Shown piece by piece: positions 1-64,000 of a stretch of 64,000 nucleotides of DNA. Location of the stretch: assembly GCA_964582965.1 (NCBI GenBank), contig CAZOUN010000001.1, forward strand, positions 4,745 through 68,744, read 5' to 3'. The notes beneath the pieces are model-generated. The model searched no databases, had not been told where the DNA came from, and was given only the letters and a program-made list of their open reading frames with translations. How positions within the stretch are numbered: the stretch's first letter is position 1; every line of letters starts with the position of its first letter. This DNA comes from an uncultured Anaerolineales bacterium. Its GTDB lineage: Bacteria; Chloroflexota; Anaerolineae; Anaerolineales; UBA11858. Both the position numbers and the translations under genes were made by a program.

Positions 1-1
1 C

Positions 2-877
2 TCCCCTTGGGAAGTTTTGGCTGCTCGACGGGAAGCTGAACTCGCTCTCCAGGCAGCCAATATTGCAGGACGGCCTGGAATATGTTTAGGCTGTGTAGAA
101 CTGTCAGCTACAGCCCTGGGTGGTCTGGCTGGTGTGTCCTATGGAGGATATCGGACTACGGACTGGCTCCATGCTCCCATTATGTCTGAGTTGAAGACCA
201 ACTACGAAATGCTCTCGATCGTGACTCACTCAGTACGGACGGGTACTCTCCTTGAGGCTTATTACAATCCTATTTACGGAGGTTATGTTGGTGGTGCGGA
301 GGGTGTGGCAGTAGCAGTGGTTGGCGGATTGATCCTGCTCAACCAGTGCCATCCAGGACATACTTATAATACCCGGCCCAACCATCCTTTCTTCAACTGT
401 GATACCACCCCGGAATTGATCTGGGCAATTGCTTTAGGTGTGCAGGGATTGACCCGCAATACCAACCTGCTAGTGGATACTCTGGTTGGACCTGCTGGCG
501 GACCTGGTACCAAGACCATGTTGTATGAGAATGCCGCTTTTGTAGCAGCCACGACGGTTTCTGGACAATCATTAATGACTTCCTGCCATTCATCATCCGG
601 CGGTAGCAATCCTCGTCATGCAAGCGGTTTGGACTCCAAGATATGCGGAGAGGTTACTCATGCCGTACGCGGTATGAAACGCGACGAAGTTAATGAGATT
701 GTGAAGCAGATCATTCCTCTCTATGTGGATGATTTGGATAAAAAACCAATCGGGAAACCCTTTGAAGAAGTTTATGACATTGATAAAGTGGAACCCACCC
801 CGGAATGGCAGGGTATGTACGACGAAGTCAGGGAAGAGTTGATCAAACTCGGACTTCCTCTGGATCGGCTGGTCTAG
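2..877 (+). CDS. MtmB-family corrinoid methyltransferase, non-pyrrolysine, 5'-truncated by window edge (paralog 1, class B)
   Basis: The frame is open from base 2 (SPWEVLAARREAELAL...), so the TTG at 17 in the ORF track is not the true start. Carries GRPGICLG, IYGGYVGGAEG, NPRHASGLDSKICGEV and C-terminal KPFEEVYDIDKVEPTPEWQGMYDEV..LGLPL. It is collinear with the full-length paralogs at 17130 and 29171 and with the C-terminal half of Methanosarcina MtmB as I recall it. Confidence 0.85.
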   Translation, partial: SPWEVLAARREAELALQAANIAGRPGICLGCVELSATALGGLAGVSYGGYRTTDWLHAPIMSELKTNYEMLSIVTHSVRTGTLLEAYYNPIYGGYVGGAEGVAVAVVGGLILLNQCHPGHTYNTRPNHPFFNCDTTPELIWAIALGVQGLTRNTNLLVDTLVGPAGGPGTKTMLYENAAFVAATTVSGQSLMTSCHSSSGGSNPRHASGLDSKICGEVTHAVRGMKRDEVNEIVKQIIPLYVDDLDKKPIGKPFEEVYDIDKVEPTPEWQGMYDEVREELIKLGLPLDRLV

Positions 878-990
878 GTAGATAGATTTCCCGCCCGGTT
901 CAACACTCCGGGGGGAACGTTTCACAACCATGATAATTTTGACCTGGGTTGTTTTATCAAGATAACGGAAGGGGAAACTCAAGGAAAACT

Positions 991-1749
991 ATGAATAATA
1001 ATCAAAACTCACTCAGCTTACGAGATCGCCGGCCGTTGTATATGCAGGCGATTGACGCGATCACAAAGATGATCGATTCCGGCGATTTAAAAACCGGGTC
1101 CCAGCTTCCACCGGAAGAGGATTTTGCGGTCCAATTGGGGATCTCCCGCTCTACCTTAAGGGAGGCCCTGGGGCATCTGGAGACCAGGGGCTATATTGCC
1201 CGGAGGCAGGGCGTCGGCACCTTTGTAACCATACCAACCAGCCCCGGATTTTTTGGTGGTTTACAGCGGCTGGAACCATTTAAGAAGTTGGCAGAAGCTG
1301 CCGGAATGAAACACTCCTTAGTGGATAAAAAAGTAACCCTGGTGGGGGCGGATCAGCAATTTGCAGCACTCCTGGATACCGAGGAAGGCACAAAACTTGT
1401 CCGCGTGCAAACGGTTGAAGCTATCGATGAGATCCGCTGTGTTTATTTTGATGATTATTTCCTCTACAAGGAAGGATTGGACAAGGAATTGTCTCAACAA
1501 TCCGTCTTGACTTATATGTTTGATCTATGCTGCCCGCCGTTATCCCATACCCGGTCAGAGATCTTTGCTATTGAAGCTGATAAGGACGTAGCCGAGACAC
1601 TGGATATTCAACCGGGAAAACCAGTCTTCCACCTGGAAGAGACTTATTTTGCAGACGATGGAGGAATTGTTGGGGGAGGGTTAATGTATTTTGTGACCGA
1701 CCGCTTCCGTTTTTATATTACCCGACGAGCAGTCCGCGATCTTTTGTGA
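991..1749 (+). CDS. GntR-family transcriptional regulator, HutC/UTRA type (regulator 1)
   Basis: Winged-helix signature QLPPEEDFAVQLGISRSTLREALGHLETRGYIARRQGVGTFV, followed by a ~150-aa effector domain. The ORF-track start at 949 is TTG; the ATG at 991 follows AAGGA (981-985). Confidence 0.8.
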   Translation: MNNNQNSLSLRDRRPLYMQAIDAITKMIDSGDLKTGSQLPPEEDFAVQLGISRSTLREALGHLETRGYIARRQGVGTFVTIPTSPGFFGGLQRLEPFKKLAEAAGMKHSLVDKKVTLVGADQQFAALLDTEEGTKLVRVQTVEAIDEIRCVYFDDYFLYKEGLDKELSQQSVLTYMFDLCCPPLSHTRSEIFAIEADKDVAETLDIQPGKPVFHLEETYFADDGGIVGGGLMYFVTDRFRFYITRRAVRDLL

Positions 1750-1765
1750 TATCAGGAGAAAATGA

Positions 1766-3019
1766 ATGGACCTAACAATACACAACGCATTGCATGACAA
1801 GACCCTTGAAACTGTCCACCTGGGTATCCAGGACGGGAAGATTGCCAAGGTATCCAAAGAGGAGATTCCAGCAGGGGATAAGGCCATCGACGCCAAAGGT
1901 GCCATGGTCTCCCCGGCTTTGATCGAACCGCATTTTCATATCGAGAATGCCCTCTTATGGGACACGAACAACCTCAATAACAGCGGCACCTTATTGGAAG
2001 CTATTGATATCTATGCTGATGTGAAAGTAAAACTTACTGACGAAGATATCATGCAGCGGGCTTCTTTGACCATTCACGAAGCTTTGAAACACGGCACGTT
2101 GTGGATGCGCAACCATGTCGATATTGACCAATATGCCAAACTGGATCTGCTGCGCGGTGTTGTAGCCGCTAAAGAAAGGTTCAAGGATGTCTTTGATCTG
2201 CAGATCATTGCCTTCCCGCAGCACGGCCTGGCGAAAAATCCTGAGTCAGTCGATCTGATGTGGCAGGCGATGGAAAATGGCGCTGAGCTGGTTGGCGGTA
2301 TTCCGCACCACGAAGAATCCATGGAAGACGGCGCCAAACAGATCGAGATCGTCTTTGAAATCGCCAAGAAATATGATGTGAATATTGATATGCACATTGA
2401 CGAGACCGATGATCCTTACTGGATGTCATTGGAACTTCTAGCGGATAAAACCATAGAAGAAGGTTACCAGGGGCGAGTGACCGCTGGGCACTGCACCTCG
2501 ATGGCAGCCTGGGATAAAAAGACTTTGGCCCGGGTGATTGACAAAGTTAAGAAAGCAGAGATCAGCGTGGTTTCAAACACCCCAATTAATTTGTTGCTTC
2601 AGGGGCGGTCGGACGAGATCCTGGTTCGGAGGGGTATTGCCCGCATCAAGGAACTGATCGAAGCGGGTGTAAATGTCTGCTGTGGTCAGGACGACCTGAT
2701 GAATATGTTCTACCCGTTTGGGCGAATGGACCCCCTTGAAGTGGCCAATATAGCGGCCCATGCTGGACACCTGACTTCGCCGGATGAGATCCAGATAGTA
2801 TTTGACATGCCGCGCTATAACGCTGCTAAAAATATCGGCCTGAAAAATTATGGTGTTTACGAAGGCGCAGACGCCAACCTGATTTTAATAAACGCTGCTA
2901 CAGCAGTGGAAGCCTTGCGCCTCAAACCCGAGCGGCTGTATGTAATCAAGGAAGGGAAGATACTGGTTGAGAATTCTGTCCAAACAACCTACGCAGACTG
3001 GATTCCGACCATTGATTAA
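1766..3019 (+). CDS. CodA-type (cytosine deaminase family) metal-dependent amidohydrolase, substrate unknown
   Basis: 417 aa, collinear by eye with E. coli CodA: PHFHIE (HxH), QIIAFPQHG, GGIPHHE, IDMHIDETDD, VTAGHCTSM, RRGIARIKEL, CCGQDDLMNMFYPFG. Confidence 0.8.
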   Translation: MDLTIHNALHDKTLETVHLGIQDGKIAKVSKEEIPAGDKAIDAKGAMVSPALIEPHFHIENALLWDTNNLNNSGTLLEAIDIYADVKVKLTDEDIMQRASLTIHEALKHGTLWMRNHVDIDQYAKLDLLRGVVAAKERFKDVFDLQIIAFPQHGLAKNPESVDLMWQAMENGAELVGGIPHHEESMEDGAKQIEIVFEIAKKYDVNIDMHIDETDDPYWMSLELLADKTIEEGYQGRVTAGHCTSMAAWDKKTLARVIDKVKKAEISVVSNTPINLLLQGRSDEILVRRGIARIKELIEAGVNVCCGQDDLMNMFYPFGRMDPLEVANIAAHAGHLTSPDEIQIVFDMPRYNAAKNIGLKNYGVYEGADANLILINAATAVEALRLKPERLYVIKEGKILVENSVQTTYADWIPTID

Positions 3020-3097
3020 GGGCCTATATCCCCGAGCGAGATGGGACTGCAAAAGAAATTAACTATTGCTGAAAACAATTTATTAAGGAGATCCTTG

Positions 3098-4489
3098 ATG
3101 GAAAAATCAAAAGTCTATGATTATATGCTTTCGGTTTTGGATAAAGCTGAAAACGGACCGATTCTGGAAGAGAAGGATTGGGACAGACAGTATATTAATC
3201 AATCGATCAAAGACCTGATCAAGAAATATGATATTCAGTGGGATAAAGAAACCATGGTCCCATCAGATGACGCCCTGGCAGACCGCCTCTTTGAGGCCGG
3301 TATGGAGCTGGCCCGAGAGGTGGGCGTGTATTGCCTGGATACCAAGCGCCAGATGAAATGGAACCAAGCGGAGCTGGACTATATTTTATCCACAGCCCCG
3401 GATGAGGAAACTATCGGCTTAGGTGATGACAGTGTCACTATTCGACACAGGCTTCCGGATACAGATGCTGATATCACCACCATCGGCGGCCCTTATGGAA
3501 CACCGGTTCCTGAAGAATTATTTGTGCCGATCATGACCAGCTATGCCCAGGAACGAGATCTGGACTATATAGATAACGCTACTTTGAGCACCACCCACGG
3601 CCGTCCCATTAAAGCTGGTTCACCCTGGGAAGCAGTAGGATGCTGGCAGGAAGCCCAGCTTTCCTTTGAGGTATTGGAACGAGTTGGCCGTCCTGGCATG
3701 CCCATTGGCTGTGCGGAGGATTCGCCTTCCGAGATTGGCGAACTGGCTACCTGCACCTATAACGGGTTCCGGCAAACTGACTGGCACCATGCCTCCTTTA
3801 TTTCAGAATTGAAAGTGGCTTATGCCGAATTGACAAAAGCAATGCACTATCAGCATACCGGATCCTTTGCGCATAATTTCTACAACACAATTTACGGCGG
3901 ATATGTAGGTGGCGCAGATGGATTAGCCGTCGCAATCGTAGCTGGTGTTCTGTTAATGAAAGCAGCCCTGAATGGAAACACATTCAATCCAGGACCCAGT
4001 CATGCCCACCTGAGCTGTAGCACTTTCCCGGCCATGATCCCGGCCTTATCTCTGGGATTCCAGGCCATCAGCCGCAATACCAAATTGCTAACCTCATCAT
4101 TCCCACGCCCTATTGGCGGCCCTTGCACCAAGGAGCTTCTATATGAATCGGCAGCGGTGGGAATTGCTACTGTACCTTCAGGAATTTCAATTCTGGAAGG
4201 CATCCAATCAGCCGCGGGCCGAATCGAAGGGCATGTGACCGGACTGGAAGCCAGATTCCTGGCCCAGGTTGGCCGGGCGACAGTGGGAATGACCCGGGCA
4301 GAAGCCGATCCACTCGTCAGAAAATTGACGCCGTTATATGCGGAACAGCAGAAAACAGGAATCGCGCTGAAAGGAAAACATTTCACAGAGGCTTACGATC
4401 TCGAAACTATCCAGCCTACCGCGGAATGGCAAGGAATTTATGAAGAAGTCTGCCAGGAAATGGAAGACATGCTTGGATTGAAACTATAG
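3098..4489 (+). CDS. MtmB-family methyltransferase, non-pyrrolysine (paralog 2, class A)
   Basis: AAGGAG (3085-3090) lies 7 nt before ATG 3098, so the ORF-track start at 3041 is less likely. Motifs: VPSDDALADRLFEAG, GLGDDSV, GRPGMPIG (Gly at the Pyl-aligned site), IYGGYVGGADG, NPGPSHAHLSC, C-terminal FTEAYDLETIQPTAEWQGIYEEV...LGLKL. Confidence 0.88.
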   Translation: MEKSKVYDYMLSVLDKAENGPILEEKDWDRQYINQSIKDLIKKYDIQWDKETMVPSDDALADRLFEAGMELAREVGVYCLDTKRQMKWNQAELDYILSTAPDEETIGLGDDSVTIRHRLPDTDADITTIGGPYGTPVPEELFVPIMTSYAQERDLDYIDNATLSTTHGRPIKAGSPWEAVGCWQEAQLSFEVLERVGRPGMPIGCAEDSPSEIGELATCTYNGFRQTDWHHASFISELKVAYAELTKAMHYQHTGSFAHNFYNTIYGGYVGGADGLAVAIVAGVLLMKAALNGNTFNPGPSHAHLSCSTFPAMIPALSLGFQAISRNTKLLTSSFPRPIGGPCTKELLYESAAVGIATVPSGISILEGIQSAAGRIEGHVTGLEARFLAQVGRATVGMTRAEADPLVRKLTPLYAEQQKTGIALKGKHFTEAYDLETIQPTAEWQGIYEEVCQEMEDMLGLKL

Positions 4490-4516
4490 GTTTTGGAATC
4501 GAAAAGGATTAATAAC

Positions 4517-5896
4517 ATGAAAAAAGAAAATTACGAATATCTGGCTTCAGTTTTAGAGAAAGCTGATACCGGCCCGGTAATTGAGGAAAAAGAGTGGGAT
4601 TACCAGTATATTGGCGCCAAGACCAAGGATCTGATCAAAAAATATGATATCAGCTGGGACAAAGATACCTATGTGCCCGCTGATGATGATCTGGCGGATC
4701 GCCTGTATCAGGCAGGTTGGGAGCTGGCCCTGGAAAGCGGTGTATACTGCCGCAATACAAAGAAGCAAATGCTTTGGACAGAGGATGAACTAAAAGGAAT
4801 TATCGATTCAGGACCTTCCGAATTGGTTGTTGGAACTGGTGATGATGAAGTTGTAATTCGTCAACGCCGGCCGGAACAGCCCTCCCGGGTCACTATCCTG
4901 GGCGGCGCTTACGGTACCCTGATCGAAGAAGACCTTTTTGGCGCAATGGTGGAAGCCTATGCAAAAGAACCTCTGATCGATATTGTTGAACCCCCTTCCA
5001 TTCCCACTGCTTTTGGCAGGACCATCCGCATTCAATCTCCCTGGGAAGTGATGGCGGCCAGGCGGGAATCGGATCTGGCCCTGGCAGCAGTCAAGCGGGC
5101 TGGCCGACCGGGAATTTGCATTGGCGCGGCAGCTACATCAGGAAGTGAAATTATCGAGCTGGCTGCAACCAGCTATAACGCTTATCGACAAACCGATTGG
5201 CATCACACTTCTTTCGTCAGTGAAAACAAGGTCACTTATGCGGACCTGACCCGGGCAGCTCATTTCTACCTGACCGGATCGGTTGCACACACTTTTTGCG
5301 ATCCGATCTACGGAGGCTACCTTGGGGGTAAAGAGGGCATAGCAATTGGCTGCGTCGCCGGCCCAATCCTCCTGAGAGCAACATTGCTCGGGGATACGGT
5401 TAATGCAGGCCCCAGCCACGCCCATCTAAGCTGTGATACTCATGCGGATCTGCTCGCCGCTCAGGCCCTCAGCTTCCAGGCTATCGCCCGCAACACCCAT
5501 TTGCTGAAAGGGATTCATATTCGACCGGCCCACGGACCGGGAACCAAAGAGATCCTCTATGAAGTAGCAGCCATGGCCATCATGGGTGTGACTTCCGGAG
5601 TGGATTACCTTAAATCTGTCCAATCTGCCTGCGGAGTAAATATGGGACATACATCCCCGGTTGAAGCCCGGTTATGCGCCCGGGTTGCCCATGCTTCGGA
5701 AGCCCTCAGCAGAGAAGAAGGAAACGCCCTGGTGACCCAGCTGGTGAACAAATACCAGGATTTGATACCGACTGCAGATACAGGAATACATTTCCGCGAT
5801 AGCTACAATTTGGAAACCTTGGAACCGGCCCAAGCCTGGCAGAAAATATATGAAGAAGTTGTCTCCGAACTTAGAGAATTGGGTCTATCTATCTAA
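4517..5896 (+). CDS. MtmB-family methyltransferase, non-pyrrolysine (paralog 3, class A)
   Basis: ATG 4517 follows AAAGGA; the ORF-track start at 4493 is TTG. Motifs: VPADDDLADRLYQAG, GTGDDEV, GRPGICIG, IYGGYLGGKEG, NAGPSHAHLSC, C-terminal FRDSYNLETLEPAQAWQKIYEEV..LGLSI. Confidence 0.88.
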   Translation: MKKENYEYLASVLEKADTGPVIEEKEWDYQYIGAKTKDLIKKYDISWDKDTYVPADDDLADRLYQAGWELALESGVYCRNTKKQMLWTEDELKGIIDSGPSELVVGTGDDEVVIRQRRPEQPSRVTILGGAYGTLIEEDLFGAMVEAYAKEPLIDIVEPPSIPTAFGRTIRIQSPWEVMAARRESDLALAAVKRAGRPGICIGAAATSGSEIIELAATSYNAYRQTDWHHTSFVSENKVTYADLTRAAHFYLTGSVAHTFCDPIYGGYLGGKEGIAIGCVAGPILLRATLLGDTVNAGPSHAHLSCDTHADLLAAQALSFQAIARNTHLLKGIHIRPAHGPGTKEILYEVAAMAIMGVTSGVDYLKSVQSACGVNMGHTSPVEARLCARVAHASEALSREEGNALVTQLVNKYQDLIPTADTGIHFRDSYNLETLEPAQAWQKIYEEVVSELRELGLSI

Positions 5897-5917
5897 CCAA
5901 GATTTAAAGAGGCAGAA

Positions 5918-7306
5918 ATGATCGAACCAAAAGTAAAGATCGATGAATTCGTAAATATTTTGGATAAAGCAGAAAATGGCCCCAGGGTGGATATCAAAGA
6001 ATGGGACCAGGTTTATATTTACCAAACCATCAAGGATCTGGTTGAGAAATATGATATCCGTATAGATGTCAAAAATCCGGGAGTTCCTTCTGATGACGAT
6101 CTTGCAGACCGGGTCTTTGAAGCGGCCATGGACCTGGCGGTCCAGAGCGGTGTTTACTGCACGGATACCCAACGCCAGATGATTTTCAGCAGGGATGAAT
6201 TGGAAAAAGTCCTTGCCCGGGTTCCGGAAGAGGTCCAGATCGGCGAAGGACCAGACACTCGTGTAATCAAGAAGAGAATGGTGGACCAGGAAGGCCATGT
6301 AACTATAGGGGGAGGCTTCTGGGGTGTTGTGGTGCCTGAGGACATGCTATTACCCATGACCATGGCGTATGCCCAGATAGAGGAAAATGATTTTCTCTGC
6401 ACCGGGGCTTTGAGAACCACCTATGGGCGCCCCATCCGGGCATACTCTCCTTGGGATACCCTGGCCTGCTGGCAGGAAATGCGCCAGACCTTTGAAGCCA
6501 TTGATCGTGTGGGGCGTCCCGGGATGACAATTTCCGGGCCGAATACCAGTGCCAGCGCCATCGGAACAGTTACTACGGTCACACATGGATGTCTCCGCCC
6601 ATCAGATTATGGAAGTGTTGCCTTCATGAGCGAATTGAAGGTGTCATATGATGACCTGATCCGTGCCTGCCATTACGTCCAGACCAATTCCTTTGCGCAC
6701 AATTTTTACAACCCGATCTATGGCGGTTATGCAGGCGGGGCTGAAGGTGTGGCGGTCGCCCATGTGGCAGGTTTCATATTAATGAAAGCCACTTTGTTTG
6801 GTGAAGCCTTCAATGCCGGGCCCAGTCATGCCCATATGAGCACCAATACTTTCCCACCCTTGATCCCGGCCCAGGCACTGGCACATCAGGCTTTGAGCCG
6901 GAATACCAATATCACCTGCGCGAATTTCACCCGGCCCAATGCTGGCCCGGGAGAGAAAGACCTGCTCTATGAAATTGCAGCCTACCAATTGGCGACTGTG
7001 ACCTCTGGAGTTGAAATAGCTACAGGTGTGCAAACTGCTACTGGACGTCATGAAGCTCATTGTTCACCGTTAGAGGTCCGGTTTTTGATCAAGGTTGTTC
7101 GGGCTGCAGAAAAAATGACCCGAAAAGAGGCAGACCCGATTGTTAAGAAACTGATCGCCCTCTACAGAGACGGCCAGAAAGAACAAAAGATCGGCAAGCC
7201 ATTTAATGAAGTCTATGATTTAGAGACTTTGGAACCCAAATCAGAATGGCAGTCCGTTTTTGATGAAGTAGTAGATGAACTCGTAAGTTTGGGACTAAAG
7301 CTTTAA
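5918..7306 (+). CDS. MtmB-family methyltransferase, non-pyrrolysine (paralog 4, class A)
   Basis: RBS AGAGG precedes ATG 5918. GRPGMTISGPNTS resembles archaeal GRPGMGV-Pyl-GPETS; the Pyl-aligned codon is TCC (Ser206) at 6533-6535. Also IYGGYAGGAEG, NAGPSHAHMST, C-terminal FNEVYDLETLEPKSEWQSVFDEV..LGLKL. Confidence 0.88.
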   Translation: MIEPKVKIDEFVNILDKAENGPRVDIKEWDQVYIYQTIKDLVEKYDIRIDVKNPGVPSDDDLADRVFEAAMDLAVQSGVYCTDTQRQMIFSRDELEKVLARVPEEVQIGEGPDTRVIKKRMVDQEGHVTIGGGFWGVVVPEDMLLPMTMAYAQIEENDFLCTGALRTTYGRPIRAYSPWDTLACWQEMRQTFEAIDRVGRPGMTISGPNTSASAIGTVTTVTHGCLRPSDYGSVAFMSELKVSYDDLIRACHYVQTNSFAHNFYNPIYGGYAGGAEGVAVAHVAGFILMKATLFGEAFNAGPSHAHMSTNTFPPLIPAQALAHQALSRNTNITCANFTRPNAGPGEKDLLYEIAAYQLATVTSGVEIATGVQTATGRHEAHCSPLEVRFLIKVVRAAEKMTRKEADPIVKKLIALYRDGQKEQKIGKPFNEVYDLETLEPKSEWQSVFDEVVDELVSLGLKL

Positions 7307-7326
7307 TTATTTTGAAAGGATTAGCT

Positions 7327-8193
7327 ATGAATAAACCCGAATACCTGGCACCAAAAACCTTAGAGGAAGCCTTCGAGGCGCTTAAGAGTAATCCGGACGG
7401 CACGATGATCATTGCCGGCGGTACCGACATGGTTCCCCGCATGCGAGCTGGTGTTTTTAAACCAGATTTACTGGTTGATCTCCGCCTGTTGGCCTTGGAT
7501 GAGATAACACTTGAGGATGACTTTGTTCGGATTGGCGCTTATGTTACCCATTCCGACATCCTTGGATCACAGCTCTTGAGTGATCAGTTCCCTGCCCTAG
7601 TGGAAGCAGCCAAAGATATTGCTGGGCCTCCTATCCGCAATCGCGGTACGCTGGGTGGCAATCTAGTAAATGCATCACCTGCTGCAGACCTGGCAACACC
7701 CCTGATCGCCTATGATGCGCTAGCGGTCATAGCTGACCAGAGTGGCGAGCGAGATGTGCCGCTGAGTAGATTTTTCACTGGCCCTGGAAAGACAGTGTTA
7801 AAGCCAGAAGAAATTCTTACAGCAATTAAGATCCAGAAAATCTCCAGTAAGACAGGCGCAAAGTTTACCAAGTTGGGTAAAAGAAAAGCAATGGCCATTG
7901 CTGTTGTCAGCGCGGCAGTAAGGATTTCCCTGAACGAAGAAGGAAAAATTCAAACAGCCAGGATTGCCCTGGGGTCTGTCGCACCGGTTCCTCTGCGAGT
8001 TCCAAAAGCCGAGGAAGTTTTGGAGGGGAAAACACCTGACGAAAAATTATTTGCCAACGCCGGACAGACTGCCAGTGAGCAATGCACTCCGATCTCGGAC
8101 CTACGCTCAACGGGTGATTACCGAAAAAAAATGGTCGCGGTTTTGGTCAGAAGGGCTTTATCAGCGGCCTGGGAAAATCTGCAGGCGGAGTGA
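7327..8193 (+). CDS. Molybdenum hydroxylase FAD-binding medium subunit (CoxM/XdhB-like)
   Basis: ~290 aa with IIAGGTDMVP and GTLGGNLVNASPAADL motifs. ATG 7327 follows AAAGGA; the ORF-track start at 7312 is TTG. The 2Fe-2S subunit gene starts 3 nt after its stop. Confidence 0.8.
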   Translation: MNKPEYLAPKTLEEAFEALKSNPDGTMIIAGGTDMVPRMRAGVFKPDLLVDLRLLALDEITLEDDFVRIGAYVTHSDILGSQLLSDQFPALVEAAKDIAGPPIRNRGTLGGNLVNASPAADLATPLIAYDALAVIADQSGERDVPLSRFFTGPGKTVLKPEEILTAIKIQKISSKTGAKFTKLGKRKAMAIAVVSAAVRISLNEEGKIQTARIALGSVAPVPLRVPKAEEVLEGKTPDEKLFANAGQTASEQCTPISDLRSTGDYRKKMVAVLVRRALSAAWENLQAE

Positions 8194-8196
8194 TCT

Positions 8197-8670
8197 ATGA
8201 CTAATATTACTTTGAATTTTACTGTCAACGGAGATCCACAGGAAGTGACCACATCTCCCACAAGCACTTTGCTCAGTGTTTTGCGGGACGAATTGAAATT
8301 GAAAAGCCCTAAGGAAGCTTGCGGTCAGGGAGATTGCGGCGCGTGTGTAGTCCTGCTGGATGGAAAAGCGGTCAATTCCTGTTTGGTCTTGGCTGCCCAG
8401 GCCCAGGGAGCAGAGGTGCTCACTATTGAAGGTTTGGCCGAGCATGGAAAACTACATCCCCTGCAGCGGAACTTTATCGATAATTGGGCCTTCCAATGCG
8501 GCTACTGTACCTCAGGGATGTTGATGTCAGTTTACGGATTGCTCCTGGATAATCCCAAACCGACACGAGAGGAAATTAAAACAGCCATTTCCGGCAATCT
8601 TTGCCGCTGCACAGGTTATGAGGAAATCATTGAAGCTGTGGAAATGACTGCGACCGAGTTAAGTAAATAA
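8197..8670 (+). CDS. Molybdenum hydroxylase [2Fe-2S] small subunit (CoxS/XdhC-iron-sulfur type), set 1
   Basis: 157 aa with both cluster motifs: CGQGDCGACVV..NSC and CGYCTSGM...CRCTGY. Confidence 0.9.
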   Translation: MTNITLNFTVNGDPQEVTTSPTSTLLSVLRDELKLKSPKEACGQGDCGACVVLLDGKAVNSCLVLAAQAQGAEVLTIEGLAEHGKLHPLQRNFIDNWAFQCGYCTSGMLMSVYGLLLDNPKPTREEIKTAISGNLCRCTGYEEIIEAVEMTATELSK

Positions 8671-8698
8671 TCAAGATCTATATGACAAGGAGAACAAT

Positions 8699-9361
8699 AT
8701 GAGTGACTGGAATACATTACAACCGCAATTTATCGATTTGATATTAGCTGGTGATGATGCTGCTGCCATTAAGATGGCCAAGGATTCCCTTGATGGCGGG
8801 ACTACCCCGGTAGAGTTTTTTGAAAATTGTATAGCTCCCTCCTTGAAGGAAGTAGGCAAACGTTTTGAAACGCTGGATATCTTCCTGCCGGAAATGGTCA
8901 CTGCAGCGGATACTGTAGAAGCCGTAAATACTGAAGTGATCAACCCTGCCGTTGCGGAAGCTAATGATGGCACCAGCATGTCCCAGGGCAAAGTACTCCT
9001 AGCGACAGTCCAGGGCGATTTGCACGATATCGGTAAAAACATGGTTGGCCTGATGTTAAAAGTAAATGGCTTTGAAGTTGTTGACCTGGGCACCAATGTT
9101 TCCCCAGCTGATATCGTCGCCAGAGCGGAGCAGGAAGAAGTTGACATCATCGGTATGTCAGCCCTCTTAACCACCTGCCTTCCGTATATGAAAGATGTAG
9201 GCGACCACCTGGTAGCCAAAGATATCCGGGGAAAATATGAGGTCATTATCGGTGGCGCTGCTGCAACCCCAGATGTAATGGAAGAGATGGGTGCCAATGC
9301 CTACGGAAGCTCTGCAGCCGATGGCGTAAAGAAATGTAAGATGCTTTTGGGAAAATTATAA
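8699..9361 (+). CDS. Corrinoid (cobalamin-binding) methyl-carrier protein 1, MtmC/MtbC-like
   Basis: 220 aa with an N-terminal helical cap and a Rossmann B12 domain. Carries GDLHDIGKN (DxHxxG), MSALLTT and IIGGAA. RBS AAGGAG is upstream. Confidence 0.88.
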   Translation: MSDWNTLQPQFIDLILAGDDAAAIKMAKDSLDGGTTPVEFFENCIAPSLKEVGKRFETLDIFLPEMVTAADTVEAVNTEVINPAVAEANDGTSMSQGKVLLATVQGDLHDIGKNMVGLMLKVNGFEVVDLGTNVSPADIVARAEQEEVDIIGMSALLTTCLPYMKDVGDHLVAKDIRGKYEVIIGGAAATPDVMEEMGANAYGSSAADGVKKCKMLLGKL

Positions 9362-9403
9362 CGACAACAGGTTGCTGCTAAGACCTTACGGAAGGAGAAG
9401 ATC

Positions 9404-9862
9404 ATGGCACAGCGCAATAATATGGGCGTGATTGTCGCAGGCGTTACTGGAATGGTGTTTGGTGGTGTTACAGCCGTAGAAGGTTATGTTTCCCGGTCTG
9501 TTGGCGCAGTGAATGCCAGCTTGATCGAACATGTTTTTGCAGCGATGGTGGCTGTTCCCGCGGTGATTTATTTATTCATGCGGGGCAACTTGACATGGGA
9601 AGGGACCAAATCTATCCTTCCTATATCGGCTGTAGCCGGCGTAATGGTCATTATCGCTGTGGCTGGTGTCGCCTATGCCATACCCAAGACCGGTGTTGCG
9701 GCTGGCAATATGGCCATGATGTTTGGTCAGATGGCAGTTGCGGTAGTGATCGATATGATCGGAGTCGGTGGATATGATAAAGTCCCGCTGACCTTACCGC
9801 GAGTTCTTGGCCTTTTACTGATGATCGTTGGTGTTTACTTAGTGCTGCCACGGCAGTCTTGA
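9404..9862 (+). CDS. DUF606/YdcZ-type small DMT-superfamily membrane protein 1
   Basis: 152 aa, about 5 hydrophobic helices. Its C-terminal pattern AIPKTGVAAGNMAMMFGQMAVAVVIDMIG...LLMIVGVYLV parallels the second copy at 48323. RBS GGAGAAG. Confidence 0.6.
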   Translation: MAQRNNMGVIVAGVTGMVFGGVTAVEGYVSRSVGAVNASLIEHVFAAMVAVPAVIYLFMRGNLTWEGTKSILPISAVAGVMVIIAVAGVAYAIPKTGVAAGNMAMMFGQMAVAVVIDMIGVGGYDKVPLTLPRVLGLLLMIVGVYLVLPRQS

Positions 9863-9877
9863 AAACAAGGATGATAT

Positions 9878-12145
9878 ATGCACGACTATGAAATAGTTGG
9901 AAAGGGAATGGCTGCTATTGGGGGGAAGGACGTTGTCACAGGAAAAGCGGTGTACGCACCGGATATTGAATTTTCGGATATGCTGGTTGGGAAACTGCTG
10001 TACAGCCCCTATGCCTGCGCCCGGATTCTCAAGCTGGATGTTGCAAAGGCCAGAGAGTTACCTGGTGTGGTTGCAGTCATGACAGCAGAGGATATTCCTG
10101 GTGAAAACAGCTACCAATACTGGTACAGTGACCAGCCCTTACTGGTGAAGGATCAAATCCGTTATCGAGGAGACCCGCTTGCAGCCGTAGCAGCGGAAAC
10201 AGAAGAGATTGCCCTGCTTGCCCTGGCTGCTATTGAAGTTGAATATGAACCCCTGGAAGGGATATTTGATGTCGATGAAGCCATGCGGCCGGGCGCGAAG
10301 AAGGTCTGGGCAGAGAAAGAGAATATCCACAGCCATCATGTTGAGAGCTGGGGGGATATCGAAGAGGGTTTTTCAAAAGCGGACGTGATCGTTGAAAACA
10401 CCTTCCAAACCTCATATCAGGAACATGCTATGCTGGAAACTGAATCAGCGGTTGCAAAATTGGATCTAGACGGCTCGGTAGTGGTGTATGCCTCCGCCCA
10501 AGCTCCTCACCGCGACCGGATCCAGATTGCCAGGGCTTTAGGTGTGCCTGAAGCGATGGTGCGTGAGATCACTCCTCATATCGGAGGTGCATTTGGCGGG
10601 AAGGATGAAGCCAATATCCAGATTCATGCCGCATTGCTGGCTAACCAGACCAAACGACCGGTCCGCATTGTTAGGACCCGGGAAGAATCTATCCTGACCC
10701 ATGTCAAACGCCACCCGATCAAGGTGAAATACCGCATGGGCGCAACTAAAGAGGGTAAATTAACTGCAATTCATCTGGTGGGTATCGGGGATACCGGTCC
10801 TTATGTGAATGCCGGTGAAGAAGTCATGATGGTGATGGGCGCGTATGGATTCTCACCCTATTTTGTTCCTCACGCCAAGACTGAAGCATATACGATATTT
10901 ACGAATAATCCGATAGGCGGCGCCTTCCGCGGATTTGGTGTACCGCAGGCAACCCTTGCTTTTGAGGGTTCGATGGATGCGCTGGCCAGAGAACTGGAAA
11001 TGGACCCCCTGGAGATCCGGAAGATCAATGGATTAAAAACAGGTCAGAAATTCCAGCCTAATTCTGTAGTACGGCAGGCAGAAGGGCTGCTGGCTTGCCT
11101 AGATAGAGCTGCTGAATTATCAGACTGGAAGAATAGAGGGGAAAAAGAGCGCCAACCTGCCCCGAATCTGCGCCGCGGTTGGGGATTGGCTTTATCCTTT
11201 CATAAAGTAGGTTTTGGACGTAATATACCGGACCACGCCGCCGCTGGCATCAATATGGCCCCGGATGGCTCGGTTTTGGTTCGGACCGGCGGGGCAGATC
11301 TGGGACAGGGCTTACATACACTGATCGCACAATTTGTTGCTGAACAGTTGGGGGTTCCCTTTGATCAGGTGAAGGTATTTAAACCGGATACCACCCTCGC
11401 TGCAGATGCTGGTGCGTCAGTTGCCAGCCGCGCGACCGTTTTTTCTGGAAACGCAACCCTGCGAGCCGCAGCACCCATTCGTCAAGTTCTAATTGATCTT
11501 GCCGCCGCTGAGGTTGGCGCTGATCCAGAACTGATTGATCTAAAAAAAGGATATGTATATGTAGAAAATGAACAGGTCCAGCTTTCTATCCAGGAACTTG
11601 CATCTATGGCTTATGAGAAGAACCTGCCAATGCAGGCGACCGGTTTTTTCACCATGGATTATCCCGAGGTGAAATTGGATGACGGTTCCACCGGATTTGA
11701 ACAAGTGGTTGGATTTGGAGCTCATGTGGCACAGGTCCTGGTTGATGTGGAAACAGGACAGGTTGAGGTGGAGCGGGTCATCGCTGTGCACGATGCTGGC
11801 ACTATCATCAACCCTAAAGGAGCCCGTGGTCAGGTGGAGGGGGCCGTTTCGATGGCCTGCGGTTATGCCTTGATGGAAGAGTTGATTGTGGACCAGGGAT
11901 TGATCCAGAATCCTTCCTTGGAGAGTTATTTGATCCCCACGGTATGGGACGTGCCAGAGATTATTGCGGACTTCGTCGAGATCGAAGATGCTGCGGGACC
12001 ACTTGGGGCCAAAGGATTGGGTGAACCGCCCATGAATATCACTCCAGCTGCGATCGCCAACGCGGTAACTGACGCCATCGGTGTACCCGCTACCCATCTT
12101 CCTATCACGCCTGAACGAGTCTTGTCGTTATTAGAAACTAAGTAA
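9878..12145 (+). CDS. Molybdenum hydroxylase large (molybdopterin) subunit, xanthine dehydrogenase family, set 1
   Basis: 755 aa with GGAFGGKDE, GGAFRGFGVPQ and GLGEPPM (catalytic Glu region). The form I CO-dehydrogenase VAYRCSFR loop was not seen. Confidence 0.88.
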   Translation: MHDYEIVGKGMAAIGGKDVVTGKAVYAPDIEFSDMLVGKLLYSPYACARILKLDVAKARELPGVVAVMTAEDIPGENSYQYWYSDQPLLVKDQIRYRGDPLAAVAAETEEIALLALAAIEVEYEPLEGIFDVDEAMRPGAKKVWAEKENIHSHHVESWGDIEEGFSKADVIVENTFQTSYQEHAMLETESAVAKLDLDGSVVVYASAQAPHRDRIQIARALGVPEAMVREITPHIGGAFGGKDEANIQIHAALLANQTKRPVRIVRTREESILTHVKRHPIKVKYRMGATKEGKLTAIHLVGIGDTGPYVNAGEEVMMVMGAYGFSPYFVPHAKTEAYTIFTNNPIGGAFRGFGVPQATLAFEGSMDALARELEMDPLEIRKINGLKTGQKFQPNSVVRQAEGLLACLDRAAELSDWKNRGEKERQPAPNLRRGWGLALSFHKVGFGRNIPDHAAAGINMAPDGSVLVRTGGADLGQGLHTLIAQFVAEQLGVPFDQVKVFKPDTTLAADAGASVASRATVFSGNATLRAAAPIRQVLIDLAAAEVGADPELIDLKKGYVYVENEQVQLSIQELASMAYEKNLPMQATGFFTMDYPEVKLDDGSTGFEQVVGFGAHVAQVLVDVETGQVEVERVIAVHDAGTIINPKGARGQVEGAVSMACGYALMEELIVDQGLIQNPSLESYLIPTVWDVPEIIADFVEIEDAAGPLGAKGLGEPPMNITPAAIANAVTDAIGVPATHLPITPERVLSLLETK

Positions 12146-12162
12146 ATTTAACCGGGATATAC

Positions 12163-13392
12163 ATGACAGCCGCTTATCAAAATCGCTTGGATAATCTGAA
12201 TAAAGCCTTTCGCCTGGAACTCAAGGAAAAGGTGCTGCTGGCGCCATTCTCGGATCACTTTTTCTCCACCAGAAGGACGGGACTCTCGAATAAAGACGCC
12301 ATGGTGGATCACAAGAAGCGCTATCAGGCAATCAAACAAACTGTCTTGGATTTTGATTTGGATCTGGCGATGCAGTCCGGAGTCTACCCGGCGCAGTGGT
12401 TCTCAGCACTGGATGCTAAACATTATTATTGGCCAGGCGGTGAGCTGCCTGAGGATAAAACCTTCCAATTCAATGAAAAAGAGAACTTGATGGCGGATGA
12501 ATATGACCAATTCCTTGCTGATCCGACAGATTTCACGATCAGGGTGCTCTGGCCGCGTATGACGGGTAAACTGGAACCTATGGCAGCGTTTCCGCCCATA
12601 TTTTCGCTGGGACCGGACCCCATTTTCCTGGGGCCGGCTTTTTCGTATCCTGAGAACCTGGAAGTATTACGGGCGTTGATCAAACTGGGTGAAGCTGCGG
12701 CAGAGTCGGATCAGGCTGGAGCGGAATATGTAGCAGACATGAAAGAGCTTGGTTATCCGGTATCCTATCAGGCTAATTTCACACCCCCCTTTGATATCGT
12801 TGCAGATTTTCTGAGAGGATTAAAGGGAACCATGTTGGATCTGTACAGGCAGCCGGAAAAATTACTAGCTGCAGTTGAACTCTACGTGGAACCCCAGATC
12901 GAAGCCGCAATCAGCTGGGCAGAGGCAGTAGGCAATCCACGGATCGTATTTTGGATGCATAAAGGTGCAGCAGGTTTTATGTCAGATGAGCATTATAAGG
13001 ATTATTACTGGCCCAGCACCAGGAAAGTTATGCTCCGCCTGGTTGAAGCGGGGCTGACGCCGATACTTCATGTCCAGGGAGACTACACCCCCAGGCTAGA
13101 ATATCTAGCCGAGCTTCCCCGCGGCAAAGTGCCCATTCATTATGATCGGGTTGATCACCAGAAAGCCCTGGAGATCATGGGTGACCGCCAGTGCTTCTGG
13201 GGAGGGATCTCTTCGGCATTGTTGGTGACTGGAAACCAGGAGCAGGTGAAGGATGAAGTAATTAAGTTGATAGAATCATTTGGACCACTAGGCGGTTTGA
13301 TTGTGGATGGAAGCGTAGGCATCCCTGACGAAGCCAAGCCCGAGAACATTCAAGCCCTGGTGGACACAGTCCGGTCATACAACGCAGGCTAA
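12163..13392 (+). CDS. URO-D (uroporphyrinogen decarboxylase / MtaA-MtbA-CmuA) family methyltransferase-like protein
   Basis: 409 aa. C-terminal GGLIVDGSVGIPDEAKPENIQALVDTV and LHVQGDYTPRLEYLAELP resemble the URO-D family pattern. The H-x-C zinc motif position of MtaA-type enzymes reads H-V-Q here. The family call is from memory of motifs only. Confidence 0.55.
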   Translation: MTAAYQNRLDNLNKAFRLELKEKVLLAPFSDHFFSTRRTGLSNKDAMVDHKKRYQAIKQTVLDFDLDLAMQSGVYPAQWFSALDAKHYYWPGGELPEDKTFQFNEKENLMADEYDQFLADPTDFTIRVLWPRMTGKLEPMAAFPPIFSLGPDPIFLGPAFSYPENLEVLRALIKLGEAAAESDQAGAEYVADMKELGYPVSYQANFTPPFDIVADFLRGLKGTMLDLYRQPEKLLAAVELYVEPQIEAAISWAEAVGNPRIVFWMHKGAAGFMSDEHYKDYYWPSTRKVMLRLVEAGLTPILHVQGDYTPRLEYLAELPRGKVPIHYDRVDHQKALEIMGDRQCFWGGISSALLVTGNQEQVKDEVIKLIESFGPLGGLIVDGSVGIPDEAKPENIQALVDTVRSYNAG

Positions 13393-13404
13393 GGATAATT
13401 AAAT

Positions 13405-14808
13405 ATGGAGAAGAAACAACGCTGCGATTTATTATTGACCAGAGGAATTGTCATCACAGTAGATGAGGGCAGGCAAGTTTTTGATCCTGGAACGGTGGCG
13501 ATCCAGGGAGATAAGATACTGGCTGTCGGTCCTGCCAGCGAGATGGATCATTTTCAAGCTGATCGCGTGATCGATTGTAAGGGGAAGATGATCACTCCCG
13601 GTTTTGTCGATTGCCACAACCACCTCTTTGAGTCGCTGCTGCGCGGTGTAGGAGAAGGGATGGAGTTATATCCCTGGCTGGCTGAACTGTTGGAACCTTT
13701 CAGCGACAGGGTCACACGGGAGGAAGCTGTCTCGGCGGTATTAAACTGCTCCCTTGAAGCCATTCGAAATGGGACGACATGTATTATAGATAATCATTAT
13801 GGGCCAACCGACCTCGATACGACCCTTGCTGTTGCTGATGCGATCCAGCAGACCGGGTTGCGAGGTGCTGTTGCCCGTGGGATGTATGGGCCCGCTACAG
13901 ATATCTCTGGAGAACATGGATACCAGTTGGAGCGCACCTTTATGTACAGCGTCCAGGAGGAGATAGATATTTCCCGGGATGCCATGAAAGCCCGGCCAGC
14001 TGGCAGTAAAGTCACTGTTTGGCCTGCTCCGGAAAATGTTTCTTATAATCCACATGAACTCGTGATCGGAGCTGTTGAGCTGGCCCGTGAATTTGGAACC
14101 CGGTGGCATACTCATATGGCAGAGGGGGAAATAGAAGACGGCCTTTACAGAAAAGAAAATGGCGTCGGGATGGTTGAGAAGCTTAATCAAGATGATCTAT
14201 TAAGAGATGGAACCTTTGCTCATGCGATCTGGTTGAGCGATCAGGATATTAAAATATTGGGTGAAGCAGAGGCTGGTATCGCCCACTGCCCCGTGAGCAA
14301 TCAGTATTTGGCCACCGGGATCATGAGATTGCGCGACCTCCAGGCTGCCGGCTCAGTAGTAGGCTTGGGTAGTGATGGTTCTTGCTGCGGCAACCAGGAC
14401 TTGATCCTGGCGATGCGGTCCGCAGTACTCCTGCAGCGCGTGAATACCCTGGACCCCACGGTGGCAACAGCCGAACGGGTTTTTGAAATGGCAACTGTAA
14501 ATGGCGCACGTTATGCGGGAATTGATGCTGGTCAAATAGAACCAGGGAAGCTGGCAGATATCATTGTAATAGGCATGGAAGGATCAAGTACTAAACCATT
14601 TAACCGGGCTCTGGGATCGCTGGTTTATAACGGTTCCGGCGCGGATGTTGAGATGACTATTGTAGGAGGTGAAATAATCTTCGAAAACGGAACAATTATT
14701 AATGTTGACGAGATTTCCATCAAAGATGAAGTTCAAAGAAGAGCAGATGAGCTATTCGAACGACTTGGATTGGAAAACTATCGGACGCATTGGATAAAGC
14801 AACCTTAA
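13405..14808 (+). CDS. Amidohydrolase, MtaD/AtzA/guanine-deaminase-like subfamily (copy 1)
   Basis: 467 aa with PGFVDCHNH (HxH), HTHMAEGE, FAHAIWLS and GLGSDGSCCGNQD. These metal and catalytic positions are typical of this subfamily. Confidence 0.8.
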   Translation: MEKKQRCDLLLTRGIVITVDEGRQVFDPGTVAIQGDKILAVGPASEMDHFQADRVIDCKGKMITPGFVDCHNHLFESLLRGVGEGMELYPWLAELLEPFSDRVTREEAVSAVLNCSLEAIRNGTTCIIDNHYGPTDLDTTLAVADAIQQTGLRGAVARGMYGPATDISGEHGYQLERTFMYSVQEEIDISRDAMKARPAGSKVTVWPAPENVSYNPHELVIGAVELAREFGTRWHTHMAEGEIEDGLYRKENGVGMVEKLNQDDLLRDGTFAHAIWLSDQDIKILGEAEAGIAHCPVSNQYLATGIMRLRDLQAAGSVVGLGSDGSCCGNQDLILAMRSAVLLQRVNTLDPTVATAERVFEMATVNGARYAGIDAGQIEPGKLADIIVIGMEGSSTKPFNRALGSLVYNGSGADVEMTIVGGEIIFENGTIINVDEISIKDEVQRRADELFERLGLENYRTHWIKQP

Positions 14809-14812
14809 GGGC

Positions 14813-14831
14813 ATCCCTGTAATTCAGGGAT
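14813..14831 (+). promoter_or_regulatory. Short stem-loop after the amidohydrolase stop codon
   Basis: ATCCCTG (14813-14819) / CAGGGAT (14825-14831) form a 7-bp stem with a 5-nt loop. No T-run follows. Confidence 0.25.
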
Positions 14832-14903
14832 AGCTTAAGTCTAAAACAAAAAATCCGTGCTGATGAAATTGTCCAGAATATTTAGAAAATGGAGAGTTTA
14901 CAG

Positions 14904-15605
14904 ATGACGGAAGATAAATTTATCAAAGATCTTCGAGATGTGATTGCAAATGGCGATGAAGATCAGGCCGCTCCTGCGGCCCAAGCAGCCATTGATGCCG
15001 GCGTGAATCCAGGAACCTTGATTAAGGAAGCTATTAACGGTCCCATGGATGAGGTTGGAAAATCATTCCAGAATGGGGATATATTCCTGCCTGAATTAAT
15101 TATGATCGGAGATGCAGCAAGGGTAGCATCTGATGTGATTCTGCCCTATATATCCGTCGAAGAACAGGATGCTTCCTCGGGTGGAAAAGTGGTCATCGGT
15201 ACTATTCAGGGCGATATGCATGATATTGGCAAGAGTATTGTCTCGGCTTACTTGATGTCGACCGGATTTAAAGTAAAAGATTTGGGATCCGACGTTACAC
15301 CAAAGGATTTTATACGGGCAGCGGTAGATGAAAAAGCAGACGTGATCGCGATATCTACTTTGTTATCAACCACCCAGCCCCTCTTCGCCAATATCGTCAA
15401 GACCTTGGTGGATTCTGGACAGCGAGACAAAGTCTACGTTGTTGTAGGGGGTGGCCCCGTGACACCTGAATGGGCAGCAGACATTGGTGCTGATGGTTAT
15501 GGTCGGGATGCTGCGGATGCTGCTGATCTGGTTCGCCAGGTCCTTACATCTGGTGAAAAACCACCCTTCGCCAAACCAATAGTCATCGGTGCTTTGAAAC
15601 AATAA
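14904..15605 (+). CDS. Corrinoid methyl-carrier protein 2
   Basis: GDMHDIGKS (DxHxxG), ISTLLSTT, VVGGGPV. GGAGAG (14890-14895) sits 8 nt before ATG 14904. The upstream in-frame ATG at 14889 is the alternative start. Confidence 0.85.
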   Translation: MTEDKFIKDLRDVIANGDEDQAAPAAQAAIDAGVNPGTLIKEAINGPMDEVGKSFQNGDIFLPELIMIGDAARVASDVILPYISVEEQDASSGGKVVIGTIQGDMHDIGKSIVSAYLMSTGFKVKDLGSDVTPKDFIRAAVDEKADVIAISTLLSTTQPLFANIVKTLVDSGQRDKVYVVVGGGPVTPEWAADIGADGYGRDAADAADLVRQVLTSGEKPPFAKPIVIGALKQ

Positions 15606-15628
15606 AAGAGGAAAAAAGAGGAGCAATT

Positions 15629-17005
15629 ATGAATAAACCTGAGATTATCAATATCCTGGATCGATCCCAGAACGGAGAATATTGTACGGTGAAAGAATGG
15701 GATATCAAACGCATTCCCAAGGCCGTGAAAGAAAAACTTGAAAAATACGATCTGAAAGGCGCCTGTGATCCTGAAAACCCGGTCAATATGGATGCCGAGC
15801 TGGCTGACCGCTTTTTTAAGGCTGGTTATGAAATGGCCCTGGATCTGGGCATGCTCTGCGAAACAACCGATAGAATAATCAAAGTGTCTAAGGAAGAATT
15901 AGATGCTGCTTTGGAAAAAGCCCCGTCTGAATTAACTATTGGGACTGGCGATGATGCCACGGTAATAAAAACCCGAACACCATCTGACCCCTATGAATGT
16001 AAATTTGGGGCCTCCCTGGGCATCACCGTATCAGAAGACGTTTGGCCAGCCTTGACCGAAGGTATTGCCCGACAGGAAGCTGTGGACGTGCTGGAAGGCG
16101 GCTCATTGAAGTCCATTTATGGACTGGATGTCATTCCTGATGCACCCTCAGAGACCCTGGTAGGTTTTGAGCAGGCTAAACTGCACGTGGAGATCCGCAA
16201 AAAAGCCGGACGTCCGGGGATGGGCGGTATAGGTCAGATCTCGGCCGTGACTGAATATGGTCAGTTTGGCGGCTACGGTATCCCCGGAGCATTACCTATT
16301 ACAGATCTGTCATTGATCTTGTTCCCGTCGGAACTGAAGGTCAATTATCAGACTTTGCACAAGGTGGTGCATACCCTGAATGTTGGCGGTATGATCTTTG
16401 CCGGTTCCCCGGCTATGATCGGCGGTATGCCCGGCCCACCCGAGGGTGCTGTGCTTTCCTGTATTGCTTGTGCCTTGCTGCAGTATCCGATTTTGCAGGC
16501 GGACGTGGGTGGAGGTGAGATCTACGATATCCGCTATCTGTCCAACGTCAATCGCGATGGCATCTGGGCTCTGAGTGTGACTCACCAGGCCCTCAGCCGC
16601 AATACCAATCTTTTGACCCACGGCATTGCCAACCAGGTTTCTGGTCCGGGAACCAAGGAACTTCTTTATGAAACCCTGGTCGGTGTTTCAACCATTGCAG
16701 CTTCCGGAGCTGCATTCTCAACAGGTCCGCGATCGGCGGGTGGAAAATTGGATGACTATCTATCCCCGCTGGAATGTGGTTTCTGCGCTGAAGTATCACA
16801 CGCGGCTTCTGGACTTTCACTTGAAAAAGTGAATGAGATCGCAAAGGCAGTACTGCCGAAATTTGAAGATTCCATCAAGGATCCCCACATCGGCAAGATT
16901 GTTCAGGATGTTTACGACCTTGAGAATTTCAAAGCCAAACCGGAATGGCAGCAAATGTACGATGAGGTTAAACAAGAAGCGATTGACTTGGGATTACCTC
17001 TCTAA
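15629..17005 (+). CDS. MtmB-family methyltransferase, non-pyrrolysine, divergent singleton (paralog 5)
   Basis: Its N-terminus is the closest of the set to archaeal MtmB (MDAELADRFFKAGYEMALDLGMLCETTDRIIKVSKEELDAAL). GRPGMGGIG places ATA (Ile201) at 16229-16231 on the Pyl-aligned site. The GGYxGG motif is replaced by IGGMPGPPEG. C-terminal VQDVYDLENFKAKPEWQQMYDEV..LGLPL. Confidence 0.85.
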   Translation: MNKPEIINILDRSQNGEYCTVKEWDIKRIPKAVKEKLEKYDLKGACDPENPVNMDAELADRFFKAGYEMALDLGMLCETTDRIIKVSKEELDAALEKAPSELTIGTGDDATVIKTRTPSDPYECKFGASLGITVSEDVWPALTEGIARQEAVDVLEGGSLKSIYGLDVIPDAPSETLVGFEQAKLHVEIRKKAGRPGMGGIGQISAVTEYGQFGGYGIPGALPITDLSLILFPSELKVNYQTLHKVVHTLNVGGMIFAGSPAMIGGMPGPPEGAVLSCIACALLQYPILQADVGGGEIYDIRYLSNVNRDGIWALSVTHQALSRNTNLLTHGIANQVSGPGTKELLYETLVGVSTIAASGAAFSTGPRSAGGKLDDYLSPLECGFCAEVSHAASGLSLEKVNEIAKAVLPKFEDSIKDPHIGKIVQDVYDLENFKAKPEWQQMYDEVKQEAIDLGLPL

Positions 17006-17025
17006 GGAAAGATTTGAGATAAGAA

Positions 17026-17063
17026 TTAGTAACTCCTGTTTGATAACAAACAGGAGTTACTAA
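17026..17063 (+). terminator. Strong hairpin after paralog 5: possible terminator or processing/stability element
   Basis: Perfect 17-bp inverted repeat (17026-17042 / 17047-17063, core GTAACTCCTGTTTG ATAA CAAACAGGAGTTAC) with a 4-nt loop, starting 21 nt after the stop. No T-run follows, so it is not a canonical intrinsic terminator. Confidence 0.4.
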
Positions 17064-17129
17064 AACGAAGTTAATTGATGGATGCTTTTTCGGCAAATCG
17101 GAGTCTGACTAAGCTAGGAGGGGTAGTTT

Positions 17130-18506
17130 ATGAAACATAGAGGGCGATTACATGAAGTGATCAGAAGGGCAGAGAACGGCCCAATGATCGAAGAAAAAGA
17201 GTTCGAAAAGAACCTGATCACATCAACTGTCGCACGGCTGATTAAGAAATATAACATCAAATTCAACAAGGAAACGATCGTTCCTGCTGATGATGATCTA
17301 GCTGATCGCCTTTACCAGGCTGGACTCGAATTCGCAGTTGAAGTTGGTATGTTTTGTAAAGATACCAGTCGACGAATTTTGTGGTCACGTGAAGAGTACG
17401 AAGACGCCCTTCGTTATTGTCCATCCGAGGCTATTATTGGCGAGGGAAATGACGCGGTAAAAATATTGGCCAGAAGACCTGAGTCCTCAACTCGTGTAGT
17501 TGTCAGCGGCGGAGCGGTTGGTGTACCTGTGCCTGAAGATATGTATCTTCCGCTCATGATGAGTTATGCCAAGGAACCAGTTATTGATCTGCTCGAGCCG
17601 GCCTCAATACAATCTGCTTATGGTATGCCTATGAAAGCGGGATCCCCCCTGGAAATCATCGCAGGATGGCGGGATGCAGAGCTCGCCTTACAGGTCATTA
17701 ATTTAGCGGGCAGGCCCGGGATGGGTTTGGCTTGCGTCACGATCTCAGCTACCGCCATTGGTCAAATTTCCCCTGCCTCTTATGGCGGATTTCGTCAATC
17801 CGATTGGCATCATTGTTCAGTGATGAGTGAATTTAAGACCAGCTATGATCTGTTGTCTAAGGTTACTCACACGACCCGGATCGGCGCAAATATGGAAGCC
17901 TATCTGAACATCATTTTTGGAGGTTACTTTGGAGGCGCTGAAGGGGTCGCGATTGGATTAGCAGCTGGCCCGATCATTCTTAACCAGAATTATATGGGCA
18001 CCACCTACAGTGTCGCCCCCAGCCATCCATTTCTCCACTGTGGTTCCACGTCGGAGATGATCTGGGCGCAAAGCCTGGCGTTCCAGGCAGTTTCCAGGAA
18101 TACAAATCTCCTGACCGCTTCCATGATCAAACCTGCGGGCGGTCCGGGAACCAGATCGATCCTCTATGAGAATGCGGCACTATCGATAGCCAATGTCACT
18201 TCTGGCCTTTCGGTTGTTGAATCCTGTATGTCTGCCAGCGGCACAAATCCCAGGCATGCCAGTGGGCTGGATTCCAAGATATGTGGTGAAGTTGCCCACG
18301 CAGCTACCGGACTCAGTCGGGAACAGGCCAATAAAATCGTAAAACAGTTGACCGAAAAATATGAAAAGGGCCTGAGTGAAAAACCAGCAGGCAAACCTTT
18401 TGAGGAAGTTTATGATCTTGAGACGATCACACCTACGGTTGAATGGCAGGGAATGTACGACGAAGTAAAGGTTGAGCTGCAGCAGATGGGTCTTCCGATT
18501 AATTAG
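17130..18506 (+). CDS. MtmB-family methyltransferase, non-pyrrolysine (paralog 6, class B)
   Basis: RBS TAGGAGGGG. Motifs VPADDDLADRLYQAG, GEGNDAV, GRPGMGLA with GCT (Ala201) at 17730-17732 on the Pyl-aligned site (Methanosarcina barkeri Pyl202), IFGGYFGGAEG, APSHPFLHC, C-terminal KPFEEVYDLETITPTVEWQGMYDEV..MGLPIN. Confidence 0.9.
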   Translation: MKHRGRLHEVIRRAENGPMIEEKEFEKNLITSTVARLIKKYNIKFNKETIVPADDDLADRLYQAGLEFAVEVGMFCKDTSRRILWSREEYEDALRYCPSEAIIGEGNDAVKILARRPESSTRVVVSGGAVGVPVPEDMYLPLMMSYAKEPVIDLLEPASIQSAYGMPMKAGSPLEIIAGWRDAELALQVINLAGRPGMGLACVTISATAIGQISPASYGGFRQSDWHHCSVMSEFKTSYDLLSKVTHTTRIGANMEAYLNIIFGGYFGGAEGVAIGLAAGPIILNQNYMGTTYSVAPSHPFLHCGSTSEMIWAQSLAFQAVSRNTNLLTASMIKPAGGPGTRSILYENAALSIANVTSGLSVVESCMSASGTNPRHASGLDSKICGEVAHAATGLSREQANKIVKQLTEKYEKGLSEKPAGKPFEEVYDLETITPTVEWQGMYDEVKVELQQMGLPIN

Positions 18507-18514
18507 GAAAGGAA

Positions 18515-19903
18515 ATGAACATGCTTTTTGAAAACGCAACTATCTTAACCATGAATCCCAAACGGGAGATTATCACCCAGGGTGCAGTGGTGGTTTCGGG
18601 CAGTCAGATCGTTGCAGTCGGTAAAACCAAAGACCTGGTTGAAAAATACCCTGAAAAAAAGAGGATCAATTGCAACGGTAACGTGATCCTGCCTGGCTTG
18701 ATTGATACCCATGTACACACGGCCCAAGCAATGATCCGGGGCTGTGCCGATGACCTGGGCTTGCTCGATTGGTTATTCAAAAGGGTTTGGGTGCTGCAGG
18801 GCAGCTACACTGAGGAAGACGGCCGGGCAAGTGCTGCCTTATGTGCCCTGGAAATGATCAAGTCAGGCACTACTAGTTTTCTGGAATGTATGCTGGCTGA
18901 AGTATACGGCTTTGATGGTGTAGCAGAAGTGCTGATCCAATCAGGTATGCGGGCAGCTATTGGAAAGATCGTCATGGATATGCCCTCCTATGCCGGAGCG
19001 CGAGATGTCATGCATCCGGGCATGGTAGAGGATGGGGAAACTTGCATAGCGAATACCCTTACTGCCTATGATAAATGGAATGGCGCAGGAGATGGCCGCA
19101 TCCAGGTCTGGTTCGGGGCCCGTACCCCTGGTGGCGTCACGCCTGAGTTATATGACCAGATCAGCCAATTAGCGAAAGAGCGTGATATGGGTATCACTGT
19201 CCATCTCTCTGAGGTAAAAGAGGATATTGAATACGCCGTATCTCAAGGTTTTCGATCCCCAATTGAGTTTGCTCAAGAACATGGATTATTGGGGCCTCGG
19301 TCTGTCCTGGCCCACTGTGTCTGGACTGATGAAAAGGATTGGGAACTGATCGCTAAAACCGGTACAACCGTTTCTCACAATCCTGCTTCAAACGCAAAAA
19401 CCGCTACTGGTATCGCTGATGTGCACGGCATGCTGAAAGCTGGCGTGAATGTCACGCTGGGCTGCGATGGTGGTCCAAGCAATAATTCCTATGACATGAT
19501 CCGCGATATGCGCTTGGTGAGCTACCTGGCGAATCTAGAGCATAACGATCCAACCGTAGTGCCTGCGGAAAGTGTTTTAGAGATGGCCACGATTAATGGG
19601 GCCAAAGCACTCGGGCTGGAAGATCAGATCGGTTCGCTTGAAGTGGGAAAGAAAGCAGACTTCATCCTAATCGATATGGATAAACCGCATTTAACCCCGG
19701 CACCAGATCCGGTATCAACCATTGCCTATGCAGCGCATGGAAGTGATGTGGATACCGTTGTGATTGACGGCAAGATTGTTATGGAAAACAGAAAAGTGCT
19801 GTCCTTGGATGAAAGACAGATACTTGACGAAGCACGTAAACGCTACCCGAATGTAGCAAAACGAGGAGATTTAGATATCAAACCCCGTTGGCCAGTAATT
19901 TAG
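18515..19903 (+). CDS. Amidohydrolase, MtaD/AtzA/guanine-deaminase-like subfamily (copy 2)
   Basis: 462 aa with PGLIDTHVH, TVHLSEVKED, LAHCVWTD, LGCDGGPSNN. Starts 8 nt after paralog 6. Confidence 0.82.
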   Translation: MNMLFENATILTMNPKREIITQGAVVVSGSQIVAVGKTKDLVEKYPEKKRINCNGNVILPGLIDTHVHTAQAMIRGCADDLGLLDWLFKRVWVLQGSYTEEDGRASAALCALEMIKSGTTSFLECMLAEVYGFDGVAEVLIQSGMRAAIGKIVMDMPSYAGARDVMHPGMVEDGETCIANTLTAYDKWNGAGDGRIQVWFGARTPGGVTPELYDQISQLAKERDMGITVHLSEVKEDIEYAVSQGFRSPIEFAQEHGLLGPRSVLAHCVWTDEKDWELIAKTGTTVSHNPASNAKTATGIADVHGMLKAGVNVTLGCDGGPSNNSYDMIRDMRLVSYLANLEHNDPTVVPAESVLEMATINGAKALGLEDQIGSLEVGKKADFILIDMDKPHLTPAPDPVSTIAYAAHGSDVDTVVIDGKIVMENRKVLSLDERQILDEARKRYPNVAKRGDLDIKPRWPVI

Positions 19904-19999
19904 AATTTGTCTGGAAGAAATAATAGGAGGTGAAAATTATAATGTATATTTGTTTTGGTGTACTGAAGATTGATTATTAGATTTACAAAGGAGTTCGAA

Positions 20000-21154
20000 A
20001 TGGCTAAAAAACTGAGAATCTGGACAATTATTTCCCTGCTGTTAATCGCATCCATGCTGGTTCTATCGGCATGTGGTCCACAACCTGCAGCAGAAGAACA
20101 GGTTGTCGAAGAAGCAGCTGAGGAAACAATAGAAGAATCAGTGGCTATGCAAAAAGCTTGTTTTATCCACAGTTCAACTGTCAGCGATATGGGCTGGACA
20201 TACGCCAATGAACGAGGTCGCTTGTATTTGAATGAAAATGTTGAAGGTGTCGAAACTACATTAATCGAAAACATCTCAGATTTTGGTGGCTCTGATGTCG
20301 AAAAGGTCATTGAGGATTTCATTCAAGCAGGATGCACCATCATTGTTGGCACAAGCTTTGGCTACACCGAGGCGATTGCTGCTAAAGCAGAAGAACATCC
20401 GGATGTGTTTTTCCTCAATGAGAGCCAGTATATACCTGGAGATAACATTCAGTCACATTGGCTCCGCCTCTACGAAGGTTTCTTCCTGACAGGTGTACTG
20501 GCTGGGAGCATGACGGAGAGTGACGTTATCGGTATTGTTGCAACCTTCCCGATTCCTGAATTACTTCGCCGGTTGAATGGTTTCGCACGCGGTGTCCAGG
20601 AAGTCAACCCAGACGCAACTATTAAAGTTGTTTGGATCAACAGCTGGTATGACCCTGCAAAAGAGACAGAGGCAGCTGAAAGTCTCATTGCGGCAGGTGC
20701 AGATGTGGTCCAGCACTTGTCTTCATCGCCCGCATCCCTGCAGGCAGCGCAAGCAGCTGGCATTTTCGGGATCGGCTACCAGAATGACCAGAGTGAATAC
20801 GGCCCAGACGCCTACCTGGGATCAATGCTCATTGAATGGGGTCCTTTGTTTGCGGATTCGATCGAGAAGATCATGGATGGTACCTGGGAAGCAGGAGAGA
20901 TTTGGTATGGCCTGGCAAGCGGCGCGCTTGATGCGGGTCCATTCTCAGACCTTGTTCCTCAAGACGTCCAGGATCTGATTGCTGATTATAAAGCACAGAT
21001 AATTTCGGGCGAATATCAAATCTGGGAAGGCCCGATGTATAGCCAGGATGGCACACTACAGATCCCGGCTGGAGAAGTACGAGATGATGCAGATATCGAC
21101 CAGATCGATTGGTTGCTCCAGGGTATCGACGGCACAATTCCGAGTATGGAGTAG
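20000..21154 (+). CDS. BMP-family (PnrA/Med-like) ABC substrate-binding lipoprotein, transporter 1
   Basis: AAGGAG (19987-19992) precedes ATG 20000; the ORF-track start at 19970 is TTG. Signal peptide with lipobox LSAC. BMP-like core: SDMGWTYANERG, IIVGTSFGY. Confidence 0.8.
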   Translation: MAKKLRIWTIISLLLIASMLVLSACGPQPAAEEQVVEEAAEETIEESVAMQKACFIHSSTVSDMGWTYANERGRLYLNENVEGVETTLIENISDFGGSDVEKVIEDFIQAGCTIIVGTSFGYTEAIAAKAEEHPDVFFLNESQYIPGDNIQSHWLRLYEGFFLTGVLAGSMTESDVIGIVATFPIPELLRRLNGFARGVQEVNPDATIKVVWINSWYDPAKETEAAESLIAAGADVVQHLSSSPASLQAAQAAGIFGIGYQNDQSEYGPDAYLGSMLIEWGPLFADSIEKIMDGTWEAGEIWYGLASGALDAGPFSDLVPQDVQDLIADYKAQIISGEYQIWEGPMYSQDGTLQIPAGEVRDDADIDQIDWLLQGIDGTIPSME

Positions 21155-21180
21155 AAAAGTTTATCAGTAGAAGTAGATCA

Positions 21181-21216
21181 ATGGCAGCCGGCTTTACGGT
21201 TTAGGCCGGCTGCCAT
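21181..21216 (+). promoter_or_regulatory. Intra-operon stem-loop after the substrate-binding-protein gene
   Basis: Perfect 12-bp arms ATGGCAGCCGGC (21181-21192) / GCCGGCTGCCAT (21205-21216) with a 12-nt loop. It is followed by an A-run, not a T-run. Confidence 0.4.
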
Positions 21217-21236
21217 ATCAAAAAATAGGATTTTAG

Positions 21237-22781
21237 ATGACACAGAACCGAGATGATAAGAACCAGTTGCTGATCGATATGCGGGATATTGTCAAGCGTT
21301 TTCCAGGAGTATTGGCAAACGATGGTGCTAATCTTACTCTTCGTCGAGGAGAGGTGCACGCTGTCCTGGGCGAGAACGGAGCAGGCAAGAGCACATTAAT
21401 GAACATCCTTTCCGGTTTATATAGACCAGATAGTGGAGAAATCTATGTTGGCGGCGCACGAAAAGAATTTGGCTCTGCACGTGATGCTCTATTAGCGGGA
21501 ATTGGCATGGTCCATCAGCATTTCTGCCTGGTTGATATTTTTTCTGCCGCAGAGAATATCACTCTCGGAATGAATGAACCTCGAGTTCATTTGAATATGG
21601 CCAATATAGAAGAAGAGATTGGCGAATTAGGACGTAAATACAATCTGGGTATTGATCCCCATGCCAGGATTTGGCAACTTTCTATCGGAGAACAGCAGCG
21701 TGTTGAAATTCTCAAATTACTTTACCGCGATGCACAAGTTCTCATCCTTGATGAACCAACATCGGTTCTCACGCCTCAAGAATCGGACGAGCTCAGTGAT
21801 ACATTACGCCGCCTGGCAGATTCGGGACGCGGGATTATTTATATTAGCCATCGTTTAAGCGAGGTTTGTGCGGTTGCCGATCGAGTGACAATCATTCGTG
21901 GCGGCCGTAATATTGCCACACTTGAGCTTGAAGAAATTGACGAAGCCCGGGTCGCAAATCTTATGCTTGGGGCAGATGTGTCAGATTTTGTGCAAGTAGA
22001 TCACACTAAAAAGCCAGGAAACGTTGTCCTCGAGATCAAGGATTTAGACGTGACCAGCGATCGGGGTTTACCAGCAGTGCGAGCAGCAAATATATCCGTT
22101 CAGGCAGGCCAGATTGTTGGTTTGGCCGGAGTAGCAGGAAATGGCCAAAAAGAACTTGCTGGTGCGATTGCTGGCATGCGCGCTGTTGATTCGGGAATAA
22201 TCAATATTTCAGGCAAGCCCATTGCTGGTAAGGGAACGCGCGAGATTATTAACGAGGGAGTAAGTTTGATCCCGGAAGATCGGACGGGAACAGGATTGGT
22301 AACAAATTTAAGTATTAAAGATAACACCATATTGCGTGGGTATTGGAAGAAACGGTTTTCCCGCGGGATATTGATTAATTGGAAAGAAGTAGAAGAGCAT
22401 ACAGAGAAACTTGTAGAGGATTTTAATGTTGTAACTCCCCATATTAATGAGGAGATTTGGAAACTTTCTGGAGGAAACCAACAACGATTATTGTTGGCCC
22501 GTGAAATGACCTCAGAGCCTAAAGTAATCGTCGCCAGCCACCCTACAAGTGGGCTGGATGTCCAGGCAGCAATGGATGTTCATAATTTATTAATTGAACA
22601 AAGAGATAGGGGAGCAGCTATCCTGGTGATATCTGAAGATTTGGAGGAGCTAATGACGCTTTCTGATCAGATCATTGTGATCTATGACGGGCGCGTAACC
22701 CCTCCGATTCCAGCGACAGAAGCAGATCGATCAGAGTTGGGATTATTGATGATGGGGTCCGGCGTGAAGGAGCAAGTGTAA
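21237..22781 (+). CDS. ABC transporter ATP-binding protein, duplicated-ATPase CUT2/nucleoside type, transporter 1
   Basis: 514 aa with two ABC domains. Walker A GENGAGKST, LSIGEQQRVEI, second-domain GVAGNGQKEL, LSGGNQQR. Confidence 0.9.
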   Translation: MTQNRDDKNQLLIDMRDIVKRFPGVLANDGANLTLRRGEVHAVLGENGAGKSTLMNILSGLYRPDSGEIYVGGARKEFGSARDALLAGIGMVHQHFCLVDIFSAAENITLGMNEPRVHLNMANIEEEIGELGRKYNLGIDPHARIWQLSIGEQQRVEILKLLYRDAQVLILDEPTSVLTPQESDELSDTLRRLADSGRGIIYISHRLSEVCAVADRVTIIRGGRNIATLELEEIDEARVANLMLGADVSDFVQVDHTKKPGNVVLEIKDLDVTSDRGLPAVRAANISVQAGQIVGLAGVAGNGQKELAGAIAGMRAVDSGIINISGKPIAGKGTREIINEGVSLIPEDRTGTGLVTNLSIKDNTILRGYWKKRFSRGILINWKEVEEHTEKLVEDFNVVTPHINEEIWKLSGGNQQRLLLAREMTSEPKVIVASHPTSGLDVQAAMDVHNLLIEQRDRGAAILVISEDLEELMTLSDQIIVIYDGRVTPPIPATEADRSELGLLMMGSGVKEQV

Positions 22782-23869
22782 TGAAGATCAAAATTGAGAA
22801 ACGACTTGACGCGCCCCGCATCCTAGTAATCCTAATGCCTCTGGTTGCGGTAATTATTGCATTTGTTATCAGCGGGATCTTAATTGCCACAACTGGAGCA
22901 AATCCTTTCGCAGCTTTTGATACGATGTGGAAAGGTGCCTTTGGGACAACATATTCTCTATCAGAAACAATTGTTAGTTCTATTCCCCTTATGCTTGCAG
23001 GACTCGGCGTAGGTATTGCTTCACATGCGAAACTTTGGAATATTGGTGGCGATGGCCAGATCATCATGGGTGCTTTTGCCGCTTCTGGTTTGGCCTTGTT
23101 CTATCCTGATCTACCACGGCCGATCTTAATTGGGGGGATGATGATTCTTGGCTTCTTGGCTGGAGGCTTATGGGCAGTTATTGCTGCGCTGCCACGCATC
23201 TACTTGGGTATAAATGAGATCATCACTACAATGATGTTTAATTTCATTGCCGGCTTTTGGGTAAGTTATATCGTTCAAGGTCCATGGCGGGATCCGATTT
23301 TGGTGGGCTTCCCATTTACGGCAAAATTTACAAAAGAAGCTTGGTTGCCAAGATTCTTCGGAACCAGGATACACCTTGGATTAGTGATTGCATTGATCGC
23401 CGCGGTAATTATCGCCATCTTGCTATATCGTTCAAAATGGGGTTATGAATTAAGGGTGATCGGCGGAAGTCTTGATTCTGCAAATTACGCGGGAATTAAT
23501 GTCAAGAGAAGTTTGCTATTGGCGATGTTGCTCAGTGGAGGTTTGGCGGGCTTGGCAGGGATGGCCGAGGTTTCCGGGATTCTTCACAGATTACAAGAAG
23601 GCATTGCTGCCGGGGCGGGTTTCAGCGCTTTTATTCTGGTTGCATTGGCTAATGGAAACCCGTTTGGAATAATAGTATCAGGTTTTTTGCTGGGCGCTTT
23701 ATTAACTGGAGGGACGTCTGCCCAAACGATGGGAGTGCCGCCACAAATAGCAGATATTATGCAAGGTCTTATTCTATTCTTTGTTCTTGCTTCGACTTTC
23801 TTTACACGGTATCGGGTAAAGTTTGATCGGCCTGAACTTAAGAGCGCTAATGTGGAAAGCGGAGATTGA
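22781..23869 (+). CDS. ABC transporter permease, transporter 1
   Basis: 362 aa polytopic membrane protein. Its start overlaps the ATPase stop. Typical CUT2/BMP-system permease layout. Confidence 0.85.
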   Translation: MKIKIEKRLDAPRILVILMPLVAVIIAFVISGILIATTGANPFAAFDTMWKGAFGTTYSLSETIVSSIPLMLAGLGVGIASHAKLWNIGGDGQIIMGAFAASGLALFYPDLPRPILIGGMMILGFLAGGLWAVIAALPRIYLGINEIITTMMFNFIAGFWVSYIVQGPWRDPILVGFPFTAKFTKEAWLPRFFGTRIHLGLVIALIAAVIIAILLYRSKWGYELRVIGGSLDSANYAGINVKRSLLLAMLLSGGLAGLAGMAEVSGILHRLQEGIAAGAGFSAFILVALANGNPFGIIVSGFLLGALLTGGTSAQTMGVPPQIADIMQGLILFFVLASTFFTRYRVKFDRPELKSANVESGD

Positions 23870-23871
23870 TT

Positions 23872-24798
23872 ATGGATGTATATATGTTCAGCGCTTTACT
23901 TCACACAATGATCACCGCTGGAACACCTATCGTTTATGCAGCACTTGGGGAATTGATCACAGAACGAGTCGGTATTCTCAACCTTGGCCTTGAGGGGGTA
24001 ATGTTAATTGGATCCATCGCTGGTTTTGCTACAGCCTCCCATTTTTCAAACCATTGGATAGGCCTGGGAGCTGCGATCATTGCCGGCGCATTGACAGGGT
24101 TATTCTTCGCGTTATTATGTGTGGGATTTAAGGTGGATCAAGTCGTAGCCGGGATCGCATTATCTACTTTTGGAATTGGATTCAGCGCTTTTGTTGGAAA
24201 ACCCTGGCTGGGAAAACCATTTTCTGTGCCGTTTGAGGACATAAGACTGCCGATTTTGGCCGATATTCCCATTATTGGTGAACCGTTTTTTAACCAGGAT
24301 GCCCTTGTATATATCTCCTACTTGCTGGTTCCGATTCTCTGGTATTTTGTTTACAAAACACGCCCTGGACTGCACCTGCGCTCAGTGGGAGAGAATCCAC
24401 GAGCGGCAGACACTTTGGGAATTAATGTTACCCGGATGCGATATGTTTACACGATGATAGGTTGTGCAATTGCTGCTATCGGTGGCGCTTATCTAACAAT
24501 GGCCTTTGTTCCCACCTGGTTTGAAGAAATTACGGTTGGTCGGGGCTGGATTGCTGTCTCACTAGTGATATTCTCGGGATGGAATCCATTAATCGTTATT
24601 TTTGGTGCCTACTTGTTTGGGGGTCTGGACGCTGCCACTCTTTATATCCAGGCAATAGGTACAAATATTCCCTCTCATTTCCTGGGAATGGGCCCATATA
24701 TTCTAACGATCCTTGTATTGGTTCTTGCGGCTCGTAAACGCCAGGGAGGGTTGGGGCCAGCGGCTCTTACGATACCATACGACAGTGAAGGGCAGTAG
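23872..24798 (+). CDS. ABC transporter permease, transporter 1 (second subunit)
   Basis: Polytopic membrane protein. GGAGA (23861-23865) precedes ATG 23872; the ORF-track TTG at 23866 is the alternative start. Confidence 0.85.
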   Translation: MDVYMFSALLHTMITAGTPIVYAALGELITERVGILNLGLEGVMLIGSIAGFATASHFSNHWIGLGAAIIAGALTGLFFALLCVGFKVDQVVAGIALSTFGIGFSAFVGKPWLGKPFSVPFEDIRLPILADIPIIGEPFFNQDALVYISYLLVPILWYFVYKTRPGLHLRSVGENPRAADTLGINVTRMRYVYTMIGCAIAAIGGAYLTMAFVPTWFEEITVGRGWIAVSLVIFSGWNPLIVIFGAYLFGGLDAATLYIQAIGTNIPSHFLGMGPYILTILVLVLAARKRQGGLGPAALTIPYDSEGQ

Positions 24799-24842
24799 CT
24801 AAGCTATCTTATTAATCTAATCTTATTAGAGGTCAAAGTAAT

Positions 24843-25319
24843 ATGTCAAAGGTCGAAATAAAATTTCAGGTCAACGGCGAAGAAAAAACTGTAAAGACAG
24901 CCCCTGACCGAACTCTGTTAAAGGTCTTGCGAGAAGACTTGAATCTGACAGGCACCAAAGATGGCTGCAGCCAGGGGGACTGCGGCGCCTGTTTGGTGAT
25001 GATGAATGGCAAGGCAGTAAATTCCTGCCTGGTTCTGGCTCCTCAGGCAGACGGGGCAAAGATAATAACCGTAGAGGGATTGGCCGAAAATGGAGAACTC
25101 AGCAATCTGCAGCAGGCTTTCGCGGAAAGATGGGGATTTCAGTGCGGATTTTGCACACCTGGCATGTTGATCTCCAGTTATGCCCTGTTGCAGAGTAATC
25201 CTGATCCAACCCTGGAGGAGATCAAGCGAGCACTGGCTGGAAATCTCTGCCGTTGTACTGGCTATAAGCCAATATTTGATTCGGTCAAGATGGCTGCTGA
25301 ACTGACAATGGATAAATAA
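24843..25319 (+). CDS. Molybdenum hydroxylase [2Fe-2S] small subunit, set 2
   Basis: 158 aa with CSQGDCGACLV..NSC and CGFCTPGM...CRCTGY. Paralog of 8197-8670. Confidence 0.9.
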   Translation: MSKVEIKFQVNGEEKTVKTAPDRTLLKVLREDLNLTGTKDGCSQGDCGACLVMMNGKAVNSCLVLAPQADGAKIITVEGLAENGELSNLQQAFAERWGFQCGFCTPGMLISSYALLQSNPDPTLEEIKRALAGNLCRCTGYKPIFDSVKMAAELTMDK

Positions 25320-25321
25320 TC

Positions 25322-26731
25322 ATGAATTATCAAAGAATGTTAGAAACTCTTGATAAAGCCGAAACCGGTCCCATTCTCGAGGAAAAGGATTTTGATAAAA
25401 AGCAGATAGGAGCCGCGATCCAGGAAATCGTCAAGAGATTCGATATCTCTTGGCCAAAAGACATTATGGTTCCTTCAGATGACCAACTCGCCGACCGCTT
25501 ATTTGAAGCGGGGTTGACTCTTGCCGAAGAAAGTGGACTGTTCTGCGTGGATACTGGGCGGCATATGACCTGGACACGCAATGAACTGCTGGATAGATTG
25601 GGAAATATTCCATCTCGAATAACGCTTGGTACTGGCGACGATGAAGTGACTATTAAAAGGCGTTTGCCTGATGAAAATTCGCGAATTGTGGTCAGCGGGG
25701 GAGCATATGGTGTCCCCGTGCCCGAAGATCTCTATCTGCCAGTTATGCTAAGTTATGCTCAAGAACCCAGCCTAGATTTCATTGAAGGACCAATGTTAAC
25801 AACAACTCATGGACGGCCGCCTCGTGCTAACTCACCCTGGGAATCCGTTTGGTGCTGGCAGGAGAAGGATCTTGCGCTGGAAGCAGCTCGACGAGCCGGA
25901 AGACCGGGCATTGCTATTGGGACTGCGGTAGGCTCAGCAAGCGAACTCGGTGAATTGTCAACCATGACTTGTGGTGGATTTAGGACAACTGATAAACACC
26001 ATCTGGTATTTACCAGTGAATTGAAAGTTAACTATGCAGAGCTGACCAAGGCTGTTCATTTTATGCACACGGGTGCAAAAGTACTGGGATACTATAATCC
26101 TATCTTTGGTGGATATGGAGGCGGTGTTGAAGGAATGGCTATCCTGATGGTTGCAGGCCAGATTCTGCTTGATGCCTGTTTCTATACATCAATAGTTAAT
26201 GCTGGACCCGGGCATGCTCATCTCAGTTGTAATAGTTATCCAGCAATGTTATCTGGCCAAGCGCTAGCTTTCCAAGCCTTAAGCCGTAATACGAACTTGC
26301 TGTTTTCGTCTTTCCTTAGACCAACTGCTGGCCCTTGTGTGCCCCACATATTTGATGAGATCGCTGCCATTGTCATAGCTTCAGCGCCATCCGGAATCTC
26401 TTTTATCGAAGGTGTGCATACCGCTACTGGACGATTTGAAAGTCATTGTTCTGGACTTGAAGCGCGTTTCATGGCGGATATCACACATGCTGCTGAAAAA
26501 CTAACCCGGCTTGACGCTGATGGTGTGGTTAAGAAAATTGTGGAGAAGTATGAAGATAAGCATAGAACGATCCAAAAGGGGAAGTCATTTTCTCAATGTT
26601 ACGATCTGGAGTCTTTGAAGCCTACGCCAGAATGGCAAGGGATGTATGAGGATGCTTGCATGGAGATGGAAAAAGAATACGGCCTGATTATTTCTAATCC
26701 CCCCCGTGAACATAACGTTGATAACAAATAA
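25322..26731 (+). CDS. MtmB-family methyltransferase, non-pyrrolysine (paralog 7, class A)
   Basis: Starts 2 nt after the 2Fe-2S subunit stop. Motifs VPSDDQLADRLFEAG, GTGDDEV, GRPGIAIG, IFGGYGGGVEG, NAGPGHAHLSC, C-terminal FSQCYDLESLKPTPEWQGMYEDA. Confidence 0.88.
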   Translation: MNYQRMLETLDKAETGPILEEKDFDKKQIGAAIQEIVKRFDISWPKDIMVPSDDQLADRLFEAGLTLAEESGLFCVDTGRHMTWTRNELLDRLGNIPSRITLGTGDDEVTIKRRLPDENSRIVVSGGAYGVPVPEDLYLPVMLSYAQEPSLDFIEGPMLTTTHGRPPRANSPWESVWCWQEKDLALEAARRAGRPGIAIGTAVGSASELGELSTMTCGGFRTTDKHHLVFTSELKVNYAELTKAVHFMHTGAKVLGYYNPIFGGYGGGVEGMAILMVAGQILLDACFYTSIVNAGPGHAHLSCNSYPAMLSGQALAFQALSRNTNLLFSSFLRPTAGPCVPHIFDEIAAIVIASAPSGISFIEGVHTATGRFESHCSGLEARFMADITHAAEKLTRLDADGVVKKIVEKYEDKHRTIQKGKSFSQCYDLESLKPTPEWQGMYEDACMEMEKEYGLIISNPPREHNVDNK

Positions 26732-26907
26732 GTCATACGGCGATCAGCGCTTTTTGGGGATCTTTTTATCAACCGTATTCAAATAAATGAAAATATATTG
26801 TTGGAGAAGAAAATAATGGTCAATAGAAATCGATTGATAAAGAAGCAACCGTTAGCCATTAATAGAATTGGTTCAGATGGATGCAGGACTGGGGAAGGAG
26901 GTAGCAA

Positions 26908-29178
26908 ATGACGCATAATGTGATTGGAAAACCATCCCCCAACCTAATCAATTATCAGATCCTGACCGGGGGTGCTCACTATTTGGACGATCTGAGCCTG
27001 GAAGGCACACTGGTTGGTAAATTACTTTACAGCCAGCATCCTTGTGCATTGATCAAAAAAATTGATATTGCTAAGGCCAAAAACCTGCCCGGTGTTGTCG
27101 CAGTACTTACCCATGAGGACATTCCCGGTGAGAACAGCTTCTTGCTGCAAACACCAGACCAGCCGGTCTTGATGTCGGACCGGGTGAATTACCTGGGAGA
27201 TGCGGTTGCGGCCGTAGCTGCCGAAACAGAAGAAGCTGCCCAGGCAGCCCTTGCTGCCATTGAAGTGATTTATGAACCTCTGCCGGGTACTTACAATATC
27301 GAGGATTCCATGAATACGGATGCTTCCAAGGTATTGCCCGGTTACGAGAATATTATTCCAGCCAGCACGCACGAACAGGGTGATCTGGAGGCTGGTTTCC
27401 AAGAAGCGGATGTGATCATTGAAAACACGTACCAATCTCAGTTGATCGAACAAGCTTTTCTAGAACCTGAAGGAGCTTTGTCCTATATCGACCCGGAAGG
27501 GAATATGGTGGTATATGCATCTAATCAGGCCCCTAATCGGGACAGGATGCAGATTGCCCGCTCTTTGAATATGCCGGAGCATAAAGTCAGGGTAATCACA
27601 CCTTATGTCGGGGGAGCCTTTGGAGGTAAAGACGAAGTCCACGTCCAGATCCATGCCGCCTTGCTGACTCAGGCAACCGGTAGGCCGGTCCAGATTCTCA
27701 GGACTCGAGAGGAATCCATCCTTACCCACGTTAAACGTCACCCGATCACGGTCCATCACAAGCTGGGAGCAACAAAGGACGGTAAGATCACAGCAGTCAG
27801 CCTCAAGGCTATTGCAGATACAGGTCCTTATGTAAATGCAGGAATACATGTGATGTGGTTTGTTGGAACGGTTGCCAGTGGGCCTTATTATTTGCCCAAT
27901 GTGCGAGTTGAAACTCTTGCCGTAAGAACCAATAATCCGATTGGCGGAGCCATGCGCGGTTTTGGCGGACCTCAAGTCTGTCTGGCCCATGAGGGCCAGA
28001 TGGATGAATTGGCCAAGGCTCTGAACATGGATCCGGTTGAAATCCGCCGTATCAATGCCATCCAGAGCGGCCAGGTCACACCAAATGGAGGTATTGTCCG
28101 CAATGCGGATGCGGTCCCTGCCAGTATTGATGAAGCAGCTCGTATGATTGGCTGGGAGAAACGTGATCGAATCGACCGACAACCGGAGCCGCGCTTGAGA
28201 AGAGGCTGGGGAATGGCAGCGAGCTGGTTTGTGATTGGATTGGGAAGGGGACAGGATAACGCAGGCGCGATCGTTGAAATGGCTCCGGATGGCTCGGTTT
28301 TGATTCGGACCGGTGCTGTAGAAATGGGTCAGGGAGTGTTCACGACTCTGGGGGCTATGGTGGCCGAAAACCTGGGTATTGATCTGGGATCGATCAGGGT
28401 CATTGGCCCGGATACCGATATTACGCCGGATGCGATGCAAACCGCAGCCTCTAGGCAGACGTTCATGTCAGGAAATGCTGTCAATAAAGCTTCCCTGGTG
28501 ATCAGGAATAGCCTGCTGGAAACAGCCGCAGAGGAAACTGGCCTGCCGATAGAGATCCTGGATCTCAAGAGTGGACAGCTCCGGGCGGAAGGTGAGGAAT
28601 TATCAATTTCCATTCCGGAACTGGCTGCCAAGGCTACGGTTGCCAATCGCCCCATGTATGCCAATGGGTTTTATGTGATGGATTTCCCTGAAGAAAAAAC
28701 CAATGAAGGCACTTTTTATGCAGTTGGACCCTCAGCATTCGGCACCCAGATTGCGCAGGTCCTGGTGGATATTGAAACCGGGGAAGTGCAAATTGAGAAG
28801 CTAATAGCAGTCCAAAATGTTGGCAAGATTATCAATTACGGGGGCGCCTATGGTCAGATGGAAGGAGGCTGCGTGATGGGCATAGGCTATGCCCTGATGG
28901 AAGACCTGGTAGTTGAACAGGGAAAGACCCTGAATGATTCCCTGGAAAGCTACCTCATTCCAACCGTGATGGATATCCCGGATATTGAGATCAAATTACT
29001 AGAGATCCCCGAGCCCTTTGGTCCATTTGGTGCCGTGGGTATTGGTGAACCATCTATGATGGGAACTGCTCCAGCGATTGCCAATGCAGTGTCAGATGCA
29101 ATAGGAAAAAGGATGACCCAAATACCATTGACCCCGGAACGAGTCCTGGCGGCCATTGAAGGAGAAGACAATGAATAA
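26908..29178 (+). CDS. Molybdenum hydroxylase large (molybdopterin) subunit, xanthine dehydrogenase family, set 2
   Basis: 756 aa with GGAFGGKDE, GGAMRGFGGPQ, GIGEPSM. Clear paralog of 9878-12145. RBS GGAAGGAGG. Confidence 0.88.
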   Translation: MTHNVIGKPSPNLINYQILTGGAHYLDDLSLEGTLVGKLLYSQHPCALIKKIDIAKAKNLPGVVAVLTHEDIPGENSFLLQTPDQPVLMSDRVNYLGDAVAAVAAETEEAAQAALAAIEVIYEPLPGTYNIEDSMNTDASKVLPGYENIIPASTHEQGDLEAGFQEADVIIENTYQSQLIEQAFLEPEGALSYIDPEGNMVVYASNQAPNRDRMQIARSLNMPEHKVRVITPYVGGAFGGKDEVHVQIHAALLTQATGRPVQILRTREESILTHVKRHPITVHHKLGATKDGKITAVSLKAIADTGPYVNAGIHVMWFVGTVASGPYYLPNVRVETLAVRTNNPIGGAMRGFGGPQVCLAHEGQMDELAKALNMDPVEIRRINAIQSGQVTPNGGIVRNADAVPASIDEAARMIGWEKRDRIDRQPEPRLRRGWGMAASWFVIGLGRGQDNAGAIVEMAPDGSVLIRTGAVEMGQGVFTTLGAMVAENLGIDLGSIRVIGPDTDITPDAMQTAASRQTFMSGNAVNKASLVIRNSLLETAAEETGLPIEILDLKSGQLRAEGEELSISIPELAAKATVANRPMYANGFYVMDFPEEKTNEGTFYAVGPSAFGTQIAQVLVDIETGEVQIEKLIAVQNVGKIINYGGAYGQMEGGCVMGIGYALMEDLVVEQGKTLNDSLESYLIPTVMDIPDIEIKLLEIPEPFGPFGAVGIGEPSMMGTAPAIANAVSDAIGKRMTQIPLTPERVLAAIEGEDNE

Positions 29179-30544
29179 TCGTGGAAGGCTGCTGGAAGTA
29201 CTGAACAAGGCTGAAACTGGTCCTATTATTGACGAAAAGGAATTCGAAGCCAAACTTATCACACAGACAATTCGCAAACTTATTAAAAAGTATGATCTAA
29301 AGTTTGACAAATCCGTCTTGGTGCCAGCCAAAGACGAGTTGGCAGACCGTATCTTTCAGGCAGGTTTGGAATTTGCGGTTGAAGTGGGTATGTTCTGTCA
29401 GGACACCAGCCGCAGGATACTATGGACTGAAGGTGAATATCTCCGCGGTCTGGAAAGCTGTAGTGGGAAGGCTGTGATGGGTACAGGTAATGATACGGTT
29501 GAAATTATTGCCCGGACACCTGAATCGAATATAATTCCAACTTTTGTGGGCGGCCCCTTTGGTGTACCGGTTCCCGAGGATATGTTTGTTCCTATTATGC
29601 TGAGTTATGCCCAGGAACCACTGATCGATGTGATAGAAAATCCAACCATCGAAAAAGTATATGGTTATCCTGTTAAGGCCGATTCGCCCTGGGAAGTGTT
29701 GGGTGGCTGGCGAGAAGCTGAGCTTGCTTTTGAAACAATCAATCGAGCCGGACGGCCCGGTATGCCGATTGGCTGTATTGAAATTTCACCTACTGCCCTG
29801 GCCCAGATTTCTGCCGCCTCCTGGGGAGGTGTCCGTCCCAGCGACTGGCACCATGTCTCAGCGCCAAGTGAATTTAAAACAAATTACGACCTGCTTTCAA
29901 AGACAGCCCATATCACTCGAATCGGCGCTAACATGGAAGGCTACCTGAATATTATCTATGGCGGATTCCTGGGCGGTGCGGAAGGAGTGGCAATAGGTTT
30001 GGCCGCCGGCATGATCGTTGTCAACCAAAACTACATGGGCACGACCATCAGCGCCAGTTCGGCCCATCCCTTCCTGCACAGCGATGCGACCCCGGAATCT
30101 ATCTGGGCCCAGAGCCTGGCATTCCAGGCTATCTCACGCAATAGCAAAATGTTGACCGCTTCCCTCTGCAAACCAGCAGCAGGGCCAGGAACAAAGACGC
30201 TTCTCTATGAATGTGCGGCTTTTGTTTTGTCCGGCGTGGCTTCTGGTCTGGCCGTACCCCAAGCTGCTATGACAGCTACTGGAACAAACCGCTGCCATTG
30301 CAGTGGGTTGGAATCCCGTTTCAGTGCTGAGGTGTCCCGGGCGGCGGCAGGAATGAGCAGGGAACAGGTCGATGAGATTACCAAAAAACTAATGGCGATC
30401 TATGAAGACGATTTACCCAACAAGCCTGTGGGTAAACCATTCCAGGAAGTATATGATATGAAATCTCTCCAGCCAACAGCGGAGTGGAACGGTTTATACG
30501 AAGAAGTAAAAGAGGAATTAATGGGTATGGGAGTGCCCCTCTAA
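29171..30544 (+). CDS. MtmB-family methyltransferase, non-pyrrolysine (paralog 8, class B)
   Basis: GGAGAAG (29161) precedes ATG 29171. The start overlaps the large-subunit stop by 8 nt (ATGAATAA, 29171-29178). The N-terminus MNNRGRLLEVLNKAETGP aligns with paralog 6. Also GRPGMPIG, IYGGFLGGAEG, SSAHPFLHS. Confidence 0.88.
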   Translation: MNNRGRLLEVLNKAETGPIIDEKEFEAKLITQTIRKLIKKYDLKFDKSVLVPAKDELADRIFQAGLEFAVEVGMFCQDTSRRILWTEGEYLRGLESCSGKAVMGTGNDTVEIIARTPESNIIPTFVGGPFGVPVPEDMFVPIMLSYAQEPLIDVIENPTIEKVYGYPVKADSPWEVLGGWREAELAFETINRAGRPGMPIGCIEISPTALAQISAASWGGVRPSDWHHVSAPSEFKTNYDLLSKTAHITRIGANMEGYLNIIYGGFLGGAEGVAIGLAAGMIVVNQNYMGTTISASSAHPFLHSDATPESIWAQSLAFQAISRNSKMLTASLCKPAAGPGTKTLLYECAAFVLSGVASGLAVPQAAMTATGTNRCHCSGLESRFSAEVSRAAAGMSREQVDEITKKLMAIYEDDLPNKPVGKPFQEVYDMKSLQPTAEWNGLYEEVKEELMGMGVPL

Positions 30545-30637
30545 GCCAGGAAAAGTAAAAAATAAGCTTGTCAATGGGCCAAAAACACCCCCTTATATAA
30601 TAATTCTGGAATTTCAGGTGTTGTGAACGAAGCTTCG

Positions 30638-30666
30638 TTGACAGGAAACCGGGTTCGGGTTAAACT
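30638..30666 (+). promoter_or_regulatory. Candidate sigma70-type promoter in the 263-bp gap
   Basis: TTGACA (30638-30643), 17-nt spacer, TAAACT (30661-30666). A 14-bp palindrome, AACGAAGCTTCGTT (30626-30639), abuts the -35 element. Confidence 0.4.
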
Positions 30667-30807
30667 ATTAATGTCAGATGGCTGCCAAGTAAAGCATCAA
30701 AGATATTGATTTCGCCCAGCCCCGAGAAGAAACGAAAAATCTGACCTCAAGCTAAGAAGACCCCGGAAATTTCCGGGATAAAAAATTGCCCAGTCAGGAG
30801 AAATTTA

Positions 30808-32157
30808 ATGTCATCAATTCTTATCAAGAATGGCTATCTCGTTACCATGGACGCCTCGGATCGCAGGGGATATTTTGATATATATATCGAAGATAAATCC
30901 ATTAAGGAAATCGCCCCTGAAATCAACAAAAAGGCCGATAAAGTGATTGATGCCAAGGACCAGTTGATTCTGCCAGGATTTGTGCAGTCCCATACCCACC
31001 TCTGCCAGAGTCTTTTAAGAGGCCAGGCGGATGACCAGCCCCTGCTGGAATGGCTTGATACCATTACTGGTTTGGAGTTTCGGCATTCCCCGGAGACGTT
31101 GTATGCCTCGGCGCGGATTGGATTAGCAGAAATGATCAAATCGGGGACAACCTCGATCATTGACATGGGCACACTGCATCATCAGGACAGTGTCTTTGAA
31201 GCGATCCTTGAATCTGGGATGCGAGCCCAGGCGGGAAAGGCAATGATGGATCTAACCGAAAACCTGCCGCCGCTTTTACAGGAGACCACAGAAGATTCCA
31301 TAAATGAAAGTGTGGATTTGATGCATCGCTGGCATGGCAAAGCCGATGGCAGGATCCGCTATGGATTTGCTCCCCGCTGGCAGTTATGGAATACTACTGA
31401 GCTGCTGCAGGAGATCAAACAGGAAGCCGATAATCATCCCGGGGTGGGAATTCATGGCCATGCAGGCGAGATAGAGTTTGAGATCAAAGCCATGATCGAA
31501 CAGACCGGGTACAGGAACTTCGTTTATCTTGAGAAGATCGGTGTGGTTGGTCCCAATGTCCAAATGGCTCACTGCATTTGGCTGGATGAAGATGAATATC
31601 GGGTTATGGCTGAAACAGGATCCAACGCCCTGCATTGCCCCTGCTGCAACGCCAAACTTGGCTCCGGGATCGCCAAGGTGCCGGAAATGCTAGAGAAGGG
31701 TATCAATGTTTCCCTAGGTTCTGATGGAGCCCCCAGCAACAATAATATGGATATGTTCATTGAAATGCGCCTGGCATCGCTAGTTCATAAATACAGGCTG
31801 GGTGCTGAAAAATTACCCGCGGAAGATGTGCTGCGAATGGCTACTATGGGCGGCGCAAAATCACTTGGCATGCAAGATCAAATAGGCTCACTGGAAGAAG
31901 GTAAAATAGCTGATATCATCATTCTGGATGATGGCGGCTTGTATGCGGCGCCAATCCGAGATTTTGAGGAAGACAATATTGTCAAGCGTTTGGTATCTTC
32001 CTACCAATCGGCCAGCGTGCAGACCAGTATAATTGATGGCCAATTAGTGATGGAAGATCGCCAACTGCTTACTATGAAAGAAAATGAGATTCTCAGCGAT
32101 GGGAAAATTGCTCTTGCTGCTCTGTGGGCCAGGAAACGGGCGGCTGAAGTAAACTAA
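30808..32157 (+). CDS. Amidohydrolase, MtaD/AtzA/guanine-deaminase-like subfamily (copy 3)
   Basis: 449 aa with PGFVQSHTH, GIHGHAGEIE, MAHCIWLD, LGSDGAPSNNN. RBS CAGGAGA. Confidence 0.82.
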   Translation: MSSILIKNGYLVTMDASDRRGYFDIYIEDKSIKEIAPEINKKADKVIDAKDQLILPGFVQSHTHLCQSLLRGQADDQPLLEWLDTITGLEFRHSPETLYASARIGLAEMIKSGTTSIIDMGTLHHQDSVFEAILESGMRAQAGKAMMDLTENLPPLLQETTEDSINESVDLMHRWHGKADGRIRYGFAPRWQLWNTTELLQEIKQEADNHPGVGIHGHAGEIEFEIKAMIEQTGYRNFVYLEKIGVVGPNVQMAHCIWLDEDEYRVMAETGSNALHCPCCNAKLGSGIAKVPEMLEKGINVSLGSDGAPSNNNMDMFIEMRLASLVHKYRLGAEKLPAEDVLRMATMGGAKSLGMQDQIGSLEEGKIADIIILDDGGLYAAPIRDFEEDNIVKRLVSSYQSASVQTSIIDGQLVMEDRQLLTMKENEILSDGKIALAALWARKRAAEVN

Positions 32158-32194
32158 TCAACAATATTTATTTTTTTAGTAAAAGGAATGAAGC

Positions 32195-33049
32195 ATGGAA
32201 ACAATTGTCAAAAGTGAAACAAAAGAAGTTGTTATCAGTATTGATCGGCCGTTTGTGATCATCGGTGAAAAAATCAACCCGACTGGCCGGAAGAAATTGG
32301 CCGCGGCTCTGAAGGGTGGTGATTTTGAGTATGTAAAACAAATTGCTCTTCGGCAGGTTGCAGCGGGTGCAGATATCCTGGATGTGAATGTCGGTGTTCC
32401 CGGGGTGGATGAAGTTGACCTTCTGCCTAAAGTAGCAAAAATTGTTTCTGAAACAGTAGATGTCCCCCTTTGTCTTGATTCTGCCAACCGGGATGCACTG
32501 GCTGCTGCGCTGGCTGTGCTGCCTGGCCGACCCCTGGTAAATTCAGTGAATGGAGAAGAAGATTCAATGGAAGCAGTCCTTCCTGTGATCAAGGAATTTG
32601 GTGTGCCGGTCATCGCTTTGGTAATGCATGATGATGGCATTCCCAATGATGCAGATACCCGGGTTGCTGTGGCAGGAAAGATTATTGAACGAGCTGCCAA
32701 ACTGGGCATTCCTGCAGAAGATATTGTGGTTGATCCCCTGGTCCTCACAGTCGGTGCAGATAGCAGTTCCGGTGCAGTTACCCTGGAAACCGTCAGGCGT
32801 ATAAAAGAAGAATTTGCCGTGAATATGAACCTTGGTGCCAGCAACGTTTCCTTTGGCCTGCCGGATCGACACACCCTTAACCAGGCATTTTTAGCATTGG
32901 CGATTGGTGCTGGAGCGACCTGCGCCATTACAGATCCAATGAAATTGACCCCGATTATCCATGCCTCTGATTTGTTGATAGGCCGGGACAAATTTGGATC
33001 TCGATATATTGGGTACTGGCGAGATCACAAACCCGAAGAAGCAAAATAA
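32195..33049 (+). CDS. Pterin-binding methyltransferase (methyl-corrinoid:tetrahydrofolate type; MtrH/AcsE/MtgA-like)
   Basis: 284 aa with IGEKINPTG, ILDVNVG, LVNSVNGEE, VDPLVL, GASNVSFGLP. This is the motif series of the pterin-binding TIM-barrel fold. Confidence 0.85.
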   Translation: METIVKSETKEVVISIDRPFVIIGEKINPTGRKKLAAALKGGDFEYVKQIALRQVAAGADILDVNVGVPGVDEVDLLPKVAKIVSETVDVPLCLDSANRDALAAALAVLPGRPLVNSVNGEEDSMEAVLPVIKEFGVPVIALVMHDDGIPNDADTRVAVAGKIIERAAKLGIPAEDIVVDPLVLTVGADSSSGAVTLETVRRIKEEFAVNMNLGASNVSFGLPDRHTLNQAFLALAIGAGATCAITDPMKLTPIIHASDLLIGRDKFGSRYIGYWRDHKPEEAK

Positions 33050-33052
33050 TCT

Positions 33053-33739
33053 ATGAAGATATGGCGGGTTGAAGATTTAAACATAACTGTGGATGGCGTT
33101 CTGCGGGGGCAGGGCGCCGATCCTGATATCATCCGTTCCCGAAGTCCGCGGTTGGTTGCTGTTGCAGAAAAAGCCCTGGCCTCTGTGATCGATTTACTTG
33201 AACCAGAGGTCTTGGTTAAGGAATTCAAGGTTACTGGTTTCAAACATGACAGCCTAGAACTTGAGGGAGGAAAGAAAATATCTGGCCCGCTGGTCACTGG
33301 GCACCTGGTTGGCGCAAGTTATATCACAGTAGCTGTTTGTACTGTTGGCTCCAAGATCGATGGTTACGCTTCAGACGTCATGGATGATGATATTGTGTTG
33401 GGGTTAGCGGTGGATGGTGTTGGATCTGCCGCGGTGGAGTCACTGGCCAATGCGGTCTGTAGGCAGATCGAAATGAAGGCAGCGGCAGATGGATTTCAAA
33501 CAACCATTCCACTGAGCCCAGGTATGATAGGCTGGGGTGTTCAGGAAGGACAACCGCTGATTTTTGACCTGGTTGATCCGAATCAAATTGGAATGTCCCT
33601 GACCCCTTATCATCTGATGGTTCCCCGTAAATCTCTATCAATGATTATAGGTATTGGTGCAGGAATAAATTCAGGCGAGTGCATTTGTGATTATTGCGCC
33701 ATGCGTGAGACCTGCCGATACCAGGAGCATAACAAGTAA
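33053..33739 (+). CDS. MetH activation-domain-like protein (vitamin B12-dependent methionine synthase activation region family)
   Basis: 228 aa. LSPGMIGWGVQEGQPLIFDLV...IGMSLTPYHLMVPRKSLSMIIGIG matches the SPGYGDW...LMxPxKS pattern. C-terminal Cys cluster CICDYCAMRETC. Confidence 0.6.
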   Translation: MKIWRVEDLNITVDGVLRGQGADPDIIRSRSPRLVAVAEKALASVIDLLEPEVLVKEFKVTGFKHDSLELEGGKKISGPLVTGHLVGASYITVAVCTVGSKIDGYASDVMDDDIVLGLAVDGVGSAAVESLANAVCRQIEMKAAADGFQTTIPLSPGMIGWGVQEGQPLIFDLVDPNQIGMSLTPYHLMVPRKSLSMIIGIGAGINSGECICDYCAMRETCRYQEHNK

Positions 33740-33743
33740 ACCC

Positions 33744-35564
33744 ATGAATAAAAAACACACTTTAGTAGTTGATATGCAGCCGGTGGGACGTCGGATAGAA
33801 ATTGAAAAGGGAAAGACCCTGCTGGACGCATCCCGTGAAGCTGGCGTAGGTATTGTATCCCTTTGTGGAGGAGAAGGCTGGTGTAATAGCTGTTTGGTGA
33901 GAATTGCCAGTGGTGAGGTTAATCCACCCACTCAATCAGAAATCGATTCATTAGGTCCGGATAAAATTGATGAAGGATACCGATTAGCATGTCAGGCAAT
34001 ACCGCTCTCAGATGTACGGATCGATATACCGCCGGATTCTCTCTCAACCCCGCAGCGGTTACAGGTCGAAGGCAAGGATTTTGATATTGATATTGCTCCA
34101 ATAGTTAAAGTGGTTGATCTGGAACTGGCACCCCCGGAGATTAAGGATTTACGGGCAGATGCAGGCAGGGTCATAGAAGCTTTGGCTGCTGCGGGACATC
34201 CTGATGTTCACATTGATTTACCCATCCTGGAAATTTTATCCGATCTGATCAGAAAATATAAATGGTCTGCCCGTTTTGTCTTGCGGGAAAACGAAATCAT
34301 TGCAGTTCTTCCTCGGGAAGCGGAGATTTTTGGAATTTCTGTTGATATTGGGACCACGAAGGTAGCTGTGTACCTGGTTAATCTGTCCACCGGACAGATC
34401 GTGGAAAAAGTCGGTGAAATGAACCCCCAGATCGCTTATGGAGAGGACATTATCAGCCGTATATCCTATACTCGGGATAATGAGGACGGCAGGGAAAAAC
34501 TTCAAAAAGCAGTCGCGAATACATTAAACGATAAGATCCACGAGCTGTGCAAGCTGGCTGATATTCAGCAAGACCAGGTTGTGGATTCGGTCATCGTTGG
34601 CAATACAGCCATGCACCATTTATTCGCTGGAATGCCGGTCGGACAGCTGGTATTTGCCCCCTATGTTCCTGCTTTGAATCAATCGATCGATCTGCGCGCT
34701 AGAGAGCTGGGGGTCAATATGGCCCCGGGAGCATACATCCATTTACTGCCCAACATTGCTGGTTATGTTGGCGCCGATCATGCTGCAGTGATCCTGTCCA
34801 CAGAATTGTGGAAGACAAAAGAAACTATACTGGCTATCGATATTGGTACAAATACAGAGATCTCCCTGGTTTCAAAAGGGAAAATATCCAGTTGTTCCTG
34901 TGCCTCTGGCCCCGCTTTTGAAGGTGCTCACATCACTCATGGTATGCGGGCAGCACCAGGAGCTATTGAACGTGTTCAGATCAAGGACGGGGAAATTAAA
35001 TTATTTACCATAGACAATCAGCCGCCAGTGGGGATCTGTGGTTCCGGTATTTTGGATGTTGTGGCGGAAATGAAAACAGCAAACTTGATGGATGAAAAAG
35101 GAGCAATTAAGGCTGACAGCCACTTTACTCGTCCAGACGTAAAAAATTTGAATGAACTGTTGTTGGTGCCGGAGAAAGAATCTGGCAATCAGAAGGACAT
35201 CACGATTTCCCGGAAGGATGTGAATGAGATCCAATTGGCAAAAGCCGCTATCCGGGCTGGCCTGGATATTTTACTAGCCGAAGCCGGGATTGGGGCAGAA
35301 GATGTGGACAAGGTTCTGGTAGCTGGCGCTTTTGGGACATATATCAGCGTCCCCAATGCCATTGAAATTGGCATGTTCCCCAAAATCCCACTGGGCTATT
35401 TCCAACAGGTAGGCAATGCGGCTGGTATGGGTGCTGTACAGGCTTTGATCTCGATGAAACACAGGCATTTGATCTCTGAAGTATGTAAAGATGTGGACTA
35501 TATCGAGTTAACCACCTATGGTGATTTTCAGAAACTGTATATGAATGCTATGTATTTGCGTTAG
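33744..35564 (+). CDS. RACo-type reductive activase of corrinoid proteins (2Fe-2S ferredoxin domain + ASKHA/DUF4445 ATPase)
   Basis: ATG 33744 lies 4 nt after the upstream stop; the ORF-track start at 33687 overlaps the upstream gene. N-terminal LCGGEGWCNSCLV...ACQ ferredoxin motif, then VDIGTTKV, GNTAMHHLF, AIDIGTNTE. Confidence 0.85.
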   Translation: MNKKHTLVVDMQPVGRRIEIEKGKTLLDASREAGVGIVSLCGGEGWCNSCLVRIASGEVNPPTQSEIDSLGPDKIDEGYRLACQAIPLSDVRIDIPPDSLSTPQRLQVEGKDFDIDIAPIVKVVDLELAPPEIKDLRADAGRVIEALAAAGHPDVHIDLPILEILSDLIRKYKWSARFVLRENEIIAVLPREAEIFGISVDIGTTKVAVYLVNLSTGQIVEKVGEMNPQIAYGEDIISRISYTRDNEDGREKLQKAVANTLNDKIHELCKLADIQQDQVVDSVIVGNTAMHHLFAGMPVGQLVFAPYVPALNQSIDLRARELGVNMAPGAYIHLLPNIAGYVGADHAAVILSTELWKTKETILAIDIGTNTEISLVSKGKISSCSCASGPAFEGAHITHGMRAAPGAIERVQIKDGEIKLFTIDNQPPVGICGSGILDVVAEMKTANLMDEKGAIKADSHFTRPDVKNLNELLLVPEKESGNQKDITISRKDVNEIQLAKAAIRAGLDILLAEAGIGAEDVDKVLVAGAFGTYISVPNAIEIGMFPKIPLGYFQQVGNAAGMGAVQALISMKHRHLISEVCKDVDYIELTTYGDFQKLYMNAMYLR

Positions 35565-35591
35565 TTTTGGTATTGCTATTTCAGAGACTGG

Positions 35592-35975
35592 ATGATGGAA
35601 AAAAATTTCTTGGCTGTAAATGGCTCATTGATGCGCGGTTTGGCTCTAAACCAAAATCTGGTGGACGCCCGGGCTCAATTTGTGCAGGAGTCTAAAACAA
35701 GCGCGAATTACCGTCTGTGGTCTATCGATGACTCTTACCCAGCAATGCTGCGAGATGAAGGCGAAGGAACCGAAATCGACCTCGAGATCTGGGAAATACC
35801 CCTTGAAGGGCTTCTTGATGTGCTTAAAAAGGAACCTCCCGGATTATGCATGGGTAAGATTGAAATCCAGGATGGTGAATGGGTTTTTGGGATTCTTGGA
35901 GAATCCTATCTGTGTCATGGCAATAAAGAGATTTCCTCGTGGGGTGGTTGGAAGAAGTATCTGAACAAAAAATAG
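35592..35975 (+). CDS. GGCT-fold protein resembling the stand-alone C-terminal domain of allophanate hydrolase
   Basis: 127 aa. LAVNGSLMRGLALNQNL...YRLWSI..YPAML....IDLEIWEIP...PPGLCMGKIEIQDGEWVFGILGE follows the pattern I recall for the allophanate-hydrolase C-terminal / gamma-glutamylcyclotransferase-like fold. Confidence 0.5.
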   Translation: MMEKNFLAVNGSLMRGLALNQNLVDARAQFVQESKTSANYRLWSIDDSYPAMLRDEGEGTEIDLEIWEIPLEGLLDVLKKEPPGLCMGKIEIQDGEWVFGILGESYLCHGNKEISSWGGWKKYLNKK

Positions 35976-36029
35976 GGATCGGCGAGTCCCTGAGTATTGA
36001 TAAACAACCGCTAACCTGGGTTAACAAAA

Positions 36030-36058
36030 AAAGGCTGCAAAATCAATTTGCAGCCTTT
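36030..36058. terminator. Bidirectional intrinsic terminator at the junction of the two convergent arms
   Basis: AAAGGCTGCAAA (36030-36041) / TTTGCAGCCTTT (36047-36058) form a perfect 12-bp stem with a 5-nt loop. An A-run lies upstream and a T-rich run downstream (GAATTTT). Confidence 0.75.
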
Positions 36059-36077
36059 GAATTTTAAGATCCAAGCG

Positions 36078-36734
36078 TCACTTCTTCATCAGGGTTTTAC
36101 AAAGTTCTACTGCACCAGCTGCATCCGCCGAATATCCATCACTGCCAACTTCTTTGGACCATTCTTCAGAAACGGCACCACCGCCAACCACAATAAAGTA
36201 TTCCTCGCGTTTGCGGACCTCAGAGAACAGATTAATGGTTCTTTTCTGAGCTGGCAGCGTGGTTGTCATTAAGGCAGAAAGCGCGACAATGTCAGCGTTT
36301 TCCTTTTCTGCTGCATCTAGGAACGCGCTGGCTCGAACATCACGGCCCAGATCGACCACTGTAAACCCATGAGATTTTAAGAGCATGCCGACTATGTTGC
36401 GTCCAATATCGTGCATATCTCCTTCAACCTGTCCCAGGATAATAGTCCCCTTGCTGAGAGAAGGCTGGCCCGCATCCAGGGTTGCTTTTTCGACGATTGC
36501 AGTGATTGCTTCGGCTGCTTCTCCAGCCATCATTAATTCTGGCAAGAATATCTCGAATTCCTGGAAACGCCGGCCAATCTCGGTTAATGTGGGAACTAAT
36601 ATTTCTTCAATGATTGCCAGTGGTTCCATGCCACCTTCAAGTGCTGCTTCGGTCAGGGCTTTTGCCTCATCGCTCAGCCCATTTTTTAGTGCATCACCAA
36701 GATCAGAGATCACTTTTTCGTTTTTGTTTGCCAT
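36078..36734 (-). CDS. Corrinoid methyl-carrier protein 3
   Basis: 218 aa with GDMHDIGRN (DxHxxG), LSALMTTT, VVGGGAV. Confidence 0.88.
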   Translation of the reverse strand: MANKNEKVISDLGDALKNGLSDEAKALTEAALEGGMEPLAIIEEILVPTLTEIGRRFQEFEIFLPELMMAGEAAEAITAIVEKATLDAGQPSLSKGTIILGQVEGDMHDIGRNIVGMLLKSHGFTVVDLGRDVRASAFLDAAEKENADIVALSALMTTTLPAQKRTINLFSEVRKREEYFIVVGGGAVSEEWSKEVGSDGYSADAAGAVELCKTLMKK

Positions 36735-36773
36735 ACTGCCTCCAGGGTTCTATTATATGCTGGTTCCTGATTA

Positions 36774-38150
36774 TTAATCGAAGGATAAGCCCCATTTTGC
36801 GACTTCGTTCTTTACATCGTCATACATGCCCTGCCATTCCGCGGTGGGCTGGATGGTTTTTAGATCGTAAACATCTTTAAAGTGCTTCCCATATGGTTTC
36901 TGAGTAAGATCGTTCTCATATTTTTTATAAGCTTTTTGAACGATCTCTTCGGCCTGACTTCGTGAAATTTTACTAGCTGCGGACAATAACTCGCCAGTAA
37001 ATCTAGCTTCTAATCCACTGAAGTGCCCGGTGATCGAACCCGTCGCGGATCGTGGGCCCAGGATGCGGCTGCCGCCAGATACGGTCATCATCACGGTGAG
37101 GGCTACACATTCATATAATAGCGTTTTCGTGCCAGGGCCGCCAACAGGCGTATTGGTCAAATTAGTCATCAAATGCGAATTCCTGGCGAGGGCCTGGAAT
37201 GACAATCCTGAGGAAATTAATAGTTCCTTTCCTGTATCGTTGAAATTAAAGGGGTGGGTCGGTGAGGTGCCTACACATGTGGCCATGAAGAACACATTTA
37301 GGGCAATCATAGCTGCTGTGATTAGGACAGCCTGTCCATCCATACCTCCACCCAATCCGCCATATATAGGGTTGGCATAGGGGTCGACTACACCATCCCG
37401 CATCAAGATATGGGTGAGTTTGTTTAGAATTTCAAAATTGGTTTTGAGCTCAGAAATAATTCCAAAAGTATGTAGGTCAGTTTGACGCAACCCACCAGGT
37501 CCATCTGCGGATAATTGCCCTATATCGCTAATGCTGGAGCCTACCCCTGTGAAAGCCATTCCTGGCCTTCCAGCTCTGCGCATGGATTCCAGAGTTAATT
37601 CAACTTCACGCCAGGAGGAGAGAATTTCCAATGGAGAGCGAGTTCTGATATCGTACCCGTAAATATTGGTCAGGGTGGGCGCCATGGTGACATCCACTTC
37701 GGGTTCCTGGATGTAGCTGATCATGGAAGGTACAAAAAATTCATCCTCGATCGGCGTCCCAATGGAGGACCCCATCAATAATGGCCGCCTGGAATCTTCT
37801 ACGTTCCGGGCATATTCCTCTACAGCGTCTGTTCCCGCTCCAACTCTGACCCGATCGGGAGCATATTTAAGAATATCTTTGATTTCTTGAACACTGAATT
37901 TGATGACGCGATTTGTGGTCTGACAATAAACGCCGCATTCTGCCAGAAAATCAACTGCAGCTTCCCAGACTCTGTCAGCCAGGGCATCATCCTGATTGAT
38001 GATCTGGTCCTGATTTATCTGAATATCATATTTCTTCACAACCCGGGAAAGGCCCTGGGTCACGTGTTGATCATTAAAGTCCTCTTCTTCCATTAATGGC
38101 CCTGAGAGGCTTCTTTCAATAATATCCAGCAACCTTGTTGTATGTCTCAT
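36774..38150 (-). CDS. MtmB-family methyltransferase, non-pyrrolysine (paralog 9, class-B-related singleton)
   Basis: 458 aa with NQDDALADRVWEAA, GAGTDAV, GRPGMAFTG (Thr at the Pyl-aligned site), IYGGLGGGMDG, SPTHPFNF, C-terminal FKDVYDLKTIQPTAEWQGMYDDV..WGLSFD. Flanked on both sides by corrinoid protein genes. Confidence 0.88.
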   Translation of the reverse strand: MRHTTRLLDIIERSLSGPLMEEEDFNDQHVTQGLSRVVKKYDIQINQDQIINQDDALADRVWEAAVDFLAECGVYCQTTNRVIKFSVQEIKDILKYAPDRVRVGAGTDAVEEYARNVEDSRRPLLMGSSIGTPIEDEFFVPSMISYIQEPEVDVTMAPTLTNIYGYDIRTRSPLEILSSWREVELTLESMRRAGRPGMAFTGVGSSISDIGQLSADGPGGLRQTDLHTFGIISELKTNFEILNKLTHILMRDGVVDPYANPIYGGLGGGMDGQAVLITAAMIALNVFFMATCVGTSPTHPFNFNDTGKELLISSGLSFQALARNSHLMTNLTNTPVGGPGTKTLLYECVALTVMMTVSGGSRILGPRSATGSITGHFSGLEARFTGELLSAASKISRSQAEEIVQKAYKKYENDLTQKPYGKHFKDVYDLKTIQPTAEWQGMYDDVKNEVAKWGLSFD

Positions 38151-38166
38151 TTATTCTCTCCCATAA

Positions 38167-38799
38167 TTAATTACTCAATAGTTCTTTAACGAGAGCAACT
38201 GCATCAATAGCATTATCTCCGTATCCGTCTGCCCCATGTTCGTCTGCCCATTCGTTACTGACCGGTCCACCGCCCACAATGACCTTGGTGGAAGGGCTGG
38301 ATTCCATAAACTCAATCACATCCTGAACAAAAGGTAAAGACGGGAGCATCAATGCCGAGAGAGCAATAATGTCAGCATCAAATTCCTTGGCTTGCTTGAC
38401 GATCGTTTGAGTGGATGCATCCACGCCCAGGTCATGGACTTCGAAGCCATTAACCTCCAACATTGCTTTGACAATATTCTTGCCGATATCGTGGAGGTCT
38501 CCTGATACAGTGGCGATGATAATTTTTCCTTTGGATTTAGTGGTTTGATCTGCTGTTAGATGGGGTTGGATTGCTTTATGGATGGCTTTTACGACTTTTG
38601 AAGCATTAACCATTTCTGGAAGGAATATTTCCAGACGGCTGAATTTTTGACCAATATCATCCAGTAGGGGCTCGATGGATTCGGAAAAGAGCAGCAGGGG
38701 ATCTATTCCTCTTGTGATCAGGCGGACAGCTTCTGCTGTTCCAGCTTCTGTATCGCCAGACAGGATGGATTTTTCTAAGGATTCATACGGTGATGACAT
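38167..38799 (-). CDS. Corrinoid methyl-carrier protein 4
   Basis: 210 aa with GDLHDIGKN, LSALMLPS, IVGGGPV. Confidence 0.88.
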   Translation of the reverse strand: MSSPYESLEKSILSGDTEAGTAEAVRLITRGIDPLLLFSESIEPLLDDIGQKFSRLEIFLPEMVNASKVVKAIHKAIQPHLTADQTTKSKGKIIIATVSGDLHDIGKNIVKAMLEVNGFEVHDLGVDASTQTIVKQAKEFDADIIALSALMLPSLPFVQDVIEFMESSPSTKVIVGGGPVSNEWADEHGADGYGDNAIDAVALVKELLSN

Positions 38800-38833
38800 A
38801 CGGTGCCTCCGAAATTTGAAAAGAAAGCTTGAA

Positions 38834-39586
38834 TTATCCCCATCTACGGATCATATTGAAATTCATCCAATTTCCTGGATGATATTCTATGGTACTAATG
38901 ATCGGTCGGTCAGCATTGTTATATCCAATTTGATCAATAATTAAAGTGGGTGAGTGAGGTTGATAATCGCTCATTAGGTCCGGAGGGTTGATATTCTCAA
39001 ATAGATCAGCCCGAACCTGGGAAATAAAATAGGAAACTTGTTGATTACAGAAAATTTCAAAAAACTCTTTAAAATCCCTGGTAAAGTCAGGATCCAGCGC
39101 TTGTTTTGAGGAAGAGGTATCTTTGATCAGCCAGAATGGGATGTGATTGATCACAAAAATGATTGGATCGCCATTGGCCGTAAATACCTTGCTGATCTTT
39201 AAAACCTCATCATCCCCACTTAATTGCAGTTCCTTCTGTATCATCTCGTCCGCTTTGATGATTTCGGAAGAGACGTGAATATACCCCGGCTCAAAACCGT
39301 TTTCTTCGATTAGCTTGGAAAATTCTATAAATTCGTTGAGAGGATTGGATATATTGATGTTTTCGCTGACGTAAGTGCCCACGCCGGGTTTTCTATGAAC
39401 GATCTTCCTGTCTTCCAACCGGAAGATTGCCGTCCGAATGGTATCCCGACTAACGCTGAATTCAGAAGCCAACTCATTTTCGGTTGGCAGTTGGCTGCCG
39501 GCAGGGTAGATTTCGTCCGTGATCCTGTTGATCAGAACGCTGAAGACCTGGTTCGCAAGAGAGGTATTTCTAATGGGGGCATCCAT
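38834..39586 (-). CDS. GntR-family transcriptional regulator, HutC/UTRA type (regulator 2)
   Basis: QLPTENELASEFSVSRDTIRTAIFRLEDRKIVHRKPGVGTYV, followed by a UTRA-length effector domain. Confidence 0.8.
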   Translation of the reverse strand: MDAPIRNTSLANQVFSVLINRITDEIYPAGSQLPTENELASEFSVSRDTIRTAIFRLEDRKIVHRKPGVGTYVSENINISNPLNEFIEFSKLIEENGFEPGYIHVSSEIIKADEMIQKELQLSGDDEVLKISKVFTANGDPIIFVINHIPFWLIKDTSSSKQALDPDFTRDFKEFFEIFCNQQVSYFISQVRADLFENINPPDLMSDYQPHSPTLIIDQIGYNNADRPIISTIEYHPGNWMNFNMIRRWG

Positions 39587-39591
39587 TTTTG

Positions 39592-40992
39592 TTAAGCTGT
39601 CTTCTTTACGTCTTTCCAGCGATTGTTGATATCCAAACCGATCTTAACAATTGCATCACTTACTGTGTGGTATTTGTCCAGCCATTCGTTAGTAGGTTCT
39701 AGGATGTCAACATTATAGATCTCAGAGAAAGGCTGGCCAGCCGGCGGATTTTTGTGGGATTCTTCGTATTTGCTCAAGAATTCAAGCACATATCCATTGG
39801 CTTCTTCTCTGGTCATACCCAGGGATGAATGGGATACCTGGGCGGTGAAACGATTTTCCAGGCCGCTGGTATGGTCTTCTGAGCTGCCGCCAGTGGCGCC
39901 AACGCCGCCTTGATGGATTCCGCTCACAGTACAGGCGACAGAGGCTGCAGCAATTTCCCACAGGACTTGTTCGGTTCCTAATCCTGCTTGGGTGTAAATG
40001 GCATTGATTGATTGAATGGGAGTGTTCAGCGCCAACGCCTGCCCTCCGGCAGCATATCCCCAGAGCCCCATTCGATCAGTGTCTGTGCTGTGGAGGAGAT
40101 GCATATGTCCATATACATGATAGGAGGCCTGGTAACACATAACGCCCAATAAATGACAAGCGATAATAATGATTACGGTGCCTACAGGCCCGCCGCCCAA
40201 ACCACCTACCAGGGGTGTCATCAGATCTACAATATGCATGCCCAGTGTATTCATGCGGGCTACGCGCGAAAGCTGGTCGTAATCAGTTTTTAATTCCACC
40301 ATCTGGGAGATCAGTAGCCCGTCGGTGGAACGCATGCCCCACTCCGGGTTATAGGTTGCCATTTTTCCTGCACATGTTAGAGGAGATGCGACATCATTGA
40401 TGTGCATTTCTGGCCTGCCAGCTTTTCTGGTCGCTTCCCGAGCAACCGCTGCATCGCGCTGGACAGCAAGAATTTCTAACGGAGTACCGGGAATGATCAT
40501 TTCACCCTGGTAAGTAGATACTGAGCCGGCTCCGAGGCAATCGACCAGGGGTTCCTGGGCGCAGCTCTCCAGGATGAAGGGGTGGTATTTCTCGCTGCAA
40601 GGAGTTCCTGTGGGACCGCTGTGGATCACACAGGGGATATCGCTTTCTACACCCCGGTGTTGCATAACCACCGCATCTTTTCCTGCACCGACTGTAAAAC
40701 TTCTGGGGACCAGCGCCACGGCTTCTTCAACTTCATCCCTTGAAAACATGATCCTGCGCTGGGTGCTCATGTTATAGACACCCATTTCAAGGAATAGATC
40801 CAATCCTGCTTGATAGAGACGATTGGCGAGATCATCATCGGCAGGTACCAAAACCTGCGGGTCATAAACCAGACCATATTCCTTGATCAGTTCTGGAATC
40901 CGCTTGGTGATCTTCATATCAAAATCTGATTCTTTGATATAAGGACCTGCTTCTGAACGTTTGACAATCTCGGGCAGCCAATTATGTTTCAC
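39592..40992 (-). CDS. MtmB-family methyltransferase, non-pyrrolysine, divergent class C (paralog 10)
   Basis: GTG start at 40992 after AAGGAG. Motifs VPADDDLANRLYQAG, GAGKDAV, GRPEMHIND (Asn at the Pyl-aligned site), LVGGLGGGP in place of GGYxGG, C-terminal FSEIYNVDILEPTNEWLDKYHTV..IGLDI. Confidence 0.82.
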   Translation of the reverse strand: MKHNWLPEIVKRSEAGPYIKESDFDMKITKRIPELIKEYGLVYDPQVLVPADDDLANRLYQAGLDLFLEMGVYNMSTQRRIMFSRDEVEEAVALVPRSFTVGAGKDAVVMQHRGVESDIPCVIHSGPTGTPCSEKYHPFILESCAQEPLVDCLGAGSVSTYQGEMIIPGTPLEILAVQRDAAVAREATRKAGRPEMHINDVASPLTCAGKMATYNPEWGMRSTDGLLISQMVELKTDYDQLSRVARMNTLGMHIVDLMTPLVGGLGGGPVGTVIIIIACHLLGVMCYQASYHVYGHMHLLHSTDTDRMGLWGYAAGGQALALNTPIQSINAIYTQAGLGTEQVLWEIAAASVACTVSGIHQGGVGATGGSSEDHTSGLENRFTAQVSHSSLGMTREEANGYVLEFLSKYEESHKNPPAGQPFSEIYNVDILEPTNEWLDKYHTVSDAIVKIGLDINNRWKDVKKTA

Positions 40993-41137
40993 TAAGTTCT
41001 CCTTTTATAAGGATAAAAGATATTGCAGCTAAGTTTTATAATTAACAAAATGCTCAGTTCTTATTTATTCTTACATCAATTACGATTCCCCTCATTTTGG
41101 GATGACAACCTACAAAGCATATCTATTTACAGAATAA

Positions 41138-42088
41138 TCAGCGTTCTTCTTTGGAAAATGATTGTCCAAGAGATGTGGGTTGTGAAAGCCTTTGCCCCGC
41201 GGTTAATAAAGCTAAGATCGTTATTATGTAGGGCAACATTAGGAATATTTCATAAGGTATTATTTCAGATCCAAATGCTTGAAGGCGGAATTGAATTGAG
41301 TCAGCTGTACCAAAGATAACTGCGCCAATTATCGCTAATCCTGGATTCCATCGAGAGAAAATAACTAGGGCCAGGGCTACCCATCCCCGACCCGCGATAA
41401 CTCCTTCAATATAAAGGCCTAACTGACCAGTTGTCAGGAATCCTCCCCCTAAACCAACTAATGCTGAGCCTAGAATTACCGCCTCATATCGAATTAATGA
41501 AACATTAGTACCGGCACTTTGTAATGCGCTAGGTACTTCTCCACTCGCTCGTAGTTTTAAACCCCAGGTTGTGTGATTGATCGTGAACCACAAGATTAAT
41601 GCTATAGGGAGTATTAGATAGACAAACATACTTTGAGAGAAGAATATTTCACCAATATATGGAATATCACTGAGGTATGGAATTGGCATAGCGGGAAGCG
41701 GATCGATGCGCGGAGGACTACCAGAAAGACCAAAAATTTGGCGATATAAAAAATTACCTAAACTACTTCCTAATAGAACCAGCACGAGGCCGGCCAGAAA
41801 CTGGTCTATTTTTAAAGATATACTCAAGTATGACATTAGTAGGCCCATGACGCAACCTGTGATTGCTGAAGCGAGCAGACCCCACCAGGTGTTGCCTGTT
41901 ACAAAAGCAATGGCAAATCCAGCAAAAGCACCAATTGTCATTATCCCCTCTAGTCCTAAATTTGAGACTCCAGATAATTCTGTAATAATTTCTCCCAATG
42001 TGGCGAGTAATACTGGCATGGCCAATCGAATAGCCGCTGCAAATAAAGAAACTATAAAAGCTTCACGTAAGAGAAGATCCCAAGGCAT
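41138..42088 (-). CDS. ABC transporter permease, transporter 2
   Basis: 316 aa polytopic. Paralogous layout to 23872-24798. Confidence 0.85.
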   Translation of the reverse strand: MPWDLLLREAFIVSLFAAAIRLAMPVLLATLGEIITELSGVSNLGLEGIMTIGAFAGFAIAFVTGNTWWGLLASAITGCVMGLLMSYLSISLKIDQFLAGLVLVLLGSSLGNFLYRQIFGLSGSPPRIDPLPAMPIPYLSDIPYIGEIFFSQSMFVYLILPIALILWFTINHTTWGLKLRASGEVPSALQSAGTNVSLIRYEAVILGSALVGLGGGFLTTGQLGLYIEGVIAGRGWVALALVIFSRWNPGLAIIGAVIFGTADSIQFRLQAFGSEIIPYEIFLMLPYIITILALLTAGQRLSQPTSLGQSFSKEER

Positions 42089-42089
42089 A

Positions 42090-43127
42090 TTAATCCTTTT
42101 TTCTCATAATGGCACTGCCGATTAAAAAGAACATTACAATAGTAGCCTGAATGAAATGTACTAACGCTTGTTCCAGGCCGACAGCGCGATGCATAAAATC
42201 AGCACCAATAACCAGTGCGGCAAACAGAAATGCTGCAAATAACACACCAAATGGATTTAATTGCCCGAGGATAGCAATCAGAACTGCTGTATATCCATAC
42301 CCAGACGCGAACCCTTGGGCGGCGAAGTAGTATACGCCCATTATCTGAATTGCCCCAGCTAAACCAGCAAATGCACCACTAATCAACATGACTGATACAA
42401 TAGAACGTTCGACTTTAATTCCTGCACCTTCAGCAGCTGAAGCATTTGATCCAACAGCACGGAGCTCATAACCAAAAGCTGTTTTCCAAAGAATAAATTG
42501 CACCAAGAATACACATGCAATAGCGATGAGAAAACCGATATGGATTCGTGAGCCGAATAAATTAGGTAAGCGGGCTGATAAATCCAGTTGAGCTGTTTGG
42601 GGGAGATAATATTCTGGATTTTTTAGGGGAATGCGCACAATATACGCCAGTCCAAAAAGGGCCACAAAATTCATCATAAGACTAACTACAATTTCACTCA
42701 ATCCTAATCTCGCCTTGAGAAGTCCTGGCAACAATGCCCATAATGCTCCACACACAACCCCCATGATTAACATAACGGGGATTATAACGGCGGAAGGAAT
42801 ATAGCCACCCCATTCTAGTCCTATCCAAATTGCACCAAGCCCACCGGCAATATATTGGCCTTCAGCACCAATATTCCAAATCTGACACCGATATGCAATT
42901 ACGAGGCCTAAACCGATAAGTAGTAATGGCGTGGCTAATCGAGCCGTTTCTGATATAGCCCTCATTGTTCCAAAGGCGCCCTCGAGCAACGAGGCGAATG
43001 CTTGAATTGGATTAACCCCCAATAAAAGAATGATGATCCCTGTAATAGGTAAAGATAATGAAGTGATTAAAATAATGAGTACATTGCGGGCGATTGGATT
43101 TTCTCTGCTTTTTTCAATTAATCCCAT
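42090..43127 (-). CDS. ABC transporter permease, transporter 2 (second subunit)
   Basis: 345 aa polytopic. Paralogous layout to 22781-23869. Confidence 0.85.
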   Translation of the reverse strand: MGLIEKSRENPIARNVLIILITSLSLPITGIIILLLGVNPIQAFASLLEGAFGTMRAISETARLATPLLLIGLGLVIAYRCQIWNIGAEGQYIAGGLGAIWIGLEWGGYIPSAVIIPVMLIMGVVCGALWALLPGLLKARLGLSEIVVSLMMNFVALFGLAYIVRIPLKNPEYYLPQTAQLDLSARLPNLFGSRIHIGFLIAIACVFLVQFILWKTAFGYELRAVGSNASAAEGAGIKVERSIVSVMLISGAFAGLAGAIQIMGVYYFAAQGFASGYGYTAVLIAILGQLNPFGVLFAAFLFAALVIGADFMHRAVGLEQALVHFIQATIVMFFLIGSAIMRKKD

Positions 43128-43169
43128 GTGCTTGTACCTCTAGTCGCCGTGGTAGGATAGATTAATATT

Positions 43170-44690
43170 TTATTTCCCCTCTGACACCCCAGCCATAAGC
43201 AGGCCGAGAGTTTCTTTCTTGGTCTCCGATGTTATCAAAGCGCTCATAATTCGACCCTGATATATAATTGCAATTCGATCGCTCAATTTAATTACTTCAT
43301 CAAGATCAGCAGAGATGAGTAGAACTCCAACACCACTATTTCGCTGTTCAAGAAGTTTTCCATGTACAAATTCTATTGCACCTACGTCAAGGCCGCGAGT
43401 TGGCTGACATGCGACTATTACTTCGGGTTTAGAACTCAGTTCGCGAGCGAGAATCAAGCGTTGAGCATTCCCCCCAGATAGTTTTCCACCTTTTGTGGAT
43501 ATGTTTGGGGTTCGAATTTGGTATTCGTTCACTAACTCTGTGGAGTGACCATTGATTTCTTTTAATCTGAGAAAACCGTGGGAGGAATAAGGTTCTTTTA
43601 AGTGCTTTCCTAGCATGAGGTTTTCTGAAACTGTAAAATTTCTAATAATCCCACGTAAATATCTATCAGATGGAATATAAGCAAGGGTTTGTCTTCGATG
43701 TCGTACCGATGCTTTGGTAATATCTTTTCCATTAAGAGATATTGAACCACTTATTGATGGGCGTAATCCTATGATAGACTCTTCCAACTCAACTTGACCA
43801 TTACCATCCACGCCCGCGATCCCTAATATTTCTCCAGGTTTTACATTAAGGGTGACATTATTTACAGCTGATAAGCCGCGGTCATCTTCTACATGAAGAG
43901 CATTTACTCCCAAAACCGGTTTATTTGAAGGTTTATTTTTTTCTCTTGGAGGTATTTTCTTGATATCAGTTCCTACCATCATTCGGGCTAATTCGTATCG
44001 GTCTGTATCTTTTGTGTTCAGAGTGTTAATGACTTTCCCATCGCGCATAACTGTTACTCGGTGAGTCATCATCATTACTTCATCGAGTTTATGGGAAATG
44101 AAAATAACAGACTTCCCGACTGAGATCAGAGCATTTATTATTGATGTTAATTGTATGACTTCTTGAGGAGTGAGCACAGATGTGGGTTCATCAAGGATGA
44201 GAGTCTGAGCACCTCGATACAATGCTCGCAGGATTTCAATACGCTGCTGTTCACCTACAGACAGTTGCCACATTAAGCGATTAGGATCAACCGGCAGCTG
44301 ATATTTTTCGGATAAGTTTTTAATTCTCGAAGATACTTGATTTTTGTCTTCAAGAAGAGGTTCTCTGGGTGATGAGGCTCCAAGTAAAAAATTCTCAAGA
44401 ACAGTGAATCGAGGAACAAATTGAAAATGTTGATGCACCATCCCGATTCCAAAACTAATGGCAGCATTAGAACTCCCGATTTTTACAGGTTTTCCATTTA
44501 TCTCTATTTCACCTTCGTCTGGATTATATAAACCGTAAAGAACATTCATTAAAGTGGTTTTTCCTGCCCCATTCTCGCCAAGTAACCCATGCACCTCGCT
44601 TTCCCTGAGGCTGAAATCCACTTTGTGGTTTGCTATTACGCCAGGAAAAGATTTGGTAATTCCTGACATTTTTACGGCATCTACCACCAT
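43170..44690 (-). CDS. ABC transporter ATP-binding protein, duplicated-ATPase CUT2/nucleoside type, transporter 2
   Basis: 506 aa with GENGAGKTT, LSVGEQQRIEI, GVDGNGQVEL, LSGGNAQR. Confidence 0.9.
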   Translation of the reverse strand: MVVDAVKMSGITKSFPGVIANHKVDFSLRESEVHGLLGENGAGKTTLMNVLYGLYNPDEGEIEINGKPVKIGSSNAAISFGIGMVHQHFQFVPRFTVLENFLLGASSPREPLLEDKNQVSSRIKNLSEKYQLPVDPNRLMWQLSVGEQQRIEILRALYRGAQTLILDEPTSVLTPQEVIQLTSIINALISVGKSVIFISHKLDEVMMMTHRVTVMRDGKVINTLNTKDTDRYELARMMVGTDIKKIPPREKNKPSNKPVLGVNALHVEDDRGLSAVNNVTLNVKPGEILGIAGVDGNGQVELEESIIGLRPSISGSISLNGKDITKASVRHRRQTLAYIPSDRYLRGIIRNFTVSENLMLGKHLKEPYSSHGFLRLKEINGHSTELVNEYQIRTPNISTKGGKLSGGNAQRLILARELSSKPEVIVACQPTRGLDVGAIEFVHGKLLEQRNSGVGVLLISADLDEVIKLSDRIAIIYQGRIMSALITSETKKETLGLLMAGVSEGK

Positions 44691-44729
44691 CTAACATCCT
44701 TTGGTAATCAGTAAATTTGAGAAAATCCA

Positions 44730-44765
44730 GACCCACCTCGTAATAAATTAATTACAAGGTGGGTC
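44730..44765 (-). terminator. Stem-loop / attenuating terminator after the substrate-binding-protein gene of transporter 2
   Basis: GACCCACCT-C-GTAAT ... ATTAC-A-AGGTGGGTC forms 14 bp with one mismatch. On the transcribed (minus) strand it is followed by TGGATTTTCTC. Confidence 0.45.
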
Positions 44766-44795
44766 ATTCTTAGAAAGATGCTACTTGTTCAGTTT

Positions 44796-45887
44796 TTACT
44801 CTGCGGCTGCAGGGATATAAGGCACCTCAAATGAGCCGTTTTTGATTTCCTGAATTGCATCATTAGCCATTTGTAAAGCATCGTCTTGGATCAAGTAGGC
44901 CAAAGCAGGATTGACATCAACTCGCAATGCATCGTCCGCTACACCAAAGCTATAGAACTTTCCAGGCATGAATGTTCCTTCTTCAATCTCTTCAATAAAG
45001 AGGGAGACCAAAGGGTAAAGATCCCAAATCATGCTTAGAGCAACGTTGTCTGGCGCAATACTGCTCATGTCACCGACGTAACTAGATGCATAAATGCCAG
45101 CTTCTTCAGCGGCCTCGATAGCCCCTAGTGTTGGCCCAAATCCGCATGATGCAACGTAGTCTGCACCTGCAGAAACATGGGCCAATGTCGCTTCTTTCGC
45201 TTTAGCAACGTCTGCCCAGTCCCCAACAACAGTATAGAGGACATCCGCATCGGGATTTACTGCCTGAGCGCCTAATTTGAAAGATTCATACATGGAATGG
45301 CATACTGGAATATCAAAGCCCGAAAGGAAGCTGTATAACCCCGTTTCACTTATGCCACCGGCCGTAATGCCCAATAGATAAGCTGCCTGATAAAATGGTT
45401 GATCATAGTCAGCAACATTTTCTGCGGTTTTTTGTATTCCACCCGGCCATGCAAAACTTACTTCGGGATAGTCTGGAGCTACATTAAATAATGTTTCTCC
45501 ATAGCCAAAGCTGTGGGTTATTATGAAATTATATCCATTATCAGCGTATTCTCGAATTACCCGCTCTGCATCAGCTGCAGCCACACTTTCTGAAAAATCG
45601 ACCTCAAATCCATGCTCGGTTGCAACTTGGAGAGCTGCCTGTTGCATTTGGTAATTCCAGCTGAGATCATCAACGGTTCCTGAGAGCAATACAGCCATAC
45701 GAATCGTTGGTTCGGTAGATACTTCTTCTGTGTCAGCAGCTGTTTCTTCTTCGGCAGCGGGAGCTTCTCCCACAACTTCATCGGCAATTGTTACTTCCTC
45801 GGTTGGGACCGCTGGAGAACAACCTGCGGCAACGATGGAAAGAATCATTAGGATAGAAAACACCCACCCAATTTTCTTTATTGTCAT
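44796..45887 (-). CDS. BMP-family ABC substrate-binding lipoprotein, transporter 2
   Basis: Signal peptide with lipobox VAAGC. BMP-like core: VDDLSWNYQMQQA, FIITHSFGYGE. RBS AAAGGAGA. Confidence 0.8.
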   Translation of the reverse strand: MTIKKIGWVFSILMILSIVAAGCSPAVPTEEVTIADEVVGEAPAAEEETAADTEEVSTEPTIRMAVLLSGTVDDLSWNYQMQQAALQVATEHGFEVDFSESVAAADAERVIREYADNGYNFIITHSFGYGETLFNVAPDYPEVSFAWPGGIQKTAENVADYDQPFYQAAYLLGITAGGISETGLYSFLSGFDIPVCHSMYESFKLGAQAVNPDADVLYTVVGDWADVAKAKEATLAHVSAGADYVASCGFGPTLGAIEAAEEAGIYASSYVGDMSSIAPDNVALSMIWDLYPLVSLFIEEIEEGTFMPGKFYSFGVADDALRVDVNPALAYLIQDDALQMANDAIQEIKNGSFEVPYIPAAAE

Positions 45888-45992
45888 TTCTGTCTCCTTT
45901 TACTTATTCTCCAATAGGTTAATAAATCTATCATCACGGTTTATTAAATCTAATAAAACCTCCTTTACGGCAATATAAAGGGGGCGGGCAAT

Positions 45993-47387
45993 TTAGTCCC
46001 AGGGCCCGACGGTGAATTGCAGTCCCCATTTGGCCAGGTCTGCTTTGACCCGGCGGTAGCATTCTTTCCATTCTTCGATCGGCTGCAGAGATTTCAGGTC
46101 ATAAGCTTCTTGGAATGGTAAACCTCGTTTGGGAGTATCAAATGTGGACTCATATTTCTCGAGGCATTTAAGGGCAATTTCATTTGCCTTTTCGCGGGTG
46201 ATGCCGCTATTTGCGGTTGCTACACCAACTTCACCCTGGAAACCAGCTTCCAGGCCGGTATGGTGGTTGGTTTCAAATCCACCGGTGGCGCCCACACCAT
46301 GTTGGGTGTAACCACAAACAGTACTGATGACTGCGTGCTGGGCGACTTCGTAAAGCAGCTCATCAGTCACGGGGCCGGAAACACAGAAGGGATCACAGGT
46401 CCAGACGATATGGGAATTGCGGGCCATGGCCTGTCCGGCCATTGCAAGCACATACATACCCCATTCATCCGAGTTGTTGGCTCGTTTGATGTGGGTGATG
46501 CTGAGGTAATGATAGTCAGCAAAGTACGCAATTACACCTAGGAGTGTTTCTGCTACGGAAACAACGGCAACGCCGTCAGGACCGCCGCCTATGCCGCCGG
46601 TCAGGGGAGTCATGAGGTTAATAATATGTCCGCCATAATTGAGCAGGTGGGGAACACGGTTGAGCTGATCGTCGTCGATTTTTAATTCGCACATCTGGGC
46701 TACAAGACGTCCGTCGCAGGGGCGCAGACCGTTGATAGGTTCACTAGCGGCCATTTTGCCGATGGCGGTCATGCCAGTCGCGGCATCGCCAATATGCATG
46801 CCGGGTTTTCCAACACGTCGAACAGCCTCGCGAGCTGTAGCGGCATCACGCTGAACAGCCATGACTTCCATGAGGGTGCCGGCCATGATGTCGTATCCAT
46901 TAAAGGTCCGGGTGGCGCCAGATTCTATTGCGTCCACAAATGGTTCCTGGGCGTAGCTGGTCAGGTTAGCCAGGTAGTATTCTTCGTCGCAAGCCTGTCC
47001 AGCAGGACCGGTCAGATTGAGAGGGGGATTGGGATCTTCAATGTTCCTGTGTTTGGCAATAACCATGTCTTTTCCCTCGCCGAGATAGAGTGTGTCGGGA
47101 GCGAGTCGGAGAGCGTCAAGGATCTCTTCTTTGGAAAATTTAATTACGCGCTGGGTGTCGAGGTGGTATGCACCACAATCGACCAACAGCTGCAAACCAG
47201 CCTGGAAGACGCGGTCAGCCATAGCGTCGTCAGTGGGGCAGACATTCTTGGGGTCGTATTTGATGTCGTATTCTTTGAGCAGTTCCTGCACTCGTTTGGC
47301 AAGCATGAGGTCATATTCCACCTCTTTCATAAACTTCCCGCTGCGGGAACGCTGGTAAATTTCTATTAATCGTTCTCTTGTTAACAT
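45993..47387 (-). CDS. MtmB-family methyltransferase, non-pyrrolysine, divergent class C (paralog 11)
   Basis: 464 aa with CPTDDAMADRVFQAG, GEGKDMV, GKPGMHIGD, LTGGIGGGP, C-terminal FQEAYDLKSLQPIEEWKECYRRV..WGLQF. Confidence 0.82.
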   Translation of the reverse strand: MLTRERLIEIYQRSRSGKFMKEVEYDLMLAKRVQELLKEYDIKYDPKNVCPTDDAMADRVFQAGLQLLVDCGAYHLDTQRVIKFSKEEILDALRLAPDTLYLGEGKDMVIAKHRNIEDPNPPLNLTGPAGQACDEEYYLANLTSYAQEPFVDAIESGATRTFNGYDIMAGTLMEVMAVQRDAATAREAVRRVGKPGMHIGDAATGMTAIGKMAASEPINGLRPCDGRLVAQMCELKIDDDQLNRVPHLLNYGGHIINLMTPLTGGIGGGPDGVAVVSVAETLLGVIAYFADYHYLSITHIKRANNSDEWGMYVLAMAGQAMARNSHIVWTCDPFCVSGPVTDELLYEVAQHAVISTVCGYTQHGVGATGGFETNHHTGLEAGFQGEVGVATANSGITREKANEIALKCLEKYESTFDTPKRGLPFQEAYDLKSLQPIEEWKECYRRVKADLAKWGLQFTVGPWD

Positions 47388-47444
47388 AATATTTCCTCCA
47401 GAATTAGGAGAATGGTTTCCTTTCTCCCTGGGTTCAGCGTTAAA

Positions 47445-48104
47445 TTATTTGAGCAAAGAATTGACTAACTCCACTGCGCCAGAGGCAGTAAAGGAATAAC
47501 CATTTGCGCCGATTTCATCAGCATAAGGCTGGTCGGTTGACCCGCCGCCGATAATGAATTTGTATTTGTCTGCCAGATTGAGCTCTCTGAGCAGGTCTGC
47601 CACTTCGCGGCATCCTGCGCGGGTGATGCTCATTAACGCTGAGGCAGCGATCACGTCAGCGCTGTTCGTTTCTGCGGTTTCAATAAAAGTAGCTGCTGAA
47701 ACATCTTTACCAACATCTACAACTTTGTAACCGTGGGCTTTGAACAAGCTTCCAACAATGTTTTTACCAATATCGTGAATGTCACCCTTGACAGCACCGA
47801 GGACAATTGTGCCTTTGGTATAAGATTCGGCGCCACTTTTAGTTAAAGCATCTTCAATGACTTTGGAGCAAGCGTTGCCGGCTTCACCCGCTGCCATTAG
47901 TTCCGGAAGGAAAATATCCAGATCCTCGAATTTTTGTCCTACTTCTGAAAGGGTGGGCACAACTACCTGCTGGATCAAGTCCAGAGGATCTACTCCTTCT
48001 TTAATAGCTGCTTCGGTTACTGCTGTGGCTACCTGGGTGTCGCCACTCGCAAGCGACTTGGCTAGTTCCTCGGCATACTTCTTGGGGACTGTTGCATCGG
48101 TCAT
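47445..48104 (-). CDS. Corrinoid methyl-carrier protein 5
   Basis: 219 aa with GDIHDIGKN, ASALMSIT, IIGGGS. Confidence 0.88.
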   Translation of the reverse strand: MTDATVPKKYAEELAKSLASGDTQVATAVTEAAIKEGVDPLDLIQQVVVPTLSEVGQKFEDLDIFLPELMAAGEAGNACSKVIEDALTKSGAESYTKGTIVLGAVKGDIHDIGKNIVGSLFKAHGYKVVDVGKDVSAATFIETAETNSADVIAASALMSITRAGCREVADLLRELNLADKYKFIIGGGSTDQPYADEIGANGYSFTASGAVELVNSLLK

Positions 48105-48211
48105 GATTTGCCTCCTGAGATAAGGGATAAAGAGATATTTTTTGCTAGGTGGGTTGAAAAATAATCAAGTAGAGCACAAGGACAGCAGCCAAGGCGACAA
48201 CGAAGGTGATA

Positions 48212-48230
48212 TAGGATGGCTGCCATCCTA
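48212..48230. promoter_or_regulatory. 19-bp perfect palindrome, candidate operator
   Basis: TAGGATGGC-T-GCCATCCTA lies immediately downstream of the -10 of the minus-strand promoter. It also overlaps the -35 region of a possible plus-strand promoter. Confidence 0.5.
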
Positions 48231-48235
48231 CAAAA

Positions 48236-48264
48236 AGTATATAATAAGGGGCATCGAGTGTCAA
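48236..48264 (-). promoter_or_regulatory. Near-consensus sigma70-type promoter for the minus arm (corrinoid 5 / paralog 11 operon)
   Basis: The minus strand reads TTGACA (48264-48259), 17-nt spacer, TATACT (48241-36). This is about 125 nt upstream of the corrinoid protein start at 48104. Confidence 0.55.
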
Positions 48265-48322
48265 TATGACTTTTATAACGGGTTTTAGAGTATACTTTTG
48301 AAAGCTTATCTTAGGAGGATTG

Positions 48323-48760
48323 ATGACTTCAGCGCTATCATATGTTGTGTTTGTGGGGTTGGTGGGTGGAGTTGCGGTTGCCGTTCAGGCAGCTTTTGCT
48401 GGCATTATCACAGAACAGCTGGGAGTCTTGGAGAACGCATTTATTGTCTTTGGCGGTGGTTCTCTGGTTGCTCTGATCTTGATCCTGCTAAATCAAGGGG
48501 GGAAGATCAGGGAGTGGCAATCTTTGCCATGGTATGTCTTTCTGGCAGGTCCCCTGGGTATTGTGATCATTACTTCGATCGGTTATGCTATCCCCCGGAT
48601 CGGTCTGGCATCAACCTTGACCGTAATTGTTGTTAGTCAACTGATTATCGGAGTGGTTTTTGATCATTTTGGCTGGTTTGCCGCCTTAAGACCCCTGGAC
48701 CTCAATCGTGCCATAGGGATATTGCTGCTCTTTATTGGCACCTGGGTAGTTTTACGGTAG
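48323..48760 (+). CDS. DUF606/YdcZ-type small DMT-superfamily membrane protein 2
   Basis: AGGAGG (48313-48318) precedes ATG 48323; the ORF-track TTG is at 48320. About 5 helices. AIPRIGLASTLTVIVVSQLIIGVVFDHFGWF...LLLFIGTWVV. Confidence 0.6.
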   Translation: MTSALSYVVFVGLVGGVAVAVQAAFAGIITEQLGVLENAFIVFGGGSLVALILILLNQGGKIREWQSLPWYVFLAGPLGIVIITSIGYAIPRIGLASTLTVIVVSQLIIGVVFDHFGWFAALRPLDLNRAIGILLLFIGTWVVLR

Positions 48761-48805
48761 TCTAAAAAACTCTTTAATAGCGGGATTTATTTAATGAAGA
48801 TATAT

Positions 48806-49570
48806 CTAAGAAGATGCCACGTGGCGGATTACGTGGAAATATCCAGCATCTTTAAACAGGTGTTCTTTAGACAAGAACAATTTAGAGTTATCAGAACTGA
48901 ATCCAATATCCTCAACTACCAGAACTGCCATTGATGGATCATATCCAGTAAACTCATCTGGAAGATGACAATCCCGTAATAAAGCTGGATGAATTATTGA
49001 AGTTAGAAATTTTACTTCTTGCTGGCAAGTATGAGCAAAGAATTGGAAAAAAGGCTCTGTCGCCCCTGGTTCCATGACATCGGTATCAGATAAACACTTT
49101 TGATAGATCCATTCTGGAATATAGTTCTCAAAATAGATGATTGGATCAGCGTCAGCGGTAAACATTTTCTGTATGTGGAGCACATTGCTGCCGTTATTAA
49201 TATCCAGCTTATCTGATATGTCCTTATCTGCAGATATTATTTGAGCGCTCAATTGCTTAAACCCGGGTGTATGGCCACGGGTCGAAATTCGCTCCATTAC
49301 ATCATAGGATAGATATAAGGGATTGACGATGCTTGGGGTATTGCTGACAAAAGTCCCTATACCTCTTTTCTTAATTACATATCCCAATTCTCCCAGTCTG
49401 GAAAAAGCAGTTCGGATCGTTGGCCTGCTTACTTTGTACAGATCAGCCAGCTCATTTTCGGATGGCAGCTTGCTGCCCGGTGTAAATTCACCATTGAGGA
49501 TGCTGTTCAGGATGATGTCATATACTTGATCTGCAAGGGGAGGGTTTTGGATGGGAAGATTCTCGGTCAT
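48806..49570 (-). CDS. GntR-family transcriptional regulator, HutC/UTRA type (regulator 3)
   Basis: KLPSENELADLYKVSRPTIRTAFSRLGELGYVIKKRGIGTFV plus a UTRA-length effector domain. Closely parallels regulator 2. Confidence 0.8.
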   Translation of the reverse strand: MTENLPIQNPPLADQVYDIILNSILNGEFTPGSKLPSENELADLYKVSRPTIRTAFSRLGELGYVIKKRGIGTFVSNTPSIVNPLYLSYDVMERISTRGHTPGFKQLSAQIISADKDISDKLDINNGSNVLHIQKMFTADADPIIYFENYIPEWIYQKCLSDTDVMEPGATEPFFQFFAHTCQQEVKFLTSIIHPALLRDCHLPDEFTGYDPSMAVLVVEDIGFSSDNSKLFLSKEHLFKDAGYFHVIRHVASS

Positions 49571-49771
49571 GAAATATGTGATCCTTTATAATTGTCAGCT
49601 GCAATTTCTGGAGCCTGGTGGACTGCAATCCACTATAAATGAGACTGCCTTGCTTGTCAATAAATTTCTGCATAATCCTTTAGATCTTGTATTGATTTTT
49701 GGGAATTTCCCCGTTGGTTGTAATTCTTTCATTACCCAGATAAAATATAGCCATTGCCAGAGGAGAGAATA

Positions 49772-50626
49772 ATGACCAACAAGATAGCTTTGTTAACTGA
49801 CAGTACCTGTGATATCCCCAAGGATTTCTTAAATACATATGACATCCAGGTTGTTCCCTTGACAATTATCTGGGGGGAGGAGCAATTCAGGGATGGTGTT
49901 GATCTCTCCGCGGAGGATTTTTACAAACGACTGGAAGCAGCCCCAACCCTTCCGACTACGTCCCAGCCCACACCGCAGCAAATGGTGCAGGCCTATGACG
50001 AAGCCAAAAGAAAGGGGGCCGACGAGATCCTTATCATCACCATTAGCAAGGCCATGAGTGGAACTTACGAGTCAGCCAAAGCAGCCTCGAAGCTGGTTGA
50101 TATTCCTGTTCGAGTGCTGGATTCAAAAGCCAATTCCATGAGTCTTGGCTGGCAGGTATTGGCTGCTGCCAGGGCGCGGGAAAGTGGTGGCGATCTGGAT
50201 GCTATGGTCGATGCAGCGGAGAAAGCCCGCAGCACGATGGTGTATATCATTACCCTGGATACGCTAGAATACCTTCGCAAAGGTGGACGCATTGGTGGAG
50301 CAAGTCATTTTATAGGTAATTTGCTGAACTTAAAACCACAGATCTCTGTTGATCACAAAAGTGGAGAAGTCGCTGGAGGGAGGAGGTCGCGAACCCGGAG
50401 AAAAGCGCTGAAAGACCTGTTTGTAGATTTCTTTGACCAGGTCGATCAGGAAAAAAATCTCAAGATTGCGGTTTTACATAATGCGGCCCCGGAAGAAGCC
50501 AAAACTCTGGCGGAAAAGATAAAAGCCGAGATCGATCCTGAAGAGATCATCATTAGCATCGTGTCCCCGGTACTGGGTGTTCATACCGGACCGCGGGCAG
50601 TGGCAATTTGTGGTTATTCAGAGTAA
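49772..50626 (+). CDS. DegV-family fatty-acid-binding protein
   Basis: IALLTDSTCDIP start motif and ~285 aa DegV layout. AGGAGAG precedes ATG 49772. Confidence 0.85.
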   Translation: MTNKIALLTDSTCDIPKDFLNTYDIQVVPLTIIWGEEQFRDGVDLSAEDFYKRLEAAPTLPTTSQPTPQQMVQAYDEAKRKGADEILIITISKAMSGTYESAKAASKLVDIPVRVLDSKANSMSLGWQVLAAARARESGGDLDAMVDAAEKARSTMVYIITLDTLEYLRKGGRIGGASHFIGNLLNLKPQISVDHKSGEVAGGRRSRTRRKALKDLFVDFFDQVDQEKNLKIAVLHNAAPEEAKTLAEKIKAEIDPEEIIISIVSPVLGVHTGPRAVAICGYSE

Positions 50627-50677
50627 AGAGTTTATGCGTTCCCATCAGATATCCTTATTGGAAGATCTCATATAGAT

Positions 50678-52810
50678 ATGTCTAACTCAAAATATTTAGC
50701 TGATGCTTTGAGCATCCCTCATTCTGGTGTTGATGCTGTTATCTCTCTGCTTGATGATGGCAATACTATTCCCTTTATCGCCCGCTACAGAAAAGAAGCC
50801 ACTGGCGGCCTGGACGAAGAACAGCTCAGAAACATTTCTGAAGAGCTCAATCGATTGCGGGCGCTGGATGAACGCCGGGCAACGATCCTGAAAAGCATAA
50901 AAAAGCAAGGAAAGCTGACGCCTGATCTGGAAGAAGAAATCAATTCAACTAACTCCAAGGCAGACCTGGAGGATCTATACCAGCCCTATAAACCCAAGAG
51001 AAAAACCCGGGCAAGCAGCGCCCGAGAAAAAGGATTGGAACCTCTGGCGGATATGATCTTGGGGCAACAAAAAATTTCGCAATCCCTGGAAGAAATTGCA
51101 GGGGCTTATATTAATGAAAAGGTTCCAACAGTAGAGGATGCCTGGCAGGGTGCCAGGGATATTGCCGCAGAGATCATCAGCGATCATCCGCGGATCAGAA
51201 AGCAGCTTCGAAAAAAATCTTTGCAAAACAGTCTGTTATCGACATCGAAGAAAAAGGGTGGAGAGGATGAACGGCAGGTCTATCGGGATTATTATCAGTT
51301 TGAGATCCAATCTAGTCGCATTCGGCCTCATCAAACCCTGGCAATAAACCGGGCAGATGAACAAGGCATCCTGACCGTTAAGCTCACACTTCCCGAAAAA
51401 TTATGGGAACCATTGGTTCGGAACCAGTTTCCCTTGGATCCGGGATCGCCTTTATCTAGAGAACTTAGGAAAAGTATTTCTGACGCAGCCGCCAGATTAT
51501 TACTCCCGGCTATATTTCGAGATGTCCGTCGTCTGCTGACTGAAAAGGCAGAAGATAGGGCGCTGCAAATATTTTCCAAAAACCTTCGGGCACTGCTTCT
51601 GCAGCCACCCTTGGCGGGATATATCGTCATGGGTCTGGATCCGGGCTATCGGACTGGATGCAAGGTGGCAGTTGTGGATCCCACCGGTAAAGCGCTTGAC
51701 ACCGGAACGATCTTTCCTGTTCCTCCCCGTAACCAGGTAGAACAGGCTCGAGATTATCTTATTAAGAACATTCCACGATGGAATGTGTCCCTGATCGTGA
51801 TCGGAAACGGGACAGCATCACGTGAGACCGAGTTATTTGTGGCGGATGTTATCAAGGATCTTGACGGTGTGAATTATCTGATTACCAGTGAAGCTGGTGC
51901 GAGTGTCTACAGCGCCAGTAAATTGGCAGGAAGGGAACTGCCGGATATGGACGTCAGCTTCAGGGGTGCTGTGTCCATCGCCCGCCGAGTTCAGGATCCG
52001 CTGGCTGAGTTAGTAAAGATCGACCCACAATCTCTAGGTGTGGGCATGTACCAGCATGATGTGAACCAGACAAAGCTGAAAGAAAAATTGGAACAGGTCG
52101 TTGAAAGCGTGGTAAATCAAGTTGGTGTGGAGATCAACACAGCCTCTCCAGCTCTACTATCTTTTATCTCGGGTATTGGCCCGGGGTTAGCTGAACGGAT
52201 CGTGGCTCACCGGGATAAAGCAGGCCATTTTAAGAACCGAGGAAAATTGCAGGATGTTCCCGGTATGGGTGAAAAGACCTTTCAGCAGGCTGCCGGATTT
52301 TTGCGTATCAGGGGGGGTGATAACCCCCTGGACACAACCGCAATTCATCCAGAAAGTTATTCTGCGGCAGAGCAGGTCATACGCCAGGCTGGTATCGTCC
52401 TGACTGAAAAATCGAAATCCAAAAAGAGTGCCCTGGTCCGGTTGAGTGAAAAGAAGACGGCTGAGGACATGGCAACTTCTTTGAAGATCGGGGTTCCAAC
52501 ACTGACGGATATTTATAAACAGCTGGTCCAACCTGGACGTGATCCAAGGGAAGATCTGCCCAAGCCATTCCTGCGCAAAGACGTATTAACCGTTGAGGAT
52601 CTGGTTGAAGGCATGGAGCTGCCGGGGACTGTGCAAAACGTGGTTGAGTTCGGCGCCTTTATTGACTTAGGAGTAAAAAACGCCGGGTTGCTGCATAGAT
52701 CGAAGATACCGGCGGATGTGGACTTGAATTTGGGGGATATAGTCAGGGTAAATATCCTGAGTGTAGACCTGGATCGGGGGAGGATCAGCCTGGGTTGGGC
52801 CGGGCGATGA
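50678..52810 (+). CDS. tex: Tex-like transcription accessory protein (S1 RNA-binding domain)
   Basis: 710 aa with TIPFIARYRKEATGGLDE, a YqgF-like middle region and a C-terminal S1 domain (GTVQNVVEFGAFIDLG). Confidence 0.9.
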   Translation: MSNSKYLADALSIPHSGVDAVISLLDDGNTIPFIARYRKEATGGLDEEQLRNISEELNRLRALDERRATILKSIKKQGKLTPDLEEEINSTNSKADLEDLYQPYKPKRKTRASSAREKGLEPLADMILGQQKISQSLEEIAGAYINEKVPTVEDAWQGARDIAAEIISDHPRIRKQLRKKSLQNSLLSTSKKKGGEDERQVYRDYYQFEIQSSRIRPHQTLAINRADEQGILTVKLTLPEKLWEPLVRNQFPLDPGSPLSRELRKSISDAAARLLLPAIFRDVRRLLTEKAEDRALQIFSKNLRALLLQPPLAGYIVMGLDPGYRTGCKVAVVDPTGKALDTGTIFPVPPRNQVEQARDYLIKNIPRWNVSLIVIGNGTASRETELFVADVIKDLDGVNYLITSEAGASVYSASKLAGRELPDMDVSFRGAVSIARRVQDPLAELVKIDPQSLGVGMYQHDVNQTKLKEKLEQVVESVVNQVGVEINTASPALLSFISGIGPGLAERIVAHRDKAGHFKNRGKLQDVPGMGEKTFQQAAGFLRIRGGDNPLDTTAIHPESYSAAEQVIRQAGIVLTEKSKSKKSALVRLSEKKTAEDMATSLKIGVPTLTDIYKQLVQPGRDPREDLPKPFLRKDVLTVEDLVEGMELPGTVQNVVEFGAFIDLGVKNAGLLHRSKIPADVDLNLGDIVRVNILSVDLDRGRISLGWAGR

Positions 52811-52845
52811 AAGATTAGACCTCCGAGGTCGAAAAGTCATCGAAG

Positions 52846-52889
52846 AAAAAAACCTCCGCCGAAAATTTCCAGCAGAGGTTTTTGTTTTT
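52846..52889. terminator. Bidirectional terminator between convergent tex and lpd
   Basis: A-run, then stem AAAAACCTC / GAGGTTTTT (52848-52856 / 52875-52883) with an inner GC pair, then TTTGTTTTT. Confidence 0.5.
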
Positions 52890-52902
52890 GCTATGGCATA
52901 CC

Positions 52903-54297
52903 TCAGGCGTGAATGGCTTCGCCCGTGACGGATTTGGCGGCTTCGTGCAGCACTTCGCTTAATGTTGGATGGGCATGGACGTTATGCCCGATATCGGCTG
53001 GCGTGAGTCCATTGGCCTGGGCCAGGGTCAGCTCCGGAAGCAGCTCGGTCACTTCAGGTCCGATCATGTGAGCGCCTAGAATCTGGTTGGTTTTTTTATC
53101 AACAACGATCTTGACCCAGCCGGCATAATCACTCAAGCCAAGAGCTTTTCCGTTGGCCTGAAAATTAGACTTCCCGGTTACCACATCATATCCTTCGTTT
53201 TGAGCCTGTTCCTCAGTTTTTCCAAAGGATGCCACCTGGGGATGGCAATAGGTTGCCTTGGGCATGTTTTGGTAGTTCAGTATCTCAGGCGTTTTTCCTG
53301 AAATGACCTCAGCACAAACTGTTCCCATCGCCATGCCTGCGTGAGCCAGCATCAATTTGCCGGTAACATCACCTATGGCCCATATTCCAGGAACGTTGGT
53401 CGCCATTTGATCATCCACTTCAACAAAACCCCGCCGATCTAGAGCGACACCGATTTTTTCAAGACCGAGTTTGTCCGAATTGGGTATAAAACTTGCAGCC
53501 AAAAGGACCTGGTCAGTTGAAATCTCTACCTCTCCGCCTGGTCCCTCAACGAGCACATTCACTTCTCCCGGCAGCGTATTAACTTTAGAGACCTTGCTAT
53601 TGGTTAGGGTCTTGATCCCTAATTTGTTGATGGCTTTTTCAAGTTCAACGCTGACTTCTGGATCTTCATTGGGCACAACTCTGTCCATCATTTCAACTAC
53701 AGTGACAGGAACACCATAGCTGTTCCAGATGGTGGCGAATTCCATCCCAATTGCGCCGGCACCGACGATCACTGCTGATTTTGGTAGGGTTTCTTGGAGG
53801 ATGGCTTCTTTGTAGGTAACTACTTGTTTTCCATCTACTTCAATCCCGGGAATGATAAAAGGCCGGGCTCCAGTGGCGATGATGATATTGCCAGCCTCTA
53901 GTTCGGTTTCGCCGTCAGGCCCGGTCACTTTAATAACAGTAGGGGAAATGAATTCAGCTGTGCCATCATGTTGAGTAATCCGGTTTTTCTTCAGCAGGAA
54001 TCCAACACCTTTTGTCAGGCGTTTTGAAACCTGGCGGCTCCGCTTTACTGCCGCGGAATAATCGAACTGCAAATTATCGAAAGAGACACCGAAGATTTTA
54101 GCCTTTTTGGTGAGAGTGTGAGCCAAATCGGCGTTTTTCAATAAACTCTTTGAAGGAATGCAACCGACATTTAGACATACTCCCCCCAGAAATTCTTTCT
54201 CAACAATGGAGACTTCCTGGCCCAACTGGGCTGCGCGAATGGCTGCCACGTACCCGGCTGGTCCCGCTCCAATTACGATCAAATTTGTTTTTTTCAT
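52903..54297 (-). CDS. lpd: Dihydrolipoyl dehydrogenase
   Basis: 464 aa with GAGPAGY, the redox disulfide GGVCLNVGCIPSK and a C-terminal HAHPTLSE interface motif. Confidence 0.92.
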   Translation of the reverse strand: MKKTNLIVIGAGPAGYVAAIRAAQLGQEVSIVEKEFLGGVCLNVGCIPSKSLLKNADLAHTLTKKAKIFGVSFDNLQFDYSAAVKRSRQVSKRLTKGVGFLLKKNRITQHDGTAEFISPTVIKVTGPDGETELEAGNIIIATGARPFIIPGIEVDGKQVVTYKEAILQETLPKSAVIVGAGAIGMEFATIWNSYGVPVTVVEMMDRVVPNEDPEVSVELEKAINKLGIKTLTNSKVSKVNTLPGEVNVLVEGPGGEVEISTDQVLLAASFIPNSDKLGLEKIGVALDRRGFVEVDDQMATNVPGIWAIGDVTGKLMLAHAGMAMGTVCAEVISGKTPEILNYQNMPKATYCHPQVASFGKTEEQAQNEGYDVVTGKSNFQANGKALGLSDYAGWVKIVVDKKTNQILGAHMIGPEVTELLPELTLAQANGLTPADIGHNVHAHPTLSEVLHEAAKSVTGEAIHA

Positions 54298-54333
54298 AGA
54301 TACCTTTGTTTTGACTATAATATTTTTTTGGAA

Positions 54334-55161
54334 TTATTTTCCGTCTTGAAGTGATTGAGCATTAAATATAGCAGCAATGTCATCTAGGGAAACCCGTGAG
54401 GTTAAATCGATACTTAAAGGAGTGATCGATACCCATCCTTTTGAGAGGGCATAGGCATCAGTACCTGTTTCTGAATAGAATCCTTTTTGAGCAAAATGTT
54501 TAACATTAGCTGGTGAAGAAAAGAACGATTCTCGCTCCTCAATCTTGGTTCCGTAATATTGTTTTCTGTCCAACCGGGTTACCACGCACTTCGTTTCTGG
54601 AGAGGCAGAAAGTGGTATTTCCAGCTTGATCACATCGGCATCAAATGGAAGTTCTTTATTAAGAATGACTTCTGCTGTTTGGCGTGTAAAATAGGCCGCG
54701 GAAGAGAAGTCAACTGATTTGCTGTAGCTGTGATAATCAGTCCCAGCAATTTCTTGAGAAACGGCCAGCGCTGGCACGCCCCAATCTGCGGCCTCAAGAG
54801 CAGCCCCAACTGTACCGGATACGGTAATTATTGTGCTGACGTTTTCCCCATAATTTATACCGGATACAACCAAAGACAGCGGTCGGTCAGCGATTTCTTT
54901 TACGGCATGTTCAACTGCCCGGGCGGGTGATGCTTCTATACCATACCCGATCCAACTCTGGTCTTGGTAAGTGACCTTGATTTCTTTTAAAGTACTATCC
55001 CCAGCGCCATACGCCTTTCTGCTTCGCCCCATGCTGGTTTGCTGATCAAGAGGGGCGATAATCAGTAATTCTCCAAGCGAGTCAAGGCCGCTGGCAGCAG
55101 CAGCAAGTCCAGGTGAGTTGATGCCGTCATCGTTGGTTAATAGAATTAATGGCTTTGTCAT
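54334..55161 (-). CDS. surE: 5'/3'-nucleotidase SurE
   Basis: ILLTNDDGINSPG N-terminal signature, ~275 aa. Confidence 0.88.
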   Translation of the reverse strand: MTKPLILLTNDDGINSPGLAAAASGLDSLGELLIIAPLDQQTSMGRSRKAYGAGDSTLKEIKVTYQDQSWIGYGIEASPARAVEHAVKEIADRPLSLVVSGINYGENVSTIITVSGTVGAALEAADWGVPALAVSQEIAGTDYHSYSKSVDFSSAAYFTRQTAEVILNKELPFDADVIKLEIPLSASPETKCVVTRLDRKQYYGTKIEERESFFSSPANVKHFAQKGFYSETGTDAYALSKGWVSITPLSIDLTSRVSLDDIAAIFNAQSLQDGK

Positions 55162-55982
55162 AAGTAAACCTCAATGAGTGATCGATGCAGAGCTTCAATA
55201 TTCTTAAAAATGTAGGTGGGTTTGATGGTGCTTTCTTCGATCTCTTCCTTGGAGCTGACGCCGGAAAGGACAGCTGCACTGTCGATGCCAAGCTGGTTAG
55301 AGCCCAGAATATCTGTATCCAGGCGATCACCAACCATCAGGGTCTCTGCGGGTACCACTTCGAGATCTTTGAGAGCAGCTTCGAATATGGCCCGATATGG
55401 TTTGCCAACTACATAAGGGGTTACCCCCGAAGCGGCCTGAATTGCTCCGATCACCATGCCGGTTGCGGGATTGATTCCTTCAATCGTTGGATACGATCCA
55501 TCAGTATTAGTAGCCACAAAAGGTGCACCATTCATTATCAGGCGCATGGCAACCTTGATTTTTTGATAGTTTATCTGAAGGTCCATACCGGCAACTACAG
55601 CGTCGACCTGTCCGCGGGGAGCATCCTTACCATCGGATAAAATAAATCCGTATTCCTGGAGGGTGCTAATAAGCCCGGGATTGCCCACCACATGCAGGGA
55701 AGCTCCCGGTCCATATTGATCCAATAGATAAACAGCAGTCACTGTTGCGCTGGTAAAGACAGACCTTTCCTGAACATGAATACCAAATCCAATAAACTTG
55801 TCAAGATAATGCTGTACTGTATGGGAATTATTATTGGTTAACAACGCCCAACGGATCTCATTTTCAGATAAATATTTAAATAGAGCATTTATTCCCTTTT
55901 GCGGCTGATCGGATGTCCACAATACTCCATCACCGTCAAATAGGATGGCCTTGTATTTTTTCATGCCTATAATATTTTTCAT
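55158..55982 (-). CDS. HAD-superfamily subfamily IIA hydrolase (NagD-like sugar phosphatase)
   Basis: ILFDGDGVLW (DxD), LTNNNS and MVGDRLDTDI motifs. Overlaps surE by 4 nt. Confidence 0.85.
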   Translation of the reverse strand: MKNIIGMKKYKAILFDGDGVLWTSDQPQKGINALFKYLSENEIRWALLTNNNSHTVQHYLDKFIGFGIHVQERSVFTSATVTAVYLLDQYGPGASLHVVGNPGLISTLQEYGFILSDGKDAPRGQVDAVVAGMDLQINYQKIKVAMRLIMNGAPFVATNTDGSYPTIEGINPATGMVIGAIQAASGVTPYVVGKPYRAIFEAALKDLEVVPAETLMVGDRLDTDILGSNQLGIDSAAVLSGVSSKEEIEESTIKPTYIFKNIEALHRSLIEVYL

Positions 55983-56118
55983 GTTATTTTGCTGTCCAAT
56001 TGCGTTAATTCTATCACGCGGATTTTTTTGTGCCCGGTCACTGGTTGGATTGAAAATACCTTAAATTGCCGGCACCTGCCTTGGCGTATAGAAAATTAGC
56101 TGAGTAATGTATATTGGG

Positions 56119-56147
56119 CTGTCAATATTCATATTGCTGTTTATAAT
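56119..56147 (+). promoter_or_regulatory. Candidate sigma70-type promoter upstream of glk
   Basis: CTGTCA (56119-56124), 17-nt spacer, TATAAT (56142-56147). About 70 nt upstream of the start codon. Confidence 0.35.
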
Positions 56148-56216
56148 GGAAACGATTATTCATATTCAATCAGATGAGATATCGGAATTACAGAACCATT
56201 TTTATGAGGAGTGATA

Positions 56217-57218
56217 ATGGCCACAAAAATGTTATTGGCCGGAGATCTCGGAGCAACCAATACAAGACTGGCGTTCTACTCGACTGAAAAAGGTTTATTC
56301 CAACCAATTAATGAATCTACTCTGGAAAATAAAGACTTCAAAAGTTTTGATGACTTGTTTGAGAATTTCCTCAATCAGCACCAGGTAGCGTTCAGCGGGA
56401 TTTGCCTTGGTATTGCAGGTCCCGTCATAAATAACACTGTGAATATCACAAACCTTGGCTGGGATATTGATGGCGAAGAATTGAAGGAACGCTACAATCT
56501 CCAGGGAGTTTGGTTGCTAAATGACCTTAAGGCATTATCCTATGCGGTGCTGAATTTACCGGACGAGGAATGTGAAGTGATCAGGTCGGGAAAAAAGGTT
56601 GAAAATGCATCTATTGCCTTGATTGCCCCCGGGACTGGCTTGGGGGAAGGTTTCTTGATCTGGGATGGTGAAAAATATCTGGCAGTTTCCACCGAAGGCG
56701 GGCATACTGATTTTGGCCCTACAAACGAGATGCAGGAAAATCTGGTGGGGTACCTGCATAAAAAAGGTATCAGGGTAAGTTACGAACGTGTTTGTTCTGG
56801 AATTGGCATTCCTAATCTTTATGAGTTCTTGAAGGATGAAGGTTATGCCGAAGAACCTGATTGGCTGCGAGACGAGATCGCTCAGGCCGAGGATATGCCT
56901 CCGGTAATTATTGGTGCAGCCCTTGATGAAAAGAAGGATTGTGAGATCTGCAATATGACAGCTGACTTATTTGTAGAGATTCTGGGTGCAGAAGCTGGCA
57001 ATCTAGCATTAAAAACGCTGGCCCAGGGTGGAATTTTTATCGGTGGAGGTATTCCTCCCCGAATCCTTCCCTGGTTCAAAGAAGAGAAATTCCTCAATTC
57101 AATAGATAGCAAAGACCCACACAAGGATCTGATGTCATCAATCCCGATTAAAGTGATCTTGAATCCCATTGCCAACCTGATCGGCGCGGCGTTTTATGGA
57201 TTGCAGGAGTTAAAGTAG
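56217..57218 (+). CDS. glk: Glucokinase (Glk family)
   Basis: LAGDLGATNTRLA ATP-binding start motif and a Glk-length protein. AGGAG precedes ATG 56217; the ORF-track GTG at 56211 is the alternative start. Confidence 0.85.
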   Translation: MATKMLLAGDLGATNTRLAFYSTEKGLFQPINESTLENKDFKSFDDLFENFLNQHQVAFSGICLGIAGPVINNTVNITNLGWDIDGEELKERYNLQGVWLLNDLKALSYAVLNLPDEECEVIRSGKKVENASIALIAPGTGLGEGFLIWDGEKYLAVSTEGGHTDFGPTNEMQENLVGYLHKKGIRVSYERVCSGIGIPNLYEFLKDEGYAEEPDWLRDEIAQAEDMPPVIIGAALDEKKDCEICNMTADLFVEILGAEAGNLALKTLAQGGIFIGGGIPPRILPWFKEEKFLNSIDSKDPHKDLMSSIPIKVILNPIANLIGAAFYGLQELK

Positions 57219-57548
57219 TTTGTTGCCAACGGCCTATTTTTCTTTCAAAAGAACTTTTTTTATCCACGCCACCAAAAAGCTTCGGCCGAGGAAAGAACAT
57301 CCGCAAAGCAGCGACACCCATTTCTTCTAGCAGGGACTGCATATTTTCATCAGTTATTCTTCCTACTTGATAGATGATATTATTAATACAATGCAGTGGA
57401 TCACCTCCAGGGAAGTTGTCATAGAAAAGCTGATCGTCTTGATTACGGTTCTGGATTCCTTGCTGGATCCAGTGAAGAATTTCATTCAAAACGACTTTAA
57501 GATAATTGTAAATCCGCAAAAAAGAAATAAATAGGAAGTATTTTTAAA

Positions 57549-59552
57549 ATGGAAAATATTGACAGATTAGCCATTAACACAATTCGAACCCTGGCGATGG
57601 ATGCTGTGCAGTCAGCTGGTACCGGTCACCCCGGAACGGCTATGGGAGCAGCAGATAGCGTTTATACACTATGGACCAGGCACCTAAAACACAACCCAAA
57701 AAACCCTAATTGGTTGAATAGGGACAGATTTGTATTATCTGCAGGACACGCATCCATGCTCCTGTACAGCATGCTTTTTCTGACAGGTTATGAAAACTTG
57801 ACCCTGGATGAAATAAAAAAATATCGCCGGTATGGCGGCTTGACACCCGGACACCCCGAGAATTACCTGACCGCAGGTGTGGAAGTGACAACCGGTCCTT
57901 TGGGGCAAGGTTTTTCGAATGCAGTAGGCATGGCAATTGCTGAAGCTCATTTAAGTGAATATTTCAATCGCCCTGGGTTCGATATTATTGATAACTATAT
58001 TTATACATTTGCCGGAGATGGTGATTTGATGGAAGGTGTGTCCCAGGAAGCAGCATCCCTGGCAGGTCACCTGAAACTGGAAAAACTGATCGTTATATAT
58101 GATGACAACCGGGTAACCATAGAAGGTGATACCGGTATTGCCTTTACCGAAGATCGAGCGAAACGTTTTGAAGCATATCATTGGCATGTTCAAAAAGTTG
58201 ATGGTTATGACACCGAGGCAGTTTCCGCGGCTTTGAAAGCGGCCAGAGCAGATCCCCGTCCCTCAATCATTATGAGCCGCAGTCATATTGCCTATGGCAG
58301 CCCGAATAAGCAGGACTCTTCCTCTGCGCACGGGGCTCCCTTGGGTGATGAAGAAGTACGGTTGACAAAAGAAAAACTGGACTGGCCCGTAGCGCCGGCA
58401 TTCTTTGTTCCAGATGAGGTGCTGACCCATACCCGTTCAGCCATTCAAAAAGGGGAAAATGCAGAAAAAGAATGGCAGACACTGTTCGATGGTTATATAA
58501 AGGAATACCCGGAATTGGCATCGGAGATGCTAGATGCGTTTGCTAGGAAACTGCCTGCGGGTTGGAATAAAGGTCTGCCAGAATTTTCTCCAGAAGATGG
58601 CCCAATGCCTGCCCGAGTAGCGAGTGGAAAAGTGCTCAACAACCTGGCCGGGAAAATTCCAATGATCTTTGGTGGTGCGGCCGATGTTGGCCCATCCATC
58701 AAAACAGTTCTTGATGATGCTGGAGATTTTACAGCGGACGACCGTGCTGGCCGGAACATGCATTTTGGGGTTCGTGAACATGCAATGGGCGGCATATTGA
58801 ATGGAATGGCGCTTTATGGTGGATTGATCCCTTTCGGGGGCACATACTTTATATTTTCTGATTATATGCGGCCAAGTATGCGAATGGCTGCGTTGATGGG
58901 ATTGCCGGTGATCTATGTCTTCAGCCATGATAGTGTGCTGATTGGAACTGATGGGCCAACCCATCAACCCGTTGAGCATATTGCCTCGTACAGAGCTGTA
59001 CCGAATATGACAGTACTGCGTCCAGGTGATGCGAATGAAGTGACAGCTGCCTGGCAGGTTGCCTTGGAAAACCAAACCGGACCCACCTTATTACTTTTGG
59101 CCCGGCAGGCTATACCGATCATGGCTGAAACAAAAGATCATTGCTTTGAGAACCTGTCTCGCGGTGCATATGTGTTATCCCCAGCCGATAATGAAAAACC
59201 AGACCTGTTGTTAATGGGTACCGGCTCAGAAGTCCACCTGCTCCTGGAAGCCCAGAAAATTTTATTGGCAGAGGGGATTCATTCTTCGGTGATCAGTGTT
59301 CCAAGCATGGAACTCTTTGAAAAACAACCTGATGATTACAAAAACCGGGTTCTTCCTCAAAATGTTCTCCCACGATTAGCTGTGGAAGCCGGCAGCTCAA
59401 TGGGCTGGTGGAAATATGTTGGCAGCGCAGGAGATGTGTTTGGTGTAGACAGGTTTGGTATTCCTGGGTCAATTGAAGACGTCATAGAAACCTTTAATTT
59501 AACAGGTGAAGGTGTTGCAGACAGAGCCAGAAAAGTACTGGCAAAAAAGTAG
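57549..59552 (+). CDS. tkt: Transketolase
   Basis: 667 aa with NTIRTLAMDAVQSAGTGHPG, SAGHASMLLYS, GDGDLMEGV, HDSVLIGTDGPTHQPVEH. Confidence 0.95.
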   Translation: MENIDRLAINTIRTLAMDAVQSAGTGHPGTAMGAADSVYTLWTRHLKHNPKNPNWLNRDRFVLSAGHASMLLYSMLFLTGYENLTLDEIKKYRRYGGLTPGHPENYLTAGVEVTTGPLGQGFSNAVGMAIAEAHLSEYFNRPGFDIIDNYIYTFAGDGDLMEGVSQEAASLAGHLKLEKLIVIYDDNRVTIEGDTGIAFTEDRAKRFEAYHWHVQKVDGYDTEAVSAALKAARADPRPSIIMSRSHIAYGSPNKQDSSSAHGAPLGDEEVRLTKEKLDWPVAPAFFVPDEVLTHTRSAIQKGENAEKEWQTLFDGYIKEYPELASEMLDAFARKLPAGWNKGLPEFSPEDGPMPARVASGKVLNNLAGKIPMIFGGAADVGPSIKTVLDDAGDFTADDRAGRNMHFGVREHAMGGILNGMALYGGLIPFGGTYFIFSDYMRPSMRMAALMGLPVIYVFSHDSVLIGTDGPTHQPVEHIASYRAVPNMTVLRPGDANEVTAAWQVALENQTGPTLLLLARQAIPIMAETKDHCFENLSRGAYVLSPADNEKPDLLLMGTGSEVHLLLEAQKILLAEGIHSSVISVPSMELFEKQPDDYKNRVLPQNVLPRLAVEAGSSMGWWKYVGSAGDVFGVDRFGIPGSIEDVIETFNLTGEGVADRARKVLAKK

Positions 59553-59661
59553 GTGAAATTCAGCTTTTATGATTTTAAATTGAGTAGTACAATATGCCAT
59601 CAAAGATACCGTACTGAATATAATTCAGGTAACCATTTATTGTTATCGGATTGGAGTTAAT

Positions 59662-59928
59662 ATGCCAGAAATCAAAATAACAATTGATCATGAAGTGGGC
59701 CTTCATGCCCGTCCAGCGTCAATCTTTGTACAGACTGCCGCGAAGTTCTCAAGCGATATAGAGGTCACCCACGGTGAAAAAACTGTTAATGCCAAAAGCA
59801 TTTTGGCAGTTCTCACGCTGGGAGCCCACCAGGGTGCCGAGCTCGTGATCAGCGCCGAAGGTGCTGATGCAGACGATGCCTTAAAAGCGCTGGAAGAGCT
59901 CGTTGCCGATAATTTTGGTGAAGCCTAA
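59662..59928 (+). CDS. ptsH: Phosphocarrier protein HPr
   Basis: 88 aa with the GLHARPAS active-site His region and the [10 protein letters not shown] Ser region. Confidence 0.92.
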
Positions 59929-61655
59929 TGAAAATAATTTCTGGAATTCCCGCTTCATATGGCATTGCGATTGGTCCAGCATTTATTTTCTCAAGGGTCG
60001 AGATCGTAATTGAACCATGTACTATTCAGGATTCAGAAAAGGAATGGAAACGATTCATTCAAGCCCAGGAAGCGACATTCCAGCAACTGGATAAAGCATA
60101 TTTAAAAGCCCAGGAGGAATTGGGGGAAGAGGAAGCCGGAATATTTGGGGCCCAGAAATTAATGCTGCAAGATCCGGAACTGCTCAACACTGTTAAGACA
60201 CGTGTTAACTCAGAACTAATCAATGTTGAAACCGCCCTGTATGAAACTGCAGAATCTTTTGCCAAACAACTGGAAGCGATTGATGACGAATACCTGAGCG
60301 CTAGAGCACTCGATATCCGGGATGTAACCTCCCGCTGCTTGAGGAATCTGCTTGGATTGAAGGATTCTCCAGCAGATGGATTAAAGGTTCCTTCGATTAT
60401 CACCTCCCAGGACCTGACTCCCTCGGATACAGTCTTGCTAAACAAGGATCTTGTTCTGGGGTTTTGTACGGAAGTTGGGGGTTCAACTTCCCATACAGCC
60501 ATATTGGCTAGAGGATTAGGGATTCCGGCAGTGGTTGGTGCAGGTGAACCATTAAGGAAGATCAAAAACGGAGATAACCTCGTTATTGATGGTGATGCCG
60601 GTAAGATCGTCATTGACGCGGACAAAAAATCCCTTATAGAATTCAGGGAACGCCAGGAAAAATTCCTTAAGATTAAAACAGACGCGGAAGCGGTGAGTCA
60701 TCAACCAGCAATTACTACTGATGGGCAACAGGTTGAAGTAGTTGCCAACATTGGTAGTGTGGATGATGTTCAGCCTGCGTTGCTCTCAGGTGCTGAAGGG
60801 GTTGGTTTGCTCCGGTCCGAGTTTCTGTACCTGGAACGCCAAAATTTGCCCTCGGAAGAGGAACAATACCAAAGTTATAAAACAATAGCGGACGCGTTCG
60901 GTGAGCTGCCTGTTATCTTGAGAACATTGGATGTAGGTGGAGATAAAGATATTCCCTATATTGATATGCCACCAGAGGCCAATCCTTTCCTGGGTGTCAG
61001 GGCAATCAGGCTCTGTTTAACACGCCCGGATCTGTTCAAGCCGCAGCTGCGAGCAGCCCTCAGGGCTGGATATGGGAACAACCTGAAATTGATGTTCCCT
61101 ATGGTTGCGACTGTGAATGATGTTGAATCCATCCGGGAACTTTTGGAGGAATGCAAGGAAGAATTGCGGGCGGAAGGTCAGCAGGTAGCAGAAAATATGG
61201 ATATAGGGATAATGATCGAGATTCCCTCCGCGGCCATTTTGGCTGATCAATTGGCTGATGTGGTAGATTTCTTTTCCATCGGCACCAACGATCTCAGCCA
61301 GTACACAATGGCTGCTGACCGAACCAATGCTCATGTAGCACCTCTCGCTTCCGGTTTTCAGCCAGCGGTTTTTCGTTTGATTAAGAATGTGATCGACTCT
61401 GCGCACGCTAAAGGTAAATGGGTAGGTTTATGCGGGGAAATGGCGGGGGAATTACTTGCGATACCTATTTTGCTTGGATTGGGCCTGGACGAATTCAGTA
61501 TGAATCCTCCGGCGATACCTTTTGCAAAAAAGTTAATTAGTTCGATTTCCTATGAGCAAGCAAAAGAGATTGCAGAAAACGCTCTTCAGCTCAGGTCTGA
61601 CCAAGAAATACGCGACTATATCAAAAGTGAAGTTCCAGAAGTAAATCCAGGATAA
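59928..61655 (+). CDS. ptsI: Phosphoenolpyruvate-protein phosphotransferase (PTS Enzyme I)
   Basis: 575 aa with GGSTSHTAILARGLGIPAVVG and SIGTNDLSQY. Its start overlaps the ptsH stop (TAATG). Confidence 0.93.
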   Translation: MKIISGIPASYGIAIGPAFIFSRVEIVIEPCTIQDSEKEWKRFIQAQEATFQQLDKAYLKAQEELGEEEAGIFGAQKLMLQDPELLNTVKTRVNSELINVETALYETAESFAKQLEAIDDEYLSARALDIRDVTSRCLRNLLGLKDSPADGLKVPSIITSQDLTPSDTVLLNKDLVLGFCTEVGGSTSHTAILARGLGIPAVVGAGEPLRKIKNGDNLVIDGDAGKIVIDADKKSLIEFRERQEKFLKIKTDAEAVSHQPAITTDGQQVEVVANIGSVDDVQPALLSGAEGVGLLRSEFLYLERQNLPSEEEQYQSYKTIADAFGELPVILRTLDVGGDKDIPYIDMPPEANPFLGVRAIRLCLTRPDLFKPQLRAALRAGYGNNLKLMFPMVATVNDVESIRELLEECKEELRAEGQQVAENMDIGIMIEIPSAAILADQLADVVDFFSIGTNDLSQYTMAADRTNAHVAPLASGFQPAVFRLIKNVIDSAHAKGKWVGLCGEMAGELLAIPILLGLGLDEFSMNPPAIPFAKKLISSISYEQAKEIAENALQLRSDQEIRDYIKSEVPEVNPG

Positions 61656-61662
61656 TATAAGA

Positions 61663-62517
61663 ATGCGTACTTTCCCTGAATGTTATATCTGCATTTTGCA
61701 GCAAGCGCAGTCCGAAATGGATCTTTTGGATATTGATATCGAGATCCAGGTCGATGCTATGAAGAAGATGCTGCAGATCCTTGGCAAATCAGATGGGTCC
61801 GAGACTCCGCCATATCTATCCGACCAGCTCCACTCAATCCTTCGGGAAATCCCCGGCTATTCGAATCCCTACGCGGAAGCAAAGAGGAACAGCAACCAGA
61901 TTGCCCTTGGATTCCTGAATAAACTTCGTGACCTGGCAAAACAGGGGTCAGATCCGCTTGAACAGGGACTGAAGATTGGAGCAGCTGGGAATATTGTTGA
62001 CATTCTCAATGCTCGAGAATACCACCTTTGGGATGAGGTAGAGAATGTAATTCGTCAAGACTTGCTTGGCGGCGGACTTGGAAATTTCAGGAGGATGCTC
62101 TCTGAATCGTCCTATTTGCTGTATCTAGCAGATAATGCGGGGGAAACCGTTTTTGATAGGGTATTTATTGAAACTCTGGATATCCCTGTGATCTACGTTG
62201 TAAAGGGCGGTCCAATCTTAAATGATGCCACAATGGATGATGCCTTGGAATCTGGTATTAATCAGGTCGCAGAGATAGTGGATACGGGGTCAAGCGCACC
62301 GGGTACGATCCTGGAGATCTGCTCTCAGGATTTCAAAGACCTTTTCGACGAGGCACCTCTCGTGCTGGCAAAGGGACAGGCGAATTTCGAAACGATAGAA
62401 GAACAAGGGGAGAAGGTTTTCTATTTGTTGAGGGCAAAATGCCCTCTTATTGCAAGGGTGATTGGAGAACCCCACGGCAGTTTGATTTTGAAACAGAGTC
62501 CCCGTATTGCTATATAG
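61663..62517 (+). CDS. DUF89 / ARMT1-like damage-control phosphatase family protein
   Basis: 284 aa with N-terminal FPECYICILQQA, LADNAGETVFD and the AKGQANFET pattern typical of DUF89. Confidence 0.7.
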   Translation: MRTFPECYICILQQAQSEMDLLDIDIEIQVDAMKKMLQILGKSDGSETPPYLSDQLHSILREIPGYSNPYAEAKRNSNQIALGFLNKLRDLAKQGSDPLEQGLKIGAAGNIVDILNAREYHLWDEVENVIRQDLLGGGLGNFRRMLSESSYLLYLADNAGETVFDRVFIETLDIPVIYVVKGGPILNDATMDDALESGINQVAEIVDTGSSAPGTILEICSQDFKDLFDEAPLVLAKGQANFETIEEQGEKVFYLLRAKCPLIARVIGEPHGSLILKQSPRIAI

Positions 62518-62607
62518 GCCATCAATTTCTTTCCGGTAACATTTCAACGCAGCAACATTCAAAAACCTGTCTATTGGCCAAACATGTATGTCTTTTTTGG
62601 ATTAACG

Positions 62608-62642
62608 AGTCAGGGGCATATCAATTTGATATGCCCCTGACT
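62608..62642. terminator. Bidirectional intrinsic terminator between DUF89 and the PTS IIC gene
   Basis: Perfect 17-bp arms AGTCAGGGGCATATCAA (62608-62624) / TTGATATGCCCCTGACT (62626-62642). A TTTTTT run lies upstream and GTTTT downstream. Confidence 0.7.
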
Positions 62643-62670
62643 GTTTTAAATCAGCTGTTATTGTTGTGGA

Positions 62671-63948
62671 TTATCCACCGAATAATCTGCCGATCAAACT
62701 GATTAAGATTCCAACCCACTGGAAGTCTGCGTCACCATAGGTGGCGTTTTCAAGACCTAAACTTCCCATTGCGGGGAGCAGCAGAGCTGCGCCGAGGCTG
62801 ATGATTATGCCGTTGACAAAACCACCGATGATTGCGCCGCGCCGTCCGCCAAAGGCGTTACCGATCACGCCTGCACCGCCGCCCACGAAGAAGTGGGGCA
62901 CCAGGCCAGGAACAATCGCGGCCAAACCAATCGGGCCCATGATCAGCATCATAACTACACCTGCCACGAAGCTGGACAGGAAACCGATGATGACTGAATT
63001 GGCGCCAAAGGGGAATACCACAGGGATATCCAGGGCGGGTTTTGCATCGGGTACCAACTTTTCTGCGATTCCGGAGAAGGCGGGAACGATTTCCGCCAGG
63101 ATAACGCGCACACCGTAAATAACTACTGCCACGCCGGCTGAGAAGGTCAGGGCCTGGATGAGGAGGAATACGAACCAGTTAGTTCCTCCGCCGAGAGCGG
63201 CTCGGTCTGCACCAGGAAGGAAGAAAGCTGGCACCAGGAAAATGATCAGCATGATCAATCCGGTGGCAACCAGAGATTCTCGTAAGAAGCCCAATCCCTT
63301 CGGGAAATCCATATCTTCAGCACTGGTTTTTTCCGGATCGCCGCCAGTGACTTTGGCAGCCCAACCAGCAACGACATAGCTCAGAGAGCTGAAGTGGCCG
63401 ATGGTCCAATCATCGTTTCCGGAAACCTTAGTGGCCAGGTGCTGGGTCCATTTTGGAAGGATAACCTGCAGGAAACCTAAGACGATACCACCAACTAACC
63501 ATAGAACAACACCGTTCAAGCCAATCACAGAGAATGTAACAGCCAGAAGTGTGGCCATGTACAGACTGTGGTGACCGGTCAGCCAGATATATTTAAAGGG
63601 TGTAAAGCGGGCAAAAAGGATGTTGAAGATAAAACCCAAGACCATGATCAGAGCGGCAGCTTGTCCCACTTCACCCACCGCAATTGCTACGATGGCCTCA
63701 TTGTTGGGGATCACACCCTGAACATTAAAAGCTTGCTCAATCATTGGGCCAAGTATGTCAAGGGACCCAATGAGGGTGCCAGCGCCGGCGCCAAGAATTA
63801 AAAAGCCAATTGTTGCTTTAATTCCGCCCGCCAGGGCGTCTGAGAAGTTTTTATCTTTCAGCGCTAAGTATCCAGCAAAGGCGGTTAACCCGACCAATAG
63901 AGCTGGGACACTTAGAAAATCAACAAGTACTTTAATTACAGCAGACAT
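62671..63948 (-). CDS. ulaA: PTS ascorbate-type transporter subunit IIC (UlaA/SgaT family)
   Basis: 425 aa polytopic membrane protein. The N-terminus VLVDFLSVPALLVGLTAFAGYLAL...IKATIGFLILGAGAG follows the UlaA/SgaT pattern. AGGAGAT precedes the start. Confidence 0.8.
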   Translation of the reverse strand: MSAVIKVLVDFLSVPALLVGLTAFAGYLALKDKNFSDALAGGIKATIGFLILGAGAGTLIGSLDILGPMIEQAFNVQGVIPNNEAIVAIAVGEVGQAAALIMVLGFIFNILFARFTPFKYIWLTGHHSLYMATLLAVTFSVIGLNGVVLWLVGGIVLGFLQVILPKWTQHLATKVSGNDDWTIGHFSSLSYVVAGWAAKVTGGDPEKTSAEDMDFPKGLGFLRESLVATGLIMLIIFLVPAFFLPGADRAALGGGTNWFVFLLIQALTFSAGVAVVIYGVRVILAEIVPAFSGIAEKLVPDAKPALDIPVVFPFGANSVIIGFLSSFVAGVVMMLIMGPIGLAAIVPGLVPHFFVGGGAGVIGNAFGGRRGAIIGGFVNGIIISLGAALLLPAMGSLGLENATYGDADFQWVGILISLIGRLFGG

Positions 63949-64000
63949 TTCTATCTCCTAGATAATATTATTTGTTTAATTTCAACGCCGAGCGAACACT

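Follow-up and report, generated by a model that had tools for sequence, protein, structure and literature searches.

Methyltransferases of the MtmB family that lack pyrrolysine, to which the members described here belong, form an almost uncharacterised family. The sole characterised example, MtqB, demethylates quaternary amines, which provide a good leaving group (PMC13044021). Two solved base-binding proteins are also relevant: AtzT binds guanine and hydroxyatrazine, and 3s99 has adenine modelled in its binding site (PMC6834077). Relatives of these proteins stand together in the DNA analysed here, a stretch of 64,000 nucleotides (the window) from a marine member of the Anaerolineales (Chloroflexota). 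An island in this stretch holds 11 MtmB paralogues, 5 corrinoid proteins, 2 hydroxylase sets, 4 amidohydrolases, 2 Bmp ABC importers, 3 GntR/UTRA regulators, a URO-D-family methyltransferase, MT2 and RACo. Ordinary residues occupy the pyrrolysine (Pyl) column in all of the MtmB paralogues (11/11), p7 included. The paralogue p8 aligns over its full length to Methanosarcina barkeri MtmB1 (1l2q, 7e-64), with Gly at the position of Pyl202.

In the second hydroxylase set, the 2Fe-2S subunit gene (small2) is followed by the MtmB-like p7, the Mo large subunit gene (large2) and the MtmB-like p8. Re-reading of the sequence bore out to the base every coordinate that a first-pass annotation had given for this order (24843-30544). 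The features discussed below are as follows.

17..49570, no strand: whole island, ~49 kb (profile searches)
7312..12145, + strand: first hydroxylase set, with FAD subunit, small1, corrinoid protein, YdcZ/DMT permease and large1 (Pfam)
19970..24798, + strand: Bmp/PnrA-family ABC importer (binding protein, ATPase, two permeases), directly upstream of small2 (Pfam Bmp, BPD_transp_2)
24843..25319, + strand: small2, [2Fe-2S] small subunit of the second XDH-family molybdenum hydroxylase, 158 aa (Pfam)
25322..26731, + strand: p7, non-pyrrolysine MtmB-family methyltransferase, 469 aa (Pfam MtmB PF05369, 6e-95)
26853..26907, + strand: probable relic of the small2 3' tail, with the large2 ribosome-binding site GGAAGGAGG (alignment)
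26908..29178, + strand: large2, molybdopterin-binding large subunit, 756 aa (Pfam Ald_Xan_dh_C, MoCoBD_1, MoCoBD_2)
29161..29167, + strand: Shine-Dalgarno-like GGAGAAG for p8, in the final codons of large2 (sequence reading)
29171..29178, + strand: ATGAATAA, 8-nt overlap of p8 start and large2 stop (sequence reading)
29171..30544, + strand: p8, non-pyrrolysine MtmB-family methyltransferase, 457 aa, conserved downstream partner of large2 (Pfam MtmB, 7e-94)
30808..32157, + strand: Amido_d, cog0402-type aminohydrolase of the adenosine-analogue or guanine deaminase class (Pfam Amidohydro_1, 3e-74)
32195..33049, + strand: MT2, methyltetrahydrofolate:corrinoid methyltransferase, pterin-binding (Pfam Pterin_bind, 7e-31)
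33053..33739, + strand: MetH activation-domain-like protein, 228 aa, between MT2 and the activase (PDB 1j6r 'methionine synthase', 2.5e-9)
33744..35564, + strand: RACo-type reductive activase of corrinoid proteins (Pfam Fer2, RACo_linker, Raco_middle, RACo_C_ter)

The second hydroxylase set and its junction with p8

The small subunit matches Fer2_2 (2e-31) and Fer2 (5e-10) in Pfam, and its NCBIfam matches (glyceraldDH_gamma, pucE and XdhC-like) all fall under their own cutoffs. The top NCBIfam match of large2 is pucD (578 bits vs a cutoff of 784), and large2 is under the cutoff for all NCBIfam equivalogs; among solved structures, it is closest to 4-hydroxybenzoyl-CoA reductase (1rm6), nicotinate dehydrogenase (3hrd) and XDH (1jro). 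Low dN/dS values were obtained for small2 against its orthologues (0.08-0.10) and for large2 (0.06-0.07). The set has no FAD-subunit gene of its own in the window, where the sole FAD_binding_5 gene found is at 7312-8193. The small2 stop is TAA (25317-25319) and the p7 ATG lies at 25322, a gap of 2 nt. Other genes in the window overlap as well (-1, -4 and -4), and many gaps are <30 nt; overlaps of 4 nt are ordinary in compact operons.

At the other end of the set, the 8-nt overlap and upstream GGAGAAG that had been described for p8 are both present: ATGAATAA spans 29171-29178, the p8 ATG being at 29171 and the large2 TAA (29176-29178) falling inside p8 codons 2-3, and GGAGAAG occupies 29161-29167, 6 nt ahead of the ATG. 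A stop/start overlap is kept in 7/7 orthologous lineages, that is, at every locus with the junction visible (L001-4, L005, L013, L021, L022/L041 and the window). It takes the form ATGA in five of the seven (L001-4, L005, L013, L022/L041). The ATGAATAA form is found in the window and L021 because of a 1-nt deletion between GGAG and ATG, and the large2 stop has gone from TGA to TAA in both. Judged from these junctions, the 8-nt overlap is a variant of an ancestral ATGA. The motif GAAGGAG, inside the large2 coding sequence and 6-7 nt ahead of the p8 ATG, is kept in five orthologous junctions and reads GAAGGTG in L021; a Shine-Dalgarno-like motif is present in the final codons of large2 in all seven lineages. 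In the pairs measured, synonymous sites are near or at saturation (dS ~1.9 with L022 and with L013, and beyond calculation with L005). Since the p8 orthologues are uniformly 457 aa long and begin with MN/KNRGRL, the start of p8 is the ATG at 29171. The TTG at 29156 offered by a mechanical ORF list was rejected, as it is in frame solely in the lineages with the 1-nt deletion (window and L021).

The proposal that this overlap means translational coupling stands in part. The conserved Shine-Dalgarno-like motif inside large2 fits coupled or re-initiating translation, but an overlap alone is insufficient and short overlaps are common in the window. No conserved occluding RNA structure was found at the large2-p8 junction, and p8 is therefore probably also able to initiate alone. 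Translational coupling of p8 to large2 is a plausible hypothesis. The arrangement itself is firmer: small2, large2 and p8 make up a compact operon module that is conserved across seven lineages.

p7 as a movable cassette

The interleaving of p7 with the subunit genes, noted in the first-pass annotation, is recent and restricted to some lineages. In three lineages (window, L029, L030) p7 lies between small2 and large2. Four others (L001-4, L005, L013, L021) lack it, and their small2 and large2 genes share an 11-nt overlap. A copy of p7 with 96% identity occurs in an unrelated locus, L045, where its neighbours encode a cupin, MtnA (methylthioribose-1-P isomerase) and a RuBisCO-like protein, and the nucleotide similarity begins exactly at the ATG. 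Given this second copy, the position between the subunits is no conserved design feature; p7 is a recent, movable cassette inserted into the former 11-nt small2/large2 overlap. Both p7 and p8 are intact non-pyrrolysine homologues under strong purifying selection (dN/dS 0.04-0.11 overall, 0.07-0.11 for p7 and 0.04 for p8), and p8 orthologues share 81-95% identity.

The insertion may have left a trace. Between p7 and large2 lies a spacer of 176 nt, and its end can be aligned to nt 424-477 of small2 from L021, at a score reached in 0/300 shuffles. The best matches of the L029 and L030 spacers, individually not significant, likewise pair a region at or near the spacer 3' end with the small2 3' tail. 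Probably, a ~50-nt copy of the small2 tail left by the p7 insertion now supplies the large2 ribosome-binding site.

Linkage of MtmB and hydroxylase genes across genomes

The second set had been counted as a further, independent instance of methyltransferase and hydroxylase genes being interleaved. The first set is indeed interleaved, in the order p2-p4, FAD subunit, small1, corrinoid protein, DMT permease and large1; the part from the FAD subunit to large1 is kept in L005. However, the two sets are paralogous, at 52% and 58% identity (58% for small2 vs small1), so the instances are not strictly independent. In L001, a C-terminal relic of a p1 orthologue lies behind large1.

The juxtaposition, by contrast, is not due to chance: p8 follows large2 by a stop/start overlap in every visible orthologous locus. 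MtmB-like and XDH-family subunit genes also occur together in loci of much greater divergence (L014, L019, L044 and the P0129 contig), in associations that take in Bmp-type ABC importers, amidohydrolases and corrinoid proteins. The gene order is MtmB, Bmp ABC, large subunit, corrinoid protein and MtmB in L014; amidohydrolase, large subunit and five MtmB genes with one corrinoid-protein gene interspersed in L019; and corrinoid protein, MtmB, large subunit, MtmB, ABC, Bmp and amidohydrolase in L044. Thus MtmB, large-subunit, Bmp ABC and amidohydrolase genes are found regrouped at 33-43% large-subunit identity, and linkage at the level of the island is also seen in the P0129 contig, L042 and L043. 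In L006 and L010, from other phyla, distant large-subunit relatives have Bmp ABC and amidohydrolase genes as neighbours but no MtmB gene. Large-subunit relatives from an unbiased retrieval (36-52% identity) had no MtmB neighbour within the ~10 kb seen on each side of relatives' loci, the exception being a 35% MtmB homologue ~3.8 kb upstream in L034; the linkage is therefore confined to certain lineages.

One alternative, which we consider unlikely, is that an accreted 'methyl-compound' island has undergone ordinary operon compaction: its hydroxylases and MtmB paralogues would have unrelated substrates and nothing in common but regulation or genomic neighbourhood, and the overlap would mean no more than co-transcription. 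Compaction would accommodate the short overlaps and gaps that are the rule in the window, the highly mosaic make-up of the island (close relatives differ in whether they carry the ABC importer, p7 or Amido_d), the movement of p7 as an ORF-precise cassette and the p1 relic in L001. It would account less readily for a large2-p8 junction and Shine-Dalgarno-like motif that outlast near-saturated synonymous sites in seven lineages, or for the regrouping of the four gene types at such large-subunit divergence.

Proposed function and comparison with known systems

The reading that we favour, as reasonably probable, is that the island carries out corrinoid-dependent demethylation coupled to the breakdown of methylated purine-like heterocycles, with a substrate and a direction of methyl transfer that we infer. 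The region would be one module of a catabolic island in which two kits are fused. The first would be a complete bacterial corrinoid-dependent demethylation system, made up of the 11 MtmB-family substrate:corrinoid methyltransferases, the 5 corrinoid proteins, one methyl-corrinoid:tetrahydrofolate methyltransferase (MT2; NCBIfam NF005719, 310 bits, above the cutoff of 259), the MetH activation-domain-like protein and RACo. The 228-aa MetH-like protein has no match in Pfam or NCBIfam, and its gene is kept in L001, L005 and L022 by synteny. RACo resembles AcsV (473 bits), and its start is most likely ATG 33744 over GTG 33687. The second kit would serve uptake and degradation of purine-like N-heterocycles, through two purine-base-type Bmp ABC importers, four deaminase-type amidohydrolases (adenosine-analogue, guanine and cytosine deaminase classes), two xanthine-dehydrogenase-family Mo hydroxylases and the GntR/UTRA regulators.

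Each MtmB paralogue may take the methyl group off a different methylated heterocycle, candidates being methylated purines, aminopurines and related bases. The group would most likely be N-methyl, with S-methyl possible for some paralogues, and would pass to Co(I)-corrinoid and on to tetrahydrofolate while adjacent enzymes deaminate and hydroxylate the ring. Pyrrolysine would not be required because an amide-/imide-like or cationic ring nitrogen is already a good leaving group, as are the quaternary amines of MtqB, and hydroxylation beside the ring nitrogen would further improve it. The large2-p8 overlap would ensure that hydroxylase and methyltransferase are expressed together, probably through translation that is coupled in part.

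It is also conceivable, if doubtful, that the island handles 5'-methylthioadenosine (MTA) or 5'-deoxyadenosine-type nucleosides: deaminases would yield inosine analogues, hydroxylases would oxidise the released hypoxanthine, and MtmB proteins such as p7 would demethylate methanethiol or methylthio-sugars. In L045, the p7 copy follows genes for the cupin, MtnA (445 bits vs a cutoff of 271) and the RuBisCO-like protein, a set that we take to resemble the MTA-isoprenoid shunt, which releases methanethiol. This context points to an S-methyl substrate for p7, and it shows p7 to be independent of the hydroxylase. Amido_d, moreover, scores 518 bits vs the cutoff of 522 for 5'-deoxyadenosine deaminase (Amido_c, 429), and its PDB neighbours include MTA/SAH deaminase along with guanine deaminase and 8-oxoguanine deaminase/AtzB. 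However, L045 is a single context for a single paralogue, the window has no gene for MTA phosphorylase or nucleosidase, for MtnA or for a RuBisCO-like protein, and 11 divergent paralogues exceed the need for one or two thiol substrates. Bmp1, the binding protein of the importer upstream of small2, is also far nearer to the base binders AtzT (6pi5, 2e-77) and 3s99, its best solved relatives, than to the nucleoside binder TmpC (3e-6).

Trigonelline and homarine are common in marine biomass, and such N-methylpyridinium osmolytes might be the substrates, a non-pyrrolysine MtmB removing the quaternary N-methyl group before a nicotinate-dehydrogenase-like Mo enzyme hydroxylates the pyridine ring. 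This is improbable: 3hrd does rank second among the solved relatives of large2 (5e-97 over its N-terminal half, 8e-54 over its C-terminal half) and MtqB does act on quaternary amines (PMC13044021), but the substrate-position Arg of nicotinate dehydrogenase is Phe in large2, and purine-base-type binding proteins and four deaminase-type amidohydrolases would have no role in pyridine carboxylate breakdown. Least probable of all is a molybdoprotein-methyltransferase complex, or electron flow from the hydroxylase 2Fe-2S centres to RACo or corrinoid proteins for Co(II) reactivation, which could draw on the conserved overlap, the missing FAD subunit of set 2, the solitary large-subunit genes found amid MtmB and corrinoid genes in L014, L019 and L044 and the 2Fe-2S ferredoxin domain of RACo, but gene overlaps are common between non-interacting proteins, the missing subunits may be encoded beyond the ~10 kb seen, and p7, with its putative activity, occurs in loci without a hydroxylase.

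Under the favoured reading, demethylation of purine-like heterocycles, the MtmB genes inside an XDH-like operon would point to a new anaerobic route for degrading methylated purine-like compounds. Compared with canonical XDH, large2 keeps the catalytic Glu, but has Asp in place of the xanthine-binding Glu and Phe in place of the Arg; from these residues it looks catalytically competent, yet not a canonical xanthine dehydrogenase. Bmp1 keeps the aromatic sandwich of AtzT (stacking Trp residues) and Glu165, whereas Asn218, Asn220 and Thr139 are replaced by Leu, Ser and Phe, respectively; in AtzT, the same two Asn contact guanine N atoms and adjoin the N-alkyl arms of hydroxyatrazine.

The large2-p8 junction and the p7 insertion

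The second molybdenum hydroxylase of the window (set 2) is encoded together with two MtmB-like paralogues, p7 and p8 (the window has 11), in the arrangement listed below. The gene order, the coordinates, an 8-nt overlap and a GGAGAAG motif described in the first-pass annotation were all exact to the base when compared with the ORF list, the raw sequence and Pfam.

The four-gene module (all on the + strand)
24843-25319, +, small2, [2Fe-2S] subunit of set 2, 158 aa
25322-26731, +, p7, MtmB-like paralogue, 469 aa
26908-29178, +, large2, molybdopterin subunit of set 2, 756 aa
29171-30544, +, p8, MtmB-like paralogue, 457 aa

The raw sequence places the p7 ATG 2 nt past the small2 TAA, and the p8 ATG within ATGAATAA at 29171-29178, the final three bases of which are the large2 stop; GGAGAAG lies at 29161-29167. 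Pfam assigns Fer2_2 and Fer2 to small2, Ald_Xan_dh_C, MoCoBD_1 and MoCoBD_2 to large2, and MtmB (PF05369) to p7 (6e-95) and p8 (7e-94). Orthologues of p8 are 81-95% identical and 457 aa long in every instance, and those of p7 are 80-96% identical. Purifying selection acts strongly on all four genes, with dN/dS values against orthologues of 0.04 (p8), 0.07-0.11 (p7), 0.06-0.07 (large2) and 0.08-0.10 (small2). A TTG at 29156 was rejected as the p8 start, as it is in frame only with a 1-nt deletion found in the window and in the related locus L021 and is out of frame in five lineages with an ATGA junction.

In every orthologous locus that shows the junction, p8 follows large2 with a stop/start overlap. 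The overlap is ATGA in L001-4 (large subunit 67% identical to the window large2), L005 (84%), L013 (74%) and L022/L041 (87%), and ATGAATAA in the window and L021 (88%), such that a start codon in or near the large2 stop is conserved in the latter two and in five other lineages. Alignment of the ATGA loci shows GAAGGAG, then 7 nt, then ATGA, and L021 has GAAGGTG at the GAAGGAG site. The window and L021 have one base fewer, which shifts the large2 frame to a stop four bases later at TAA. Thus, the 8-nt overlap is a derived form of an ancestral ATGA, and the overlap itself is an ordinary and minor feature, a one-base-deletion variant of a common junction.

The overlap had been taken to imply that translation of the methyltransferase is coupled to that of the molybdopterin subunit. 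Its conservation agrees with that proposal as far as co-transcription and close co-translation of large2 and p8, both of which are well supported. Obligatory coupling would go further than this. No conserved RNA structure was found over the junction (for the window sequence alone z = 0.36; the consensus gives -1.16 kcal/mol), and because the Shine-Dalgarno-like motif is exposed and conserved, it is possible that p8 initiates independently. What the comparison does establish is that large2 and p8 constitute a conserved overlapping operon module of one hydroxylase and one methyltransferase.

The broader proposal, that MtmB-like and hydroxylase genes are interleaved by more than chance, holds for large2 and p8, but the position of p7 is recent and labile. 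Only the window, L030 (p7 at 95%) and L029 (86%) have p7 between the two subunit genes; L001-4, L005, L013 and L021 lack it, and their small2 and large2 share an 11-nt overlap. In L029 and L030, p7 overlaps the small2 stop by ATGA, and the 2-nt gap in the window results from a C-to-T change that makes an earlier TAA. At its end, the p7-large2 spacer has a stretch of ~50 nt that matches the small2 3' tail (0 of 300 shuffles reached the score obtained against the L021 small2), and this tail-like end carries the large2 ribosome-binding site, GGAAGGAGG. Such a relic indicates that the insertion duplicated and kept a signal needed by large2. That the 176-nt spacer is an entire collapsed small-subunit pseudogene was rejected, as only the 3' ~50 nt are supported; similarity of the 5' part to small2 was not significant, nor was that of the L029 and L030 spacers alone.

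A copy of p7 with 96% identity (P0244 in locus L045) has other surroundings (L045:2637-6822), being preceded by genes for a cupin, MtnA (methylthioribose-1-P isomerase, above the NCBIfam cutoff) and a RuBisCO-like protein. Its nucleotide similarity to window 25322-26685 is 93.7%, starts with the ATG itself and breaks off 46 nt short of the p7 stop, a pattern that suggests ORF-precise cassette movement or gene conversion. Another p7 orthologue, at 80%, is preceded by a fused FAD/FeS subunit gene in L015-17. The p7 gene behaves as an ORF-precise movable cassette, and from its L045 context, an S-methyl substrate is possible. Presence or absence among close relatives was also seen for an ABC importer and for Amido_d, the aminohydrolase gene after p8, and the island as a whole (window 17-49570) is a mosaic.

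The hydroxylase and the MtmB paralogues

The domain content of set 2, a large subunit with a hammerhead and two MoCo-binding domains and a small subunit with two [2Fe-2S] domains, is that of the molybdenum hydroxylase family. The catalytic Glu (Glu730 of R. capsulatus XdhB, bovine Glu1261) is kept, with GIGEPS of large2 aligning with the XdhB GEP motif, and it is conserved in large2, in large1 (the corresponding subunit of set 1) and in every related large subunit examined. The xanthine-binding Glu232 of XdhB (bovine Glu802) is replaced by Asp in large2 (GGKDE) and also in large1, and XdhB Arg310 (bovine Arg880) is Phe in large2 and Val in large1. The closest solved relatives of large2 are 4-hydroxybenzoyl-CoA reductase, nicotinate dehydrogenase and R. 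capsulatus XDH, and it falls below all NCBIfam equivalog cutoffs.

None of the named enzymes fits large2. Nicotinate dehydrogenase was dismissed on the missed NCBIfam cutoffs and the absence of the substrate-binding residues. 4-Hydroxybenzoyl-CoA reductase provides the top PDB match (1rm6, 4e-111), but large2 scores 545 against the cutoff of 995 for TIGR03194. A canonical xanthine dehydrogenase is contradicted by the Glu and Arg replacements and by the scores for pucD, the best of the equivalogs (578 vs 784 bits), and XdhA (556 vs a cutoff of 780). Judged by its residues, large2 looks like a working molybdenum hydroxylase with a pocket that is not for xanthine, and neither window hydroxylase is a canonical xanthine dehydrogenase. 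No FAD subunit gene for set 2 was found in the window or in L001, L005, L013 and L021; the sole FAD_binding_5 gene of the window (7312-8193) is part of set 1. The FAD subunit scores 134 bits against TIGR03195, for which the cutoff is 405, and this too counts against 4-hydroxybenzoyl-CoA reductase.

Both p7 and p8 are full-length members of the MtmB family, scoring 319 and 316 bits, respectively, against a 25-bit cutoff and covering profile positions 4-449. Residues 12-455 of p8 align with residues 14-456 of 1l2q, the M. barkeri MtmB1 structure sequence (7e-64). The position of the pyrrolysine (Pyl) of the M. barkeri enzyme, Pyl202, is Gly in p8, and ordinary residues (mostly Gly) occupy the column in all 11 window paralogues, none of which has an internal stop or in-frame amber codon. 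With unbroken ORFs and ordinary residues at the Pyl column, a Pyl-dependent MtmB in the strict sense is ruled out, and the window paralogues are non-pyrrolysine MtmB homologues. Their pairwise identities are 29-61%, below 50% for most. HMMER, run exhaustively on 1.84 billion cluster representatives (50% identity clusters), returned 1073 related clusters at E<=1e-3 and about 210 at E<=1e-30. The MtmB family is thus small, and an unusual share of its diversity lies inside one window. MtqB, described in 2026, is the first and only non-Pyl MtmB homologue with a demonstrated function; with MtqC it forms a tetramethylammonium and choline methyltransferase in the methanogen Methanococcoides methylutens Q3c, and the remaining non-Pyl homologues were termed 'of unknown function' (PMC13044021).

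Gene content of the island and of related loci

A complete corrinoid methyl-transfer system is encoded in the window together with a kit for heterocycle import and degradation. The substrate methyltransferase, corrinoid protein, tetrahydrofolate (THF) methyltransferase and activase that make up a four-component corrinoid methyltransferase system are all present.

Gene content of the island (window 17-49570)
MtmB paralogues, 11
Corrinoid proteins, 5 (B12-binding and B12-binding_2 domains)
URO-D-family methyltransferase, 1
Methyl-THF:corrinoid methyltransferase, 1 (Pterin_bind; NF005719, 310 bits vs 259 cutoff)
MetH-activation-domain-like protein, 1
RACo (reductive activase of corrinoid proteins), 1 (all four domains)
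Hydroxylase sets, 2
Amidohydrolases, 4 (three of the adenosine-analogue/guanine deaminase class, one of the cytosine deaminase class)
Bmp-family ABC importers, 2
GntR/UTRA regulators, 3

Gaps between genes on the + strand are mostly under 100 nt, and no terminator-like sites were found in the gaps 26732-26907 and 30545-30807. The G+C of the island (0.45-0.49) matches that of the housekeeping flank (0.47) and thus gives no hint of a recent horizontal transfer. No Rfam family reached gathering score in window 1-64000, and hence there is no cobalamin riboswitch despite the five corrinoid-protein genes. The window belongs to the Anaerolineales; GTDB species representatives include just one close relative, an uncultured MAG of that order, and one p8 orthologue is labelled Tara mesopelagic.

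Several other features of the island deserve mention. The sole good promoter-like site in the intergenic gaps of the region (TTGACA, 17 nt, TAAACT) lies at 30638-30666, between p8 and Amido_d; in L005 and L001, Amido_d is absent after p8 and the methyl-THF methyltransferase gene follows p8 directly. For the 228-aa protein encoded at 33053-33739, with the methyl-THF methyltransferase on one side and RACo on the other, neither Pfam nor NCBIfam gave a match. It is probably MetH activation-domain-like, with a 2.5e-9 match to 1j6r, a T. maritima 'methionine synthase', and it is also conserved at L001, L005 and L022. The mechanical start of the RACo ORF, GTG 33687, gives a 53-nt overlap with the upstream gene; ATG 33744, 4 nt past the upstream stop, is the more likely start. 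A URO-D-family protein (12163-13392, 409 aa) follows large1 in the window, L001 and L005; its MtaA/MtbA-type match is weak (1e-14), and instead of being a methyl-corrinoid:acceptor enzyme it could serve as a further substrate methyltransferase. A 146-aa hydrophobic ORF at 48320-48760 (+), in the 701-nt gap between a corrinoid gene (47445-48104) and a GntR gene (48806-49570), looks like a second YdcZ/DMT-type membrane protein akin to that at 9404-9862. The last gene of the + strand cluster, 35592-35975, encodes a stand-alone allophanate-hydrolase C-terminal/GGACT-like domain of 127 aa that lacks an amidase domain.

Loci reached through MtmB homologues at 55-73% identity again bring MtmB, corrinoid, GntR/UTRA and Bmp-ABC genes together, and most also hold a large subunit, an amidohydrolase or both. 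The linkage at the level of the island is therefore old.

Distant loci with MtmB homologues
L014: MtmB, Bmp ABC, large subunit, corrinoid protein, MtmB
L019: amidohydrolase, large subunit, then five MtmB with one corrinoid-protein gene among them
L044: corrinoid protein, MtmB, large subunit, MtmB, ABC, Bmp, amidohydrolase
P0129 contig: MtmB and corrinoid genes, Bmp ABC, fused FeS/FAD subunit, large subunit
L042: hydroxylase absent within 10 kb
L043: hydroxylase absent within 10 kb; two Rieske oxygenase genes

Relatives of the large subunit at 36-52% that were found without regard to MtmB belong to ordinary FAD-small-large operons with no MtmB nearby, the exception being L034, where a 35% MtmB homologue lies ~3.8 kb upstream. 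Bmp-type ABC transporter genes adjoin the hydroxylase genes of L006 and L010, and L006 also has amidohydrolases. Since these importers occur beside hydroxylases that lack an MtmB neighbour, the hydroxylase clade seems tied to imported N-heterocycles in general, and the association with MtmB is an addition in particular lineages. Among the papers of the library searched, none names both MtmB and xanthine dehydrogenase.

The large subunits at L014:16235-18583, L019:1089-3362 and L044:10958-13135 stand among MtmB and corrinoid genes and have retained the catalytic Glu as well as the cofactor motifs; genes for FeS or FAD subunits were not found in the ~10 kb to either side of them. A 50-aa ORF over the large1 stop in L001 (1333-1485) was considered as what is left of the start of an MtmB that had formerly been coupled to large1. 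This was rejected because its 50 residues are the C-terminal end of a p1 orthologue (92% identity over residues 237-286 of the window p1), which makes it a deletion or rearrangement scar rather than a second coupled junction. The two Rieske/VanA_C oxygenase genes of L043 (12122-14184) are flanked by an MtmB-corrinoid pair on one side and a Bmp ABC importer on the other, and thus an oxygen-dependent demethylase-like fold is found beside a corrinoid system. Bmp binding proteins are unusually long (625-703 aa) at L001:19079-21190, L042:13635-15512 and L043:14392-16407, that of L001 having an NMT1/OpuAC-type domain fused to the Bmp domain.

Candidate substrates and comparison with known systems

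One question is which compounds these systems may demethylate. Clues come from Bmp1 and Bmp2, the binding proteins of the two importers, whose pockets we mapped by aligning them with the contact residues of AtzT (PMC6834077). AtzT, the nearest relative of Bmp1 (2e-77), binds both guanine (110 nM) and hydroxyatrazine (2 uM); its Asn218 and Asn220 contact guanine nitrogens and, in the case of hydroxyatrazine, adjoin the N-alkyl arms. A further close relative of Bmp1 is 3s99, in whose site adenine has been modelled (PMC6834077). Bmp1 and its orthologues keep the aromatic sandwich (Trp at Tyr45, and Trp194), Glu165, Ser97 and Phe98, the residues that mark the purine-base-binding cluster B-I of the Bmp/PnrA family. 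The Asn pair that hydrogen-bonds guanine is missing from both proteins, Asn218, Asn220 and Thr139 being Leu, Ser and Phe in Bmp1 and its orthologues, and Asn218 and Asn220 being Phe and Pro in Bmp2, which is the more hydrophobic there. Because both Asn residues are replaced, the ligand is probably something other than plain guanine, and the Bmp1 pocket would fit a planar purine-like molecule with small hydrophobic substituents.

One alternative is that the MtmB homologues act on methylamine released by the amidohydrolases. We judge this unlikely, since Pyl is absent and 11 divergent paralogues are too many for one small substrate. In the reading that we favour, Pyl, which activates the poor leaving group in methylamine, would be dispensable for a methyl group on an amide-, imide- or cation-type ring nitrogen. 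Each MtmB paralogue would transfer the methyl group of a methylated heterocycle to a Co(I)-corrinoid, and the pterin-binding enzyme would pass it from the methyl-corrinoid to tetrahydrofolate. Oxidised corrinoid may be repaired by RACo and the MetH-activation-like protein, and the ring itself may be processed by the amidohydrolases and hydroxylases. Hydroxylation beside a methylated ring nitrogen would ease departure of the methyl group, and such an improvement of the leaving group would offer a chemical reason to co-express a hydroxylase and a methyltransferase.

In its most specific form, this proposal is that the molybdenum hydroxylases and non-Pyl MtmB paralogues make up a previously unknown anaerobic pathway for methylated purines, consisting of ring hydroxylation beside a methylated nitrogen, abstraction of the methyl group by Co(I)-corrinoid and delivery to tetrahydrofolate. 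We hold this form to be improbable. Candidate substrates are methylxanthines or methylated nucleobases from RNA/DNA. A 2026 preprint reports that caffeine is N-demethylated anaerobically in marine sediment, assigns no enzyme to the reaction and lists Anaerolineae among the enriched taxa (bioRxiv 10.64898/2026.01.06.697959); a literature search on corrinoid demethylation of methylated nucleosides found nothing relevant. If true, such a pathway would tell which class of substrate is used by a large branch of MtmB that is so far uncharacterised, and it would supply the missing enzymology of anaerobic purine N-demethylation.

The locus is of interest mainly because an uncharacterised family of methyltransferases is wired into heterocycle catabolism in a conserved way, which makes the function of non-Pyl MtmB homologues a testable question. 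The conserved MtmB neighbours are xanthine-dehydrogenase-like enzymes, purine-base-type importers and nucleobase deaminase-type hydrolases, and they reduce the field of candidates from methylated compounds at large to methylated purines, pyrimidines and related heterocycles, a short panel that can be purchased. Confirmation would mean that mesopelagic and sediment Chloroflexota have a new anaerobic sink for methylated nucleobases or alkaloids and an extra source of methyl groups for C1 metabolism, and it would show the repurposing of a pyrrolysine enzyme scaffold.

Among known systems, the three-subunit hydroxylases of the XDH family (PucCDE, XdhABC, nicotinate dehydrogenase, 4-hydroxybenzoyl-CoA reductase and caffeine dehydrogenase) have the large- and small-subunit domains and the catalytic Glu in common with set 2. 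Unlike them, set 2 lacks an adjacent FAD subunit gene and has methyltransferase genes between and right after its subunit genes. The atrazine/s-triazine pathway (AtzT, AtzB and AtzC of Pseudomonas sp. ADP) likewise handles N-alkylated amino-heterocycles. Bmp1 is closest to AtzT, the window amidohydrolases are of the AtzB/TrzN and AtzC/cytosine-deaminase classes, and the stand-alone allophanate-hydrolase C-terminal domain is a further likeness; all these resemblances are between families only. The atrazine pathway differs in that it removes alkylamino groups hydrolytically and without corrinoid methyltransferases.

Monomethylamine:corrinoid methyltransferase, the MtmB of M. barkeri (PDB 1l2q/1nth), resembles p8 in family, end-to-end alignment and length (458 vs 457 aa), but it contains Pyl, whereas p8 has neither an in-frame UAG nor Pyl. 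Moreover, the window host is bacterial, its downstream methyltransferase uses tetrahydrofolate rather than coenzyme M (CoM), and its MtmB genes are placed among heterocycle-catabolic genes. MtqB/MtqC is likened to the window system by description, as a non-Pyl MtmB-family member with a dedicated corrinoid protein that acts on a substrate with an intrinsically good leaving group; its clade is marked by conserved Met/Cys and aromatic residues in the active site (PMC13044021). It differs in belonging to an archaeal methanogen in which the methyl group goes to CoM, and it has no reported tie to molybdenum hydroxylases, amidohydrolases or Bmp importers.

The bacterial MttB-type systems of Desulfitobacterium hafniense and Eubacterium limosum (MtgB, MtcB and MtyB) share all four components with the window, namely substrate methyltransferase, corrinoid protein, methyl-corrinoid:THF methyltransferase and reductive activase, and their families are also expanded and clustered. 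MtgB, MtcB and MtyB belong to the MttB superfamily (COG5598) and not to MtmB, their substrates are aliphatic quaternary amines, and no molybdenum hydroxylase is interleaved with their genes. Thus, the window system works like bacterial MttB-type quaternary-amine demethylation, but with methyltransferases of the MtmB family.

Follow-up and report, generated by a model that had tools for sequence, protein, structure and literature searches.

A conserved MT2-X-RACo gene cassette of Anaerolineales and its possible service to several corrinoid carriers

The window analysed here (64,000 nucleotides, or 64 kb of a 115-kb contig that is part of a larger genome) holds a large methyl-harvesting gene island with an MT2-X-RACo set at its end (Table 1). 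The 36-kb plus-strand arm finishes with four genes, encoding a methyltransferase (MT2), a stand-alone reactivation-domain homolog (X), a reductive activase (RACo) and an AH_C protein, followed by a 12-bp hairpin. The tight packing described in an earlier note on this DNA is confirmed by the open reading frames and by reading of the junctions: TAA-tct-ATG (3 nt) between MT2 and X, TAA-accc-ATG (4 nt) between X and RACo, and 27 nt between RACo and AH_C. For RACo, the mechanical start at GTG 33687 was replaced by ATG 33744, the start codon that matches the orthologs. The four genes probably do not form a transcription unit of their own, since an amidohydrolase gene ends 37 nt upstream of MT2 and a promoter-like site precedes the amidohydrolase. 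This site, in the 264-nt gap 5' of that gene, is a consensus match only and by itself not significant; it is likely to be the start of the module's transcription unit. The arrangement is probably a five-gene operon (amidohydrolase-MT2-X-RACo-AH_C), with the amidohydrolase first and the four genes at its 3' end. The bidirectional terminator of the earlier note stands in part: the hairpin is stable on both strands (-19.6 kcal/mol on the plus and -18.8 on the minus strand, z -4.8 and -4.2), an A-run preceding it and a T-run following it, but a consensus terminator scan calls it for the minus strand alone. It is the terminator of the minus arm and plausibly that of the plus arm too.

Table 1. Genes and features of the 64-kb window.
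Feature	Position	Strand	Description or evidence
MtmB-family MT1 candidate	17..877	+	C-terminal part only, cut by window start
MtmB-family MT1 candidate (non-Pyl)	3041..4489	+	clustering
MtmB-family MT1 candidate (non-Pyl)	4493..5896	+	clustering
MtmB-family MT1 candidate (non-Pyl)	5918..7306	+	clustering
Corrinoid carrier protein 1	8699..9361	+	B12-binding_2 + B12-binding, DLHDIG
Divergent URO-D/MtaA-CmuA-like methyltransferase	12163..13392	+	PF01208 E 8e-19; NF004889 53 bits (cutoff 244)
Corrinoid carrier protein 2	14889..15605	+	DMHDIG
MtmB-family MT1 candidate (non-Pyl)	15629..17005	+	clustering
MtmB-family MT1 candidate (non-Pyl)	17130..18506	+	clustering
MtmB-family MT1 candidate (non-Pyl)	25322..26731	+	clustering
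MtmB-family MT1 candidate	29156..30544	+	PF05369 E 7e-94, full-length, no internal stop
Promoter-like site TTGACA-17-TAAACT	30638..30666	+	10/12 consensus matches
Amidohydrolase	30808..32157	+	PF01979 E 3e-74; NF005557 518 bits (cutoff 522)
MT2	32195..33049	+	methyl-corrinoid:tetrahydrofolate methyltransferase, pterin-binding TIM barrel
X	33053..33739	+	stand-alone MetH reactivation-domain homolog, TM0269-like
RACo-type ATP-dependent reductive activase	33744..35564	+	Fer2 + linker + middle + C-terminal (ASKHA) domains
AH_C ("GGCT") gene	35592..35975	+	stand-alone allophanate-hydrolase C-terminal domain, GGACT-like fold
12-bp GC-rich hairpin	36030..36058	.	between convergent arms
Corrinoid carrier protein 3	36078..36734	-	DMHDIG
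MtmB-family MT1 candidate	36774..38150	-	PF05369 E 9e-92
Corrinoid carrier protein 4	38167..38799	-	DLHDIG
MtmB-family MT1 candidate (non-Pyl)	39592..40992	-	clustering
MtmB-family MT1 candidate (non-Pyl)	45993..47387	-	clustering
Corrinoid carrier protein 5	47445..48104	-	DIHDIG

Domain and homology searches agree with the three central assignments made earlier (pterin MT2, MetH-activation-like protein, RACo). MT2 matches PF00809 (E 7e-31) and NF005719 (310 bits, cutoff 259) and misses the threshold of the AcsE equivalog model; by model scores its family is AcsE/MtgA-like, not MetH. RACo carries an N-terminal [2Fe-2S] ferredoxin domain with C41, C47, C50 and C83, and its domain order (ferredoxin, linker, middle, ASKHA ATPase) is identical to that of RACo of Carboxydothermus hydrogenoformans and of bacterial O-demethylase activating enzymes. 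However, it scores 472 against the AcsV equivalog (cutoff 800) and 147 against the RamA subfamily (cutoff 500), and its predicted clients here are small MtgC/MtbC-like carriers rather than CoFeSP. The two outer genes of the operon are of another kind. The amidohydrolase belongs to the 5'-deoxyadenosine/guanine-deaminase family, closest to 5'-deoxyadenosine/MTA/SAH deaminases, and is assigned to the substrate pathway, not to corrinoid service. Orthologs at 77-85% identity precede the cassette in L016, L019, L022, L024, L029 and L032, directly before X or, if present, before MT2; in L022 the distance to MT2 is about 5 kb. The AH_C protein (127 aa) covers the whole PF21986 domain (E 6e-38), with a weaker GGACT match, and the amidase-signature N-domain of allophanate hydrolase is missing (NF006043 96 bits, cutoff 487). 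The GGCT-like fold noted before is thus retained and specified as an allophanate-hydrolase C-domain, but conserved membership of the module is not supported: of 80 related loci, only 4 have the gene after RACo (L087, outside the survey set, is a further case), and stand-alone copies are widespread in unrelated contexts, e.g., in Sneathiella and cyanobacteria. It is therefore a co-transcribed passenger of the substrate pathway.

Protein X (228 aa) passes no Pfam family threshold (PF02965 scores 13.5 bits, cutoff 25), and its sole match in the PDB is 1J6R, TM0269 of Thermotoga maritima (phmmer E 2.5e-9; profile 4e-12). The AF2 model (pLDDT 90.6, pTM 0.86; 62-78 in the C-terminal tail) retrieves in Foldseek first 1J6R (TM 0.67/0.77) and then the MetH reactivation domains of Thermus, E. 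coli and human (E 3e-8 to 1e-4, TMq 0.59-0.67), and X accordingly has the MetH reactivation-domain fold (PF02965; 8SSE, 1MSK and 9SSV). It is about 100 residues shorter than that domain, with a cysteine tail as an addition. Of the seven residues by which MetH contacts AdoMet (PMC1282579), four are replaced in X, two of them invariantly: the RxxxGY motif is lost through R1134->P153 and Y1139->M158, without exception among 73 close homologs, and E1101 and Y1130 have become N133 and F147. The C-terminal cysteine cluster recognized earlier is borne out, with CxxCx5C in 135 of 138 family representatives; C96 is conserved in 91 and C136 in 79. Three cysteines are near-universal and a fourth is variable. 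TM0269 is likewise a stand-alone protein of about 200 aa and shares with X an SPG motif, the IF.LL helix and the M.PRK.(L/I)(S/T) strand; in contrast, it reads R..PGY where X has P..PGM, lacks all five conserved X cysteines and the C-terminal tail, and its gene adjoins MetH, whereas X lies between MT2 and RACo or alone. X belongs to an undescribed, widely conserved family related to the methionine synthase repair domain.

The fold and the cysteines admit a reading in which X is a self-sufficient, ATP-independent repair enzyme working parallel to RACo and not with it; a tail Fe-S cluster would replace flavodoxin, and AdoMet bound non-canonically would trap Co(I) as methyl-Co(III). We regard this as decidedly unlikely. 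WhiB-like proteins have a [4Fe-4S] motif containing a CxxCx5C part, which the three near-universal cysteines with their variable fourth resemble. The amidohydrolase, near 5'-deoxyadenosine/MTA/SAH deaminases, could remove AdoHcy. TM0269 reportedly needs AdoMet (Huang et al. 2007) and may bind it somewhat differently from E. coli MetH. Nevertheless, four of the AdoMet contacts are replaced in X as described, and the pairing of X with RACo, conserved and translationally coupled, speaks for cooperation. Furthermore, PF02965 and PF14574 are normally treated as alternatives (GapMind preprint), so that a division of labour is a more parsimonious reading than two redundant systems in the same operon.

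The synteny survey comprised 80 species-level Anaerolineales/Chloroflexota loci (L004, L005 and L087 lie outside it), of which 73 were evaluable on the MT2 side, 67 on the RACo side and 61 on both. MT2 lies directly upstream of X in 37/73 loci and RACo directly downstream in 28/67, with the same tight spacing (a 20-nt overlap in L004; a 3-nt gap and an 8-nt overlap in L087). X is thus a conserved partner of the two. The full trio occurs in 15/61 loci, with a RACo-like gene nearby in 5 more. MT2-X-RACo is thus a conserved Anaerolineales cassette, which is a new result. The earlier description of X as an accessory of the hub is not supported, however, because X is without either partner in 21/61 loci, among unrelated neighbors (CorA, EamA, aldo-keto reductase, IMPDH, DUF885), and in the closest relatives is retained beside DegV-Tex while MT2 and/or RACo are gained or lost, which points to a role that does not need the cassette. 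X is linked equally to MT2 (without RACo, 10/61) and to RACo (without MT2, 9/61), and this points to a common substrate, the carrier. Together with the solo occurrences, it suggests that X most likely acts on the corrinoid carriers and not specifically on MT2 or RACo. The MT2-X pairs could instead mean that X serves MT2 as a scaffold without catalysis of its own or as a regulatory subunit, takes no part in redox repair and binds structural zinc, a site that three cysteines and a variable fourth ligand would also fit. The loss of the AdoMet motif would agree with such a role as well. Such a role is highly improbable: the X-RACo pairs and solo genes indicate that X is no obligate MT2 subunit, and its ancestral domain is dedicated to cobalamin repair.

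The solo genes also bear on a housekeeping role, in which X would reactivate a methionine synthase without its own activation domain, in the manner of TM0269, which stands alone and reactivates methionine synthase TM0268, or of the Bacteroides protein BT0249, whose gene is unlinked. On this reading MT2-X(-RACo) would belong to a methionine synthase made of several parts, and the catabolic MT1s would merely borrow its MT2. TM0269 is the only solved homolog of X, and MT2-X pairs stand in housekeeping surroundings with neither MtmB nor carrier in L009, L010, L015, L055 and L061. A stand-alone ORF with a homocysteine-methyltransferase domain is found close to the trio in L027; in L085 another such ORF, frameshifted, lies directly upstream of carrier-MT2-X-RACo. 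The literature describes stand-alone and unlinked reactivation domains and also a MetH in three parts with a Fer2-DUF4445 activase (PMC5764234; GapMind preprint). The latter, from Phaeobacter inhibens, resembles the present locus in its separate pterin-binding protein, small corrinoid protein and RACo-like activase with an accessory protein, but that accessory, DUF1638, is unrelated to X, and the system needs a homocysteine methyltransferase piece (PMC5764234). Only 2 of the 80 loci have a homocysteine-binding domain within 10 kb, and the window has none. A MetH gene adjoins X in no locus, and at least two MtmB/carrier genes surround X in 18 (L004-L087, the non-survey L004, L005 and L087 included). 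The AdoMet motif kept by TM0269 is invariantly lost in X, and MT2 does not score as MetH. A housekeeping role is therefore rather unlikely.

Census of the window (all-against-all clustering and Pfam scans, with one representative per paralog group) gives 11 MtmB-family ORFs, 5 corrinoid proteins and exactly one copy each of a PF00809 protein and RACo. The previous count is thus confirmed: a single MT2 and a single activase face 11 MT1 candidates and 5 carriers. Assignment of the MT1 candidates to MttB was rejected; they belong to PF05369 (MtmB) and are non-pyrrolysine. All five carriers have the DxHxxG (His-on) motif, as does the B12 domain that partners the MetH reactivation domain. The explanation we favor, with about an even chance of being right as a whole, is that MT2-X-RACo is a corrinoid service cassette and shared hub, with X docking on the carriers. 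MT2 would pass methyl groups from methyl-Co(III) carriers to tetrahydrofolate, and RACo would restore carriers that have fallen to Co(II) by an ATP-dependent reduction through its [2Fe-2S] cluster. X would descend, as a protein on its own, from the reactivation domain of methionine synthase; it would have given up the AdoMet-binding residues and acquired a predicted metal site made of cysteines, with an Fe-S cluster as the most likely occupant. During repair it may dock on the cobalamin face of the His-on carriers, like the MetH activation domain, keeping the cofactor reducible and/or relaying an electron, so that RACo can serve several different small carriers.

The hub-and-spoke principle is not new. 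In the quaternary-amine system of Eubacterium limosum, one methyl-corrinoid:THF methyltransferase (MtqA) and the adjacent ATP-dependent activase RamQ serve several substrate-specific MT1s (PMC8604678). The logic is the same, but there the MT1s are of the MttB family and share a single carrier, MtqC, whereas the MT1s here are MtmB-family with five carriers. Against the service-cassette explanation, the E. limosum system has no X-like protein and is reconstituted in vitro without one (PMC8604678); X is thus not mechanistically required in general. The solo X genes count against it as well, as does a possible second acceptor-side enzyme, the URO-D-like protein at 12163, missed in the earlier count, which from its sequence is possibly a further MT1 or an alternative MT2.

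This enzyme, which has a 79% identical ortholog in L013, enters an arrangement with no single hub: the cassette (32195-35564) would serve adjacent carriers only, and others would depend on the URO-D/MtaA-like enzyme or on additional MT2 or activase genes elsewhere in the genome, of which the window covers a part. This arrangement is in line with the divergent RACo-like genes (35-38% identity) that stand close to the cassette in L028, L043 and L064, and with the two trios in one MAG, which at 89% nucleotide identity may be strain variants. It is nonetheless improbable, given one MT2 and one RACo for all carriers and MT1s within 64 kb and the shared back ends established experimentally elsewhere (PMC8604678). 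Because a single cassette stands against several MT1s and carriers, every local carrier is most likely served by it, and a hub-and-spoke organization is plausible. Related 20-kb loci hold at most one MT2, one X and one RACo each, with up to three MtmB genes and five carriers, which fits a shared back end. The same one-to-many ratio recurs in L013, L022, L029, L068 and L087, the last of which repeats the entire architecture, convergent minus arm included.

Corrinoid methyltransferase systems power the anaerobic use of methylated compounds, and their cobalt must be kept as Co(I). Repair is known to proceed by two routes that are regarded as alternatives: the AdoMet-dependent activation domain of methionine synthase (MetH) and the ATP-dependent RACo/RamA activases. 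Across Anaerolineales, a very abundant and poorly cultured group, a derivative of the MetH domain (X, 228 aa) shares one operon with a RACo, usually as its direct neighbor. The back end as such, a methyl-corrinoid:THF methyltransferase (MT2) with its activase, is a known kind of system; what is new is the family to which X belongs and the constant position of X between MT2 and RACo.

The earlier note described four tightly packed plus-strand genes, and direct reading of the sequence bears this out: all four ORFs lie where it had placed them, with junctions of 3 nt (MT2/X, TAA-tct-ATG), 4 nt (X/RACo, TAA-accc-ATG) and a 27-nt spacer between RACo and the fourth gene, AH_C. They close a run of ~30 co-directional genes and are separated from the convergent minus arm by a 12-bp hairpin. 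Folding energies on the two strands are -19.6 kcal/mol (z -4.8) and -18.8 kcal/mol (z -4.2), and the hairpin has an A-run before it and a T-run after it. The proposed strong bidirectional terminator is thus upheld as to the stable hairpin, whereas a terminator consensus scan calls it for the minus strand only; termination in both directions is plausible. The amidohydrolase gene upstream ends 37 nt ahead of MT2 and is itself preceded by a 264-nt gap with a promoter-like site, so the transcription unit likely comprises five genes, from this amidohydrolase through AH_C.

Features of the window and of related loci (L-numbers)
Feature	Location	Strand	Remark
MT2	32195-33049	+	pterin-binding methyltransferase
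X	33053-33739	+	MetH-reactivation-domain homolog
RACo	33744-35564	+	reductive activase
AH_C	35592-35975	+	stand-alone allophanate-hydrolase C-domain
Hairpin	36030-36058		between plus and minus arms
X-to-DegV interval	33053-49754		contains RACo, AH_C and the minus arm
Island	1-49570		includes the following six rows
Cytosine-deaminase-like protein	1766-3019
URO-D/MtaA-like protein	12163-13392		409 aa
5'-Deoxyadenosine/guanine-deaminase-family amidohydrolases	13405, 18515, 30808 (to 32157)		three
Xanthine-dehydrogenase-like Mo enzymes	7312/8197/9878 and 24843/26908		two
Bmp/PnrA-type ABC importers			two
GntR/UTRA regulators			three
Homocysteine S-methyltransferase-domain ORF	L027, 19487-20374		intact, 295 aa
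Homocysteine S-methyltransferase-domain ORF	L085, 6950-7691	-	frameshifted
X/cassette beside MttB family	L052, 5714-9313
X/cassette beside MttB family	L087, 1-373
Short RACo	L045, 10605-11312		235 aa

MT2 matches PF00809 with 108 bits (cutoff 25.5) over residues 25-246, the pterin-binding TIM barrel, and NF005719 (methyl-THF:corrinoid methyltransferase) with 310 bits, above the cutoff of 259. It stays below cutoff for the MetH models and for AcsE, the CODH/ACS methyltransferase subunit (NF040758, 123.7 bits, cutoff 370), and the window contains no CODH/ACS genes. RACo has the complete architecture of its family (PF00111, PF17650, PF17651, and PF14574 all over cutoff), consisting of an N-terminal [2Fe-2S] ferredoxin domain with all four cysteines (C41, C47, C50, and C83), a linker, a middle domain and a C-terminal ASKHA domain. 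It is under cutoff for the AcsV equivalog and for RamA, the methanogen methylamine activase (TIGR04270, 147 bits, cutoff 500); the RamA match is limited to model positions 2-412 of 534, and the subfamily also has a C-terminal 2x[4Fe-4S] region.

X is reached by no Pfam or NCBIfam model at cutoff, and PF02965, the MetH activation domain, gives 13.5 bits (cutoff 25, E 0.05) over residues 152-198 only. Against all PDB sequences a single protein is matched, Thermotoga maritima TM0269 (1J6R, E 2.5e-9), which a 73-sequence profile of X retrieves at 4e-12. The AlphaFold (AF2) model of X (pLDDT 90.6, pTM 0.86) again has 1J6R as its top Foldseek match (TM 0.67/0.77), followed by reactivation domains of MetH from Thermus, E. 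coli, and human, and each of the first 19 ranks is taken by TM0269 or a MetH reactivation domain (probability 1.00). As modeled, X adopts the C-shaped α/β fold of the PF02965 domain, and the label "MetH-activation-like" given to it earlier is right. The link to MetH comes through profile and fold methods only: a BLAST search of the related loci with the activation domain of E. coli MetH finds nothing, the sequences having diverged too far.

X nevertheless stands apart from ordinary members of this domain family, having lost the AdoMet motif and gained a cysteine motif. In a MAFFT alignment of E. coli MetH 897-1227 (L086), TM0269, and X homologs, using the published list of AdoMet contacts (PMC1282579), the RxxxGY motif is absent from X: R1134 is replaced by P153 and Y1139 by M158, both invariant in 73 close homologs. 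Two further contacts are changed (E1101 to N133, Y1130 to F147), and the D946 region is not alignable. TM0269 keeps R..PGY, whereas X does not; conversely, X carries a C-terminal CxxCx5C motif that TM0269 lacks. This near-universal motif, described in the earlier note as a C-terminal cysteine cluster, is formed by C212, C215, and C221, which are kept in 135-136 of 138 representatives of clusters at 50% identity. Two distal cysteines, C96 and C136, occur in 91 and 79 of these, and 27 members have the three tail cysteines alone. CxxCx5C plus one distal cysteine is the pattern of the [4Fe-4S] site in WhiB-like proteins, by analogy with which the cysteines of X could form an Fe-S site. The tail aligns, in a part where the alignment is weak, opposite the K-Y1189-Y1190 segment of MetH, which contacts the adenine.

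A profile search of 1.84 billion representatives, clustered at 50% identity, yields 245 X-family clusters at E<=1e-30, 2,601 at E<=1e-10 and 5,450 at E<=1e-3; searching again with the X alignment as query brings up essentially the same 120 proteins and adds little. The closest homologs are 85-91% identical. When named at all, X relatives are annotated "hypothetical protein," and literature searches found no description of a MetH-activation-like protein in corrinoid methyltransferase clusters. In a species-level genome collection, 134 stretches encode an X relative; the best 80 of these 134, a sample that does not include the genome of the window, come nearly all from Anaerolineales/Chloroflexota MAGs, plus one Acidobacteriaceae and one Spirochaetales MAG. 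Comparison of the window proteins with these 80 loci by tblastn places MT2 directly upstream of X in 37/73 evaluable loci and RACo directly downstream in 28/67. Where both sides are evaluable (61 loci), the full MT2-X-RACo cassette occurs in 15 (and in 5 more with a RACo-like gene nearby), MT2-X only in 10, X-RACo only in 9 (+1) and X alone in 21. In the relatives the genes either are spaced as closely as in the window or overlap. A locus outside the 80, L087 (X 71% identical), repeats the whole window design, from MttB, a carrier, a Bmp transporter and a second carrier through MT2, X, RACo, and AH_C to a convergent arm of carriers, MtmBs and GntR, with DegV at the end.

Judged by gene order, X is a real, conserved companion of both MT2 and RACo. 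The earlier view of X as an accessory of a shared hub therefore holds as to companionship but fails as to confinement, X standing alone in 21/61 loci. Since X pairs about equally with MT2 alone or RACo alone, the simplest common denominator is the corrinoid carrier, the shared client of both enzymes and also the partner bound by the ancestral MetH domain.

X is found outside the cassette as well. Solo X genes neighbor CorA, EamA, aldo-keto reductase, IMPDH or DUF885 genes, and some lie near MttB/URO-D clusters. In the closest relatives X is fixed just upstream of DegV-Tex, the flank found to the right of the window's island, as X-DegV (L001, L012, L014), MT2-X-DegV (L006, L009, L010) or MT2-X-RACo-Pyr_redox (L008). 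In the window X and DegV are separated by RACo, AH_C and all 13.5 kb of the minus arm, and the site acts like a variable region with X as its anchor, the island therefore expanding and contracting around X in this lineage. Its GC content (0.44-0.50 throughout) gives no sign of foreign origin, and horizontal acquisition of the island has no compositional signal. The occurrence of X outside the cassette supports a different reading, which we consider improbable: X may be a housekeeping reactivation partner of a methionine synthase without its own activation domain. Stand-alone and even unlinked reactivation domains such as BT0249 exist, as do three-part methionine synthases with a Fer2-DUF4445 activase (PMC5764234; GapMind preprint). 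In L027 an intact homocysteine S-methyltransferase-domain ORF lies 7 kb downstream of the cassette, and in L085 a frameshifted one lies directly upstream of carrier-MT2-X-RACo; both arrangements are possible multi-part methionine synthases. However, with E. coli MetH 1-340 as a probe, these are the only two loci with a homocysteine-binding domain within 10 kb, the window has none, no MetH gene adjoins X in any locus, and the loss of the AdoMet motif speaks against a TM0269-type role. Were X a MetH partner only, the finding would shrink to an ordinary back end, correctly annotated.

From the observed gene identities, fold, motif loss and gain, and synteny, we infer docking of X, its Fe-S content, its cooperation with RACo and sharing among carriers. 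MT2 would transfer the methyl group from methyl-Co(III) carriers to THF, and RACo would re-reduce Co(II) carriers at the expense of ATP. X would dock on the cobalamin face of the carrier like the MetH reactivation domain and, with a metal or Fe-S site in the former AdoMet position, would stabilize the reducible state and/or relay an electron. We give this mechanism as a whole about even chances, and the details concerning X less. As a redox-active docking factor, X would explain how one activase serves many different small carriers and would offer a handle for reconstituting the 11 orphan non-pyrrolysine MtmB enzymes. It is rather doubtful that X represents a new class of corrinoid-repair factor, in which an Fe-S cluster, facing the upper side of the cobalamin, replaces the AdoMet site and X is the electron conduit or cap through which a RACo-type ATPase reduces small, cluster-less carriers; on this reading the PF02965 and PF14574 systems, treated as alternatives, would work as one machine.

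The sharing of one back end among many front ends was proposed from the gene content of the window, and a census agrees (all ORFs >=150 aa clustered, one member per paralog group scanned with Pfam). There are 11 methyltransferases of one family (one truncated by the window edge), five B12-binding carriers, a single pterin-binding enzyme and a single RACo, that is, MT2:RACo:carriers:MT1 = 1:1:5:11. The one-to-many ratio recurs in relatives: MT2, X and RACo each occur at most once in any related locus (±10 kb), against up to 3 MtmB genes and 5 carriers. From these counts, a single MT2 and RACo shared among the local carriers is plausible. Methanogens use MtbA and RamA for three different methylamine carriers. 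In Eubacterium limosum the adjacent MtqA and RamQ serve MtpB, MtcB, and MtyB through MtqC, in a system reconstituted from four proteins alone (PMC8604678); because of this precedent the hub-and-spoke concept is already established and not new here. Divergent RACo-like genes lie near some cassettes (tblastn of related loci). One MAG (CBDAFF01; L037/L040) has two MT2-X-RACo trios that are 89% identical at the nucleotide level over 2.9 kb. They stem either from a recent duplication or from two strains that ended up in one bin; as possible strain variants they were set aside as evidence against a single hub. In two loci X or the cassette adjoins MttB-family (PF06253) methyltransferases, so this back end is not tied to front ends of the MtmB type.

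The MT1 candidates match PF05369 (MtmB) across the whole model (positions 4-450), which rules out MttB identity. Their ORFs are uninterrupted, with neither in-frame UAG (pyrrolysine) codons nor other internal stops, and they are thus assigned by sequence to the non-pyrrolysine MtmB homologs. Function was known for none of these until 2026, when MtqB was shown to use tetramethylammonium and choline (PMC13044021). All five carriers have the DxHxxG His-on motif of the MetH B12 domain. The earlier note missed a divergent URO-D/MtaA-like methyltransferase, whose C-terminal half weakly matches URO-D/MtaA-CmuA methyltransferases (PF01208, E 8e-19; NF004889, 53 bits, cutoff 244) and whose 79% identical ortholog heads a compact cluster in L013; it is a candidate MT1 or alternative MT2. 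Throughout the island, nucleobase-type enzymes and transporters are interspersed with the 11 MtmB paralogs and five carriers, and this company suggests demethylation of N-methylated nucleobases or nucleosides. To our knowledge, such substrates are without precedent in the MtmB enzyme family.

The fourth gene, labeled earlier as a GGCT-fold protein and part of the back-end module, does not belong to the latter. Its GGACT match is the weaker one; the best identity is PF21986 (130 bits, E 6e-38), which makes it a stand-alone allophanate-hydrolase C-domain. A full allophanate hydrolase has an amidase-signature N-domain in addition, and AH_C has the C-domain only, matching TIGR02713 at positions 441-562 and NF006043 at 474-596 (91-96 bits, cutoffs 511/487). 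AH_C follows RACo in only 4/80 loci, with a similar ~470-nt gap in L016, L019, and L029 and a small YdcZ-type membrane-protein ORF between them in L024, as well as in L087; homologs are widespread in cyanobacteria and proteobacteria as "allophanate hydrolase-related protein" in unrelated neighborhoods. AH_C is probably co-transcribed with the cassette here but lies outside the conserved back end. L087 weakens the idea that it travels with the 30808-type amidohydrolase, since AH_C comes after RACo there in the absence of this enzyme.

Some minor observations concern single proteins. Long ORFs suggestive of X domain fusions in L062, L063, L069, and L075 are upstream read-through artefacts. Among X homologs, P0219 (392 aa) alone is extended far at its N terminus (~160 aa, with a CGC motif), and the added part could be a fused partner domain. 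The gene after X in L045 has the Fer2 and linker domains of RACo only, which points to an activase that is truncated or decayed, or else to an error of assembly. Some cyanobacterial stand-alone AH_C proteins (among P0375, P0387, and P0390) are named "glutamyl-tRNA amidotransferase" by NCBI and lack an amidase domain, the name probably being inherited from full-length allophanate hydrolase.
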